From positions 8,190,001 through 8,222,000 of the forward strand of contig NZ_CP042911.1 in NCBI RefSeq assembly GCF_008065095.1: DNA of 32,000 nucleotides. The letters run 5' to 3'. Below are positions 1-32,000 of the stretch, piece by piece. The translations under genes and the position numbers were made by a program. The DNA is from Gemmata obscuriglobus. Lineage in GTDB: Bacteria; Planctomycetota; Planctomycetia; Gemmatales; Gemmataceae. Within the stretch, counting starts at the first letter, position 1; every line of letters begins with the position of its first letter. The notes beneath the pieces are model-generated. The model saw only the letters and a list, made by a program, of their open reading frames with translations, searched no databases and was not told the origin of the DNA.

Positions 1-831
1 ACGCTGTCCAGCGACCAACTCTCCGAGGAATACAACCGGGCGCGGGGCGAGTGGCTCGAACAGAACATGCTCATCGGTGAATACAACAAGCAGATTCAGT
101 CGTCGCCCCCCGAGGCCGACAAGCGACGGATCGAGGCCGACCGGTCGGTTGCGGAGGGTCGGCGCGATAAGGCGCGGGGCGACATGGAAGCCCTGGACCA
201 GCAGTACAACCGGGTCAGCACCGACCCGTCCGCGAAGGGCCAGGCGCACGGCCGCGGTCCCGGGTTCTTCCGGGCCAACGCCCCGGACTTCGGCTCGCTG
301 GCCCGCGCCGGCGGGGACCAGTGGACCGTCCTCAACAACGACAACCGCGAGAGCCTGCTCGGGCGCACCATGCGGCCCAACGAGGAGATGCTCCGGATCG
401 CCCACCTGGAAGGGCCGTGGCATCTCGAACTCAAGATCCCGCAGCGGAACGTGGGGCAGGTGCTACGGGCGTTCGCCGACCCGGCCCAGCACCTCACCGA
501 CCCCGACCGCGGCGGCCGCAAGTACCTCGAGGTGGACGTGATCCTGCGGAGCCAGGCTGCCACGCAGTACAAGGGCCGGCTGTACCGCGAGGACCTGATG
601 GCCGAGGCGGTGCCGAACAAGAACGAGCACGACGAGAACGAGCCCGTCGTGACCGCCTACGTCAAACTCAACATCGACGGCATTGATCCCGACAAGTGGA
701 TCCCGCGCGAGCAGTTGACGACTGGTCTGGAAGTGAACACCCGCATCCGGTGCGGCGACCACGCCCTCGGGTACACGCTGTTCCACGGCGTGTGGGAGTG
801 GTTCTACGAGAAGGTGATCTTCTTCTTCTAA
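1..831 (+). CDS. HlyD/membrane-fusion-protein-like periplasmic adaptor, C-terminal part (5' end outside window)
   Basis: Frame 1 is open from base 1, with no stop before the first listed Met at 67; stop at 829-831. A charged coiled-coil-like segment (EADKRRIEADRSVAEGRRDKARGDMEALDQQY) is followed by adaptor beta-barrel-type strands: WHLELKIPQRNVGQVLRAF, YKGRLYRED, VVTAYVKLN, GLEVNTRIRCG. GC3 is high. Confidence 0.6.
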   Translation, partial: TLSSDQLSEEYNRARGEWLEQNMLIGEYNKQIQSSPPEADKRRIEADRSVAEGRRDKARGDMEALDQQYNRVSTDPSAKGQAHGRGPGFFRANAPDFGSLARAGGDQWTVLNNDNRESLLGRTMRPNEEMLRIAHLEGPWHLELKIPQRNVGQVLRAFADPAQHLTDPDRGGRKYLEVDVILRSQAATQYKGRLYREDLMAEAVPNKNEHDENEPVVTAYVKLNIDGIDPDKWIPREQLTTGLEVNTRIRCGDHALGYTLFHGVWEWFYEKVIFFF

Positions 832-1000
832 CCGTTCCGGGTTCTAGACTCCGGGCTGAAGAGGGACGGCTTCGCGCTTCGACCCGGAGCGGAAGTCTGG
901 AACTCGCGACAACCCGCCTTCCGGCCCGACTGGCGAGCGCCAGGGCACCGGTGGCCCCAGGTCACAACCCCTTACGGTCCCAGTAAAAGAGGACAACGTC

Positions 1001-3073
1001 ATGCGTTCTCGCGTTCTCGCGTTCTCGCTCCTGTCGGCCGCGCTCGGCGGCCTACTCATCGGTTGTAGCCCCAAAAATACCAGTCCGGGCGGCAAAAACG
1101 GCCCCACGGACCCGCCGGCGCCGGTCGACCCCGGTAGCCCGCTCTGGGTCCCCGCGCCGCTGCCGGCCTCTGTCGCGGGCGTCGTCCGCGGCGAACCGCT
1201 GGTGGTTCCCAACTGCGTTGTCCAGTACGACGAGCGGCAGATCGTTTCGGCCGAGGTGGACGGCACCATTGAGCTTCTCGCCACGCCGTACACGCCGGGC
1301 GAACTGAAAGCTCTGATGGACGACCCGAAGCTCACCGAGCAGCAGAAGCGGGACCGCATCCTGTACCACCCGCGCGACACCGGGAACCCCAAGAAGCCGC
1401 TCAAGCGCATCCGCGAGAGCATGCCGGTTGAGGCGCGACAGATCGTCGCGTTCATGGACGACCAACTCGTCAGCGCCCGCATGGAGGGCGCGAAGCAGAT
1501 TAAAGACTCCGCGGTCAGCGCGAAGAAGAACTCGGAGGAGGGGGTCAAGGCGGCGGACGAGAAACTCCGCGTGACCGAGAAAACGATGGGGATCGCCGGC
1601 TCCCAGCGCGAGCGGCTCGACGACCTCATCACCCTGACGCGGTTCCGCGAGAACCAGGACCAAGCGGTCAGCCAGATCGCCAAGTCCGACGCGGACTACA
1701 AGGAAGCGGTGGTGCTGATGGGCCGGCACCAGATCCGGAGCGGGGTGAACGGCACCATCCGTACCATCGCCAAGCGGCCGGGCGAGTACGTGAAGGCCGG
1801 CGACAAGATCATGGAGATCGAGGGCACTGATAAGGTGCGGATCGAGGGCCAGCTCGACGTGCAGTACATCCGCGCGGTGCGGATCGGCATGGAGGTGATC
1901 GTCGAGCCGGCGCTGCCCAGCGCGCCGGAGGCGTCGCACAGCGGCCACCGGCAGGCGGTCACGGGGGTCACGGTCACCGCGCACCCCGACGGCCCGCTCG
2001 TCGTCTCGGTGGGGGCCGACGGCGCGGCCCTGGTGTGGGACCCGCCGCTGGCGAGCAAGAACGCGAACACCGCGGTGTCGGTGCCCCACAACCTGCCGCA
2101 CCCGGTCGGGGTGAAGAGCGTGGCGACCGCCACCGCCGCCGCCCGGACCGTGCTGGTCATCACCGGCGGCGACGACGGCAAGGTACGCGTGTGGGACGTG
2201 ACCAACCGCAAGCAGCTCCCGACCGCGCCGAAGGTGGTGGCCGAGGACGCGCACACGTCCGCGGTGCAGGCCATCGCGGTCAGCCCGGACGGCAAGTACT
2301 TCGCCACCGCCGCCGGCCGCGACGTGTTCGTGTGGGACCTGACCACCGTCAAAAAGATGTACGCGCTGCCGCTGGAGCACCGCGACTCGGTCACCGCGAT
2401 CAACTTCACCCCGCAGTGCACGCTGGTCACCGCCTCGAAGGACAACACCCTGAAGGTGTGGAAGGTTGGCGACAAGGGCGCGGCCGTGGCCCGCACCCTG
2501 GACCACCGGGCCGGTGCGGTCGACGTGCTGGGGGTGAGCAGCGACGGCGCCCGCGTGCTGTTCGACCAGGACAAGGGCCGGCTCGACCTCGTGGACCCGT
2601 CGAACGGGCAGACGGTGGGCCAGATCCAGAACATGGGCTCGGCCGGCGCGTTCTCGACGCTAGCGGTGTTCGAGCCCAACGCCGACGGCGCGAAGGGCGA
2701 CCCGAACCGGCCGCACCTCCTGGCGACCGCGGGCGGGGACGGCGACCTGAAGGGGACGGTGCAGGTGTGGCAGGCGCCGCGGAGCGGGCGCGGCTCGGAA
2801 GTCGGGCGGCTCATCACCCCGGGCCGGGTGCCGGTGACCACGGCCGCGTTCAGCCCGGTCCGCGGCGAGCGGTTCCTGGCTGTGGGCACCAGCAGCGGCG
2901 CGATCCACCTGTGGAAGCCGCCGTCCGAGGCCCGCAAGACTCACACCGGCCGCATCGTCAACATCGACGCCACCGACGCCCGGTACGTCACGGTGCGGGT
3001 GGAACTGGACAACCGCGAGCTGCAACTGATCGACCACAGCATCGCGAACGTGATCATCCCGTCCGACAAGTGA
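1001..3073 (+). CDS. Lipoprotein: HlyD-type adaptor with an internal seven-repeat WD40 beta-propeller
   Basis: ATG at 1001 is preceded by AGAGGA. Lipoprotein signal with lipobox LLIGC. Adaptor lipoyl halves are IVSAEVDGTIELL and IRSGVNGTIRTIAKRPGEYVKAGDKIMEI, separated by a long charged helical hairpin. Seven WD-like units end in VWD, VWDV, VWDL, KVWKV, LDLVD, VQVWQA and IHLWKP. The C-terminal strand TGRIVNIDATDARYVTVRVELDN...IANVIIP resembles the end of the adaptor barrel. Confidence 0.8.
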   Translation: MRSRVLAFSLLSAALGGLLIGCSPKNTSPGGKNGPTDPPAPVDPGSPLWVPAPLPASVAGVVRGEPLVVPNCVVQYDERQIVSAEVDGTIELLATPYTPGELKALMDDPKLTEQQKRDRILYHPRDTGNPKKPLKRIRESMPVEARQIVAFMDDQLVSARMEGAKQIKDSAVSAKKNSEEGVKAADEKLRVTEKTMGIAGSQRERLDDLITLTRFRENQDQAVSQIAKSDADYKEAVVLMGRHQIRSGVNGTIRTIAKRPGEYVKAGDKIMEIEGTDKVRIEGQLDVQYIRAVRIGMEVIVEPALPSAPEASHSGHRQAVTGVTVTAHPDGPLVVSVGADGAALVWDPPLASKNANTAVSVPHNLPHPVGVKSVATATAAARTVLVITGGDDGKVRVWDVTNRKQLPTAPKVVAEDAHTSAVQAIAVSPDGKYFATAAGRDVFVWDLTTVKKMYALPLEHRDSVTAINFTPQCTLVTASKDNTLKVWKVGDKGAAVARTLDHRAGAVDVLGVSSDGARVLFDQDKGRLDLVDPSNGQTVGQIQNMGSAGAFSTLAVFEPNADGAKGDPNRPHLLATAGGDGDLKGTVQVWQAPRSGRGSEVGRLITPGRVPVTTAAFSPVRGERFLAVGTSSGAIHLWKPPSEARKTHTGRIVNIDATDARYVTVRVELDNRELQLIDHSIANVIIPSDK

Positions 3074-3084
3074 CGGCGTGAGTG

Positions 3085-3122
3085 CCGGGCTCCGGCGGCC
3101 GACCCGGGCCGCCGGAGCCCGG
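3085..3122 (+). terminator. Intercistronic GC-rich stem-loop (possible attenuator, terminator or mRNA-stability element)
   Basis: Perfect inverted repeat CCGGGCTCCGGCGGCC (3085-3100) / GGCCGCCGGAGCCCGG (3107-3122) with a 6-nt loop. It starts 12 nt after the stop at 3073 and is followed by the pyrimidine-rich tract gtccgttgctccccctctttcc. There is no clean U-tract. Confidence 0.4.
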
Positions 3123-3164
3123 GTCCGTTGCTCCCCCTCTTTCCACTCACACCCGCACCGACCC

Positions 3165-5432
3165 ATGGCCAACGACCTCATCGCGAACCTGAACAACCCC
3201 GCCGAGCGCCGCAAGTCGGTGCGGCTGCGGGTGCGCCCCGACCTGCAGTCGTTCGAGCAAAAGTACGAAGGGAAGACGTTCACCGTCATCAAGGACCCGG
3301 TGTGCCTGCGGTACTACCGGTTCAGCCGGCAAGAGCACTTCGTGTTCGGCCTGTTCGACGGCAAGCACACGATGGAGGAGGTGCAGGAGGCGTTCGAGGA
3401 GGAGTTCAAGCCGATGCGGCTGGAACTCGCGGACCTGGAGGGGTTCGCCCGCCAGTTGGTGACCGCGGGGCTGGTGCAGAACGAGCAGCCCGGGGCCGCC
3501 CGGCACCTGTTCGAGCGCCGCGCCAAGCAGCGCCGCATGCGGCGGCTCGCCACGGTCAGCAACATCCTGTACCTGAAGATCCCGGTCTTCGACCCGGACC
3601 GGCTGCTCACGTGGATGTACGGCTACCTGCGGTGGGTCTTCACCGCCTGGTTCTTCGCGGCCAGCGTGGGGCTGATGCTCGCCGCGATCGTGCACGTGAC
3701 GCTCCACTACAACACGTTCCAGGCGAAGCTGCCCGCGTACCAGGAGTTCTTCACCTGGAACTCGGTGCTGTACATGTGGCTGTCGCTGGGCGTGGTGAAG
3801 GTGATCCACGAGTTCGGCCACGGGCTGAGCTGTAAGGCGTTCAAGGGCGAGTGCCACGAGATGGGCGTCTTGCTCATGTGCCTCTCGCCGGCGCTGTACG
3901 CGAACGTGACCGACGCGTGGACCCTGGCGGACAAATGGAAGCGGATCATCATCAGCTTCGCCGGCATCTACGTGGAGCTGGTGATCGCGTCGATCGCCAC
4001 GTTCGTGTGGTGGTACACGCCCGCGTACCCGACCGCCAACAACATCGCGCTGTGCATCATGGTGCTGTGCTCGGTGAGCACCGTCATGTTCAACGCCAAC
4101 CCGCTGATGCGGTTCGACGGGTACTACATGCTCGCGGACTGGCTGGAGGTGCCGAACCTGCGGGAGAAGGCGAACCGGTTCCTCAACAACCTGTTCCTGT
4201 CGAAGTGCCTGGGGGTGGACGTGCCGCCGGAGGCGTACATGGCCCCGTGGCGCAAGTGGCTGTTCGTCATCTACGCGGTGGGGAGCTGGGTGTACAAGTG
4301 GGTGGTGACGTTCAGCATCCTGTGGTTCCTGGCGGACTTCATGGGACCGAAACTGAAGGTGCTGAGCCAGATGCTGGCGCTCATGTCGCTGGCGTCGGTG
4401 TTCGTGTTTCCGACCTACAAGGTGATCAAGAACATCCGTCAACGGGGGCGGTTGCCAGACATGAAAGCGGCACGAGTTTACATCACGCTCGCCGTGTTCG
4501 CGGCGTTCGTGGCGGCGTTCTTCTTCCTGCCGCTGCCCGTGAGCCGGGTGCACGAAACGGGTTTGGTCGCGATCGACCCGGAGCACCTCGAAGGGGTCAT
4601 GCTGTCCGAGCCGGCGCGGCTGGTGAAGCTGGAGGGCGCGAGCCCCGGGCAGGCGGTGCGCAAGGGGCAACTCCTGGGCACCTTTGAGAGCACGGCGCTG
4701 GAGATCGAACTGGCCAAGGCGAAAGCGGCGCGGGCGACCCAGCAGCAGACGGCCGACATGCTGAACAAGAAGGTGCTCAAGGCCCAAGGCGCCGGCGACG
4801 CCGCGAACGAGCAGCGGTTCCTGAACGAGTACGTGCGGGCCAAGGCGCAGGCCGACACCGCCGAACGGGACGTGGCCCGCCTGCTGAAGCGCCAGATCGG
4901 GGTGCGGGAGCTGCGGGCCACGCGCGACGGGACGCTCATCACCGCCCCCAAGCGCGACGAGATCGGCAAGCTGTTCGACAAGGGGTACACCGAAACGACC
5001 CCGGTGTTCTCGGTCGGCGACCCGCTGAAGCTGGTGCTCAAAGTGCCGGTGACGCCCTACGACTATCGCTTGCTCAAGGAGGACCTGACGGCGCGCAGCG
5101 AGCTGGACGTGTCGGTGTGCGTGAAGGGCCGAAGCGACCGCACATTCAGCGGCAAGGTCCACCGCGACAAGCTGCCGGCCCAGAACGCGGCGACGATACC
5201 GCTGGCCCTGAGCCAGCGGGGCGGCGGCTCGCTGGCGGTGAAGCCGAACGAAGACCCGAACCTGCTGGCGCCGCTCGCACAGGTATACCTGGTCGAGGTC
5301 GAAATGACCGACCCGGACACCGCGATCGACCCGGGGCAGCTCGTGAGCGTGAAGATCCACTCGCGGTGGCGGAGCGGGGCGTGGTGGGTGGCCCGAGAAC
5401 TGTCCAACGCGCTCGACATTGGTCTGTATTGA
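3165..5432 (+). CDS. Peptidase M50 (site-2-protease-like) membrane metalloprotease fused to a C-terminal HlyD-type adaptor domain
   Basis: HEFGH zinc motif at 3807-3821. Second M50 motif NANPLMRFDG at 4092-4121. Several hydrophobic helices surround both motifs. The C-terminal third has adaptor features: a coiled coil (LEIELAKAKAARATQQQTADMLNKK...), then LRATRDGTLITAP, LKLVLKVPVTPYDYRLL and IDPGQLVSVKI. I prefer the ATG at 3165 (MANDLIANL) over the listed start at 3078, which would run through the hairpin and almost abut the upstream stop. Confidence 0.8.
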   Translation: MANDLIANLNNPAERRKSVRLRVRPDLQSFEQKYEGKTFTVIKDPVCLRYYRFSRQEHFVFGLFDGKHTMEEVQEAFEEEFKPMRLELADLEGFARQLVTAGLVQNEQPGAARHLFERRAKQRRMRRLATVSNILYLKIPVFDPDRLLTWMYGYLRWVFTAWFFAASVGLMLAAIVHVTLHYNTFQAKLPAYQEFFTWNSVLYMWLSLGVVKVIHEFGHGLSCKAFKGECHEMGVLLMCLSPALYANVTDAWTLADKWKRIIISFAGIYVELVIASIATFVWWYTPAYPTANNIALCIMVLCSVSTVMFNANPLMRFDGYYMLADWLEVPNLREKANRFLNNLFLSKCLGVDVPPEAYMAPWRKWLFVIYAVGSWVYKWVVTFSILWFLADFMGPKLKVLSQMLALMSLASVFVFPTYKVIKNIRQRGRLPDMKAARVYITLAVFAAFVAAFFFLPLPVSRVHETGLVAIDPEHLEGVMLSEPARLVKLEGASPGQAVRKGQLLGTFESTALEIELAKAKAARATQQQTADMLNKKVLKAQGAGDAANEQRFLNEYVRAKAQADTAERDVARLLKRQIGVRELRATRDGTLITAPKRDEIGKLFDKGYTETTPVFSVGDPLKLVLKVPVTPYDYRLLKEDLTARSELDVSVCVKGRSDRTFSGKVHRDKLPAQNAATIPLALSQRGGGSLAVKPNEDPNLLAPLAQVYLVEVEMTDPDTAIDPGQLVSVKIHSRWRSGAWWVARELSNALDIGLY

Positions 5433-5449
5433 GATTGATAAAGAAGGTT

Positions 5450-5574
5450 GGCCACAAAAAAGCACAAAGGGCACAAAAGAAGACAGAAGACGAGGACGAA
5501 GAGAAGTGTTTTGAACTCACTCTTCTGTCTTTGCCTTTGGTTTCCTTTTGTGCCCTTTGTGCTTTTTTGCGGCC
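5450..5574. terminator. Long AT-rich imperfect hairpin between convergent genes (putative bidirectional terminator)
   Basis: Left arm GGCCACAAAAAAGCACAAAGGGCACAAAAG (5450-5479) pairs with CTTTTGTGCCCTTTGTGCTTTTTTGCGGCC (5545-5574) at 29 of 30 positions. Pairing continues inward (AAGACAGAAGA 5480-5490 with TCTTCTGTCTT 5521-5531). An extra partial arm copy lies at 5582-5602. U-rich tracts flank it on both strands. It sits between the stops at 5432 (+) and 5621 (-). Confidence 0.55.
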
Positions 5575-5620
5575 AATCTCTCTTCCGTCTTCTTTTGTGG
5601 CCAATCTCTTCCCAGGTCTC

Positions 5621-6526
5621 TTACAGATTGACCGTCGCGTTTTCGGGCGACCCTTGCTGCCGGCCGCGCGCCGCGGCAAGGGCGCCCGCGATCATCCCCT
5701 TCAGCGAAATCACTCGCCGCGCCGGCCAACGTAGCGCGTGAGCGTACCACCGCAGCGACGTGACCGGCTCGGCGGCGCGCATCACGAATCCGATTGTTTG
5801 ACACGTCGAGGCGTAGCCGTCCGCGATCACCTCGGCCGGCACGGTGTCGCCGACCGCGTACCGCGATTCGGCCCGGTGCATGATCGACATCGCCGTATCG
5901 ACGCGGTCGCGGAGCTTTTTCGACAGGTTCCCGTGCCCGGTGCGGTACCGCACGAGCGGCTCGTCCACGAAATCGAACCGGTGGAACTTCGAGACGCGGA
6001 GCCACAGGTCGTAATCGATCGCCAAATCCCACTGCGGGTCGAACGCGCCGACATGCGAGAGCACGTCGCGCCGCACCACCGCCGACGAGAAGCAGACGAA
6101 GTTCTGGGTGAACAGGTCGGGCAGGACCGAGCCGCGGAGCGGCTGCGTTTCGCTCTTCGCGGGCACCGGTCGGCCGTCTTCGTCCATCAACGTGCGCCGG
6201 CAGAACACCACCCCCACCTCGGGCTTCTCGGCGAACACCGCGAGTTGCTTTTCGAGCTTGGTAGGTTCCCAGGCGTCGTCGGCGTCGAGGAACGCGACCA
6301 GCGCCGCACGGCTGAGACTGATCCCGAGGTTCTTGGCCCGCGGCTGGCCGAGCGTGTCCGAGCGGAAGTACCTCACCCGCGGGTCGCTCAGGAACGGCCG
6401 CGCGACCGCGGGCGTGTGATCGGTCGAGCCGTCATCGACGATCACGAGTTCCCAATCGCCGAACGTCTGCGCGAGCACCGATTCGACCGCCTCGGGCAGG
6501 AAGCGGGCGTAGTTCTTCGCGGCCAT
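5621..6526 (-). CDS. Family 2 glycosyltransferase
   Basis: GT2 signature VSIVMAAKNYARFLPEAVESVLAQTFGDWELVIVDDGSTD, followed by FLDADD. The start is uncertain. ATG at 6526 is the conservative choice. An in-frame TTG at 6574 or the GTG at 6694 (GTGA overlap with the upstream stop) would read through repeat copy A. Confidence 0.8.
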   Translation of the reverse strand: MAAKNYARFLPEAVESVLAQTFGDWELVIVDDGSTDHTPAVARPFLSDPRVRYFRSDTLGQPRAKNLGISLSRAALVAFLDADDAWEPTKLEKQLAVFAEKPEVGVVFCRRTLMDEDGRPVPAKSETQPLRGSVLPDLFTQNFVCFSSAVVRRDVLSHVGAFDPQWDLAIDYDLWLRVSKFHRFDFVDEPLVRYRTGHGNLSKKLRDRVDTAMSIMHRAESRYAVGDTVPAEVIADGYASTCQTIGFVMRAAEPVTSLRWYAHALRWPARRVISLKGMIAGALAAARGRQQGSPENATVNL

Positions 6527-6548
6527 CACGATGGAGACGGCGGGAAAA

Positions 6549-6682
6549 CCTACCCTCCCGGCCCCCCTCCCCAAAGGGAAGGGGGAGGAAGAACCGCTAA
6601 GTACCGCTAACGTTTCCGGTGCGCCGGACGCGAGGCGCGAGGACTTCCCCCTTCCCTTCAGGGAGGGGGCGGGGGGGGTAGG
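6549..6682. repeat. G/C-homopolymer palindromic element, copy A (inverted pair of about 39-nt units)
   Basis: CCTACCCTCCCGGCCCCCCTCCCCAAAGGGAAGGGGGAG (6549-6587) is an approximate reverse complement of CTTCCCCCTTCCCTTCAGGGAGGGGGCGGGGGGGGTAGG (6644-6682). It belongs to the same family as the units at 14447-14477 and 14912-15132. Confidence 0.8.
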
Positions 6683-6690
6683 TTCCTCCG

Positions 6691-8034
6691 TCACGCGCTC
6701 AACTCCTGCATGCGCTCACGGGCGACGTTGGAAATGCAGAACCGGTACTTCCCGCTCGGCTCTTGCGGAATCGCGTCTACCAATTCCACCTCGTGCGAGA
6801 CGGTATCCCCGAACGTGTCCTGCACCAGCGCCGCGATCTTCCGGCGGCTGTTGTCCCCGAAGGCGGCGTCCGCGACGAGCCGGATTCGCAGTTGGGTGAT
6901 CGACTCTTGCACGATCTGCACCTGCGCCGCCCCCGGCACCAGCACCGCGAAGTTCTCCGTGAGCGAGATGCCGGAGATCAGGTTCCCCGCTGGTGTGAGC
7001 ACGTAATCGGCGTCGCGGCCCTCGACGCGCTCGATCAGCGGCAGCCCGCGGCCGCACCGGCACGCCCGGTTCGACGGCACCACCACGTCGCCCACCTGAT
7101 ACCGGATCAGCGGCATCGCCCGGTTACAGATGTCGGTGATCAGCAGTTTGCCGTCGGCCGGCACCTCGGTGTACAGCGAGTCCGCGTTGACGTGGAGCCC
7201 GTTGTGTTCCTCGCACTCGCTCGCGATGAGGCTGACTTCCTCGCATCCGTACCGGTTGGTCACCTTGCAGCCGAACACCTCCTCAATGACGGCCCGCTGC
7301 CAGTCGTGGAGGATCATCGCGGTGGAGATGATGCCGTTCGGGCGAATGTCGCTCCCGCCGGACTTCTTGAGCGCGCACGCGAGCAGGTACAGCGAGTGCG
7401 CGTGCCCGAAGATCAGCCCGGGGCGGTGCCGGCGGATAGTGCGCGCGAACTCCGCGACGCGCTGGTCGTTGAGGTTGAGCGTGTCGAGGTAGACGGCGCG
7501 GTCGAAGAAGTGGTTGCGGAGCCGTCCCTTCAGCCCGAAGTGCCGGTACTCGGGGTTGCCCCACACCTTCGCGACCCGCTGCCCGAGCCGGTACCCTGAC
7601 CACTGGTCCGAGCGGACGGTGCAGGCCGTCTTCCACTGCATCGCGGGCTCGTCGCAGTAGATTTTGAGAGGTACGCCGGTCGAACCGGAGGTGGTCTTCA
7701 CCCGGCACCGGGCGGTGTCGTAGGCCGACGACACCAGCGCCCGGTTGTGCCGGCGGATGTCCGCTTTCGTGAGGACCGGGAAGGCTTCGAGGTCGGCGAG
7801 TTCGCGGACATCGGACGGGTGCACGCCCGCCCGCGACCAGGCGGCGCGGTAGTACGGCACCGTGTCCCAGGCGTGCTGGAGCTGAACTTTGAGGGCCGCG
7901 AGCTGCCGCGCCCGGATCACGTCGGGCGGGTCGAACTGCGTCCGCTCCACGGTCCGCAGGTGCCTGAGGTGCTTGCTGCCCGCCCGCCACGCCATGAACG
8001 GGTGCATCAGGTGTCGGTTCAGGGTGTCGAGCAT
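6691..8034 (-). CDS. Phenylacetate-CoA ligase-like (CapK / F390-synthetase family) adenylate-forming enzyme
   Basis: ATG at 8034. AMP-binding P-loop TTSGSTGVPLK. Family-typical layout: YYR...AG...FPVLTKADIR, NRYGCEE, GRxDD-like ERVEGRDADYV, and C-terminal SGKYRF. Confidence 0.8.
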   Translation of the reverse strand: MLDTLNRHLMHPFMAWRAGSKHLRHLRTVERTQFDPPDVIRARQLAALKVQLQHAWDTVPYYRAAWSRAGVHPSDVRELADLEAFPVLTKADIRRHNRALVSSAYDTARCRVKTTSGSTGVPLKIYCDEPAMQWKTACTVRSDQWSGYRLGQRVAKVWGNPEYRHFGLKGRLRNHFFDRAVYLDTLNLNDQRVAEFARTIRRHRPGLIFGHAHSLYLLACALKKSGGSDIRPNGIISTAMILHDWQRAVIEEVFGCKVTNRYGCEEVSLIASECEEHNGLHVNADSLYTEVPADGKLLITDICNRAMPLIRYQVGDVVVPSNRACRCGRGLPLIERVEGRDADYVLTPAGNLISGISLTENFAVLVPGAAQVQIVQESITQLRIRLVADAAFGDNSRRKIAALVQDTFGDTVSHEVELVDAIPQEPSGKYRFCISNVARERMQELSA

Positions 8035-8067
8035 CCGTGCGGTCCTTGAGTGGGGCGATCCGTCGCG

Positions 8068-8631
8068 TTACTTCTTGTCCTTCGGTGCCGGAAAACGCTT
8101 TTGCTCTTCCCAGATGGGCGGTTCGCCGAGTACTCGCTGCGTGTTCCGCTCGATCACGACCGTTTTCATCGGCTTCGAGAGCACGAGGAAGGCGTAGTGT
8201 GCGGTCGTCGCTTCCTGCGCCTTCGAGAGATCAGGGGATGTATCAACGGCCCCTCCCTCGGTTTGGTAGTACAGGTTTTCGTAGCCGATCAGCAGCGCTT
8301 CGCCGCGCCGCCGGGGCGTCACCCGACCTTCAGGGGAACCGCCGTAGAAAACGGCCACAACGTAATGCGTGTCAAAGTCGACGTCGAAGCTCTGATCGGC
8401 GTCGGTGAAGAGTCGCGCTGCCGCGTCGCCGCGGTGCTCTTTCCACAACTTCTGCCAATCTCGTTCGTTCGCAACGACTTCAAACTTGTTCTTCCGGATC
8501 GCGCTGTGCGAACCGGTCAGAATGAGCGTCGGCTTGAACTTGACCTCTTGCGGTTGTTTCGGTTCCTGAGCCAAGCCGCCAAGAACAACCGCGCACAAGG
8601 TTATCGAGCCGACTGCGGCGCGAGCGAGCAT
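8068..8631 (-). CDS. Secreted hypothetical protein
   Basis: Signal-peptide-like N-terminus MLARAAVGSITLCAVVLGGLAQEP. ATG at 8631 is preceded by AGAGGTG (alternative GTG at 8637). High GC3. Tightly packed between the epimerase and ligase genes. Confidence 0.6.
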   Translation of the reverse strand: MLARAAVGSITLCAVVLGGLAQEPKQPQEVKFKPTLILTGSHSAIRKNKFEVVANERDWQKLWKEHRGDAAARLFTDADQSFDVDFDTHYVVAVFYGGSPEGRVTPRRRGEALLIGYENLYYQTEGGAVDTSPDLSKAQEATTAHYAFLVLSKPMKTVVIERNTQRVLGEPPIWEEQKRFPAPKDKK

Positions 8632-8644
8632 GGGCACCTCTGGG

Positions 8645-9574
8645 TCACAGGAGCGTCTTCTGCCACTCCACTTGCTTCGCGAGGCCCTCGTCGGTGCCGG
8701 TGGTGGGCTTCCACCCGAGGTGCTTGAACAGCTTCGTCACGTCGGCGCCGGTCGAGAGCTGGTCGCCGGCACGGGCGGGGTGCCGCTCGATGATCGCGGG
8801 CTTGCCGATGATCCGCTCGAGCTTCTTGAACACCTCGAGCACGGTGACGAGTTCGCCGCCGCCGAGGTTGAACGCCTCGCCCGGCATCGCCTGCGTGGCG
8901 CGGACCGTCGCCTCCACGCAGTCGTCGATGTACGTGTTCCCGCGGACCTGGAGGCCGTCGCCGGTCAGCTTGATCGGCTTCCCTTGTAGGATGGCGTTGA
9001 TGAACAGGTGGTAGCCCATCTCCGGGCGCTGGCGCGGCCCGTACACGCTGAAATACCGCAGCACCACGCTGGGCACGCCGAACTCGTCGGCGTACACGCG
9101 GCACAGTTGCTCGGCGGCCAGCTTGGTGATGCCGTAGGGCGAGCCCGGGCGGGTCGGGAGCGACTCGTCGCCGCTCGCGTACTTGCCGTACACGCTCGAC
9201 GTGCTCGCGTAAATCACGCGCTTCAGCGTGGGCGAGCCCTTGAGCGACTCCAGAAGGCGGTGGGTCGCGGTGAGGTTGTGGCGGTTGTAGCTGTCGAAGT
9301 CGAGCCAGCTCCGCGTCAGCCCGGCCATCGCGGCGAGGTGGAACACCCACTCGGCGCCGGCCGTCACGTCCGCCGGCACGCCCTGCGACAGGTCGAGTTC
9401 GCGCAGCGTGAAGTGCGGCTTGTCGATCAGGTGCGCGAGGTTGCGCTCCTTGACCGGCCGCGGGTAGTAGTCGGTGAAGCAGTCGATGCCGGTGACCGCG
9501 TGGCCGTCGGCGAGTAACCGCTCGCACAGGTGCGAGCCAATGAACCCGGCGGCGCCGGTGACGATGCAACGCAT
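8645..9574 (-). CDS. NAD-dependent sugar epimerase/dehydratase (SDR family)
   Basis: Rossmann motif MRCIVTGAAGFIGSHL at the ATG at 9574. Catalytic-region motifs ASTSSVYG and YGITK (YxxxK). The listed start at 9622 adds 16 non-conserved residues. Confidence 0.85.
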   Translation of the reverse strand: MRCIVTGAAGFIGSHLCERLLADGHAVTGIDCFTDYYPRPVKERNLAHLIDKPHFTLRELDLSQGVPADVTAGAEWVFHLAAMAGLTRSWLDFDSYNRHNLTATHRLLESLKGSPTLKRVIYASTSSVYGKYASGDESLPTRPGSPYGITKLAAEQLCRVYADEFGVPSVVLRYFSVYGPRQRPEMGYHLFINAILQGKPIKLTGDGLQVRGNTYIDDCVEATVRATQAMPGEAFNLGGGELVTVLEVFKKLERIIGKPAIIERHPARAGDQLSTGADVTKLFKHLGWKPTTGTDEGLAKQVEWQKTLL

Positions 9575-9644
9575 GGTGAGCTTTCCCCCGCCGCAAACTG
9601 TAACAGGGTGCGGAAGCCACATTCAAGCCCGACCGGATCAAGCT

Positions 9645-9756
9645 AAAAGGCAAAAGTGAAAAGGCAAAAGGGAGCGGCCGCAACCTCTTCCTTCTTGCCT
9701 TTCAGCGTTTGCCTTACGCCGCAGGCGGTTCCCTTTTGCCTTTTCACTTTTGCCTT
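9645..9756. terminator. Long AT-rich hairpin downstream of the 9770 stop (putative terminator)
   Basis: AAAAGGCAAAAGTGAAAAGGCAAAAGGGA (9645-9673) pairs with TCCCTTTTGCCTTTTCACTTTTGCCTT (9730-9756), giving 27 perfect base pairs. The arm is a tandem of AAAAGGCAAAAG-like units. More TTGCCTT motifs lie in the 56-nt loop region. Confidence 0.5.
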
Positions 9757-9769
9757 CTGCCTCAAGCGG

Positions 9770-10183
9770 TCACTTCTTCTCGTGCAGGTCGATGAAGAAC
9801 TTGTTGCCGTCGTTCGTGAAGACGTACTTGTGGGCGTCCTCCCAGTCGTGGGCCGGGGCCGCGCTCCGCTTCAGCGCGTACTCGATGAAGAACGGCTTCT
9901 GCTTCGGGTCGAACTCGGAGTCGAACCGTACCCGTAGCGCGGGCGACTTGTTCTCGTTCGCCTTGCTGTAGGTCCACCAGTGCAGCCGCGTTTCGCCGGG
10001 CTTCAGTGTGGCGGTGTGCCACGGGTCGTCGCCCCATTTGTACTGGTAAGTGATCGTGTGCGTGCTCTTGTTCTCGATCCCGGTCACCGCGAACCGGTTG
10101 GCGGCTTCCGCCGTGCCGGGGCTGAACAGTGTGGCGGCGAGCGCGACCGGCGCGGCCAGAGCCAAAAGAGTTGAGCGAACCAT
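9770..10183 (-). CDS. Small secreted hypothetical protein (137 aa)
   Basis: ATG at 10183 is preceded by GGAG. Signal peptide MVRSTLLALAAPVALAATLFSPGTAEA. The listed ORF start at 10372 would add 63 Arg/Gly-rich residues across the divergent promoter region. Confidence 0.6.
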   Translation of the reverse strand: MVRSTLLALAAPVALAATLFSPGTAEAANRFAVTGIENKSTHTITYQYKWGDDPWHTATLKPGETRLHWWTYSKANENKSPALRVRFDSEFDPKQKPFFIEYALKRSAAPAHDWEDAHKYVFTNDGNKFFIDLHEKK

Positions 10184-10354
10184 CGGGGTGCTCCGTTCGG
10201 AGGTGAGGTGTTCGGCACAGTTGCTTGTTCTTCCCGCTGACACCCCTGTGACGCACCGGCGCCGCCCGCTTGCGCCGCCCTGTTTGGTGCCGCCCGAGTT
10301 TGCGGTTGATTGGAGCCGGGCCGGGCGGCGGGTAGAATGGCGCCGGCCACTCGC

Positions 10355-10360
10355 AGGAGG
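10355..10360 (+). promoter_or_regulatory. Shine-Dalgarno site for the cytochrome gene
   Basis: AGGAGG lies 5 nt upstream of the ATG at 10366. Confidence 0.5.
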
Positions 10361-10365
10361 AAGTG

Positions 10366-11712
10366 ATGACACGGTTCGCCGTCGCGCTGCTCGCGGTTTC
10401 TGTTGCGACGCCGGCGGGCGCCGCGGAGAAGGCTCCGGCGCCCGCGGAGCGCGGCTACCAGGCGCTCACGCGCACCGCGTTCATACCGGCGTTCTGGACC
10501 CGGCTCGCGCTGCCCAACGCCTGGAAGAGCTGGGACGTGGGCGAGCGCCCCGCGGACTACGACCGGGCGGTTCTGGAGCGCTACGGGTTGCACGCCGCGC
10601 CGTACCCCAACGACGGCCTACCGATGGGGCTGCGCAAGGCACCGTTGCTCCTCAACACCGGCGTCGGCATCGACTGCATGCTGTGCCACGGCGGCTCGAT
10701 CTTTGGGAAGAGCTACGTCGGGCTCGGGAACAGCACGCTCGACATTCAGGCGCTGTTCGAGGACATGGCGCGGGCCGAGGGACTGACGCCGAAGCTGCCG
10801 TTCACGTTCTCGAACGTCCGCGGCACCACCGAGGCCGGTGGGTTCGGCGTGTACCTGCTCGGGTTCCGCAACCCGGACCTCAGCCTCCGCACCCCGCGGA
10901 AAGAATTGGGGCTGCACGACGACCTGTGCGAGGACGTGCCCGCGTGGTGGCTGATGAAGAAGAAGCGCACCATTTACTACACCGGGGCCACCGACGCGCG
11001 GTCGGTGCGCACGCTGATGCAGTTCATGATGCACCCGCTCACCACCGCGAAGGACTTCGACAAGCACGAGCCGGCGTTCCGCGACATCTCCGCATACCTC
11101 GCGAACCTCGAACCGCCGAAGTACCCGTTCCCGATCGACGCGGCGAAAGCGGCCAAGGGCGAATCGCTCTTCAAACAGCACTGCGCCACGTGCCACGGCA
11201 CCTACGGTGCGAAGTGGACGTACCCGAACAAGGTGATCCCGCTCGCGGAGATCGGCACCGACCCGGCGCGGCACCGGGGCATCAGCGCCGACTACGGCAA
11301 GGAGTACTCGGAGTCGTGGTTCGGGAAGGAGGAGAGCGGCGGGTGGTTCGTGAACGGGAAGCGGCTCCGCTGGACCGACGGCTACCAGGCGCCGCCGCTG
11401 GACGGCGTCTGGGCCACGGCGCCGTACCTCCACAACGCGAGCGTGCCCACCCTCGACGGGGTGCTGAACTCGAAGGGGCGGCCGAAGCTGTACACACGCA
11501 GCTACAAGACCGACGAGGCGAACTACGATCCGGTGCGTGTGGGCTGGAAGGTGACCGAGTTGGGCGCCGTGCCCGGCAAGCTGAGCGCGCACGAGTCGCG
11601 AAAGATCTACGACACCTCGAAGCCCGGTCGGAGCAACGCCGGCCACACCTACGGCGACGACTTCAGCGCCGATGAGCGCGCCCAGGTGATCGAGTACCTC
11701 AAGACGCTGTAA
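10366..11712 (+). CDS. Secreted di-haem c-type cytochrome family protein
   Basis: Signal peptide MTRFAVALLAVSVATPAGAAE. Two CxxCH haem-binding motifs: CMLCH at 10675-10689 and CATCH at 11182-11196. Strong SD upstream. Confidence 0.75.
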   Translation: MTRFAVALLAVSVATPAGAAEKAPAPAERGYQALTRTAFIPAFWTRLALPNAWKSWDVGERPADYDRAVLERYGLHAAPYPNDGLPMGLRKAPLLLNTGVGIDCMLCHGGSIFGKSYVGLGNSTLDIQALFEDMARAEGLTPKLPFTFSNVRGTTEAGGFGVYLLGFRNPDLSLRTPRKELGLHDDLCEDVPAWWLMKKKRTIYYTGATDARSVRTLMQFMMHPLTTAKDFDKHEPAFRDISAYLANLEPPKYPFPIDAAKAAKGESLFKQHCATCHGTYGAKWTYPNKVIPLAEIGTDPARHRGISADYGKEYSESWFGKEESGGWFVNGKRLRWTDGYQAPPLDGVWATAPYLHNASVPTLDGVLNSKGRPKLYTRSYKTDEANYDPVRVGWKVTELGAVPGKLSAHESRKIYDTSKPGRSNAGHTYGDDFSADERAQVIEYLKTL

Positions 11713-11730
11713 CGCTGGTTCAACATGGAG

Positions 11731-11831
11731 GCAGTTTTTGACAGGATCGACAGGATGAACAGGATTTAAGACAAGCACTGTTCTGTTGTCTTTGAAATTC
11801 TGGTCATCTTGTCGATCCTGTCAAAAACTGC
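11731..11831. terminator. Long AT-rich hairpin between convergent genes (putative bidirectional terminator)
   Basis: GCAGTTTTTGACAGGATCGACAGGATGAACAGGAT (11731-11765) pairs with ATTCTGGTCATCTTGTCGATCCTGTCAAAAACTGC (11797-11831) at 32 of 35 positions. The inner stem AAGACAA/TTGTCTT extends it. GCTTTTCTCC follows on the + strand. A partial arm copy ATCCTGTCAGAACTGC lies at 11877-11892. Confidence 0.55.
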
Positions 11832-11911
11832 TTTTCTCCTGTCTGCTTTATCCTGAAGTGCTGCTGACACCTATTTATCCTGTCAGAACTGCTTCCACTC
11901 CGGTTCCGCGC

Positions 11912-13636
11912 TCAAAACTCCATCTCGCGGAGCGATTTCGCCCCCGCGCGGAGCGGCAGCACCGCCGCCGCCGCGCCCAGAACCAGCCCCACCGGGATGC
12001 CCGCGTACACCCACGGGTTGATTTTGGCCGCCCCCGCGGTCGCGCCCTTCGCGAGCTGGGCCACGTGGAACGGCACCACCATCACGCCGATGACGGCGAC
12101 CAGGAACGCGAGCCCGGTCACCATGTTCACGGTGCCGCCGAACCCGACCACGATCTTCGACGGGTCCGTCTCGCGGAACGTCGGTAGGTACGCGCCCAGG
12201 CCCACGTTCAGCGCGCTCAGCCCCAGGGCCGCCACCGCCACCGCCACGGCGTGCAGCGCCAGCCCTTCGAGCGGCAGCCCGAGGAGCGCGTCGCTGGTCA
12301 GGATGAGCGCCTCGGCCACGACCAGCGACCCGGTCGCCGCGAACGCGAACTTGCCCCACAGGATCTGGTCGCGGCTCACCGGGGTGAGCCCCAGGATCCA
12401 GAACTTCCGCCCCTCCAGCGAGATCAGCGGGAACACGAACCGGCTCAGCCCGGCGCACAGGAGGATCGCCGTCCCGCTCAGGTTCATGAGGCTAATGGCG
12501 TACTTGTCCATGATGCCGAGGTCGGCGGAGTAGTACTGCCGGAAGTTGCTGGCCCCGATCAGCATCAGCACGCCGAAGATGGCCAGCACGGCCCACTGGG
12601 TCGGGTCGCGCCGGAAGGTGCGAAAGTCCTTCACCACCAGCACGCGCGTCCGGCGGTCGAGGTAGCACACCAGCGCCTCCATGAGCCGGTCGAGCGGGCT
12701 CGTCTTGTAGACCTTCTTGTCGCGCCCGAAGGCGGAGAGGCGGTCGTAGGCGGTGCGGTACACGCGCTTCGCGACCCACGCCGCGCCCAGGAAGCACAGC
12801 AGCCCGTTGCTCCACACCTGGGCCAGCGGGACGAGCGCGGCGGCGAGGTCCCCGCGGGCCGCGGCCATCACGCCGCGGGTCATCCAGTGGCTCGGCGAGA
12901 ACCCGCTGCGGAGCAGGTCGAACTGGCCGATCAGGTCGTCCAGCTCCCGCCCGCTGCTCACCAGCGACCGGCGGAACCCCACGAGAATTCGGTAACCCCA
13001 GAACAGCAGCCCGGCGGCGACCACGAGCCCCACGAGCGCGAAGAACTGCTTGCGGTTCCGCGGCATGTACCGCACCAGCAGGAGGCACCCCGCGGCCGAC
13101 ACCGAGCCCGGCAGGATGACGTACCCGAGCAGGTACAGCGGCAGCAGCGGGTAGAAGTACCACGGCACGCCGGACATGAGCCCGTAGGCCACGAAGATGG
13201 GCACGCCGAGGATCACGAAACCCCACGAGCTGAACGTTACCGCGGCCTGGAACTTGGTGACGAAGATCTGGTCGGCGCGGGCCGGCGAGCACAGCAAGAA
13301 CCGCGCCTCGGGGCTGGTGAACAGGCTTGCATAGAGGATGATGCCGGTCGAGAAGATGAGCATCGTCCCGAGCGTGAAGAACAGCAGCTCGAAGAGCGCC
13401 TCGACGATGGCCCCCTTGAACGGGATGTTGTTCACCCGGAGCTGGTTGAACAGGTACAGGCTGACCGCGAACGTGAACGCCGCGACCACGGCGCTGGTGG
13501 CGATCATGGTGACGAGCCGCACGCGGCCGTTCTCGAGCGCGACGCGCAGCCCGTTGCGGAACAGTTGCAGCCGCAGGCGCCGGAACAGGGCCGCTTGCGC
13601 GGGCGCCGCCGGCCGGGCGTCGATGGTTGGGGACAT
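11912..13636 (-). CDS. ABC-2 / putative ABC-exporter type polytopic permease
   Basis: ATG at 13636 (MSPTIDARP...). About 12 hydrophobic helices in two halves. It lies 41 nt downstream of the ABC ATPase gene. The listed 861-aa ORF continues upstream only by reading out of frame across the ATPase gene. Confidence 0.75.
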   Translation of the reverse strand: MSPTIDARPAAPAQAALFRRLRLQLFRNGLRVALENGRVRLVTMIATSAVVAAFTFAVSLYLFNQLRVNNIPFKGAIVEALFELLFFTLGTMLIFSTGIILYASLFTSPEARFLLCSPARADQIFVTKFQAAVTFSSWGFVILGVPIFVAYGLMSGVPWYFYPLLPLYLLGYVILPGSVSAAGCLLLVRYMPRNRKQFFALVGLVVAAGLLFWGYRILVGFRRSLVSSGRELDDLIGQFDLLRSGFSPSHWMTRGVMAAARGDLAAALVPLAQVWSNGLLCFLGAAWVAKRVYRTAYDRLSAFGRDKKVYKTSPLDRLMEALVCYLDRRTRVLVVKDFRTFRRDPTQWAVLAIFGVLMLIGASNFRQYYSADLGIMDKYAISLMNLSGTAILLCAGLSRFVFPLISLEGRKFWILGLTPVSRDQILWGKFAFAATGSLVVAEALILTSDALLGLPLEGLALHAVAVAVAALGLSALNVGLGAYLPTFRETDPSKIVVGFGGTVNMVTGLAFLVAVIGVMVVPFHVAQLAKGATAGAAKINPWVYAGIPVGLVLGAAAAVLPLRAGAKSLREMEF

Positions 13637-13677
13637 GGGCCACCAGTGGGTGTGAGGGGCGGGCCGGGTCAGACGCG

Positions 13678-14427
13678 CTACGCGAGGGGCAGCGCCGGCT
13701 GCGGCGCGTCTTCCTCGGTGATCTTCATGAACAGGTCTTCCAGGCTGCCGTCCATCGCGGCCTGTTTGCGCAGGTCGGTCAGTGTGCCGCACCCGAGGAG
13801 CGTGCCGCGGTCCAGAATCCCGATGCGGTCGGCGAGCTCCTGGGCGATGTCGAGCGTGTGCGTGCTGAGGAACACCGTCATCCCCTCGGCCGCGAGCCGG
13901 CGGAGCAGCGTTTTCAGCTCGCGGATGCTCTTCGGGTCGAGCCCCACGGTCGGTTCGTCGGCGATGAGCAGCTTGGGCTCGTGCACCAGCGCCGCGGCGA
14001 ACACGGTGCGCTGGCGCATCCCGTGCGAGTACCGCTCGGTGAGGTCGTCCACGAACTCGTTGAGGTGGAACAGCTCGATCACCTCCTCGATCTTGTCCGC
14101 GGACCGGCCCGGGGGCATTCCGTACAGGTCCGCGGTGAACTGGAGGAACTCGCGGCCGGTGAGCTTCTCGTACAGGAACGGCTGGTCGGGGACGTAGCTG
14201 ACGAGCGCGCGGGCCTGGTCGCCCTGGGCGCGCACGTCGAACCCGCCGATGCGGACGCTCCCCGTGGTGGGGAACAGGAGCCCGCAGAGCATCTTGATGG
14301 TGGTGGTCTTCCCGGCCCCGTTCGGCCCCAGGAACGCGAACAGTTCGCCCGCGGGCACGTGCAGGGTAAGATCCCGCACCGCGACCTTCGGGCCGTAGAG
14401 CTTCGTGACGGTGTCGATTTGGATCAT
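13678..14427 (-). CDS. ABC transporter ATP-binding protein
   Basis: Start MIQIDTVTKLYG at the ATG at 14427. Walker A GPNGAGKTT, signature-like YSHGMRQR, Walker B LLIADEPTVGLD, H-loop LSTH. Confidence 0.9.
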   Translation of the reverse strand: MIQIDTVTKLYGPKVAVRDLTLHVPAGELFAFLGPNGAGKTTTIKMLCGLLFPTTGSVRIGGFDVRAQGDQARALVSYVPDQPFLYEKLTGREFLQFTADLYGMPPGRSADKIEEVIELFHLNEFVDDLTERYSHGMRQRTVFAAALVHEPKLLIADEPTVGLDPKSIRELKTLLRRLAAEGMTVFLSTHTLDIAQELADRIGILDRGTLLGCGTLTDLRKQAAMDGSLEDLFMKITEEDAPQPALPLA

Positions 14428-14446
14428 GGTAAACTCGCTCCGAAGA

Positions 14447-14477
14447 CCCACCCCCACCCCTCCTAAAGGGAGGGGAG
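14447..14477. repeat. G/C-homopolymer palindromic element, solo unit (copy C)
   Basis: CCCACCCCCACCCCTCCTAAAGGGAGGGGAG resembles the left unit of copies A and B. It lies in the 66-nt gap between the DUF559 stop (14494) and the ABC ATPase start (14427). Confidence 0.65.
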
Positions 14478-14493
14478 CGAGACAGGCGGGCAC

Positions 14494-14880
14494 TCATCCG
14501 GCCGGTGATCCCGTAGCTGCTGCGATGCGTTCCGCACAGGCCGCGGCGATGCGATCAAGGACGGTCGTGATGCTCTCGGTCACATTTTCGTTGCGGAACC
14601 GCAGGACAAGCAGGCCGAGCATGGCGAACGCCTGATCGCGAGCCGCGTCGTACTCGACCTGGGTGTCGTGAACGCCGCCGTCCACCTCGACAACGACGCC
14701 GGCGGCGTGGCAGTAGAAATCGGCGACGAACCCGTGAACGATCTGCTGGCGGCGGAAATGGAGGCCGTTTAATTTCGACGCACGGAGGTGCGACCACAGG
14801 ACTTGTTCGGCCGGAGTCATTTCGCGGCGGAGCCGGTACGCGAGTTCGCGCTTGGCCGGATCAACGGCTTGTCCGGTCAC
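14494..14880 (-). CDS. DUF559 (Vsr-like) endonuclease domain protein
   Basis: Family-typical AKRELAYRLRREMTPAEQVLWSHLR...GLHFRRQQIVHGFVADFYCHAAGVVVEVDGGVHD...RD...LGLLVLRFRNENV. I prefer the GTG at 14880 because it retains the conserved ARxLRR helix (alternative ATG at 14820). The listed start at 15162 reads through repeat copy B. Confidence 0.75.
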   Translation of the reverse strand: MTGQAVDPAKRELAYRLRREMTPAEQVLWSHLRASKLNGLHFRRQQIVHGFVADFYCHAAGVVVEVDGGVHDTQVEYDAARDQAFAMLGLLVLRFRNENVTESITTVLDRIAAACAERIAAATGSPAG

Positions 14881-14911
14881 GAGGTGCGGCACGGGCGGGC
14901 GGCGCGAAGAA

Positions 14912-15132
14912 CCTACCCCCCCGGCCCCCCTCCCTAAAGGGAAGGGGGAGTCCGGTTGGCTCGCCTCCTGCGCACCGGACTCGCTATCGGCGCACGAAGG
15001 TTCATACTCACCTTCTGCCCCGGGAAGGGTGGGACGCGTCGCACCTGCTTCTGGCGCGCCAGGTTTGCTATCGGTGCACGAAGGTTCGATCTCCCCCCTT
15101 CCCTTTAGGGAGGGGGGGCCGGGGGGGGTAGG
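14912..15132. repeat. G/C-homopolymer palindromic element, composite copy B
   Basis: CCTACCCCCCCGGCCCCCCTCCCTAAAGGGAAGGGGGAG (14912-14950) is a near-perfect reverse complement of CTCCCCCCTTCCCTTTAGGGAGGGGGGGCCGGGGGGGGTAGG (15091-15132). An internal direct repeat (GCTATCGGCGCACGAAGGTTCATACTCACC and GCTATCGGTGCACGAAGGTTCGATCTCCCC) marks an extra degenerate unit. Confidence 0.85.
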
Positions 15133-15165
15133 TCTTGGCGCCCGGGGCTTGCGTGCACACATCCC

Positions 15166-16044
15166 TCAATCCTCCCGCTCGAACCGGAGCGCCTCACCCC
15201 CCTCGAACGCCTCCTGGCGCAGCACCTTCCCGTCGCGCACCTGGACCCACGTGCGGGCGATCGCGTCCTCCTTGCGGCGGTACTCGATCACCCAGCACGG
15301 GATGTCCTGGTTCTGCCAGCTCAAGACGCGAGGCTCGCCCGCCACCTCCGCGAGCAGCGGCTCCTTCGGCTTCGCCGCGCCGAGCGGCAGCCCGCTCTTG
15401 GCGAGCTGCTTGCGAATGAGGTCCGCGAGCGCGTCCTGGAGCGGGTTGTACTCGTGAACCACCCACGAGCGCATCCCGCCGTGTATCCCCGCGATCCGGT
15501 TCACCGGCTGCAACGGGTTCAGCGGCTGCCCCTGCCGCACCGGGACCGGTTCCAGATCGGCCTCGAAGTCGCCGAACGAGCTCTTCACCGACCCGTGGCC
15601 GGTCAGCGTGCCGCCGCTGACGGTCCCGCGGACGTCGATCTGCCCCCCGAACCGCGACTTGCCCGCGACCACTTCCAGCTTCCCGCTCAGCGCCTGCTCC
15701 TTGAAGTCGCCGGCGCGGGTCATGCGCACGTCCGAGGTGGCGTCCGGTACCTCCAGGGCGACGCCGCCCTGTTCGAGCCGGAGCTTGCTGTACCGGTAAG
15801 TGAACTGGAACTCGTCGGTCGCGTCGTCGTACTTCATCAGCGTGGTCAGCTTCCCGATGGGCTGCCCGTTGCGGTACAGGGTCCACTTCGCGGGGACGTT
15901 CTGCTTCGCCTCGTCGGCCAGTTCGATGGCGACCGGGGGCGGCCCGGACGCGAACAGCCGCGGCCACACGTCCCGGTACGCGACGTACCCGGTGGTGGCG
16001 ATCCAGAACGCGACGATCCCCGCGACGGCAATACGCGGCGGCAT
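15166..16044 (-). CDS. Membrane-anchored hypothetical protein
   Basis: ATG at 16044 is preceded by AGGTGA. N-terminal TM helix IAVAGIVAFWIATTGYVAY. High GC3. The listed 781-aa ORF extends upstream only as the antisense of ald. An alternative start MMKS lies at 16130. Confidence 0.6.
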   Translation of the reverse strand: MPPRIAVAGIVAFWIATTGYVAYRDVWPRLFASGPPPVAIELADEAKQNVPAKWTLYRNGQPIGKLTTLMKYDDATDEFQFTYRYSKLRLEQGGVALEVPDATSDVRMTRAGDFKEQALSGKLEVVAGKSRFGGQIDVRGTVSGGTLTGHGSVKSSFGDFEADLEPVPVRQGQPLNPLQPVNRIAGIHGGMRSWVVHEYNPLQDALADLIRKQLAKSGLPLGAAKPKEPLLAEVAGEPRVLSWQNQDIPCWVIEYRRKEDAIARTWVQVRDGKVLRQEAFEGGEALRFERED

Positions 16045-16212
16045 GAGGTCACCTGCGACAGGAACCGGCGAGACGTGGCGCCTTCCCAATCCTAGGTAAC
16101 TGACGGCGCGGGGGGCAACCGATTTCATCATGAGAGCCGCGCGACTTGATTCACTCCCCCGCAGCCCCACAATGCCTCTACACACCTCTCCGTTGAATTT
16201 CCGAGGCCATTC

Positions 16213-17316
16213 ATGATTGTCGGCGTTCCGAAAGAAGTGAAGCAGGACGAGTACCGGGTGGCGATGGTGCCCGCGGGCGTGGAAGAGCTGACCCGGGCGG
16301 GGCACACGGTGCTCATCCAGAGCGGCGCCGGCGCGGGGTCCGGCATCAGCGACGACCAGTACGCCGCGACCGGCGCGCAGATCGTGTCGAACGACGCCGA
16401 GGTGTGGGCGCGGGCGGACCTGATCGTGAAGGTGAAGGAGCCGATGCCGTCCGAGTGGCCCCACATGCGCGCGGGCCAGACGGTGTTCACCTACTTCCAC
16501 TTCGCGGCCGACCGGCACCTGACCGAGGCCGTCCTGAAGTCGGGCATCACCGCCATCGCCTACGAGACCATCCGCGACGCGAAGGGCACCCTGCCGCTGC
16601 TCACCCCGATGAGCGAGGTGGCGGGGCGCATGAGCATCCAGGAGGGCGCGAAGTACCTGGAGCGCCCGTTCGACGGCCGCGGCATCCTGCTCGCCGGCGT
16701 CCCCGGCGTGCCGCCGGCCACGGTTTCGGTCATCGGCGCGGGGGTGGTGGGTGCGAACGCCGCCCGGGTCGCGGCGGGGCTGGGCGCGAACGTGTTCATC
16801 CTCGACGTGAACCTGGACCGGCTGCGGTACATCGACGACGTGATGCCGCAGAACGTGACCACGGTGTTTAGCAACCGGCTGAACATCCGCGAGTGCCTCC
16901 AGTTCTCGGACCTTGTTATCGGGGCGGTGCTGATCCCGGGCGCGAAGGCCCCGAACCTGGTTACGCGGGACGACCTGAAGTACATGCTCCCGCGGGCGGT
17001 GGTGATCGACGTGGCGATCGACCAGGGCGGGTGCTTTGAGACGAGCCGCCCGACCACGCACGCGAACCCGACCTACATCGTGGACGACATCGTTCACTAC
17101 TGCGTCACGAACATGCCCGGGGCGGTGGGCCGCACCAGCACCTACGCCCTCACGAACGTGACCCTTCCTTACGCGATGCAACTGGCCAGCAAGGGGCCGG
17201 AACGGGCCGTGAAGGAGAGCCCGGCGCTGCTGGCGGGCGTCAACATCAAGGCCGGGAAGGTGACGAACCAGGCCGTGGCCGAAACCTTCGGCCTGGAGTG
17301 CGTGCCGGCCGTGTAA
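16213..17316 (+). CDS. ald: Alanine dehydrogenase
   Basis: Full-length match by eye to the Ald family: MIVGVPKEVKQDEYRVAMVPAGV..., NAD fold VIGAGVVGANAA, ...DVAIDQGGCFETS...HYCVTNMPGAV. Confidence 0.92.
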   Translation: MIVGVPKEVKQDEYRVAMVPAGVEELTRAGHTVLIQSGAGAGSGISDDQYAATGAQIVSNDAEVWARADLIVKVKEPMPSEWPHMRAGQTVFTYFHFAADRHLTEAVLKSGITAIAYETIRDAKGTLPLLTPMSEVAGRMSIQEGAKYLERPFDGRGILLAGVPGVPPATVSVIGAGVVGANAARVAAGLGANVFILDVNLDRLRYIDDVMPQNVTTVFSNRLNIRECLQFSDLVIGAVLIPGAKAPNLVTRDDLKYMLPRAVVIDVAIDQGGCFETSRPTTHANPTYIVDDIVHYCVTNMPGAVGRTSTYALTNVTLPYAMQLASKGPERAVKESPALLAGVNIKAGKVTNQAVAETFGLECVPAV

Positions 17317-17422
17317 GGCAAATGAAGGAACATCCGCGGCGCGGGCGAGCACAGTACGAGCGACAAGCCTGTCTCTGTTGCATCGAACCGCGCTCGCCCG
17401 CGTCGCGCTGCGGATCGAAATC

Positions 17423-17908
17423 ATGTCCGACCTCGCCCGACAGCTCTTCGGCGCGGACGCGCCGCCCAAACGGCTGGCGCTGATCGTCGATCTTGACGAC
17501 ACGGTCTGCACCAGTTTCGCGTGCCCGCTGCGTGCGGCGCTCGACGTGCTCGCGCGCCTCCACCGACAGAAGGTCGAAGTTCACTACGTCACAGCCCGTA
17601 CCGACGTGAGCCGCCGCGGGACGGAGGACTTCCTGGCGGAGTACCGCCTGCCGGGCTACCGCAACGTCCACTACTGCCCCAACTGGAAAAGCCCCCGGCG
17701 CCACAAAGCCGAGGCCCACGCGACCCTCGCCCGCGAGTACCGGGTGATCGCCAGCATCGGCGACACCGACGAGGAGGAGGGCGAGGCAGCGCGGCTCGCG
17801 GGCGTGCCGTTCGTGCTGGTCGACCGCGACAACCCGTCCACAGCCTGGGCGGCGCTCGCGGATCTGATCCTCGCCGCCGAGGGGTTCATTGTTGAGGAGA
17901 GTTCGTGA
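17423..17908 (+). CDS. HAD-superfamily phosphatase-like protein
   Basis: HAD motif I LIVDLDDTV (DxDxT), motif II YVTART, motif IV IGDTDEEEG. I prefer the ATG at 17423 over the TTG at 17378. Confidence 0.65.
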   Translation: MSDLARQLFGADAPPKRLALIVDLDDTVCTSFACPLRAALDVLARLHRQKVEVHYVTARTDVSRRGTEDFLAEYRLPGYRNVHYCPNWKSPRRHKAEAHATLAREYRVIASIGDTDEEEGEAARLAGVPFVLVDRDNPSTAWAALADLILAAEGFIVEESS

Positions 17909-18747
17909 GCGAAGCCCCGCAACGCTCACTCTGGCGCCGGGCGCGCCGGTGGGCCGTGCTCTTCCTGATCACCTACCTGGGGATCGTCATCGTGTTCTGG
18001 TTCCTCGAACGGCGGCTCGTCTTCGTCCCCACATCGACCCAGGAGGAGTGGCTGGAACCCGAAGACCGCCGCTCGCAAGATGTGTCGTTCGACTCGGCCG
18101 ACGGAAACAAAATCGCGGGGCGCTGGATTCCGCCGGAGACGCCGCACCACGGGGCCGTGCTGGTCGCGAACGGCAACGGCGGCAACCTCACACACCGCGG
18201 CGGGCTCGCGGCCGATTTGCGCCTGGCGACCGGCGCCGGGGTGCTGCTCTTCGACTACCCCGGTTACGGGAAGAGCAGTGGCACACCCTCCGAAAACGGG
18301 TGCTACGCGGCCGGCGAAGCCGCGTACAAGTGGCTCACAGACGAGCAGAAGGTCGCCACGAGCCGCATCATTCTGTACGGCGAATCGCTTGGCGGCGGAA
18401 CCGCGGTCGAACTGGCTACGAAGCGCGAGCACCGGGCGCTCGTTCTCATCTATACCTTTACCAGTCTGCCCGACGCCGCAAAGAACCGCTTCCCGTTCCT
18501 GCCGGCGAAAACGCTGATGCGCACCCGGTTCGACAACCTGTCCAAAATCGCGAAGTGCCCGCGACCGGTGTTCTTCGTTCACGGCAGGGCCGATACGGTG
18601 GTGCCGTTCAGCCACTCGGAGCAGCTCTACGTCGCGGCCAACCAGCCGAAGGAGTTCGTGCGACTCGACGGCATCGGGCATGTGCGGCTGCCCGGCGAAC
18701 TGTACCTGCCGGCGCTGGTATCGTTCCTGAACCGACACGCCCCCTGA
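17905..18747 (+). CDS. Alpha/beta hydrolase with N-terminal membrane anchor
   Basis: The GTG start overlaps the upstream stop (GTGA). TM helix WAVLFLITYLGIVIVFWFL. Nucleophile elbow GESLGGG. Acid and His regions VHGRADTVVPF and GIGH. Confidence 0.75.
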   Translation: MSEAPQRSLWRRARRWAVLFLITYLGIVIVFWFLERRLVFVPTSTQEEWLEPEDRRSQDVSFDSADGNKIAGRWIPPETPHHGAVLVANGNGGNLTHRGGLAADLRLATGAGVLLFDYPGYGKSSGTPSENGCYAAGEAAYKWLTDEQKVATSRIILYGESLGGGTAVELATKREHRALVLIYTFTSLPDAAKNRFPFLPAKTLMRTRFDNLSKIAKCPRPVFFVHGRADTVVPFSHSEQLYVAANQPKEFVRLDGIGHVRLPGELYLPALVSFLNRHAP

Positions 18748-18823
18748 TTGCCCTTCGCGCCGGTTTCGGTTCGCGTTATGTGCATGCCACTCATGGCCCA
18801 TTTCCGGCCCGGGAGGCTTCAGC

Positions 18824-19663
18824 ATGACGCGGTTCACGGTGTTCGCTCTTGCGTTCCTGGGCGCGGCGCCCGTTCTGGCGCAGCCCGCCCCCGCGGCGCC
18901 GCGGTTCAAGTGGGAGGCCGGGAAGGTCCACACGTACCGCGTCGTCCAGCAGACGATCGTGAAGGAAACGGTGCTGGACGAGAAGAGCGAAAAGCCGGTC
19001 GCGACGGAGGCCAAGACGAGCCTCGTTCTCGTGCGCAAGTGGACCGTGAAAGACGTTGACAAGCAAGGCGTTGCGACGCTCGAAATGAGCATCGCGGAGA
19101 TGAAGCAAGAGTTCCGCCAGCCGGACGGGAGCACCACGACCACCGACTCCGCGAAGCCCGAGGACGCGAAGGCGATGGCCGAGTACCTCAACAAGCCGAT
19201 CGTCACGGTCCGCATTGATGCGCAAGGCAAACTGGTCGAGGTGAAAGAAGCGAAGGGCGGGGCCGCGGCGCGGCTGCAAGCGGAGCTGCCGTTCCGCCTG
19301 GTGCTGCCGGACGCCGCTCCCGAGGCGGGCAAGACCTGGGACCGCCCGTTCGCGTTCAAGCTCGACCCGCCCGCCGGCACCGGCGAGAGCTACGACTTCA
19401 CCCAGAAGTACACCAACAAGGGCACGAAGGACGGTTACCTGATCGTGGGCGTGGAAACGGCGCTGAAGGCCCCGCCGAAGACCACCGGCGAGCAGGTGCC
19501 GCTCGTCCCGATGCTCTGGACCGGTGACGTGTACTTCAACACGAGTGCTGGCAAGTATCAGGCGTCGCGCCTCAGCGCGAAGGCCGAACTCGCCAACCAC
19601 CAGGGCGAGGGCACCAAGTTCGTGTACGAGAGCACCTACGCCGAAGACTGCCTGGACAAGTGA
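18824..19663 (+). CDS. Secreted hypothetical protein
   Basis: Signal peptide MTRFTVFALAFLGAAPVLAQPAPA. GGGAGG lies upstream of the ATG. High GC3 and no recognisable motif. Confidence 0.6.
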   Translation: MTRFTVFALAFLGAAPVLAQPAPAAPRFKWEAGKVHTYRVVQQTIVKETVLDEKSEKPVATEAKTSLVLVRKWTVKDVDKQGVATLEMSIAEMKQEFRQPDGSTTTTDSAKPEDAKAMAEYLNKPIVTVRIDAQGKLVEVKEAKGGAAARLQAELPFRLVLPDAAPEAGKTWDRPFAFKLDPPAGTGESYDFTQKYTNKGTKDGYLIVGVETALKAPPKTTGEQVPLVPMLWTGDVYFNTSAGKYQASRLSAKAELANHQGEGTKFVYESTYAEDCLDK

Positions 19664-19686
19664 CCTGCGAACACCCGCACATTCAC

Positions 19687-19714
19687 GAACCGCCGGCCGC
19701 AAGGTCGGCGGTTC
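19687..19714 (+). terminator. Stem-loop downstream of the 18824-19663 gene
   Basis: GAACCGCCG (19687-19695) pairs with CGGCGGTTC (19706-19714) around a 10-nt loop, followed by GGCGTTT (weak U-tract). Confidence 0.4.
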
Positions 19715-19773
19715 GGCGTTTACACAATCGGCTGCACAGGTGTTGTCAAAGCTCGGACGGCATTCGCGCCGTG

Positions 19774-20872
19774 GGCAGGCCATTCACGATGGGGGGCGCC
19801 TTTGTTTTGGTTGCCGCTTTGCGACTGACAGGTCTCTTTTTCGTCAGCTAATAACCGAGCAGTCGATACATGTTTTCTCGTGTATTCTATGCGCTCGAGT
19901 TTATTTTTTGTGGGCATTCGCGCGGGTGCTTTTTTAACCTTGTTCAGGTTAATCTTCTCGGCCCAGGCGCGCAGCAGTTGGTCCAGTTCGGCGCCCGACA
20001 TGGTTCCGAACGCGGCCCATTCGGTGGGCGGGAGGGCGATCATCATGCCCGTGTACACGGTCGCCAACTCGAGGGCCATGTAGTACCCGGGCACCTGGCT
20101 CGCGACCACATCCGCCCCATGTACCGCCCGCCTCGCGGCCTTGAGCACCGCCAGCACGTTGTACCCACCACTTCCACCGCGAACCCGAACAGCGCGGCCT
20201 TCGGATACCCGCGTGTGTTCACCTCGCACCGCCGCGCCACGGTCAACTCGTGGAACGCGCCTTCGATGGCCACCGACCCCGATACAGGACCGCCACCACC
20301 GCCGCGACCGCCTCGTCCTCCGGCACGTCGGCCAGGATCTCGATCTCCGCGTCCCCGTCTCCGGTCGGATGGTCCAACCGCACCCGCACGCAGCGCACCC
20401 GCGGCACCGGCTCCCCGCCCACGCACACCCACACCGGTCGCTCGCTCACCCACCCGGTATCGGTGCGCACTTCCGGGGTCCATTCCCCGGCCGGGTCGAG
20501 TGTGGTGGTCCCGTGTCGGCGGATCGCGAAGAACGCATCGTGGCACCGATCCGCCACATGCCGCACCAGCTCCGCCGACACCGCCGCCTCGATGTTCTGC
20601 AGCTTCTCGTACACCGACTTCAGGGAGGCCGGGATCCGATCGGCCATCTGCTGATACGCCGACTGCACATGATGCGCCTTGCCGCACACCACCGCACCCA
20701 TCAGCTCCACCACCGTGGAGAACAGCAGCTCTCGCGTGTACACGCGCTCCGCCACCCGCGCGAACAGCGCGTCCAGGGCCGAAGCCGATAGCACGTGCTC
20801 GATGCTGGCCCGTGACATGACGTTCAACGGGCTCTCGCTAATGAACCGCTCGAGCACCGCGCCAAGAATCAT
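19774..20872 (-). pseudogene. IS4-family transposase, disrupted by at least two frameshifts
   Basis: Frame 1 (20872-20243) ends ...AVLYRGRW. The motif continues in another frame as (A)IEGAFHELTVARRCEVNTRGYPKAALFGFAV, near 20265-20175. A third frame then carries GYNVLAVLKAARRAVHGADVVASQVPGYYMALELATVY...AEKINLNKVKK. YRGRW-x-IE is the Y-x2-R-x3-E signature of IS4-type DDE transposases. Confidence 0.65.
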
Positions 20873-20952
20873 GAGGCCGCCCGTCCATAGAGCGCACTAA
20901 TCGTTCCCTGGAAACACCTTGCAATTACGGACGGCACCGTGAATGGCCTGCC
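19774..20952 (-). mobile_element. Decayed IS4-like (DDE, YREK-type) insertion sequence
   Basis: Terminal inverted repeats GGCAGGCCATTCACGATG (19774-19791) and CACCGTGAATGGCCTGCC (20935-20952) match at 17 of 18 positions. They enclose a frameshifted transposase reading frame. The 3' portion is lower in GC. No clear target-site duplication was seen. Confidence 0.6.
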
Positions 20953-21024
20953 TCGGGTGCCTCGTCGGCTTGTACCTCGCAATTGGCGGCTCCACGTTCC
21001 TCGACTTTCAGGCGCTTTTCGGCC

Positions 21025-21052
21025 ACCGGTGACCCATCGACGGGTCACCGGT
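21025..21052 (-). terminator. Stem-loop overlapping the 3' end of the small lipoprotein gene
   Basis: ACCGGTGACCC (21025-21035) pairs with GGGTCACCGGT (21042-21052) around a 6-nt loop. It overlaps the stop at 21045-21047. There is no U-tract on the minus strand. Confidence 0.3.
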
Positions 21053-21269
21053 CCTTCGTCCGCACGTCTACATCGACCTTGCGGTCCTTATCGTTGGCTC
21101 CCTTTCCGCGCCCCTGAATGTCAACATCCGCGCCGGGCGTGCGAATGCGGATATCGGTTTCTTTTTCGCGTGCAGCAGGGGGCGTGCTCGGCGCCGGTCG
21201 CTCACACCCAACGAGCATAACGAGCGCAAAGGTAGCGGCAGTTAGAACCGTGGCGCGAACCGGCTTCAT
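21045..21269 (-). CDS. Small lipoprotein (74 aa)
   Basis: ATG at 21269 with AGGAG 7 nt upstream. Signal plus lipobox MKPVRATVLTAATFALVMLVGC. Charged repetitive mature part (DIRIRTPGADVDIQGRGKGANDKDRKVDVDVRTKDR). Confidence 0.65.
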   Translation of the reverse strand: MKPVRATVLTAATFALVMLVGCERPAPSTPPAAREKETDIRIRTPGADVDIQGRGKGANDKDRKVDVDVRTKDR

Positions 21270-21414
21270 TTGTGGCTCCTGCATATCGATGCGTTCTCAA
21301 AACGATGGCCCCCCGGCCACGACTGCAACCGGCGCGCCGAACCAACTGGGGTTCACTTTCGCCCCGCCAGAACGCGATACTAAATGCGTCGCCTTCTGTG
21401 CCCGCAGGTTCTCA

Positions 21415-23610
21415 ATGTCACGCATCCGCCAACTGCCACCCGACGTCGTCAACAAGATCGCCGCGGGCGAGGTGATCGAGCGCCCCGCGTCCGTCGTCAA
21501 GGAACTGCTGGAGAACTCCATCGACGCCGGCGCCACCCGCATCGACATCGACCTCGACGCCGGCGGCACCGAACTCATTCGCGTCGTCGACGACGGGTGC
21601 GGGATCGACCCGGACGACCTCGCGCTGGCGTTCTCGCAGCACGCCACCAGCAAGCTCACCACCGCCGACGACCTGTTTCAGATCCGCACGATGGGGTTCC
21701 GCGGCGAGGCGCTCGCGTCGATCTCGGGCGTCGGGCAAATAACGCTCCAGTCGCGCACGCACACGGCCGCGAGCGGGTGCGAGGTGAAATGCGACGGCAA
21801 CGGGATCTCCGACCCGCGCCCGTGGAACGGCGCCCCGGGGACGCGCATGGAGGTGCGGCACCTGTTCTACAACGTGCCGGTGCGCAAGAAGTTCCTCAAG
21901 AGCGTCGCCACCGAACTCGGGCACGTGTGCGAAACGGTCACGCGCCTCGCGCTCGCGCACCCCGCGCTCCACATCACGCTGCGGCACAACAACCGGCTCG
22001 TGTACGACATCCCCGGCAGCGCCGGCCTCCTGGACCGCATCGCGCTGTTCTTCACCGGCGAGGTGCGCGACGCCCTCTACGAGATCGATTCCGGCGACGG
22101 CCCCATGCGGCTCCGGGGCTACATCGCGGACCCGAAGTGCGACCGCGGCAACTCGAAGCTCCAGTACCTGTTCGTGAACGGCCGCTGGTTCCGCGACCGG
22201 AGCCTGTCGCACGCCCTTCAAGAGTCGTACCGCGGGCTGCTGATGGCGGGCCGGTACACGATCGGCTTCTTGTTCCTCACGCTCCCGCCCGACAAGCTCG
22301 ACGTGAACGTTCACCCGACGAAGTCCGAGGTGCGGTTCCAGGAGAACTCGCTGGTTTACTCGCTCGTGCGGGCCACCATCAAGCAGCGGCTGCTGAAAGA
22401 GAACCTCATCCCGCACCTGACGGTCCCGCAGGGCATTGAGGACGGCGCGCTCGCCGAGGAGCCGGAGCCGAAGATTGAAACGCCGTCGCTGTTCACTTCG
22501 CCGCGGCGCGAGCTGGCGGAGCAGACCCTCGCGCCCTGGGAACTCGGGGCGGCTGCGGACCCGTTCTGGCGCACGCCCGCTGGCGTTCAGGTGCGCGAGG
22601 CACCCGCGGCGCGAGAAGCGGAGCCGGTTCGCACCAGCACGCCGGTCCGGCCGGCGTCATCGTCATCGTTCGGGCCGTCACTGTTCACATCGCGCGTGAC
22701 GGAGCCGCCCTCACGCCCGGTTCCGCCGCCGTCACGCGCAGCGGTTGTCGAAGCGCCAAGCGAAAGACCTGCGGCTCTCACCTCCTCCCCCTTTGAAGAG
22801 CAAGAAGAATCTGAGCCGTCCCCCGTTGACCGCTCTGAAGAAGAGGAGAACACAGACATCGCGCCGAGCGAGTTCGACGCGCAAATCGCGTCCGAAGCGC
22901 CTCCGGCCCCCGCTCGCCAATTTGTGAGCGCTCCGCCGATGGAGCAGATTAGCCCCGGGGAGCCGCAAGAAAGCACACCGGCTCCCGCGCCACCAGCGCC
23001 AGCGAGCACCGCGCCGCCCGTTGCGGGCGCGCCGGCCGGTTCCAGTTCTGCGATTCAGCTTCACGACTCGTACCTCGTGCTCGAAACGCCCGACGGAATG
23101 CTGGTCATTGACCAGCACGCGCTGCACGAGCGCATCCTGTTCGAGCAGCTCCGCCGGCGCATCCGCGCGGGCCAACTCGAGGTGCAGCGGCTCCTGATCC
23201 CCGAGCCTGTCGACTTGCCCGCCGAGCAGGCCGCGCTCGTACTGGAGTGCGCCGACGCGCTCGCCGAACTGGGGCTGGACGTGTCCGATTTCGGCGGCAA
23301 CACGATCCTGCTATCGAGTTACCCCACACTGCTGGGACGCAAACCCCCGCACGTCATCTTGCGCGGGGTGATCGATCACATCGTCACGCAGGAGCGAGCC
23401 CCCACAAAGGAAGCGCTCCTCCACCTGCTGATGGCGACGATGGCGTGTAAGGCCGCGGTGAAGGCCGGTGACAAGCTCTCACCGGAGGAGATCACGTATC
23501 TCCTCCGACTGCGCGAGATGGCCGAGGACAGTCACCACTGCCCGCACGGGCGCCCGACATCACTCCTCTTCAGCCGCGCCGAACTGGACAAGCAGTTCCG
23601 GCGCACGTGA
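21415..23610 (+). CDS. mutL: DNA mismatch repair protein MutL (endonuclease type)
   Basis: GHKL N-terminus MSRIRQLPPDVVNKIAAGEVIERPASVVKELLENSIDAGA. C-terminal endonuclease motif DQHALHERILFE at 23110-23145, plus ACKAAVKAGD and CPHGRP. Long Pro/Glu/Ser-rich linker. The listed start at 21118 overlaps the divergent lipoprotein gene. Confidence 0.92.
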   Translation: MSRIRQLPPDVVNKIAAGEVIERPASVVKELLENSIDAGATRIDIDLDAGGTELIRVVDDGCGIDPDDLALAFSQHATSKLTTADDLFQIRTMGFRGEALASISGVGQITLQSRTHTAASGCEVKCDGNGISDPRPWNGAPGTRMEVRHLFYNVPVRKKFLKSVATELGHVCETVTRLALAHPALHITLRHNNRLVYDIPGSAGLLDRIALFFTGEVRDALYEIDSGDGPMRLRGYIADPKCDRGNSKLQYLFVNGRWFRDRSLSHALQESYRGLLMAGRYTIGFLFLTLPPDKLDVNVHPTKSEVRFQENSLVYSLVRATIKQRLLKENLIPHLTVPQGIEDGALAEEPEPKIETPSLFTSPRRELAEQTLAPWELGAAADPFWRTPAGVQVREAPAAREAEPVRTSTPVRPASSSSFGPSLFTSRVTEPPSRPVPPPSRAAVVEAPSERPAALTSSPFEEQEESEPSPVDRSEEEENTDIAPSEFDAQIASEAPPAPARQFVSAPPMEQISPGEPQESTPAPAPPAPASTAPPVAGAPAGSSSAIQLHDSYLVLETPDGMLVIDQHALHERILFEQLRRRIRAGQLEVQRLLIPEPVDLPAEQAALVLECADALAELGLDVSDFGGNTILLSSYPTLLGRKPPHVILRGVIDHIVTQERAPTKEALLHLLMATMACKAAVKAGDKLSPEEITYLLRLREMAEDSHHCPHGRPTSLLFSRAELDKQFRRT

Positions 23611-23714
23611 GTCCCTGCTCCAGCGACGGTCGCGGCTCGTGTAACGGGCGGGTGGGCTTCCGGGCGGCGTTCGGTTACACTCAACCGGACGCCGCCCCGA
23701 GGAATCCACTCGCT

Positions 23715-25781
23715 ATGCGCTTGTTGATCCCGCGCTTCGGCGCCCTCGCGTTTCTCGCTCTTCTGGCGTCTGCCTTAGTGGCTCGCGCGGCCACAGCCGC
23801 CCTTTCCCCGCTCGAACGCGCCACCACAGACCCATCGTTTACCGCCACCGGAGAGCCCGGCTCGCTCGCACTGTTGGGCGTGATCCCTTCGTTCGTGCTG
23901 GTCGGTCCGCTGGCGGTCGTCGCGGCGCTCTTCCCCGGAGTGTTCGCGCGCCTGGCGATCGGCATGAAACGCTGGCGCGCGTTTCTCGTCGTCGCGAGTC
24001 TGAACAGTACCCTCGCACTCGTGTACTTCGCACTCGTCACGTACCGCCCGCATTGGCTCCCGCCGGGGAGCGGGTTCGGACCCGCCGCAATCGCCAGTTA
24101 CTTCACCCTTTTCGCGCTCGTCGGGTCCGTGTGGGCCGGGTGCCGGTACCGGCGGATGGCGGCCGCCGCGCCCGAGGTCACCGCACCGCCGGACCGCACT
24201 GAGATTCTCGCGCTGGCCGGCTTAACAGCCTTTGCGGCGCTCGGTACGGTCTTGACCGCTCTCTTCGCGGGCTGGGACAGCACCCTCCGCGTACCGATGC
24301 GCGAGTTCACGTTCATTGGGTTGGCGCTGCTCGCCGCCACGCTGTACGCCGGCTACCGCGCACTGACCCACCGCGCCGACTCGGACGCAGGCGGTTGCGC
24401 GCCGGCCGTGCGGCTCAGCCTTCCCGGAGAAGCGGTCGCGCTCGGAACGCTCGTGCTGTGCGGGTTCGCAACCGTGTTACTCACGAGCGCCCCAACCAGC
24501 GGTCCGGTCGCGACCGGCACCGAAACCGGCGACGCCGAAACGGTTTTCGGGCCGCGCCTCGTGGGAGAGCCCGTTGCGATCGCGGCCTTCGAGTTGGAGG
24601 GCAACAAGAAAGAGAAGGTGTTCGGTCGGGTCATGTCAAACCTCGCCCTCGACGGTGAGCGTCTCGTGTTCGGCACTAGCGCGAGCCCGGCCGACGGGCG
24701 CATGCTCTGCATGAACCGCGCAACTGGAAAAGTGGAATGGGCGCTCGACGACCCTGACTTGAAAGCGGTGTTCTGCACGCCCACCGTGGCAAACGGAAAG
24801 GTGTACTGCGGCGAGGGAATGCACGAGGACCGCGGCCGGCGCCTGTTCTGCGTCAGTGCCAGCACCGGCGTTCCCGTTTGGAAGGAGCCGTTCAAAACCG
24901 CGAGCCACACCGAAGGGGCGCCGGCGGTCGCGGGCGGTAAGGTGTACTTCCCGGCCGGCGACGACGGGCTCTACTGTGCCCGCGCCGACACCGGCGCGCC
25001 GGTGTGGCAGCTCAAGGGGGGTAAAGAAACGGGCATCCACATCGACGCGGCGCCCGTGGTGAGCAACGGCACCGTGTTCGTCGGCAGCGGGCTGTACTCC
25101 TACGTCGCAGTCGCGCTCGATGCCGTTACAGGGGCGGAGAAGTGGCGCACCGACCTCGGGCTGCGTGTGTTCGGTCAGCCGCTTGTGAGTGAGGGGAATG
25201 TGTTTTACGGCGTCGGCACCGGAAACATGGGCGCCGACGTGTGGCACTACGACGAAGAGGGCGCGGCGCGTGACACGGAGGCGGCTGGGGCCGTGTGCTG
25301 TCTCGATGCGACGACCGGAAAGGAGAAGTGGCGGTACCCGTTACCGCGGTCGGTTCACACGGGGCTCGCCGCCGACGCGTTCTCGATCTACGCCGGCTGC
25401 CGCGACGGGTTCGTGTACGCGCTCGATCGGCGCACCGGCAAGCTGCGCTGGAAAGCCGGCATCGGCAGTTCGGTCACGAGCGCGCCGGCGGTAGCCGCGG
25501 AGGGCGGGTTCCCGGTAGCCGTGTACGCGGTGTCACGCGAAGGACGGATGTTCTGTTTGAACCCGCAGACGGGAGCGGTGGTGTGGTGGCGTGGCGAGTT
25601 ACCTGGCTACAATTGGGCCGGGCGCGACGAGAACAACGTTATGTGTACGCCCCTGGTGATCAGCACCGTGACGAGCACCGGAAGCAAGCGAACGATCTAC
25701 TTCGGGGCTCATCAGACCGACCTGAACCCGAACGTTCGCCACGTCGCGGTGTTCAAGTTCGAGGACGTGATCGGAGAGTGA
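23715..25781 (+). CDS. Polytopic membrane domain fused to a PQQ-like (BamB-like) beta-propeller
   Basis: ATG at 23715 (MRLLIPRFGALAFLALLASALVARA). About 6-8 hydrophobic helices in the first 290 aa or so. These are followed by repeated PQQ-like blades: GKVEWAL, GVPVWKE, GAPVWQL, GAEKWRT, GKEKWRY, GKLRWKA, GAVVWW, each followed by G-x-V(Y/F). Confidence 0.75.
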   Translation: MRLLIPRFGALAFLALLASALVARAATAALSPLERATTDPSFTATGEPGSLALLGVIPSFVLVGPLAVVAALFPGVFARLAIGMKRWRAFLVVASLNSTLALVYFALVTYRPHWLPPGSGFGPAAIASYFTLFALVGSVWAGCRYRRMAAAAPEVTAPPDRTEILALAGLTAFAALGTVLTALFAGWDSTLRVPMREFTFIGLALLAATLYAGYRALTHRADSDAGGCAPAVRLSLPGEAVALGTLVLCGFATVLLTSAPTSGPVATGTETGDAETVFGPRLVGEPVAIAAFELEGNKKEKVFGRVMSNLALDGERLVFGTSASPADGRMLCMNRATGKVEWALDDPDLKAVFCTPTVANGKVYCGEGMHEDRGRRLFCVSASTGVPVWKEPFKTASHTEGAPAVAGGKVYFPAGDDGLYCARADTGAPVWQLKGGKETGIHIDAAPVVSNGTVFVGSGLYSYVAVALDAVTGAEKWRTDLGLRVFGQPLVSEGNVFYGVGTGNMGADVWHYDEEGAARDTEAAGAVCCLDATTGKEKWRYPLPRSVHTGLAADAFSIYAGCRDGFVYALDRRTGKLRWKAGIGSSVTSAPAVAAEGGFPVAVYAVSREGRMFCLNPQTGAVVWWRGELPGYNWAGRDENNVMCTPLVISTVTSTGSKRTIYFGAHQTDLNPNVRHVAVFKFEDVIGE

Positions 25782-25852
25782 CGGTCCGCCGATTCAACGG
25801 CCCGAGGCACGCACCGCGGTCGTCGCCCGGGTTCCGCGTTCAGGTTTCACCC

Positions 25853-26551
25853 ATGCACAAGATTGTGTCCGTCCACTCGCCGGCCGGCGCCAACAAATGC
25901 GACCCGACCGCCCACATCGCCGCGGCGGTCGCGCGGCTGGGAATGCGCGTCGGGGTAATCGAGATCGGTGCCGCATCAACCGGGTTACGTGCCCTTTTCA
26001 ACCTCGATCCCGGCCTAATCACCCACACCTTGGGCGATCACCTGACCGGCCGATGCGCACTTCGGGACGCGGCGTACCGCGTCTCTCTCGCCGGAGGGGC
26101 CAAGGCCGGGAGCGTACACCTGATTCCGTCCGGCCCGTTCTTGGTTGGTTACGACGCCGAAGCGATCGGCGACGCTTTAGGGACAATAGCCGACGCGCTG
26201 TCCTTCGATTTCCTGTTTGTGAACGCACCGGTGGGACTGGACGAAGACGCGCTACTGATCGCGGCCGCAGCCGATTGGGCGGTGCTGGTGCTGCGCCCGA
26301 ACCGGCAAGAGTACCAAGCCGCCGCGGTCGCGGTTGAGGTGGTTCGGCGGTTAGGTGTCCCGCACGTCGCGCTGGTACTCAGCGAGGTGCCCTGCTCCCT
26401 CGACCATCCCGTGCTGCAACGGGATCTGACGCACGCGTTCGGAGTCGAACTGGGGGCCGTCTTGCCACTTGTGAGTGAGTCACCCGGGCCGGCCGCAGCG
26501 CATCTCCCGGAGCACTCACTGGCACGAGTTATCGCCGCCCTGACCGCATAG
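25853..26551 (+). CDS. MinD/ParA-fold protein with degenerate nucleotide-binding motifs
   Basis: Collinear by eye with MinD. KIVSVHSPAGANKCDPTAHIAAAVARLGMRVGVIE matches IIVVTSGKGGVGKTTSSAAIATGLAQKGKKTVVID. FDFLFVNAPVGLDEDALLIAAAADWAVLVLRP matches FEFIVCDSPAGIETGALMALYFADEAIITTNP. I prefer the ATG at 25853; the upstream part of the listed ORF is out of frame over the propeller gene. Confidence 0.6.
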   Translation: MHKIVSVHSPAGANKCDPTAHIAAAVARLGMRVGVIEIGAASTGLRALFNLDPGLITHTLGDHLTGRCALRDAAYRVSLAGGAKAGSVHLIPSGPFLVGYDAEAIGDALGTIADALSFDFLFVNAPVGLDEDALLIAAAADWAVLVLRPNRQEYQAAAVAVEVVRRLGVPHVALVLSEVPCSLDHPVLQRDLTHAFGVELGAVLPLVSESPGPAAAHLPEHSLARVIAALTA

Positions 26552-26750
26552 CTCGTATTGGTTGGAAGGCGTCTCCAGTCGTCTCGGCCGTGGTGGCCGG
26601 ATGCTGCACGCTCGTTGCAGCCGAACCGCCCACCACGCAAGCAATACGGATTGCTGTTGCTGGCCCCCTGACGGTGCGCGGGAACCGCCCGGGCGAAGAA
26701 CACGGTGCTTGCAATCGATCGCGGAAAGGGTGAGGCGCCGAATTTCCCGT

Positions 26751-26782
26751 TTGCTGTGCCCGTTCGACGCTGATAATATAAT
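26751..26782 (+). promoter_or_regulatory. Candidate sigma70-like promoter upstream of the PSCyt/DUF1553 gene
   Basis: TTGCTG (26751-26756) is followed by the AT-rich block TGATAATATAAT (26771-26782), which contains TAATAT at 18-nt spacing and TATAAT at 20-nt spacing. This is the only strongly AT-rich -10-like block in a 323-nt intergenic region. It is not validated. Confidence 0.25.
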
Positions 26783-26874
26783 CACGGACTCGTGCCTCTC
26801 CCGCCTGCTTGCGACCGGATGGTTCTCCCGCCACTGACCCGAATGCGATTCGGGTTCCTGCCGAGCTGAAACCT

Positions 26875-29160
26875 ATGCTGCGATTCGCACTCGTTGCCGC
26901 GCTTTTCGCTGCACCGTCGGCGGTGGCCCGGGCGTCCGATCCCGCGCCGGCCGACGCGAAGAAGGTCGAATTCTTCGAAACGAAAATCCGGCCGGTGCTG
27001 GTCGAACAGTGCTACAAGTGCCACTCCGAGACCGCCGAGAAGGACAAGAAGCTCAAGGCCGGCCTGAAGCTCGATACGAAGGCCGCGCTGCTCGCGGGCG
27101 GCGACACCGGGGCGGCGCTCGTGCCGGGGAAGCCCGAGGCCGGCACGCTGCTCAAGTCGCTCAAGTACGACGGCGACCTCCAAATGCCGCCGAAGGGCAA
27201 ACTGCCCGACGCCGTCATCAAGGACTTCGAAAAGTGGATCGCCGACGGGGCCGTTGACCCGCGCACCGGCGAAACCGCGAAGGCCGTTGGAATCGACATC
27301 GAGAAGGGCAAGCAGTTCTGGTCGTTCCAGGCACCGAAAGCGGCTCCCGTCCCTGCCGGCCCCACGCACCCGATCGACGCATTCGTCGCGGCCAAACTTG
27401 CGGAAAAGGGGCTGACGCCCGTCGCGCGGGCCGACAAGCGGACCCTCATCCGCCGCGCCTCTTACGACCTCACCGGGTTGCCGCCCGCGCCGGAGGAGGT
27501 GGACGCGTTCCTGGCCGATGAGGCGCCGGACGCGTTCGAGAAAGTCGTCGACCGGTTGCTCGCGTCGGCCCAGTACGGCGAGAAGTGGGGGCGGCACTGG
27601 CTCGACGTGGCCCGGTACGCCGAGGACCAAGCGCACACGTTCGCGGTGAAGCCCAGAAACCAGGCGTGGCGCTACCGCGACTGGGTCGTCGCCGCGTTCA
27701 ACGCCGACATGCCCTACGACCGGTTCGTGAAGCTCCAGATCGCCGGCGACATGCTCCCGGACGCGCCGAGCGACCCGTTCACCAAGTTCGCGGGTCTGGG
27801 GTTCCTCGGCTTGGGCGCCGAGTACTACAAGAACACCGCCGCCGCGCAGGCGATCGCCGAAGAGCTGGACGACCGCGTGGACACCGTGACGCGCGGGTTC
27901 CTGGGGCTGACCGTCGCGTGCGCCCGGTGCCACGACCACAAGTTCGATCCGATCCCGACGAGAGATTACTACTCCCTCGCGGGCATCTACATGGGTACCG
28001 ACATGTCCGACGCGCAGCTCGGCGCGCCGGACGAGGTGAAGGCGTACCAGGCCGCGCAGGCGAACCTCAAGAAGGCCGAGGACCGGTCCAAAAAGCTCCA
28101 GAGCGAACTGAAGGCCAAGAAGGACCCGCTGGTCACGCGGCTCGCGAAGCTGCTCGCGTACAAGGGCGCGACCGACGAGCTGGCCCAGATCAAGAAGACG
28201 ATGCCGCCGGCCCCGCCCGTGGCGCACGTCATCAGCGGGAACGGGGCCGGGATGAAGGTGTACGTCCGCGGCAACCCCGCGACGAAGGGCGAGGACGCGC
28301 CGAAGGGGTTCCTCCAGGTGCTGCCGTCGCCGGTCGCGGCGGGCGGCGGGTACTCGCGCCTCGACCTCGCGAACGCGATCGGCTCGAAGGACAACCCGCT
28401 CACGGCCCGGGTGTTCGTGAACCGGGTGTGGGCGTGGCACTTCGGCCGCGGGCTGGTCGGCACGCCCTCGAACTTCGGCGCGCTGGGCGACAAGCCGAGC
28501 CACCCCGAGCTGCTGGACTGGCTCGCGATCAACTTCGTGAAGAACGGCTGGTCGGCGAAGTGGCTGCACCGGCAGATCATGACCGCGGCCACCTACCAAC
28601 TGGAGAGCCGCCCCGACGCGGCCAACGACAAGGTGGACGCCGCGAACGTGTACCTGTGGCGCGGCGCCCGCAAGCGGCTGGAGATCGAGGACTGGCGCGA
28701 CACGCTGCTGGCCGTCAGCGGGAACCTCGACCCGCAGCTCGGCGGCCCCGCCTTCGACCTCCGCGACCCGGCCGCCCGCCGCCGGACCGTCTACGCGAAG
28801 GTGAGCCGGCACGAGCTGGACGGGCTCCTGCGACTGTTCGACTTTCCGGACGCGAACGTGACCGCGGACAAGCGCACCGTCACCACTGTTCCTCAGCAGC
28901 AGTTGTTCGCGCTGAACAGCGCGTTCATGGTGGCGCAGGCCCAGGCGTTCGCGAAGCGGGTGGAGGCGGCCGCTTCCACCGACGAGGCGCGGGTGGCCGC
29001 GGCGTACCGGCTCGCGTTCGGCCGGGCGCCCGAGAAATCGGAGCGGGACCTCGCGCTGCGGTTCCTGGCGCTGCCGCTGCAGGCCGGCGACAAGCTCACC
29101 CGGTGGCAGCAATACGCCCAGGTTCTTCTCGCCAGTAACGAGCTGCTGTACGTAGACTGA
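26875..29160 (+). CDS. PSCyt1 / DUF1549 (PSCyt2) / DUF1553 (PSD1) planctomycete cytochrome-domain protein
   Basis: Signal peptide MLRFALVAALFAAPSAVARA. Haem motif CYKCH in FFETKIRPVLVEQCYKCHS. DUF1549-type RRASYDLTGLPPAPEEVDAF and YGEKWGRHWLDVARYAED. DUF1553-type CARCHDHKFDPIPTRDYY. Confidence 0.88.
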   Translation: MLRFALVAALFAAPSAVARASDPAPADAKKVEFFETKIRPVLVEQCYKCHSETAEKDKKLKAGLKLDTKAALLAGGDTGAALVPGKPEAGTLLKSLKYDGDLQMPPKGKLPDAVIKDFEKWIADGAVDPRTGETAKAVGIDIEKGKQFWSFQAPKAAPVPAGPTHPIDAFVAAKLAEKGLTPVARADKRTLIRRASYDLTGLPPAPEEVDAFLADEAPDAFEKVVDRLLASAQYGEKWGRHWLDVARYAEDQAHTFAVKPRNQAWRYRDWVVAAFNADMPYDRFVKLQIAGDMLPDAPSDPFTKFAGLGFLGLGAEYYKNTAAAQAIAEELDDRVDTVTRGFLGLTVACARCHDHKFDPIPTRDYYSLAGIYMGTDMSDAQLGAPDEVKAYQAAQANLKKAEDRSKKLQSELKAKKDPLVTRLAKLLAYKGATDELAQIKKTMPPAPPVAHVISGNGAGMKVYVRGNPATKGEDAPKGFLQVLPSPVAAGGGYSRLDLANAIGSKDNPLTARVFVNRVWAWHFGRGLVGTPSNFGALGDKPSHPELLDWLAINFVKNGWSAKWLHRQIMTAATYQLESRPDAANDKVDAANVYLWRGARKRLEIEDWRDTLLAVSGNLDPQLGGPAFDLRDPAARRRTVYAKVSRHELDGLLRLFDFPDANVTADKRTVTTVPQQQLFALNSAFMVAQAQAFAKRVEAAASTDEARVAAAYRLAFGRAPEKSERDLALRFLALPLQAGDKLTRWQQYAQVLLASNELLYVD

Positions 29161-29233
29161 GAGCTGCGGGGGTCGTCGGGTGGGCACCGCCCACCGCCCC
29201 GCGAGTACGGACGCAACTCAAGCGGGTGACGGA

Positions 29234-29761
29234 ATGAGCAGCCAGCCGAACCAGCGGGCCGATATCGAAGTTTCGCACGACGGCGACACGGTCAAACTGA
29301 AGGCCCCCGACGGCGGCACCGCCCTGACCGCCCCGGAAGCGCAAGAGCTCGCGGGCCGCATCTTCGAGGCGGCCGCGCGGGCCGGCGGGGACGACCCGGT
29401 CGAGAACGACTGGGTCCGCATCCCAATGCAGTACCTCCAGGTGACGGCCGAGCGGCTCGACTTCAGCGGCGAGGGCGACGAGAACACGGTGCCCGCCCCC
29501 AACAGCGACGACCCGGACGGCAGCACCGCCACCGTCCACTGCTGGATCAAGGACCAGACGCAGAACAACGCGCTGCACATCACCTCCGGGAACATCGCCG
29601 AGCACGGCTGGTTCATTTCCGAGGTGATCGAGCACGCGCCGGTCAAGCGCGAGGACGTGGAAAGCGATTACGTCGAGTACTACGACAAGGCGGTCGCCGA
29701 GTCCGAGGTCTTCCTGTACGAGATCAACGAAGACAACCCCGAGGGTGCCGACGATGCTTAA
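29234..29761 (+). CDS. Small acidic hypothetical protein (175 aa, no signal peptide)
   Basis: High GC3 throughout. ATG at 29234 (alternative GTG at 29180). The stop at 29759-29761 overlaps the DUF1501 start (ATGCTTAA). The sequence is Asp/Glu-rich with no recognisable motif. Confidence 0.55.
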   Translation: MSSQPNQRADIEVSHDGDTVKLKAPDGGTALTAPEAQELAGRIFEAAARAGGDDPVENDWVRIPMQYLQVTAERLDFSGEGDENTVPAPNSDDPDGSTATVHCWIKDQTQNNALHITSGNIAEHGWFISEVIEHAPVKREDVESDYVEYYDKAVAESEVFLYEINEDNPEGADDA

Positions 29762-31151
29762 CGGTGGGATCTCGCGCCGCGACATGCTCAAGAGCAGCGG
29801 CACCGGTCTCGGGATGCTCGGGCTCGCCGGCCTCCTGGCCGACGAGGCCCGGGGCGCGGAGGCCCGCGCGTCCGGCGCGAGCGCGAACCCGCTGGCCCCC
29901 AAGGTGGCGCACTTCCCCGCGAGGGCGAAGCGCGTCATCCACCTGTTCATGAACGGCGGCCCGTCGCAGGTGGACACGTTCGACCCGAAGCCCGAGCTGA
30001 CCAAGCAGCACGGGAAGGCGCCCGGCGCCGCCGGGAAGTCGACCGAGCGCAAAACGGGTGCGCTGTTCAAGTCCCCGTTCGCGTTCAAGAAGTACGGCCA
30101 GTCGGGGATCGAGGTCAGCGAGCTGTTCCCCGAGATCGGGGCGTGCATCGACGACATCTGCGTGATCCGGTCGATGCACACCAACATCCCGAACCACGAG
30201 CCCGGCCTGCTCCTGATGACCTGCGGGAACACGCAGCCCATCCGCCCGAGCATGGGCTCCTGGCTCACCTACGGGCTCGGCACCGAGAACCAGAACCTGC
30301 CCGGGTTCGTCGTCCTGTGCCCCGGCAAGCCGGTGGTCGGGCCGGCGCTGTGGAACAACAGCTTCCTGCCCGGCGTGTTCCAGGGCTGCCACATCTCGTC
30401 CCTCGACCCGAAGCGGGTGATCGACCACATCCGCAACACCAGCGTGAGCGCGGGCACCCAGCGGGAGCAGCTCGACCTGCTGAACCGGCTCAACGGGCTG
30501 CACAAGGACGCGCGGGGCGGCGACGACCAACTCGACGCCCGCATCCAGTCCCTCGAGATCGCGTACCGGATGCAGACGGAGGCGCAGGAGGCGTTCGACG
30601 TGTCGCGCGAGCCCGTGAAGGTGCGCGAGGCTTACGGGAAGGGGTACTTCGCGGACGCGTGCCTCACCGCCCGGCGCCTCGTGGAGCGCGGGGTGCGGAT
30701 GGTGCAGGTGTTCTACGGGTCCGGCCAGCCGTGGGACGACCACGGGGACATCGAGAAGGGGCACCGCACCAAGGCGAAGGACTCCGACAAGGCGGTGGCC
30801 GCGCTGCTCCGCGACCTGAAGCAGCAGGGGCTGCTCGACGAGACGCTGGTGCTGTGGGGCGGCGAGTTCGGCCGCACCCCGACGAGCGAGGGCGCGGACG
30901 GCCGCGACCACAACAACCACGGCTTCACGGTGTGGCTGGCCGGCGGCGGGGTGAAGGGCGGGATGACCTACGGCGCGACCGACGAGTTCGGGTTCGCGGC
31001 CGTGGACAAGAAGGTTCACGTCCACGACCTGCACGCCACCATCCTGCACCTGATGGGCATCGACCACGAGAAGCTGACGTATCGCTACAGCGGGCGCGAC
31101 TTCCGGCTCACCGACGTCCACGGCGTGGTGGTCAAGGACATCATGAAGTGA
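29754..31151 (+). CDS. DUF1501 (sulfatase-fold) protein with Tat signal
   Basis: Twin-arginine signal GISRRDMLKSSGTGLGMLGLAGLLA. Family motifs FMNGGPSQVDTFDPKPEL, GEFGRTP and DHNNHGFTVWLAGGGVKGG. ATG at 29754 (alternative GTG at 29745). Confidence 0.88.
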   Translation: MLNGGISRRDMLKSSGTGLGMLGLAGLLADEARGAEARASGASANPLAPKVAHFPARAKRVIHLFMNGGPSQVDTFDPKPELTKQHGKAPGAAGKSTERKTGALFKSPFAFKKYGQSGIEVSELFPEIGACIDDICVIRSMHTNIPNHEPGLLLMTCGNTQPIRPSMGSWLTYGLGTENQNLPGFVVLCPGKPVVGPALWNNSFLPGVFQGCHISSLDPKRVIDHIRNTSVSAGTQREQLDLLNRLNGLHKDARGGDDQLDARIQSLEIAYRMQTEAQEAFDVSREPVKVREAYGKGYFADACLTARRLVERGVRMVQVFYGSGQPWDDHGDIEKGHRTKAKDSDKAVAALLRDLKQQGLLDETLVLWGGEFGRTPTSEGADGRDHNNHGFTVWLAGGGVKGGMTYGATDEFGFAAVDKKVHVHDLHATILHLMGIDHEKLTYRYSGRDFRLTDVHGVVVKDIMK

Positions 31152-31272
31152 TCGCGACCGGTTGAGTCCGCCGGTTGTTTGTTCTTGGTATCGGAGCGTG
31201 CCCCGCGTACGCTGCGGGGTATCACAGCCCGCCCGCGGAGGCGGGAGCCCAACGACACCAGGGACGATTCGG

Positions 31273-32000
31273 ATGCCCCGTTCGCTCATCGCCCTCGTTC
31301 TTTGCGCCGGTTTCGGCCCGTCTGCCGAGCCCCCTTTAAAAGCCCCTTCCCCGGAACAACTCACCCGGCAACTCGGAGCCCCGGAGTTCGCGACCCGCGA
31401 ACAGGCGTCCGAGTCGCTGCGCGTGTTGGGGGCCGCCGCGCTGCCCGCGGTGCAACGCGCCACCACCAGCGACGACCCCGAGATCCGCCGCCGCGCGCTC
31501 GCACTGCTCCCGGCGATCCAGGCCCGGATCGCGTTCACCCCCCGCCGGGTCGCTATCGATCCGAGGCCGATCACGCTCGCCGCAGCCCTTCACTCACTTC
31601 GCCAGCAAACCGGCTACGTCGTGACGGCGGACCCACCGGCCGGGAAGGAGCTTTACACGTTCGGAGTGCCGGACGGGACCTTTTGGGAGGCCGTGGATCG
31701 CATCGCCGAGCGCACCAACCGGTCCATCGTCACAACACGCGAAAATATCCGGCTGGTTCCCGGAACCGCACGTTCACCGTTCACCGTTCGGGACGGCGCG
31801 TTTCGGGTGACACTGGAAAACATTCACGAGGACCGCAACATCGATTTCAGTCAGGGGACGCCGGGCCGACACGATCACAAGTTGACGCTTCACTTGTCGG
31901 TACTTGCCGAGCCTCGATTCGCCATTCTGGGCGGCGGGCCGGCTCAGTTCGCCGAGGTCGTGGATGACCGGGGCGGAAAGCTCCGGGAGGCACCAGACGA
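31273..32000 (+). CDS. Secreted hypothetical protein with HEAT-like N-terminal motif (3' end outside window)
   Basis: This ORF is absent from the supplied track because it has no stop in the window. I translated frame 1 from the ATG at 31273 to base 32000 and found no stop. Product: MPRSLIALVLCAGFGPSAEP...FATREQASESLRVLGAAALPAVQRATTSDDPEIRRRALALL... GC3 is high. The overlapping listed ORF 31179-31967 is Arg-rich off-frame noise. Confidence 0.6.
   Translation, partial: MPRSLIALVLCAGFGPSAEPPLKAPSPEQLTRQLGAPEFATREQASESLRVLGAAALPAVQRATTSDDPEIRRRALALLPAIQARIAFTPRRVAIDPRPITLAAALHSLRQQTGYVVTADPPAGKELYTFGVPDGTFWEAVDRIAERTNRSIVTTRENIRLVPGTARSPFTVRDGAFRVTLENIHEDRNIDFSQGTPGRHDHKLTLHLSVLAEPRFAILGGGPAQFAEVVDDRGGKLREAPD

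Follow-up and report, generated by a model that had tools for sequence, protein, structure and literature searches.

A pump-less trio of HlyD-type adaptor genes with a fused M50 protease in Gemmata obscuriglobus as the putative core of a protein export apparatus

Genes and features at the locus

The window analysed here is a stretch of 32,000 nucleotides of the Gemmata obscuriglobus genome. The preliminary description, made from the sequence alone, had placed three tandem HlyD-type adaptor genes at 1-831, 1001-3073 and 3165-5432, two of them with unusual fusions. All three open reading frames were found on the + strand at these coordinates, with the same gene calls on identical public contigs, and all three are of the HlyD/MFP type. 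The number of fusions needs correction, as extra domains are present on all three genes. The features of the locus are as follows.

1..831, +, gene 1, 3' part (aa 462-737); open reading frame and translation
1001..3073, +, gene 2, lipoprotein-type HlyD/MFP adaptor of 690 aa; HlyD_3 and HlyD_D23 matches exceed the Pfam cut-offs
1913..2950, +, WD40 beta-propeller inside the gene 2 beta-barrel (aa ~305-650); Pfam and alignment
3084..3122, +, GC-rich hairpin (16-bp stem) within the 91 nt separating genes 2 and 3; RNA fold
3165..5432, +, gene 3, a 755-aa three-part fusion (RRE/PqqD-like, M50, MFP/HlyD); HMMs, AF2 and Foldseek
3222..3494, +, RRE/PqqD-like winged-helix domain, gene 3 aa ~20-110; profile matches and AF2
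3636..4532, +, M50 intramembrane protease core and trailing TM helices, gene 3 aa ~158-456; Pfam and AF2
4533..5429, +, periplasmic MFP domain, gene 3 aa 457-755; Foldseek and profile against PDB
5440..5585, no strand, 146-nt near-perfect hairpin between the convergent gene 3 and GT2 gene; inverted repeat and fold

Gene 1 is cut by the window edge, as had been described, and its 5' part lies outside the window. The full gene of 737 aa was recovered from an overlapping contig (L001, 1455-3668) and is predicted to comprise a cytoplasmic GAF-like region, one TM segment (aa 397-415) and a periplasmic HlyD-like coiled-coil and barrel. GAF is matched in the full-length protein at 25.1 bits (cut-off 22.4) and its HlyD/RND_mfp matches are weak; the partial gene (1-831) alone gave no HMM match in the Pfam and NCBIfam searches.

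Gene 2 carries a lipobox (LLIGC) near its N-terminus (aa 20-23), and its adaptor parts are located in the N-terminal region (aa ~60-305) and in the C-terminal barrel strands (aa ~651-690). Pfam scores of 43.2 bits for HlyD_3, 33.1 bits for HlyD_D23 and 96.9 bits for WD40, the last across 4 stretches, all exceed the cut-offs, and many other propeller families are matched. The gene is orthologous to a ~310-aa secreted HlyD gene at the same position in other Planctomycetota, and alignment with these shorter orthologues reveals the propeller as a clean insertion into the MFP beta-barrel. It is present in 13 of the 80 planctomycete loci sampled, every one Gemmataceae-like, and is thus specific to these lineages.

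The presence of an M50 protease fused to the third adaptor and of WD40 on the second, both noted in the preliminary description, is confirmed by Pfam and NCBIfam. From N- to C-terminus, gene 3 joins a cytoplasmic RRE/PqqD-like domain to a polytopic metalloprotease of the M50 (site-2) type and then to an MFP/HlyD domain in the periplasm. Peptidase_M50 is matched at 32.8 bits against a cut-off of 27.2, and the helices of this part are backed by hydrophobic segments as well as by helices in the AF2 model (pLDDT 88.4). The catalytic HExxH and NPxxxxDG motifs are intact, as HEFGH (aa 215-219, nt 3807-3821) and NPLMRFDG (aa 312-319, nt 4098-4121), and residues H215, E216, H219, N310, N312, P313 and D318 are invariant among 42 diverse homologues. 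The M50 core is the best-conserved part of the protein.

The NCBIfam model of the daptide-type RRE-intramembrane metalloprotease (daptide_HExxH) aligns across nearly its full length with the RRE-M50 part of gene 3 (aa 39-413), at 172.7 bits against a cut-off of 300, and the N-terminal 413 aa also match YydH/LiaK at 46.7 bits (cut-off 225). The daptide enzymes are a class of RRE-dependent intramembrane leader peptidases, of which MpaP cleaves the leader peptide off (bioRxiv 10.1101/2023.03.08.531785). The RRE region of gene 3 is spanned by this model, scores 15.5 bits with Pfam PqqD, which is under the cut-off, and adopts a beta-sheet followed by three helices in the AF2 model. RefSeq labels relatives of gene 3 as 'PqqD family', and the family profile matches the TfuB1 RRE (6jx3, E 0.009) and PqqD (3g2b, E 0.01). 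With E values of ~0.01 the assignment is weak at the sequence level.

The C-terminal domain of gene 3 is a genuine MFP fold, as seen in the predicted model, with a lipoyl/barrel-sandwich, a long alpha-hairpin (aa 510-577) and a beta-barrel. In Foldseek searches it resembles MexA, ZneB, MacA, AcrA (E ~1e-12) and EmrA (range 1e-12 to 1e-9). The profile of this domain matches the MacA-MexA chimera (4dk1, 5.7e-19) and EmrA (5.1e-16) in the PDB, and residues 495-664 match NCBIfam RND_mfp.

The hairpin in the spacer between genes 2 and 3 folds at -54.2 kcal/mol (z -4.9). The convergent terminator claimed downstream of gene 3 holds in part: the inverted repeat at 5440-5585 has 53-nt arms which are 83% complementary, folds at -85.5 kcal/mol (z -12.0) and is unique within the window, but it is not a canonical T-tailed terminator. 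It is likely to be a bidirectional terminator or a palindromic element closing the operon.

A conserved trio without an adjacent pump

The preliminary description had reported no cognate transporter in view and had allowed for a pump just upstream of the truncated gene 1. The check was extended by 2.8 kb upstream, where solely a 122-aa ORF and a divergent acyltransferase are present and no ABC, RND or MFS gene was found. Synteny is identical in Frigoriglobus tundricola and in a 10-Mb Gemmataceae genome, likewise without a pump; neither upstream nor downstream of the trio could a pump gene be identified in this genome's locus or in close relatives. Flank clustering of 80 planctomycete loci detected no conserved ABC, RND, MFS or OMF gene, and no TolC homologue was found near any of the 80 trios (tblastn, E 1e-4). 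The absence of a pump beside the trio is therefore shown, and the standard ABC or RND transporter upstream in the same operon that would have refuted the preliminary reading was not found, nor was an MFS gene.

Lack of co-occurrence of the three genes, which would also have counted against that reading, is not observed. Conserved flanking genes in the 80 loci are limited to gene 1, seen in 57, and the middle adaptor, seen in 51 and 13. Among the loci with enough upstream DNA, gene 1 lies upstream on the same strand in 48 of 58, and the middle gene is an HlyD gene in 10 out of 10 loci tested. Identities of the trio within the family are 67-90%, i.e. housekeeping-like, and the trio is a unit conserved across Planctomycetota. 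A paralogous M50-HlyD subtype is accompanied by a DUF481 outer-membrane barrel, in keeping with a role across the envelope, and paralogues are also found with a HEAT-repeat protein.

Around the operon lie cell-envelope genes (GT2, a CapK-like gene, an epimerase and a lipid acyltransferase), which are not conserved beyond Gemmataceae. The 122-aa ORF preceding the operon is kept in Gemmataceae (60% mean column identity, 28 invariant columns) and is lineage-restricted. As a separate observation, one gene with a weak Pfam OEP match is located ~9 kb downstream of the trio in F. tundricola.

Homologous clusters in Alphaproteobacteria and a proposed export machine

Full-length homologues of all three genes are present in Alphaproteobacteria in contiguous clusters without a pump. 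Gene 3 shows full-length homology to the proteobacterial proteins (E 2e-65 and 3e-60), the middle adaptor matches the proteobacterial short adaptors (E 2e-9), and the gene 1 family aligns over 528 columns with long adaptors annotated as RND/HlyD (hhalign probability 100%, E 7.9e-39), so that the homology of the three genes is shown. The sample comprised ~10 annotated contexts and is not a census. TolC is present in the clusters of Thalassospira, Methylosinus, Azospirillum and Magnetospirillum, and the alphaproteobacterial clusters also carry DUF3467, a truncated SecA paralogue of 640-675 aa and giant genes of 12-39 kb, three out of five of which are annotated LEPR-XLL. The N-termini of the LEPR-XLL proteins are without a hydrophobic signal. 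Clusters of the Azospirillum and Magnetospirillum type have TolC and adaptors without the SecA paralogue, which suggests that the energy source is not universal or that the SecA link is not obligatory.

Some of these accessory genes recur in Planctomycetota. Within 10 kb of the planctomycete trio, DUF3467 is found in 19 and the SecA paralogue in 11 of the 80 loci, in shuffled positions. Compared with its proteobacterial counterpart, the planctomycete SecA paralogue has 41-46% identity (E down to 1e-152), and through Gemmataceae it is kept at 69-82% identity; in Limnoglobus roseus it lies away from the trio. Against SecA2 models the paralogue linked to this system reaches 453-625 bits, short of every SecA and SecA2 cut-off. 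Long ORFs in the planctomycete loci, among them two subtilases, have LE[PDTS]RxLL after a basic N-terminal stretch. At the N-termini of long ORFs this motif is enriched, since 5 of its 16 matches fall there, in 3.7% of the sequence space (p 2e-4), and in one locus (L034) an ORF of this type directly follows DUF3467. The planctomycete motif remains under the NCBIfam LEPR-8K cut-off (best 13.9 against 17; the others gave no match). The SecA paralogue, DUF3467, TolC and an LEPR-type ORF were all not found in the 32-kb window, nor within 10 kb of the trio in F. tundricola or the 10-Mb Gemmataceae genome.

The SecA paralogue, giant genes and outer-membrane channel beside the unit in other bacteria indicate that the unit is probably at the core of a so far undescribed protein-export machine, and no published description of such an apparatus was found in the literature searched. 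On comparative genomics only, we lean, with modest confidence, towards the trio being the core, in inner membrane and periplasm, of an apparatus that exports and processes proteins in a leader-dependent manner. Gene 3 would form the centre of the machine in the inner membrane: through its RRE/PqqD-like domain in the cytoplasm it would bind the N-terminal leader of the substrate, the site-2-type M50 protease, with its active site within the membrane, would cut the leader off, and the C-terminal MFP domain would join a periplasmic conduit. Gene 1 (GAF-like, one TM, MFP-like periplasmic part) and gene 2 (lipoprotein MFP with a periplasmic WD40 propeller) may be further adaptor protomers of the same hetero-oligomeric periplasmic tube. 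If the homologous alphaproteobacterial clusters are a guide, the truncated SecA paralogue, whose presence in this genome is unverified, would be the ATPase motor, the small DUF3467 protein a further part of the machine, and a TolC-type or other channel the outer-membrane exit. Putative substrates are surface or secreted proteins of very large size that begin with a basic stretch, followed by an LEPR-XLL-type motif, and have no Sec signal peptide. The accessory and substrate genes of this genome would be encoded elsewhere, outside the window. Physical assembly, leader binding and cleavage, energisation by the SecA paralogue and substrate identity are all inferred, without expression, interaction or activity data.

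The preliminary description had placed adaptor oligomers around a protease in the membrane in lieu of a pump, with a peptide or protein being processed and let out. This protease-centred, pump-less reading is supported by comparative genomics and structure prediction, and independently by the alphaproteobacterial clusters, which hold the three homologues and TolC, without a pump, beside giant secreted-protein genes; there is no biochemical demonstration. A large protein with an N-terminal leader is a likelier substrate than a small peptide, and the likely motor, a dedicated SecA paralogue, had been absent from that description.

Alternative readings and comparison with known systems

Maturation and export of a small RiPP- or bacteriocin-like peptide, in which the RRE-M50 part trims a short leader and the adaptor ring passes the peptide outside, is an unlikely alternative. 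In its favour, the top HMM matches of the N-terminal 413 aa of gene 3 are RiPP leader peptidases of daptide and YydF systems, the RRE-like domain is compatible, and the conserved 122-aa ORF precedes the operon in Gemmataceae. However, the daptide_HExxH and YydH/LiaK scores are far under the family cut-offs (300 and 225), and modification enzymes, a short precursor family and an ABC exporter are not conserved in the 80 loci. The 122-aa ORF is well conserved and lineage-restricted, unlike a hypervariable precursor; the trio is kept phylum-wide at housekeeping-like identity, and the proteobacterial homologues adjoin genes of 12-39 kb, not peptides.

M50/S2P proteases classically perform regulated intramembrane proteolysis (RseP, SpoIVFB). 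Here the M50 domain would cut a membrane regulator such as an anti-sigma factor while adaptor, WD40 and GAF domains sense the envelope status. This classical role and the GAF domain, a common sensor module, speak for this reading, and a signalling gate had been raised in the preliminary description. However, it gained no support and seems improbable: no sigma, anti-sigma or transcription-factor gene is conserved beside the trio, signalling proteases of this family have PDZ or CBS domains and not RRE and MFP, and TolC, the SecA paralogue and giant secreted-protein genes in Proteobacteria indicate transport.

We also doubt a role in envelope architecture or quality control, with the three adaptors as a periplasm-spanning scaffold or tether, e.g. 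for the unusual planctomycete envelope, WD40 as an interaction hub and the protease removing jammed or misfolded membrane proteins. Phylum-wide conservation at high identity suggests a housekeeping role, the operon adjoins the envelope genes described above, and paralogues pair with the DUF481 barrel or the HEAT-repeat protein. However, the leader-binding-type RRE domain and the recurrent linkage to the SecA paralogue, DUF3467 and giant proteins across two phyla are left unexplained, and the flanking envelope genes are confined to Gemmataceae.

An ordinary tripartite efflux system or T1SS with its ABC, RND or MFS pump encoded elsewhere is very unlikely: the MFP folds are canonical and RefSeq labels homologues 'HlyD family efflux transporter periplasmic adaptor subunit', but no pump gene is adjacent in the 80 planctomycete loci or in the contiguous proteobacterial clusters despite TolC (only Phyllobacterium has a T1SS nearby, separate and divergently placed), and two of the three adaptors have a fused cytoplasmic or membrane part of their own, which would fill the place of the pump.

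The proposed export machine shares features with several known systems. With tripartite MFP exporters (HlyB-HlyD-TolC, MacAB-TolC, EmrAB-TolC) it has in common the lipoyl/barrel-sandwich, alpha-hairpin and beta-barrel fold of the adaptors and, in the proteobacterial clusters, a TolC-family channel; giant adhesin-like genes next door likewise recall LapA- and SiiE-type T1SS substrates. In contrast to these exporters, the trio lacks an ABC, RND or MFS transporter, has three different adaptor proteins rather than one, and has as inner-membrane partner an RRE-M50 protease covalently fused to an adaptor; its candidate signal is N-terminal (LEPR-XLL) where theirs is C-terminal, and its candidate motor is a SecA paralogue.

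RiPP leader peptidases (daptide MpaP, the YydH/LiaK epipeptide protease) have an N-terminal RRE-like domain and a site-2-type M50 core with HExxH, as in gene 3. However, gene 3 falls short of both family cut-offs and has an additional ~300-aa MFP domain, and the trio is a phylum-wide housekeeping-like unit without RiPP precursor, tailoring or ABC genes. Site-2 proteases (RseP, SpoIVFB, Eep/RasP) likewise share the M50 fold and its catalytic motifs with gene 3, but gene 3 has no PDZ or CBS domains and no sigma/anti-sigma context, and has RRE and MFP fused instead.

CvaAB-TolC, ComAB and LahT-type PCATs couple leader recognition and cleavage at the cytoplasmic face to MFP/TolC export. PCATs with HlyD partners thus share the logic of the mechanism proposed for the trio; theirs is a C39 cysteine protease on an ABC pump, whereas the trio has an M50 metalloprotease on an adaptor, without ABC domains. 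Accessory SecA2 systems (SecA2-SecY2 of Gram-positives, mycobacterial SecA2) likewise employ a second SecA paralogue for a subset of substrates, often very large adhesins. In comparison, the trio-linked SecA paralogue is shorter (~660 aa), lacks SecY2 or Asp genes, and belongs to diderm bacteria, in which it is linked with TolC, MFPs and an M50 protease.

Layout of the trio and the search for a pump

The three ORFs of the trio lie on the plus strand, in a window with a G+C content of ~66%, and identical calls were obtained on public contigs. An exact-protein look-up of gene 2 retrieved L001, an 8.3-kb public contig that overlaps the window and extends it 2.8 kb upstream. The features of the region are as follows.

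L001 915-1283, ~2.0 kb upstream of window base 1: 122-aa ORF, immediately 5' of gene 1
1-831, plus strand: gene 1, long adaptor, open at the left edge
1001-3073, plus strand: gene 2, middle adaptor
3084-3122, plus strand: hairpin with a 16-bp G+C stem, within the 91 nt that separate genes 2 and 3 (-54 kcal/mol, z -4.9)
3165-5432, plus strand: gene 3, a fusion of an M50 metalloprotease and an HlyD-type periplasmic adaptor domain (MFP)
5440-5585: near-perfect hairpin of 146 nt with 53-nt arms, between gene 3 and the convergent GT2 gene (-85.5 kcal/mol, z -12)

Ahead of gene 1, L001 carries the 122-aa ORF and then a divergent acyl-ACP/phospholipid acyltransferase gene. The order in F. tundricola (CP053452) is acyltransferase (minus strand), small ORF, genes 1-2-3 and then GT2, CapK-like and epimerase genes (all minus strand), and gene order around the trio is identical in the 10.1-Mb Gemmataceae genome LR593886. 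The preliminary description had proposed adaptors arranged around an intramembrane protease without a pump, a reading that a pump gene just upstream would have refuted; this main objection is not borne out in L001, F. tundricola or LR593886. No ABC, RND or MFS gene was found in the extended operon, the remaining window, 80 related loci or the proteobacterial clusters. Also absent from the window are SecA-like, DUF3467 and TolC genes and ORFs with an LE[PD]RxLL or LE[PDTS]RxLL-type motif, and no accessory genes lie within 10 kb of the trio in the two closest complete genomes (F. tundricola and LR593886).

The 122-aa ORF is kept in Gemmataceae-like lineages, with 28 invariant columns among 10 sequences, and matches no Pfam or NCBIfam family. 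An analogue of DUF3467, which can occupy the same position, was ruled out (hhalign probability 0.1%). The ORF is likely to be a fourth member of the operon, of unknown role. The hairpin at 3084-3122 could act in processing between the cistrons, in stability or in attenuation. The larger hairpin at 5440-5585 surfaced through repeat and fold analyses, no canonical terminator having been found after gene 3 by a simple terminator scan. It is A+T-rich relative to the 66% G+C genome and occurs once in the window; it may be a bidirectional terminator, or else a palindromic mobile or regulatory element.

Elsewhere in the window, two minus-strand genes at 11912-15162 encode an 861-aa PF16949 'ABC_tran_2' protein (415 bits) and then a 222-aa DUF559 protein (Vsr-like endonuclease fold), with coding regions overlapping by 4 nt. 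By size they could be taken for a MacB-type ABC pair, and they were rejected as a cognate pump because of these family assignments and because they lie on the opposite strand, 6.5 kb away, and are not conserved beside the trio. The pair resembles a two-gene nucleic-acid or defence-type module and is unrelated to the adaptors. A MutL gene (21118-23610) overlaps a PQQ_2/BamB-like propeller gene (23607-25781) by 4 nt, and a planctomycete-typical PSCyt1-PSCyt2-PSD1 (DUF1549/DUF1553) gene occurs at 26809-31151 on the plus strand, with a DUF1501 gene farther downstream on the same strand.

Domain architecture of the three adaptors

Gene 3 combines an N-terminal domain resembling a RiPP recognition element (RRE), an M50 core and a C-terminal MFP domain. 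Its closest relatives are from Gemmataceae (a Frigoriglobus MAG, 92% over aa 1-352; Gemmata sp., 84%; F. tundricola, 80%). Together with the G+C content and the PSCyt1/PSCyt2/PSD1 and DUF1501 genes, they place the window in a planctomycete close to Gemmata and Frigoriglobus. The hallmark of M50 proteases is an HExxH motif in a transmembrane helix together with an NPxxxxDG-type motif providing the third zinc ligand. In gene 3, M50 is matched above the cut-off (PF02163, 32.8 bits; cut-off 27.2), with HEFGH at aa 215-219 and NPLMRFDG at aa 312-319, and residues H215, E216, H219, N312, P313 and D318 are invariant in 42 diverse homologues. Residues 39-413 cover nearly all of the daptide RRE-intramembrane metalloprotease model (NF041824) at 172.7 bits, below the cut-off of 300, and the YydH/LiaK epipeptide maturation metalloprotease model (NF058609) is also matched below its cut-off (46.7 bits against 225). 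No daptide cluster genes (precursor, decarboxylase, aminotransferase, methyltransferase) are present in the window or related loci.

In the AF2 model of gene 3 (pLDDT 88.4, pTM 0.76), a sheet-plus-helices domain at the N-terminus is followed by a helical membrane core and then by a C-terminal domain which in Foldseek searches resembles MexA, ZneB, MacA, AcrA and EmrA (E 1e-12 to 1e-9). RND_mfp is matched at aa 495-664. The single sequence gave only a marginal MacA match against the PDB, and clear matches required the family profile (5.7e-19 to the MacA-MexA chimera 4dk1). Sequence support for an RRE/PqqD-like N-terminal domain is weak. Pfam PqqD scores 15.5 bits, under its cut-off of 23.4, and the first 100 positions of the family profile give weak but specific matches to TfuB1 (E 0.009) and PqqD (E 0.01). 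The AF2 secondary structure of this region is compatible with an RRE winged helix, and RefSeq calls relatives 'PqqD family'; peptide binding by the domain is inferred. Conservation within gene 3 is highest in the M50 core and the RRE-like domain.

Full-length gene 1 encodes 737 aa with a single transmembrane segment at aa 397-415. Pfam identifies a GAF domain in its cytoplasmic region, on the part carried by L001 outside the window (aa 219-365; 25.1 bits, cut-off 22.4). The periplasmic part gives sub-threshold HlyD/RND_mfp matches only (Pfam, NCBIfam). However, the gene 1 family aligns with proteobacterial long adaptors, which themselves score 81-84 bits on RND_mfp, over 528 columns spanning the cytoplasmic domain, the transmembrane segment and the MFP part (hhalign probability 100%, E 7.9e-39).

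Gene 2 has a lipobox (LLIGC) and is matched above cut-offs by HlyD_3 (43.2 bits) and HlyD_D23 (33.1 bits) of Pfam. Its WD40 repeats (PF00400, 96.9 bits, four stretches, aa ~311-640) form a propeller; alignment with orthologues of ~310 aa from other planctomycetes shows it cleanly inserted between MFP beta-barrel strands. We propose that this propeller serves as a lineage-specific periplasmic interaction module, its location and role being inferred. The earlier view that all three genes are adaptor-type and that a polytopic membrane domain occurs in gene 3 alone is thus upheld, with an extra module on each of the three.

Related loci and their partner genes

The gene 3 family comprises 3,812 clusters at 50% identity (E <= 1e-30), most of which keep the 730-760-aa architecture, and a scan of one genome per species confirmed at least 512 loci. 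Of the 80 best-scoring loci, most are labelled as Planctomycetota (Gemmataceae, Pirellulales, Planctomycetales, Thermoguttaceae); the others are two labelled Candidatus Kuenenia, one Bacteroidales, one Alcaligenaceae and one unclassified. Among the 58 loci with enough DNA, 48 carry gene 1 upstream in the same orientation, and the gene between it and gene 3 encodes a secreted HlyD protein of ~310 aa (10/10 by Pfam), replaced by the WD40-bearing form in 13 Gemmataceae-like loci. All-against-all clustering of flanking ORFs from the 80 loci revealed no conserved ABC, RND, MFS or OMF gene, and no TolC homologue was detected near these trios or in the window (tblastn, E 1e-4).

Two other genes recur near the trio. 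A DUF3467 gene is found in 19/80 loci, either directly 3' of gene 3 or 5' of gene 1. A SecA-like gene of ~660 aa is found in 11/80; it precedes gene 1 in Pirellulales and follows gene 3 in two Gemmataceae-like loci. The fullest planctomycete arrangement found is in a Bremerella sp. MAG.

L034 4496-14000: SecA paralogue, gene 1 homologue, HlyD, M50-HlyD, DUF3467, and an ORF of >1,000 aa with N-terminal LESRQLL, in this order

The SecA paralogue is widespread in Gemmataceae; in the cultured Limnoglobus roseus (CP042425) this short paralogue is encoded elsewhere in the genome, not beside the trio. There (L098 10001-13568) it shares 11 nt with an overlapping 504-aa gene without a Pfam family, after which comes a PQQ_2 beta-propeller gene, and these neighbours may include a further partner. 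A single MAG can carry two copies of the system (L033 with L047; L072 with L080). Paralogous M50-HlyD subtypes also occur in Planctomycetota, one preceded by a DUF481 outer-membrane beta-barrel gene and another by genes for a HEAT-repeat protein and an HlyD protein. Stretches with these subtypes are listed here.

L065 8869-9999; L083 9166-9978; L049 785-1960: paralogous M50-HlyD subtypes
L059 7704-9971; L071 2865-5107: paralogous M50-HlyD subtypes

A tblastn search of annotated plasmids and chromids also found full-length gene 3 homologues in Alphaproteobacteria, in the following clusters.

Alphaproteobacterial clusters with gene 3 homologues, listed in gene order
Thalassospira marina: 12.1-kb LEPR-XLL gene, DUF3467, long adaptor (622 aa), M50-MFP (730 aa), short adaptor, TolC
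Pontibrevibacter: 31.8-kb LEPR-XLL gene, DUF3467, long adaptor, M50-MFP, 'DEAD/DEAH helicase', short adaptor
Methylosinus: 26.5-kb gene, DUF3467, long adaptor, M50-MFP, 'prepilin peptidase', short adaptor, TolC
Pseudosulfitobacter: 38.8-kb LEPR-XLL gene, followed by the same set
Mesorhizobium ciceri: very similar gene set, beside a 31.6-kb Ig-like gene
Rhodobacteraceae M382: long adaptor, M50-MFP, 'SecA'
Azospirillum, Magnetospirillum: large repeat protein, TolC, two adaptors, M50-MFP

The genes of these clusters are contiguous and leave no space for a pump, and TolC is present in four sampled proteobacterial clusters. Homologues of the long adaptor, the short adaptor (matched by the middle adaptor) and the M50-MFP are all present in the window, and the trio therefore corresponds to three of the approximately seven genes of the alphaproteobacterial cluster.

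The genes annotated as 'helicase' and 'prepilin peptidase' belong to one family of truncated SecA paralogues, with 47-52% mutual identity and 41-46% identity to the planctomycete paralogue (E as low as 1e-152). On SecA models they reach 585-678 bits, short of the cut-offs. These scores and the mutual identity indicate that the RefSeq names 'prepilin peptidase' and 'DEAD/DEAH box helicase' are a systematic mis-annotation.

L093 11222-13138: SecA paralogue beside M50-HlyD
L095 12041-14065: SecA paralogue beside M50-HlyD
L089 9106-11091: SecA paralogue beside M50-HlyD
L096 11102-13063: SecA paralogue beside M50-HlyD

The giant proteins of these clusters begin with a basic stretch followed by (V/D)EP(I/M)EPR(I/V)LLSADP, without a hydrophobic core, and are matched by the NCBIfam model LEPR-8K (27.5 bits; cut-off 17). 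Across the planctomycete loci (1.3 Mb), a basic N-terminus followed by LE[PDTS]RxLL is present in five long ORFs. The motif is enriched at long-ORF N-termini in these loci (p 2e-4); all five ORFs fall short of the LEPR-8K cut-off. One of them lies directly 3' of DUF3467 (L034) and two are subtilases.

L042 ~20105-21013, minus strand: subtilisin-like protease
L061 ~17622-18554, minus strand: subtilisin-like protease

The two proteases, whose highly basic N-termini are followed by LEDRRLL/LETRNLL, lack a hydrophobic signal-peptide core. It is possible, as inferred from sequence, that these N-termini are non-Sec export signals.

A pump-less export model, its rivals and known systems

The architectures, motifs, homologies and gene linkage described here are shown. 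On balance we favour the trio as the core of a pump-less, MFP-based apparatus for leader-dependent protein export and processing; its assembly, cleavage, energisation and substrates are inferred. The mechanism is proposed because RRE-fused site-2 proteases act as leader peptidases, removing leaders in daptide biosynthesis (bioRxiv 10.1101/2023.03.08.531785). The RRE-like domain of gene 3 would dock an N-terminal leader, the M50 site would cut it off at the cytoplasmic membrane face, and the polypeptide would enter a periplasmic tube to which each of the three genes contributes its MFP domain. The SecA paralogue would be the pushing motor and a TolC-type or other barrel the exit, while the GAF-like domain of gene 1 may be a dock for the motor or DUF3467, or a regulator. 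The weak points of this export model are the weak RRE call, the lack of an accessory gene in the window or within 10 kb of the trio in F. tundricola and LR593886, the location of the SecA paralogue away from the trio in L. roseus, and the absence of any detected TolC homologue near the 80 planctomycete trios.

A bolder reading, towards which we lean slightly less than away from it, is that the trio forms the centre of a protein secretion system of a type not recognised before. Its RRE-guided, adaptor-fused site-2 protease would be both gate and leader peptidase and the truncated SecA paralogue the motor, with hetero-oligomeric MFPs as the periplasmic tube and a barrel, TolC-type or other, as the exit. 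Giant and large proteins with an N-terminal LEPR-XLL-type signal replacing the Sec signal would be its substrates, and in Planctomycetota it may serve such proteins as a general route across the phylum, with a periplasmic WD40 module specific to Gemmataceae.

Among the rivals, RiPP-like peptide maturation would make gene 3 a peptide-processing enzyme. The daptide/YydH peptidases do resemble its N-terminal half, but both family cut-offs are missed and RiPP genes are missing, and we consider this unlikely. Site-2 protease signalling appears improbable, and so does a role as envelope scaffold or in quality control. Ordinary efflux through a pump encoded at a distance is very unlikely, the contiguous clusters being without one.

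If the export model is true, conduits of the MFP/TolC type are not confined to ABC, RND or MFS pumps; an intramembrane protease and, probably, a SecA paralogue can also form their core. The model would account for the exit route of proteins of 4,000-12,000 residues with an unexplained LEPR-XLL N-terminal motif, and for the lack of a standard signal peptide in many large planctomycete exoproteins. Members of the gene 3 family routinely bear wrong names ('efflux adaptor', 'PqqD chaperone' or 'site-2 protease'); since this family is very large and the SecA paralogue is mis-annotated as well, correct assignment would re-annotate thousands of genomes.

Such a system is not described in the full-text literature searched, and neither a review of tripartite pumps (PMC8277102) nor a survey of polymorphic toxins (PMC3482391) mentions it. 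Its closest working likeness is to T1SS or PCAT-CvaA-TolC exporters, which couple the cleavage of a leader to an MFP/TolC conduit. However, the ABC transporter that defines T1SS is absent from the trio and related clusters, and T1SS substrates carry a C-terminal signal whereas the candidate substrates in relatives of the trio carry an N-terminal LEPR-XLL. The linkage to a SecA paralogue also recalls the accessory SecA2 systems for large adhesins. We place the trio system, in a pump-less form new to the literature searched, among the MFP-dependent envelope-spanning exporters.

Follow-up and report, generated by a model that had tools for sequence, protein, structure and literature searches.

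The product of the gene analyzed here is a periplasmic adaptor, a member of the membrane-fusion-protein family with a predicted lipid anchor, a lipoyl domain, an alpha-hairpin and a predicted six-stranded beta-barrel. Multiple lines of evidence support the conclusion that a complete WD40 propeller interrupts this barrel, in the loop that connects strands 3 and 4, and is not a C-terminal fusion. The layout, previously undescribed, recurs in hundreds of proteins from Gemmatales, and the gene is the middle one of a strictly conserved cassette. The features of the window, that is, the whole stretch of 32,000 nucleotides that was analyzed, are collected in Table 1.

Table 1. Coordinates of the adaptor gene, the segments of its product and the flanking genes in the window
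Feature	Position (nt)	Strand	Evidence
Whole gene of the periplasmic adaptor lipoprotein with the WD40 insert	1001..3073	+	ORF list, identity, Pfam matches
Signal peptide, with lipobox LLIGC at its end (residues 18-22, nt 1052-1066)	1001..1066	+	Sequence reading
Pro-rich tether between lipid anchor and folded domains	1067..1180	+	pLDDT, conserved motif
Beta-barrel strand 1 (residues 67-76)	1199..1228	+	AF2 strand; covariation V74-V279
First lipoyl (barrel-sandwich) half (residues 79-152)	1235..1456	+	AF2 strands 79-83, 88-92, 133-136, 148-152
Alpha-helical hairpin (helices 155-195 and 202-242)	1463..1726	+	AF2, pLDDT 84-96; MacA hairpin alignment
Second lipoyl half (residues 244-275)	1730..1825	+	Biotin_lipoyl and Biotin_lipoyl_2 at 244-274; start of HlyD_3 match
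Barrel strand 2 (278-286), helix (287-292) and strand 3 (298-303)	1832..1909	+	AF2; ends of HlyD_3/HlyD_D23 profile matches
Seven-bladed WD40 beta-propeller (residues 307-644)	1919..2932	+	Pfam, AF2, Foldseek
Barrel strands 4-6 (648-656, 662-670, 681-686; segment 645-690)	2933..3070	+	Splice test, alignments, tail HMM, covariation
C-terminal 276 codons of the upstream GAF-TM-HlyD-like gene	1..831	+	Frame open from nt 1; start beyond the left window edge
Downstream HExxH S2P/M50-like intramembrane metalloprotease with C-terminal HlyD-like periplasmic domain	3078..5432	+	Pfam, NCBIfam, TM-like segments

Architecture of the adaptor

A single uninterrupted frame encodes 690 amino acids and a stop codon, and the product is 100% identical to the Gemmata obscuriglobus protein P0001. 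Along the chain, the lipobox leads to barrel strand 1 and then to a lipoyl domain, which the hairpin splits in two; next come barrel strand 2, a helix and strand 3, the propeller and, finally, barrel strands 4-6. A membrane-proximal domain is absent. The lipobox, the split lipoyl halves, the hairpin, the barrel start and the tail that an earlier note had recognized are all present, in the order it gave, and its assignment of the N-terminal half to the HlyD-like adaptors holds as well. Pfam profiles HlyD_3 (E = 7e-11) and HlyD_D23 (E = 4e-8) match the protein above their cut-offs, RND_mfp, CzcB and EmrA match below theirs, and the AF2 model displays the lipoyl-hairpin-lipoyl-barrel order. The WD40 profile (PF00400) matches with E = 4.6e-28; its score of 96.9 bits compares with a cut-off of 27, and 4 repeat stretches are significant on their own.

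The N-terminus, MRSRVLAFSLLSAALGGLLIGC, shows a positively charged n-region and a hydrophobic core in addition to the lipobox, and the signal peptide is the sole hydrophobic segment of the protein; from the sequence, Cys22 is the predicted lipidated residue, and both G21 and C22 are invariant across 72 homologues. The ensuing tether holds a conserved GxPL[YWF]xP motif (residues 45-51, with L48 invariant), and AF2 pLDDT is below 50 at residues 14-39 and about 84 at residues 41-50.

The first lipoyl half contains IVSAEVDGTIELL and has its own excursion of ~35 residues, roughly at 97-132; the second half contains GVNGTIRTIAKRPGEYVKAGDKIMEI, with the Biotin_lipoyl match spanning residues 244-273. 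The two halves are connected by covariation pairs 85-242, 87-266 and 91-268, and profiles, AF2 and covariation all point to two half-motifs around an alpha-helical hairpin of two helices, each of ~40 residues.

The second lipoyl half is followed by VRIEGQLDVQYIRAVRIGMEVIVEP, which the earlier note took as the start of the barrel, and the region of residues 278-303 closes with a conserved VEP immediately ahead of the insertion; in the unspliced protein, the matches that end in this region cover positions 2-59 of HlyD_3 and 106-168 of HlyD_D23. After the propeller comes a 46-residue tail, TGRIVNIDATDARYVTVRVELDN...ANVIIP (AF2 pLDDT 78-91). The earlier note described this tail as a closing barrel strand; it is indeed a barrel segment but one of three strands. 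In the AF2 model, the six strands of the presumptive barrel, one from the N-terminal region, two ahead of the propeller and three behind it, are accompanied by the helix at 287-292.

A complete propeller, more conserved than its scaffold

The insert of 338 residues was delimited by profile matches and AF2 secondary structure, and is slightly wider than the previously proposed segment (nt 1943-2920, residues 315-640), which lies inside the WD40 region. Its linkers, PSAP at the entry and WKPP at the exit, are short, conserved and proline-rich. AF2 predicts seven four-stranded blades, with an N-terminal strand (311-313) available for closure. The seven repeats originally read from the sequence are thus retained, except that the W[D/K/Q] ending is found in 6 of the 7 blades (W346, W398, W445, W487, W590 and W638) and blade 5 has LVD instead. 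In Foldseek comparisons, the seven-bladed RACK1, WDR5 and T. curvata WD40 (5yzv) structures align over ~340 columns with target-normalized TM-scores of 0.80-0.85. Covariation links the first and last blades (325-625, 337-639 and 336-635), which, together with the predicted blades and the Foldseek matches, supports a closed seven-bladed fold. A Foldseek search with the full AF2 model retrieved only WD40 proteins among the best 50 matches listed and does not inform on the barrel.

No other region of the protein is as well conserved as the propeller. Across the 72 homologues, the insert varies in length from 317 to 347 aa. The mean maximum residue frequency is 0.57 in the propeller, 0.49 in the N-terminal part of the adaptor and 0.47 in the tail, and the positions conserved at 85% or more number 55, 12 and 4, respectively.

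Insertion versus end-to-end fusion

Read linearly, the protein could pass for an adaptor with WD40 repeats appended to its C-terminus, the last 46 residues being an extension of the propeller or an unrelated tail: the unspliced profile matches end near residue 303-337. The behavior of the tail points in a different direction. When residues 1-306 were joined to residues 645-690 and rescored against adaptor profiles, the HlyD_3 score rose from 39.4 to 52.5 bits, with the aligned profile region growing from 2-59 to 2-96 of 106 positions, and the HlyD_D23 score rose from 27.8 to 48.1 bits (from 106-168 to 106-208 of 214). RND_mfp (34.9 to 46.8 bits) and CzcB (28.2 to 42.8 bits) gained as well, and the profile extension is colinear. 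The gain is specific: 8 shuffled tails and 1 reversed tail yielded 39.0-42.9 bits with HlyD_3 and 27.4-29.9 bits with HlyD_D23. Against known structures, the single spliced sequence gave only marginal phmmer matches in the PDB; the spliced family profile performed better, aligning over the junction to MacA 4dk0 (profile positions 86-273 to residues 48-236), CusB and EmrA, although its PDB matches are weak (E = 7e-4 for MacA).

Because MAFFT mis-threaded the tails of insert-less relatives into blade 1, tail homology was tested with a dedicated HMM built on the post-propeller tails of 63 divergent members. This HMM matches the insert-less adaptors right after their strand 3, with scores of 22-35 bits, and also indicates homology of the tail to the barrel C-terminus of ordinary RND membrane-fusion proteins. 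Tail length is also conserved: tails of the Gemmata clade measure 43-53 aa, and the median over the whole family is 54 aa.

Covariation provides a further link. The analysis was run on reduced columns, where only ~5-10 of the 26,816 pairs rise above noise and those beyond about rank 10 are noise; we therefore rely on the pairs of ranks 2-4 only, namely V74-V279 (rank 2), I281-V684 (rank 3, z = 6.5) and 653-668 (rank 4). The I281-V684 pair ties barrel strand 2 to the tail. The AF2 model of the target (pLDDT 86, pTM 0.71) has the canonical strand order, and an independent replicate with P0203, which is ~26% identical to the target in the N-terminal part of the adaptor, yields the same topology (pLDDT 92, pTM 0.80). 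In the model of the target, an adaptor deprived of the tail would keep 3 of the 6 barrel strands. The strand order fits a barrel with the propeller as an excursion; that the barrel closes, and how the propeller is oriented, we infer from the predicted secondary structure, the model confidence, the profiles and a single strong covariation pair.

Taken together, the tail profile, homology, strand, covariation and length evidence effectively refutes end-to-end fusion, which we regard as very improbable. The insertion into the adaptor barrel that the earlier note had postulated is borne out by the splice test, the tail HMM, covariation, alignments and AF2.

Family distribution and insert-less relatives

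More than 120 full-length homologues share 47-94% identity with the protein. Among 149 representatives at 50% identity, 73 combine the full N-terminal part, WD40 and tail, and the layout is found in at least 35 species-level genomes, all of the Gemmatales type. A profile of a second, more divergent clade has 593 matches at E <= 1e-30, which include generic WD40 proteins: among the best 120, the upper ~105 (~600-800 aa) align over most of their length, and the lowest-ranked are WD40-only proteins of 1,000-1,190 aa.

An assembly, annotation or pseudogene artefact joining two genes is hardly credible. Nothing apart from the unusual architecture speaks for it; the ORF is unbroken, 4 contigs encode the identical protein, one of them a 9.03-Mb G. 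obscuriglobus contig, and the layout recurs, with conserved junction motifs, in the genomes of 35 species and in metagenomic clusters that number in the hundreds. These conservation data refute the artefact.

In insert-less relatives of 290-361 aa, strand 3 runs straight into the homologous tail, and the barrel is contiguous in P0276, P0212, P0268, P0250 and P0270. These relatives came from an exhaustive search of the representatives; a word-indexed search with the spliced profile gave mostly fragments and no close relative. They are a source of the natural loop in place of the propeller.

A conserved GAF-HlyD, adaptor and M50-HlyD cassette

The genes flanking the WD40-inserted adaptor also encode adaptor-like proteins. 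The part of the upstream product within the window is 56% identical to residues 467-738 of a 738-aa Frigoriglobus protein, an orthologue in which a GAF domain (E = 2.8e-5) is accompanied by a single TM-like segment and by a weak match to RND_mfp (E = 9e-8). The downstream gene, with its HEFGH motif at nt 3807-3821, probably starts near nt 3165. Its product matches Peptidase_M50 (E = 7.5e-8), RND_mfp (residues 524-693), daptide_HExxH (E = 1.4e-50, below its cut-off) and YydH/LiaK (E = 3e-12), along with a weak PqqD-like match at residues 87-133. A preprint on TMcin, which deals with HExxH S2P-like RiPP proteases, is only loosely related.

The order GAF-HlyD, WD40-inserted adaptor and HExxH/M50-HlyD, sometimes with a SecA_DEAD gene in addition, is kept in all 35 genome loci wherever the contig reaches far enough: the upstream GAF gene and the downstream gene (61-99% identity) are each present at every genome locus that extends that far. 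The synteny also holds in Frigoriglobus, a distant MAG and a Gemmatales MAG. Other lineages have a plain adaptor of ~310-360 aa at this place, and the insert-less P0276 and P0212 occupy the same GAF / HlyD / M50-HlyD cassette. Paralogy of the three cassette adaptors was considered, but the family HMMs detect no similarity among them and do not find the other two, and no such relationship is claimed. Promoter and terminator scans revealed nothing beyond shuffled expectation.

The cassette is the Gemmatales version of an uncharacterized module described by Kamneva, Poudel and Ward (2015; PMC4452313) as a "secondary SecA_DEAD-associated, type-I-secretion-like" module of GAF-HlyD / Peptidase_M50-HlyD / HlyD, the SecA_DEAD component of which can be encoded elsewhere in the genome. 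Both the GAF-HlyD and the Peptidase_M50-HlyD genes adjoin the adaptor gene here. A Pfam scan of 22 ORFs of the window gave no SecA_DEAD match; a SecA_DEAD gene is adjacent at the metagenomic locus of P0310.

Proposed function

The database name of the protein, "efflux RND transporter periplasmic adaptor subunit", suggests a conventional adaptor for drug or metal efflux. Its RND, ABC or MFS pump would be encoded at another place in the genome, and the propeller would be an accessory decoration. The sub-threshold RND_mfp, CzcB and EmrA matches and an ABC_tran_2 gene located 9 kb away in the window are compatible with this possibility. We nevertheless consider it improbable. The scores against the curated subfamilies (RND_mfp, CzcB, EmrA, type_I_hlyD and NHLM_micro_HlyD) are far below their cut-offs, the best one, RND_mfp, starting at 35.1 bits and reaching 46.8 bits even after splicing compared to the required 94.9, and the membrane-proximal domain that RND adaptors need is missing. 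Every tested locus is syntenic with GAF-HlyD and M50-HlyD and never with a pump; no ABC, RND or MFS transporter or TolC-type outer-membrane-factor gene is found in the cassette, here or at the related loci examined, and the ABC_tran_2 gene is missing from the related loci shown.

The explanation that best accounts for the data as a whole, and that we consider likely, combines the inserted propeller, the conserved cassette and a role of the propeller as a docking platform on a multi-adaptor assembly. By analogy with MacA/AcrA, which form hexameric rings, and with TriA/TriB, which are heteromeric adaptors, we infer that the three adaptor-like periplasmic domains would assemble together above the membrane domain of the metalloprotease. 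The propeller would be held rigidly at the membrane-proximal barrel ring, where a periplasmic partner that is itself conserved, or a cargo of the system, could dock onto it. Since no part of the protein is more conserved than the propeller, its essential role is probably to bind a partner. The cassette includes no transporter or outer-membrane-factor gene and the window no SecA_DEAD, which leaves a conduit function hypothetical.

A less likely but serious alternative is that the cassette is a device for regulated intramembrane proteolysis or peptide maturation, not a transport conduit. The HExxH/M50 protein would then perhaps be the working enzyme, with the HlyD-like domains as a possible periplasmic cage or gate; the WD40 propeller might sense or present the substrate, like the PDZ domains of RseP, and GAF might mediate cytoplasmic regulation. 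In favor of this, the M50-like protease is the only enzymatic or membrane-embedded core of the cassette, it is related to RiPP leader peptidases (daptide_HExxH and YydH/LiaK, with the weak PqqD-like match), the upstream protein carries a GAF sensor domain, and neither a transporter nor an outer-membrane-factor gene is adjacent. Against this, the NCBIfam matches are far under the equivalog cut-offs (172.6 bits versus 300), no gene for a precursor peptide was found, separate adaptor-type domains with long hairpins, of which there are three here, are the hallmark of envelope-spanning tubes, and the SecA_DEAD ATPase at some loci (the P0310 locus; PMC4452313) suggests energized translocation.

Beyond the docking platform, a bolder and rather doubtful proposal is a hitherto unrecognized Gemmatales envelope machine with an HExxH intramembrane metalloprotease core and, in some lineages, a SecA-like ATPase, in place of an ABC, RND or MFS pump. 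Three types of adaptors might surround this core, one of them contributing a ring of rigidly held WD40 propellers that might catch or pass on a specific periplasmic protein or peptide cargo. If true, such a machine would represent a new class of systems in which secretion or uptake is coupled to processing.

Implications for adaptor architecture

Periplasmic adaptors are usually viewed as a four-module toolkit of membrane-proximal domain, barrel, lipoyl domain and hairpin, with variation ascribed mainly to loss of modules or changes in hairpin length. Here, a whole protein-interaction domain of 338 residues is grafted into a barrel loop, and the graft is more conserved than the scaffold; the barrel can therefore act as a display scaffold. 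The module that joins a small adaptor to GAF-HlyD and M50-HlyD, and that may also include SecA_DEAD, is widespread in Planctomycetes, Verrucomicrobia and Proteobacteria, and is functionally blank. The propeller offers an experimental handle on this module, as bait for the partner or cargo.

Comparison with known systems

The Gemmata protein resembles MacA, AcrA, EmrA, CusB and HlyD in its N-terminal membrane anchor, with a lipobox as in AcrA and MacA. It shares with the adaptors of tripartite pumps and of type I secretion the lipoyl domain split by an alpha-hairpin and, as modeled, the six-stranded barrel built of one N-terminal strand and C-terminal strands. Unlike in those adaptors, the barrel is broken between strands 3 and 4 by the propeller, and there is neither a membrane-proximal domain nor a pump or outer-membrane-factor gene nearby. 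In line with the earlier note, no characterized adaptor of this layout, or indeed any WD40-containing adaptor, was found in the literature searched, and the consulted portion of the 2021 Chem Rev review on adaptors contains no domain insertion of this type.

The closest counterpart by genomic context is the small HlyD/biotin-lipoyl component of the PMC4452313 module (e.g., MexAM1_META1p2399), which has the same cassette position and neighbors. The difference is the propeller of the Gemmatales proteins; WD40 is unmentioned in PMC4452313.

TolB and BamB are likewise periplasmic propellers that serve as protein-docking surfaces. BamB is a lipoprotein as well. In contrast to the Gemmata propeller, these are free-standing proteins or terminal domains with other blade types and numbers, none of which is known to lie inside an adaptor barrel, and no sequence kinship is claimed.

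Finally, TriA/TriB of TriABC-OpmH set a precedent for more than one adaptor species per assembly, and the fused TriAB chain 6vej is a weak match of the spliced family profile. TriAB serves an RND pump, whereas the cassette would have three different adaptor-type proteins, of which two carry a fused GAF or M50 module.

The WD40 adaptor protein

The WD40 adaptor of Gemmata obscuriglobus is the 690-aa product of a single ORF and matches a G. obscuriglobus protein at 100% identity. An earlier note on this DNA had read nt 1943-2920, that is, residues 315-640, as a seven-blade propeller within a periplasmic adaptor lipoprotein, and had proposed that the domains be mapped with HMMs. This layout is real: within the one ORF, Pfam recognizes WD40 (E = 4.6e-28), HlyD_3 (residues 245-337) and HlyD_D23 (residues 240-315). 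Among the NCBIfam adaptor models, those for RND, CzcB, EmrA and type-I HlyD proteins are matched, all below threshold. The N-terminus, MRSRVLAFSLLSAALGGLLIGC, is, judging from its sequence, a lipoprotein signal peptide; it is the sole hydrophobic segment of the protein, and G21 and C22 are invariant across 72 homologues.

The otherwise disordered lipid-anchor tether contains a conserved GxPL[YWF]xP motif (L48 invariant, local pLDDT ~84) that is found in both clades of the family, with a similar GLPLLPE in P0212, a relative that lacks the propeller; the motif could be a docking element for the propeller or a neighbouring subunit. The first lipoyl half has an excursion of its own, of ~35 residues, that is absent from the insert-less relatives and represents a second, smaller insertion in the WD40 adaptor. 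It includes a conserved YHPRD motif, two helices (101-106 and 113-119) and a strand (120-122).

The propeller is inserted in the adaptor barrel

As the earlier note had surmised, the propeller (residues 307-644) is an insertion in the adaptor barrel and not a C-terminal fusion. Five independent lines of evidence support this conclusion: a splice test, alignment with solved adaptors, predicted structures, insert-less relatives and covariation.

In the splice test, residues 307-644 were deleted, 1-306 were joined to 645-690, and the product was rescored against adaptor profiles. Splicing raised the HlyD_3 score from 39.4 to 52.5 bits, extending the match from profile positions 2-59 to 2-96 of 106, and the HlyD_D23 score from 27.8 to 48.1 bits, with the match, 106-168 before, now covering 106-208 of 214. 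Scores also improved with RND_mfp (34.9 bits before splicing, 46.8 bits after) and CzcB (28.2 bits before, 42.8 bits after). The controls, which carried a shuffled tail (8 versions), a reversed tail (1) or, unaltered, 46 residues of blade 1, scored 39.0-42.9 bits with HlyD_3 and 27.4-29.9 bits with HlyD_D23. A profile built from 25 spliced members aligns colinearly across the junction, with modest E-values, to MacA (4dk0; profile positions 86-273 to residues 48-236), CusB and EmrA, and in these alignments the junction falls in the loop between barrel strands 3 and 4.

The AF2 model of the WD40 adaptor (72-sequence alignment; pLDDT 86.1, pTM 0.71) comprises, in order, a strand (67-76), lipoyl strands, two helices (155-195 and 202-242), lipoyl strands, a strand (278-286), a helix (287-292) and a strand (298-303), followed by seven four-stranded blades (311-638). 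Three tail strands (648-656, 662-670 and 681-686; pLDDT 78-91) are predicted to follow the blades. The same order of elements was obtained for P0203, a divergent family member that, over the N-terminal part of the adaptor, shares ~26% identity with the target (pLDDT 92, pTM 0.80). On these models, the tail strands would close the barrel. In Foldseek comparisons, the propeller matches the seven-bladed WD40 structures RACK1, WDR5 and T. curvata 5yzv with target-normalised TM-scores of 0.80-0.85.

When HMMER was used exhaustively to search with residues 60-306 of the WD40 adaptor, insert-less adaptors of 290-361 aa were recovered (P0276, P0268, P0212, P0250 and P0270). In these proteins, ~10 residues after strand 3 (in P0268, the loop of about 10 residues that is the counterpart of the propeller site is PTGGAAQHQIIT) lead into G-x-[IV]-x-x-[IV]-[DE]...[KR]-[IV]-W-A-E-[VL]-x-N...G, the motif of the post-propeller tails. 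An HMM that was built from 63 representatives, with their post-propeller tails as the sole input, matches the insert-less relatives immediately past strand 3, at 22-35 bits, and also matches ordinary RND membrane-fusion proteins; in P0212, HlyD_3 is unbroken over profile positions 2-103.

Covariation was analyzed by mean-field direct-coupling analysis of 227 family members (effective sequence number 172; 26,816 pairs). The high-ranking pairs include V74-V279, which joins strands 1 and 2 (rank 2), I281-V684, which joins strand 2 to the final tail strand (rank 3, z = 6.5), and 653-668, within the tail hairpin (rank 4); the first blade also shows contacts with the last. Because the map is noise below about rank 10, covariation is counted as supporting evidence only.

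Distribution and annotation

More than 120 full-length homologues are 47-94% identical to the WD40 adaptor; in 72 of these, the insert is 317-347 aa long and is followed by a tail of 43-53 aa. The gene is present in 35 species-level genomes, of Gemmata, Frigoriglobus, Urbifossiella, Limnoglobus and metagenome-assembled genomes (MAGs) of Gemmataceae or Planctomycetota, and the complete layout is found in 73 of the 149 representatives at 50% identity (median tail, 54 aa). A second, divergent clade includes many further clusters. Its profile yields 593 matches at E <= 1e-30, a number inflated by generic WD40 proteins: among the matches listed (the best 120), the upper ~105 align over most of their length and the lowest are WD40-only proteins of 1,000-1,190 aa. 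The few listed matches that carry names come from Gemmatales or Planctomycetes.

Database labels read either 'HlyD family efflux transporter periplasmic adaptor subunit' or 'WD40 repeat protein/biotin carboxyl carrier protein'. Both domains are named, so annotation pipelines have already seen their co-occurrence, but not the insertion topology, and in the literature searched we found no description of an adaptor with a WD40 insert.

The gene cassette and its surroundings

Features of the window by position
Feature	Position (nt)	Strand	Remarks
GAF-TM-HlyD-like gene	1-831	+	C-terminal 276 codons of ~738 aa; runs off left window edge
WD40 adaptor gene	1001..3073	+	690 aa
GxPL[YWF]xP motif	1133-1153		residues 45-51
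Lipoyl excursion	1289-1396		residues ~97-132
M50-HlyD gene	3078-5432	+	784 aa; HExxH S2P/M50-like intramembrane metalloprotease with C-terminal HlyD-like adaptor domain
HEFGH	3807-3821		in M50-HlyD gene
RoxA-like dihaem cytochrome c	10363-11712	+	
ABC_tran_2 gene	11912-14497	-	
DUF559 ORF	14494-15162	-	endonuclease-like
781-aa ORF	15166-17511	-	no Pfam match
Long ORF	17926-19380	-	no Pfam match
Long ORF	19870-20820	+	no Pfam match
mutL	21118-23610	+	
PQQ_2/BamB-like beta-propeller gene	23607-25781	+	724 aa
Long antisense ORF	26782-29187	-	probably spurious; overlaps next entry
PSCyt1/PSCyt2/PSD1 protein	26809-29160	+	planctomycete-specific
Long ORF	29724-31574	-	no Pfam match

The WD40 adaptor gene is the middle one of a three-gene cassette. 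The ORF list begins the upstream gene at position 67, an internal ATG. The downstream protein matches Peptidase_M50 (E = 7.5e-8) and, below the cut-off of that model, daptide_HExxH (E = 1.4e-50), with a weak PqqD-like match at its N-terminus. Its protease part is related to the RiPP proteases of the daptide and YydH/LiaK types. Between genomes, the gene is better conserved than that of the WD40 adaptor (61-99% vs 40-90% identity). Because homologues align from query residue 27-33 on, translation probably starts near nt 3165.

The cassette recurs in Frigoriglobus, a distant MAG and the divergent clade, and in each of the 35 genome loci as far as the contigs extend. It corresponds to a conserved module of unknown function that Kamneva, Poudel and Ward (PMC4452313) described in a paper that nowhere mentions WD40. 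The insert-less P0276 and P0212 occupy the slot of the WD40 adaptor, adjoining M50-HlyD and GAF genes; therefore, the Gemmatales protein is the small-adaptor component of the module that gained a propeller. In the related metagenomic locus of the protein P0310 (3300047160), the cassette is followed by two genes, one for a SecA_DEAD/SecA_PP_bind protein of 673 aa and one for a protein of 585 aa without a Pfam match, which ties the WD40-adaptor family to the 'secondary SecA' module. Among the 22 ORFs of the window, the Pfam scan detected no pump, outer-membrane-factor or SecA_DEAD gene.

Elsewhere in the window, mutL overlaps by 4 nt a beta-propeller gene, which is unusual next to a mismatch-repair gene, and the DUF559 ORF lies between the ABC_tran_2 gene and the 781-aa ORF, with 4-nt overlaps or gaps. 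Besides the 781-aa ORF, several long ORFs lack a Pfam match (see the table).

Possible role and relation to known adaptors

Beyond the established architecture, insertion point, export signal, conservation and synteny of the WD40 adaptor, the propeller would lie in the periplasm, sharing the compartment of the adaptor. It would be rigidly mounted, given the short conserved linkers PSAP and WKPP (median gap, 6 residues), the pTM of 0.71-0.80 and the covariation pairs 300-323 and 303-322. The propeller is the most conserved region of the protein (mean maximum residue frequency 0.57 vs 0.49 and 0.47 elsewhere), with 55 positions conserved at >=85%, e.g., R396, R503, D515, D522, Q588, R597 and E600, and hence probably binds a conserved partner. 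Most simply, this partner would be another component of the cassette or the cargo of the system, bound in a periplasmic assembly of several adaptors above the M50 membrane domain. Such an assembly may be a secretion conduit, as Kamneva et al. (PMC4452313) proposed; that it acts as a proteolysis or maturation device is less likely than not.

At the level of Pfam families, the WD40 adaptor belongs to the HlyD/adaptor superfamily. It falls outside every curated adaptor subfamily, has no pump partner in the loci examined and represents a known kind of protein in a new structural form, within an uncharacterised module.

Follow-up and report, generated by a model that had tools for sequence, protein, structure and literature searches.

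A fusion of an RRE domain, an M50 intramembrane protease and a periplasmic adaptor in Gemmata obscuriglobus, and its predicted place in an envelope-spanning export module

Fusions of an M50 membrane domain to a HlyD-type adaptor have been described before. In 2015, Kamneva, Poudel and Ward reported in PLoS One a module of M50+HlyD, HlyD and GAF+HlyD proteins with a truncated secondary SecA_DEAD protein, with or without OEP, which is also found in Verrucomicrobia, Nitrospirae and Chlorobi, and in which the M50 transmembrane (TM) domain was proposed as a possible missing inner-membrane pore (PMC4452313). A second close relative is MpaP of the daptide pathway, an RRE-S2P fusion in which leader removal by the site-2 protease depends on the RRE (Ren et al. 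2023, PMC10028931). Finally, the M50 protease EpeP is believed not only to cut its peptide but also to export it (PMC10885120), a precedent for M50 cleavage coupled to membrane passage.

Here we report on gene C, which lies in a 32,000-nucleotide stretch of G. obscuriglobus DNA (the window) directly downstream of two further genes, A and B. The reading frame of gene C is open from a GTG at 3078 to 5432; judging from the orthologues, which start MANDL or MDLTT, its real start is the ATG at 3165. The features discussed below are the following:

1-831, + strand: gene A, 3' part; frame 1 is open from base 1 and the remainder lies beyond the window start
1001-3073, + strand: gene B, 690 aa, HlyD-type adaptor fused to a WD40 beta-propeller, predicted to be a lipoprotein from its LLIGC lipobox
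3165-5432, + strand: gene C, 755 aa, RRE - M50 intramembrane metalloprotease - periplasmic adaptor fusion
3222-3482, + strand: predicted cytoplasmic RRE (PqqD-like) domain, residues 20-106 (AF2, Foldseek, Pfam PqqD)
3498-3560, + strand: basic juxtamembrane linker, residues 112-132 (ERRAKQRRMRR), a helix in the AF2 model
3594-4445, + strand: M50 membrane core, residues 144-427, six TM helices and a beta-hairpin at 232-247 (AF2, hydropathy, PF02163, NF041824 alignment to residue 413)
3807-3821, + strand: HEFGH zinc-binding/catalytic motif (H215, E216, H219) in TM2, invariant
4092-4121, + strand: NANPLMRFDG motif, residues 310-319, with the third zinc ligand of S2P-type enzymes at D318
4467-4526, + strand: TM7, residues 435-454, the adaptor's membrane anchor, an AF2 helix and counterpart of the MacA N-terminal TM helix
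4527-5429, + strand: predicted periplasmic adaptor (MacA/MexA/HlyD-like), residues 455-755 (profile matches, AF2, Foldseek)

Gene C belongs to the Peptidase_M50+HlyD family called "Cluster 1" in PMC4452313, with the same fusion of an M50 membrane domain to a HlyD/biotin-lipoyl adaptor, and the Gemmata gene is an ordinary, well-conserved member of its family. More than 3,794 homologues were found by protein search, as were 11,861 clusters at 50% identity. All named matches of these large protein searches are Planctomycetota; the proteobacterial homologues were reached through a tblastn search of plasmids. The resemblance to the 2015 module extends to the GAF+HlyD and HlyD neighbours, here A and B, to the phyla, Planctomycetes included, and to a SecA-like (SecA_DEAD) gene, which comes immediately after C in L025-L027 and L068 (Limnoglobus orthologues) and beside A in L087. 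The Gemmata window differs in that no SecA_DEAD or OEP gene is adjacent and that B has an additional WD40 propeller. The 2015 study also differs from the present reading: the N-terminal RRE was unrecognised, no substrate was proposed and the M50 domain was seen mainly as a possible pore. Most database names in the family are "HlyD family efflux transporter periplasmic adaptor subunit" or "hemolysin D"; JGI calls the protein "putative peptide zinc metalloprotease protein" and NCBI (PGAP) calls its homologues "PqqD family peptide modification chaperone".

A PqqD/RRE-like N-terminal domain had been suggested in the initial annotation from a motif with its core, FVFGLFDGKHTMEEVQEAF, at 3339-3395. 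A fold comparison was needed, because the sequence-only matches of an N-terminal profile to PqqD in the PDB are weak (E 0.18 and 0.55), and it supports the suggestion: residues 20-106 are predicted to adopt an RRE fold. In the AF2 model, whose pLDDT is above 90 over residues 21-100, this region has the RRE winged-helix topology, a three-stranded sheet followed by three helices, with strands at 20-23, 28-34, 37-44 and 49-53, a short one at 65-69 and a closing one at 104-106, and helices at 55-63, 70-80 and 88-101. The seven best Foldseek matches in the PDB are all RRE domains, of TbiB1, lasso B1 and PqqD (probability 1.0, TMt 0.63-0.74). TbiB1 (5v1u/5v1v, TMt 0.74) comes first with an E-value of only 9e-4, lasso B1 (6jx3) and PqqD (5sxy) are among the others, and CteB, TglI, SkfB and MadB appear lower down. 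The Pfam PqqD model (PF05402) gives gene C 15.5 bits (E 0.022), below its cut-off of 23.4; this score and the Foldseek E-value both count against the export model proposed below. Across the family, the same model matches 43 of 43 N-termini at E<=1 (best 1.5e-6), a Methylosinus homologue passes the cut-off with 28.7 bits, and several Planctomycetaceae homologues carry a precomputed PF05402 match. The invariant residues R24, D26, V41, K43, P45, L48, Y50 and R52 lie on strands and cluster at beta2-beta3, and the strand motif D-x5-Y/F-x-R is conserved from Gemmata through to E. coli plasmids. The clustering of invariant residues at beta2-beta3 is a supporting hint that a leader might bind as an added strand beside beta3/alpha3.

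Both M50 motifs lie exactly where they had first been noted and are invariant down to 28% identity. The HEFGH motif (residues 215-219) sits within AF2 helix 198-225, and H215, E216, H219, N310, P313, D318 and G319 are invariant in 58 sequences of 28-100% identity, as is N312 in the homologue alignment. The catalytic residues (HExxH, NxxPxxxxD) are kept in the Thalassospira and E. coli homologues. With this complete set of motifs the protease is probably catalytically intact, as originally claimed. Pfam Peptidase_M50 (PF02163) matches gene C with 32.8 bits for a gathering score of 27.2 (E 5.7e-8), and the NCBIfam model daptide_HExxH (NF041824) matches residues 39-413 with an E-value of 1.2e-50. 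Because of these two E-values, the number of homologues and the invariant residues, the motifs are far beyond chance.

Seven TM helices are predicted, which would leave the RRE inside and the adaptor outside. This agrees with the N-in orientation and periplasmic adaptor expected at the outset, and relies on the AF2 helices, the alignment to MacA and the distribution of K/R residues, nine of which occur within the 38 residues preceding TM1; the loop ahead of TM7 is rich in K/R as well.

The C-terminal 300 residues or so, previously read as HlyD-like, do match periplasmic adaptors. A MacA profile match has an E-value of 3.7e-11, the profile aligning residues 431-659, TM7 included, to residues 8-263 of the MacA chain 9qgy_G, and Foldseek retrieves MexA, MacA, ZneB, AcrA and EmrA at E about 1e-13. 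The AF2 model contains a barrel-sandwich (461-508), an alpha-hairpin (510-581, nucleotides 4692-4907) and a beta-barrel (646-732), and a conserved helix (738-750) closes the protein. The score against TIGR01730 (RND_mfp) is 34.8 bits and does not reach the cut-off of 94.9; the domain is a divergent periplasmic adaptor. The RRE/PqqD fold, the complete M50 motifs and the predicted topology thus bear out, at the level of domain architecture, the proposal that a single polypeptide combines leader recognition, an intramembrane protease and a periplasmic part.

The neighbours of gene C also carry adaptor domains. In the full gene A protein, of about 740-790 aa, a single TM helix joins a cytoplasmic part with two GAF-like domains to a periplasmic adaptor (Pfam GAF, with RND_mfp/BSH domains in orthologues); its part in the window is 96% identical to positions 5283-7658 of locus L001. 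Gene B matches HlyD_3 (E 7e-11), HlyD_D23 and WD40 (E 4.6e-28). Of 80 genome loci, 49 keep the A-B-C order, and another 10, truncated by contig ends, show B-C. In Gemmatales B always lies between A and C; in L087 it is missing and A directly adjoins C. In Planctomycetaceae its place is taken by B', an adaptor of 300-340 aa without WD40, and A and B' are found there at 32% identity. Gene C is conserved phylum-wide and is apparently single-copy per genome in the Gemmatales ortholog group. It had been considered that orthologues might sit beside known pump genes with an established function: adaptor genes do adjoin them, and the part about an established function did not hold. About half of the loci share, upstream of A and outside the window, a gene for a 122-aa helical protein that matches nothing in Pfam or NCBIfam and is not precursor-like. 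The other genes of the window are housekeeping ones (MutL, a BamB-like propeller, DUF559, GT2, an epimerase and cytochrome c), and nothing RiPP-like is found among them.

In Alpha- and Gammaproteobacteria, full-length homologues of gene C directly adjoin giant proteins of 4,000-13,000 aa. The operon order is giant protein, DUF3467, adaptor, RRE-M50-adaptor, SapC/SecA-like, adaptor, TolC, and in Alphaproteobacteria a truncated SecA-like gene directly follows the gene C homologue. An ATPase gene is lacking altogether from the operons of E. coli and Azospirillum, which counts against the export model, and their middle adaptor is shorter (449-454 aa) and apparently lacks GAF. The Thalassospira protein aligns with gene C over 733 columns (E 4e-58), and its 622-aa and 287-aa adaptors match A (E 6e-14) and B' (E 9e-18), respectively; by sequence comparison, the Gemmata module and the proteobacterial operons are homologous end to end. 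In all seven neighbouring giant proteins with a readable N-terminus, this end carries a basic stretch and then LE-x-R-x-LL (the LEPR-XLL motif); NF012209 gives two of these leaders 28 bits. Such a leader is missing from the Phyllobacterium neighbour, which also counts against the model. Among 5,426 complete E. coli genomes, 24 carry the module beside a 4,457-aa Ig-like protein, mostly on plasmids. No LE-x-R-tagged protein is encoded in the window, and about 1.3 Mb of planctomycete flanks contain just two LE-x-R-like tagged proteins (...ESLEDRLYLSA in L087 and ...LLEDRTTPA in L050), neither of them scored by NF012209 and both adjoining the module; this small number counts against the model as well. 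The adjacency of the module to giant LEPR-XLL proteins goes beyond the literature searched, in which no paper links RRE, M50-HlyD and LEPR-XLL.

We propose that gene C is probably the inner-membrane core of a predicted envelope-spanning protein-export module that resembles type I secretion. As to leader binding, cleavage, export route and energy source, we infer the following. The cytoplasmic RRE (residues 20-106) would capture the short N-terminal leader of the cargo as an extra beta-strand; in Proteobacteria, the cargo would be the giant protein encoded alongside, and the leader its basic stretch and LE-x-R-x-LL. The leader would then be presented to the cytoplasm-facing M50 site (H215/E216/H219/D318) and removed, and the unfolded chain would be pushed out by the truncated SecA-like ATPase, the gene of which would in Gemmata presumably lie elsewhere in the genome, outside the window. 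Finally, the adaptor modules of A, B and C may form a periplasmic conduit to a TolC-type outer-membrane channel. The substrates in Gemmata would bear a similar tag and may likewise be encoded elsewhere. The window holds no SecA-like gene, no TolC (OEP) gene and no substrate, and this counts against the model.

More tentatively, and with somewhat more doubt than confidence, the RRE may be the cargo receptor of a distinct protein secretion pathway defined by a non-Sec, cleavable LEPR-XLL leader at the N-terminus of giant surface proteins, clipping by M50, three adaptors plus TolC, no ABC transporter and a truncated SecA where present. In planctomycetes, this pathway would take the form of the Gemmata A-B-C genes, which would serve tagged proteins scattered genome-wide. 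Only gene adjacency links the RRE to the LEPR-XLL leader and suggests this pairing.

Gene C could instead be a RiPP maturation protease and exporter, in which the RRE binds a small precursor encoded elsewhere, M50 cuts it as MpaP, EpeP or YydH do, and the adaptor passes the peptide on. The RRE fold and the JGI name fit such a role, as do the NF041824 match across both RRE and M50, a match to NF058609 (YydH/LiaK) at E 3e-12 and the fact that true mpaP genes are detectable homologues. However, the scores stay far under the curated cut-offs (172.7 bits against 300 for NF041824, and 46.7 against 225 for NF058609). Furthermore, no precursor-like small ORF is present in the window, as initially stated, and this extends to the orthologous loci: when all ORFs of 25-130 aa outside A, B and C and within 2.5 kb of the cluster were clustered across loci, nothing but frame shadows of neighbouring genes came up repeatedly. 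Around more than 80 related loci, neither a small ORF nor a gene for a radical SAM enzyme, an aminotransferase, a methyltransferase or an ABC exporter is conserved; daptide precursors (C-terminal Thr) and MpaB/C/D/M are absent from the window and from these loci, and YydF/G-like genes are not found near gene C. As no precursor or tailoring enzyme is conserved in these more than 80 loci, the locus is not a RiPP cluster, and the small-peptide framing implied in the initial annotation has to be given up. Gene C is conserved instead with two adaptor-like proteins and, in relatives, with a truncated SecA, TolC and a LEPR-XLL giant protein; the putative adjacent cargo in Proteobacteria is a giant protein. 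Phylum-wide conservation and an apparent single copy in the Gemmatales ortholog group are also unlike a biosynthetic gene cluster, and the strand motif of the RRE does not vary between phyla, unlike the rapidly diverging RREs of RiPP pathways. We therefore consider this alternative unlikely.

We see a smaller chance that the system serves regulated intramembrane proteolysis, with C acting as a site-2 protease on A, the RRE holding the tail of A, adaptor contacts gating the cut and the GAF module being released. A is always found together with C, and in L087, where B is missing, the two genes adjoin directly; A has the type II, N-in single-TM topology typical of S2P substrates, and its GAF domains suggest sensing (PMC4452313). 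Nevertheless, A has no DNA-binding or sigma/anti-sigma module, the middle adaptor of E. coli and Azospirillum apparently does without GAF, and the TolC, SecA-like, SapC and giant cargo genes of relatives point to export. An alignment of six lineages shows a variable N-terminus of A with no obvious conserved strand-like motif, and A is for this reason kept only as a minor candidate for the RRE ligand and S2P substrate. Less probable again is a purely structural M50, serving as a membrane scaffold or translocation pore to which the RRE merely docks the cargo, with proteolysis irrelevant. The pore proposal of PMC4452313 and the lack of any other conserved polytopic membrane protein in the module speak for it. 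However, the catalytic residues are all invariant at 28% identity, which is unexpected for a purely structural role. Moreover, we know of no S2P fold that conducts polypeptides. That gene C serves drug or metal efflux as an ordinary adaptor, the role given in most database names, is very improbable: its C-terminal domain is a genuine MacA/MexA-type adaptor, in agreement with these names, but no ABC, RND or MFS transporter is conserved near any gene C locus examined, and the name ignores the first 455 residues, that is, the RRE and the M50 core.

The architecture of gene C as such is not new, contrary to what had first been supposed, since M50+HlyD and its neighbours were described in 2015 (PMC4452313), an RRE-S2P fusion is known from daptides (PMC10028931) and PGAP names already refer to PqqD. 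What the export reading may add concerns the largest bacterial proteins (4,000 to >30,000 aa), about whose export little is known where an ABC-type T1SS or a two-partner system is lacking, and the LEPR-XLL tag, for which a database model exists with no reader assigned. To our knowledge, the reading of leaders in RiPP biosynthesis is the only role described for RRE domains to date. If the RRE does read LEPR-XLL, its role would extend from small-peptide chemistry to protein secretion, the module of Planctomycetota and Proteobacteria would gain a concrete mechanism, and it would become possible to re-annotate thousands of genes mislabelled "efflux adaptor", "prepilin peptidase" or "DEAD/DEAH helicase". 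The model is directly testable, as E. coli carries the same module.

Among known systems, daptide MpaP is similar to gene C in having an N-terminal RRE and an M50 site-2 protease, and is homologous over both; true mpaP genes are 27-29% identical to gene C over the M50 core, and for both proteins, leader recognition followed by cleavage has been proposed. Unlike gene C, MpaP has no adaptor and works in Gram-positive bacteria; its gene has those of short precursors, tailoring enzymes and an ABC exporter as neighbours. EpeP/YydH and TglG/TmoG (pearlin) are likewise membrane-embedded M50 enzymes, and they process ribosomal peptides. However, homology is weak (46.7 bits for NF058609), their substrates are small and their operon context differs from that of gene C. 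We know of no fused adaptor in either group.

The last 320 aa of gene C follow the plan of MacA, MexA and HlyD, with a TM anchor, a barrel-sandwich, an alpha-hairpin and a beta-barrel, and the TolC genes of the proteobacterial operons recall tripartite pumps and T1SS. Unlike in MacA, MexA and HlyD, the adaptor sits behind a protease and has no ABC, RND or MFS partner, and unlike tripartite pumps each system encodes three different adaptor-like proteins. Classical T1SS cargo carries an uncleaved C-terminal signal; here, the module contains no ABC transporter and the conserved cargo tag of the relatives is N-terminal. In PCATs, which export bacteriocins, a cytoplasm-facing C39 cysteine protease removes the N-terminal leader of a small cargo, and an ABC motor and a HlyD-type adaptor complete the exporter. 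The logic proposed for gene C is alike, namely leader removal at the entry to a dedicated exporter with a HlyD-type adaptor, but the parts are unrelated: here, the work would fall to an RRE and an M50 metalloprotease, perhaps with a SecA-like motor.

The ORF caller lists gene C at 3078-5432 in this window of about 67% GC. Its orthologues start with MANDL... or MDLTT..., the 29 codons 5′ of the ATG at 3165 are not conserved, and sequence comparison places the true start most likely at this ATG, with a product of 755 aa. The three motifs reported in the initial annotation lie exactly where it placed them:

3807-3821, + strand: HEFGH
4092-4121, + strand: NANPLMRFDG
3339-3395, + strand: N-terminal motif FVFGLFDGKHTMEEVQEAF

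In Pfam, the product matches Peptidase_M50 above the gathering score (E 5.7e-8), and PqqD (15.5 bits, residues 58-104) and HlyD_D23 below threshold. In NCBIfam, it matches daptide_HExxH (E 1.2e-50, residues 39-413, 172.7 bits for a cut-off of 300), YydH/LiaK (E 3e-12) and RND_mfp (E 8.5e-9, residues 495-664). Since the motif residues H215, E216, H219, N310, N312, P313, D318 and G319 are all invariant in 58 aligned homologues (28-100% identity), the alignment indicates that selection maintains the M50 protease as an enzyme. A second short motif, ECHEMG (window 3849-3866, residues 229-234), is found 10 residues past HExxH and runs into a beta-hairpin beside the active site. E229, H231, M233 and G234, together with C223, are invariant across the planctomycete family of C, and the motif is partly retained in Proteobacteria (VGHMG in E. 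coli, VRELG in Thalassospira). It may take part in binding the metal or the substrate.

The full-length AlphaFold model of C (pLDDT 83, pTM 0.67) is composed as follows:

residues 20-106: small alpha/beta domain
residues 112-132: basic helix
seven TM helices, with HExxH within the second
residues 232-247: beta-hairpin
residues 435-454: seventh TM helix
after TM7: barrel-sandwich domain
residues 510-581: 72-residue alpha-hairpin
end of C: beta-barrel, then C-terminal helix

Modelled on its own from 43 input sequences, the N-terminal domain reaches pLDDT >90 over residues 21-100. Its strand-strand-strand-helix-helix-helix order is that of RiPP recognition elements (RREs), and its top seven PDB fold matches are RRE proteins (TbiB1, lasso B1 and PqqD), with E 9e-4 and TMt 0.74 for TbiB1 with bound leader. 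No DNA-binding winged helices of the ordinary type are found among the top matches. Lower ones include the RRE-bearing enzymes CteB, TglI, SkfB and MadB. All 43 family N-termini match Pfam PqqD at E<=1 (best E 1.5e-6), and some homologues of C pass its gathering score. The suspected RRE-like fold is thus borne out by the model and its fold matches. The C-terminal part, proposed to be HlyD-like, matches MacA by profile (E 3.7e-11) and MexA, MacA, ZneB, AcrA and EmrA by fold (E ~1e-13), in agreement with that proposal. As the number of TM helices is odd, the regions preceding TM1 and TM7 are K/R-rich and the even-numbered short loops are charge-poor, we predict an N-in/C-out topology. This agrees with the orientation of the TM anchor of MacA, which is itself included in the alignment of C with MacA 9qgy_G. 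C is then predicted to combine an RRE in the cytoplasm, an M50 active site that faces the same side and an adaptor in the periplasm; fold, motifs and predicted topology all agree with the three functions in one polypeptide put forward initially.

Homologues of C form 11,861 clusters at E<=1e-3. The best 150 of them are nearly all 720-760 aa long and align from about residue 15. The named close relatives are all from Planctomycetota, under the names ‘site-2 protease family protein’, ‘HlyD family efflux transporter periplasmic adaptor subunit’, ‘hemolysin D’ and ‘putative peptide zinc metalloprotease protein’. C follows two other module genes:

1-831, + strand: A (3′ end), two GAF-like domains, one TM helix and an adaptor
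1001-3073, + strand: B, predicted lipoprotein (LLIGC), HlyD-type periplasmic adaptor with a multi-blade WD40 beta-propeller
3165-5432, + strand: C

The order A-B-C is identical in 49 of 80 genome loci, and ten further loci carry B-C up to the contig end; in the planctomycete locus L087, A adjoins C directly and B is absent. The genes 3′ of A-B-C are not conserved in the 80 loci. Relatives at 32% identity (Planctomycetaceae, Gimesia) have a divergent A, and their B is an adaptor of 300-340 aa that lacks WD40. Because a plain adaptor of 270-340 aa stands at B's position in both Planctomycetaceae and Proteobacteria, the propeller looks like a Gemmatales-specific periplasmic add-on. A protein of 122 aa that appears to be all-helical is encoded just 5′ of A, beyond the start of the window (4902-5270 of the related locus L001). 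It has no Pfam or NCBIfam match, recurs in roughly half the Gemmatales loci (48-89% identity), is annotated as a 135-aa gene in Frigoriglobus, and may be a fourth module component or a regulator.

On the opposite strand, 3′ of C, lies a polysaccharide-type block:

5621-9622, - strand: GT2 glycosyltransferase, 447-aa protein, small secreted protein, NAD-dependent epimerase

The 447-aa protein has no Pfam match here and its Frigoriglobus orthologue has a CapK_C domain. As conservation of the block does not extend beyond close relatives in Gemmata and Frigoriglobus, we place it outside the module. Further on lies a long ORF (11912-14497, - strand; 861-aa product) with an ABC_tran_2 (PF16949) membrane domain. 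Its first 300 or so codons, rich in arginine and proline, seem to be an overlapping ABC ATPase gene (ORF 13678-14493, - strand) read out of frame, and the long ORF probably represents two neighbouring genes rather than one 861-aa protein.

Kamneva, Poudel & Ward (2015) described a conserved module around a truncated secondary SecA_DEAD protein. Of its three HlyD-domain proteins, one also carries Peptidase_M50, another GAF, and the third is plain; OEP/TolC is present in some cases (PMC4452313). They proposed a T1SS-like machine with SecA_DEAD as ATPase and M50 as possible pore; PqqD/RRE and any substrate are absent from their account (PMC4452313). Gene C belongs to this module. In orthologous Limnoglobus loci (L025-L027, L068), a SecA-like gene that shares 43% identity with its L087 counterpart lies directly 3′ of C; in the genome of the window it is not adjacent to C. 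Being a typical member of a module already predicted in 2015, C is not novel in itself, contrary to what the initial annotation had suggested. No follow-up to the 2015 paper was found in the literature searched.

Homologues of C at about 29% identity, with the RRE within the alignments, were detected in Alphaproteobacteria (tblastn of residues 1-460 against plasmids). PGAP names them ‘PqqD family peptide modification chaperone’, ‘PqqD family protein’, ‘site-2 protease family protein’ or ‘HlyD family ... adaptor’. The Thalassospira RRE-M50-adaptor protein aligns with C over 733 columns (E 4e-58); its 622-aa neighbour resembles A through the second GAF-like domain, TM helix and adaptor (E 6e-14), and its 287-aa neighbour resembles the plain adaptor replacing B (E 9e-18). 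Pontibrevibacter, Methylosinus, Thalassospira, Pseudosulfitobacter and Mesorhizobium share an operon plan whose order and completeness vary by locus:

1: giant protein, ~4,000-13,000 aa
2: DUF3467 (unannotated in Pseudosulfitobacter)
3: adaptor
4: RRE-M50-adaptor protein
5: SapC gene (Pseudosulfitobacter)
6: 640-670 aa protein
7: another short adaptor; TolC in some

The 640-670 aa protein is labelled ‘prepilin peptidase’, ‘DEAD/DEAH box helicase’ or ‘preprotein translocase subunit SecA’ (RefSeq/GenBank, PGAP). In Pfam, five out of five carry SecA_DEAD, SecA_PP_bind and P-loop_SecA (E down to 1e-103), and they do not have the C-terminal third of canonical SecA length:

L093, 22189-24105: truncated SecA
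L095, 23041-25065: truncated SecA
L099, 9102-11063: truncated SecA
L090, 11106-13091: truncated SecA
L096, 9135-11093: truncated SecA

A shorter operon without an ATPase gene (giant protein - TolC - adaptor - adaptor - M50-adaptor) is found in Azospirillum and on E. coli IncF plasmids:

L106, plasmid NZ_CP104683.1, 96967-116712: compact E. coli module (4,457-aa Ig-like protein, TolC, two adaptors, M50-adaptor)

Among 5,426 complete E. coli genomes, 24 carry this compact module at >=99% identity, at 21 plasmid and 4 chromosomal places; it offers a tractable test system.

All seven giant proteins with readable N-termini open with a basic stretch followed by LE-x-R:

Methylosinus: ...FDTLEPRVLLNAD
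Mesorhizobium: ...FEALEPRLLLSAD
Pseudosulfitobacter: ...MEALEPRFLLSAD
Thalassospira: ...VEPIEPRILLSAD
Pontibrevibacter: ...LDPMEPRVLLSAD
Azospirillum: MALEPRFMFDAAG
E. coli, 4,457-aa Ig-like protein: ...RFALESRQLFDGAA

With the 24-residue NCBIfam LEPR-XLL model, two of the seven leaders reach 28 bits and a third reaches 16. As they have no hydrophobic core, these leaders are not Sec signal peptides. The RRE strand segment keeps D-x5-(Y/F)-x-R in Gemmata, Gimesia, Alphaproteobacteria and E. coli (KDPVCLRYYRF / HDRLSNRYHRL / ADPVRNLYFRL), a conservation across phyla that fits a ligand which is itself conserved. Evidence for a tag is thin in Planctomycetota. Beside C, L087 encodes a 2,676-aa protease-like protein (12395-20425, - strand; Peptidase_M10, PPC and Trypsin domains) whose N-terminus, ...RRFPSAAESLEDRLYLSA (also quoted as …KKRRFPSAAESLEDRLYLSA), resembles the proteobacterial leader, and a truncated SecA (5744-7603, + strand) flanks the module on the same contig. 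In locus L050, a large protein divergent from A starts with MRRRTVVPLLTLLEDRTTPA. No further N-terminus of this kind occurs in about 1.3 Mb of planctomycete flanks; NF012209, the LEPR-XLL model, scores neither of the two, and no comparable N-terminus is found within the window.

Built on the observed architecture, fold, motifs, synteny and homology, the best-supported model for the module is one of leader capture, clipping, feeding and export, for which we infer leader binding, cleavage, route and energy. The N-terminal leader of a cargo would be captured by the RRE and clipped by M50; the chain would then be fed by the SecA-like motor, where encoded, and exit via the three adaptors and a TolC-type channel. 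Four other readings were considered; either the gene context or the fact that the catalytic residues are invariant weakens each of them. That C is a RiPP protease, as its RRE and daptide_HExxH match might suggest, is unlikely: the search around orthologous loci retrieved no conserved small ORF, in line with the initial lack of any precursor-like ORF, nor a tailoring enzyme that is consistently nearby, and the locus is not a RiPP gene cluster. A plain efflux adaptor, the role implied by some names of its relatives, is weakened too, as no ABC, RND or MFS pump is consistently found near the planctomycete C loci. An outer-membrane factor is not consistently found there either. RIP signalling by C on the neighbouring, GAF-containing A, and M50 acting as a pore only, are likewise weakened, the latter even though no inner-membrane pore besides M50 is evident in the module.

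The leader capture and export model would tie the RRE domain, in a concrete and testable way, to the LEPR-XLL tag that giant secreted proteins carry, a link not found in the literature searched (NCBIfam curators' notes being outside its scope). A 2026 preprint describes the same 24-aa tag on Chlorochromatium proteins of 20,647 and 36,806 aa, encoded with sapC and tolC, and reads their export as via a classical T1SS, with no mention of M50 or PqqD. RRE-S2P fusions define the daptide class, whose MpaP has been termed an ‘RRE-dependent intramembrane peptidase’ (PMC10028931). Epipeptides and pearlins, too, are matured by M50 enzymes, and EpeP is thought to both cleave and export its own peptide (PMC10885120).
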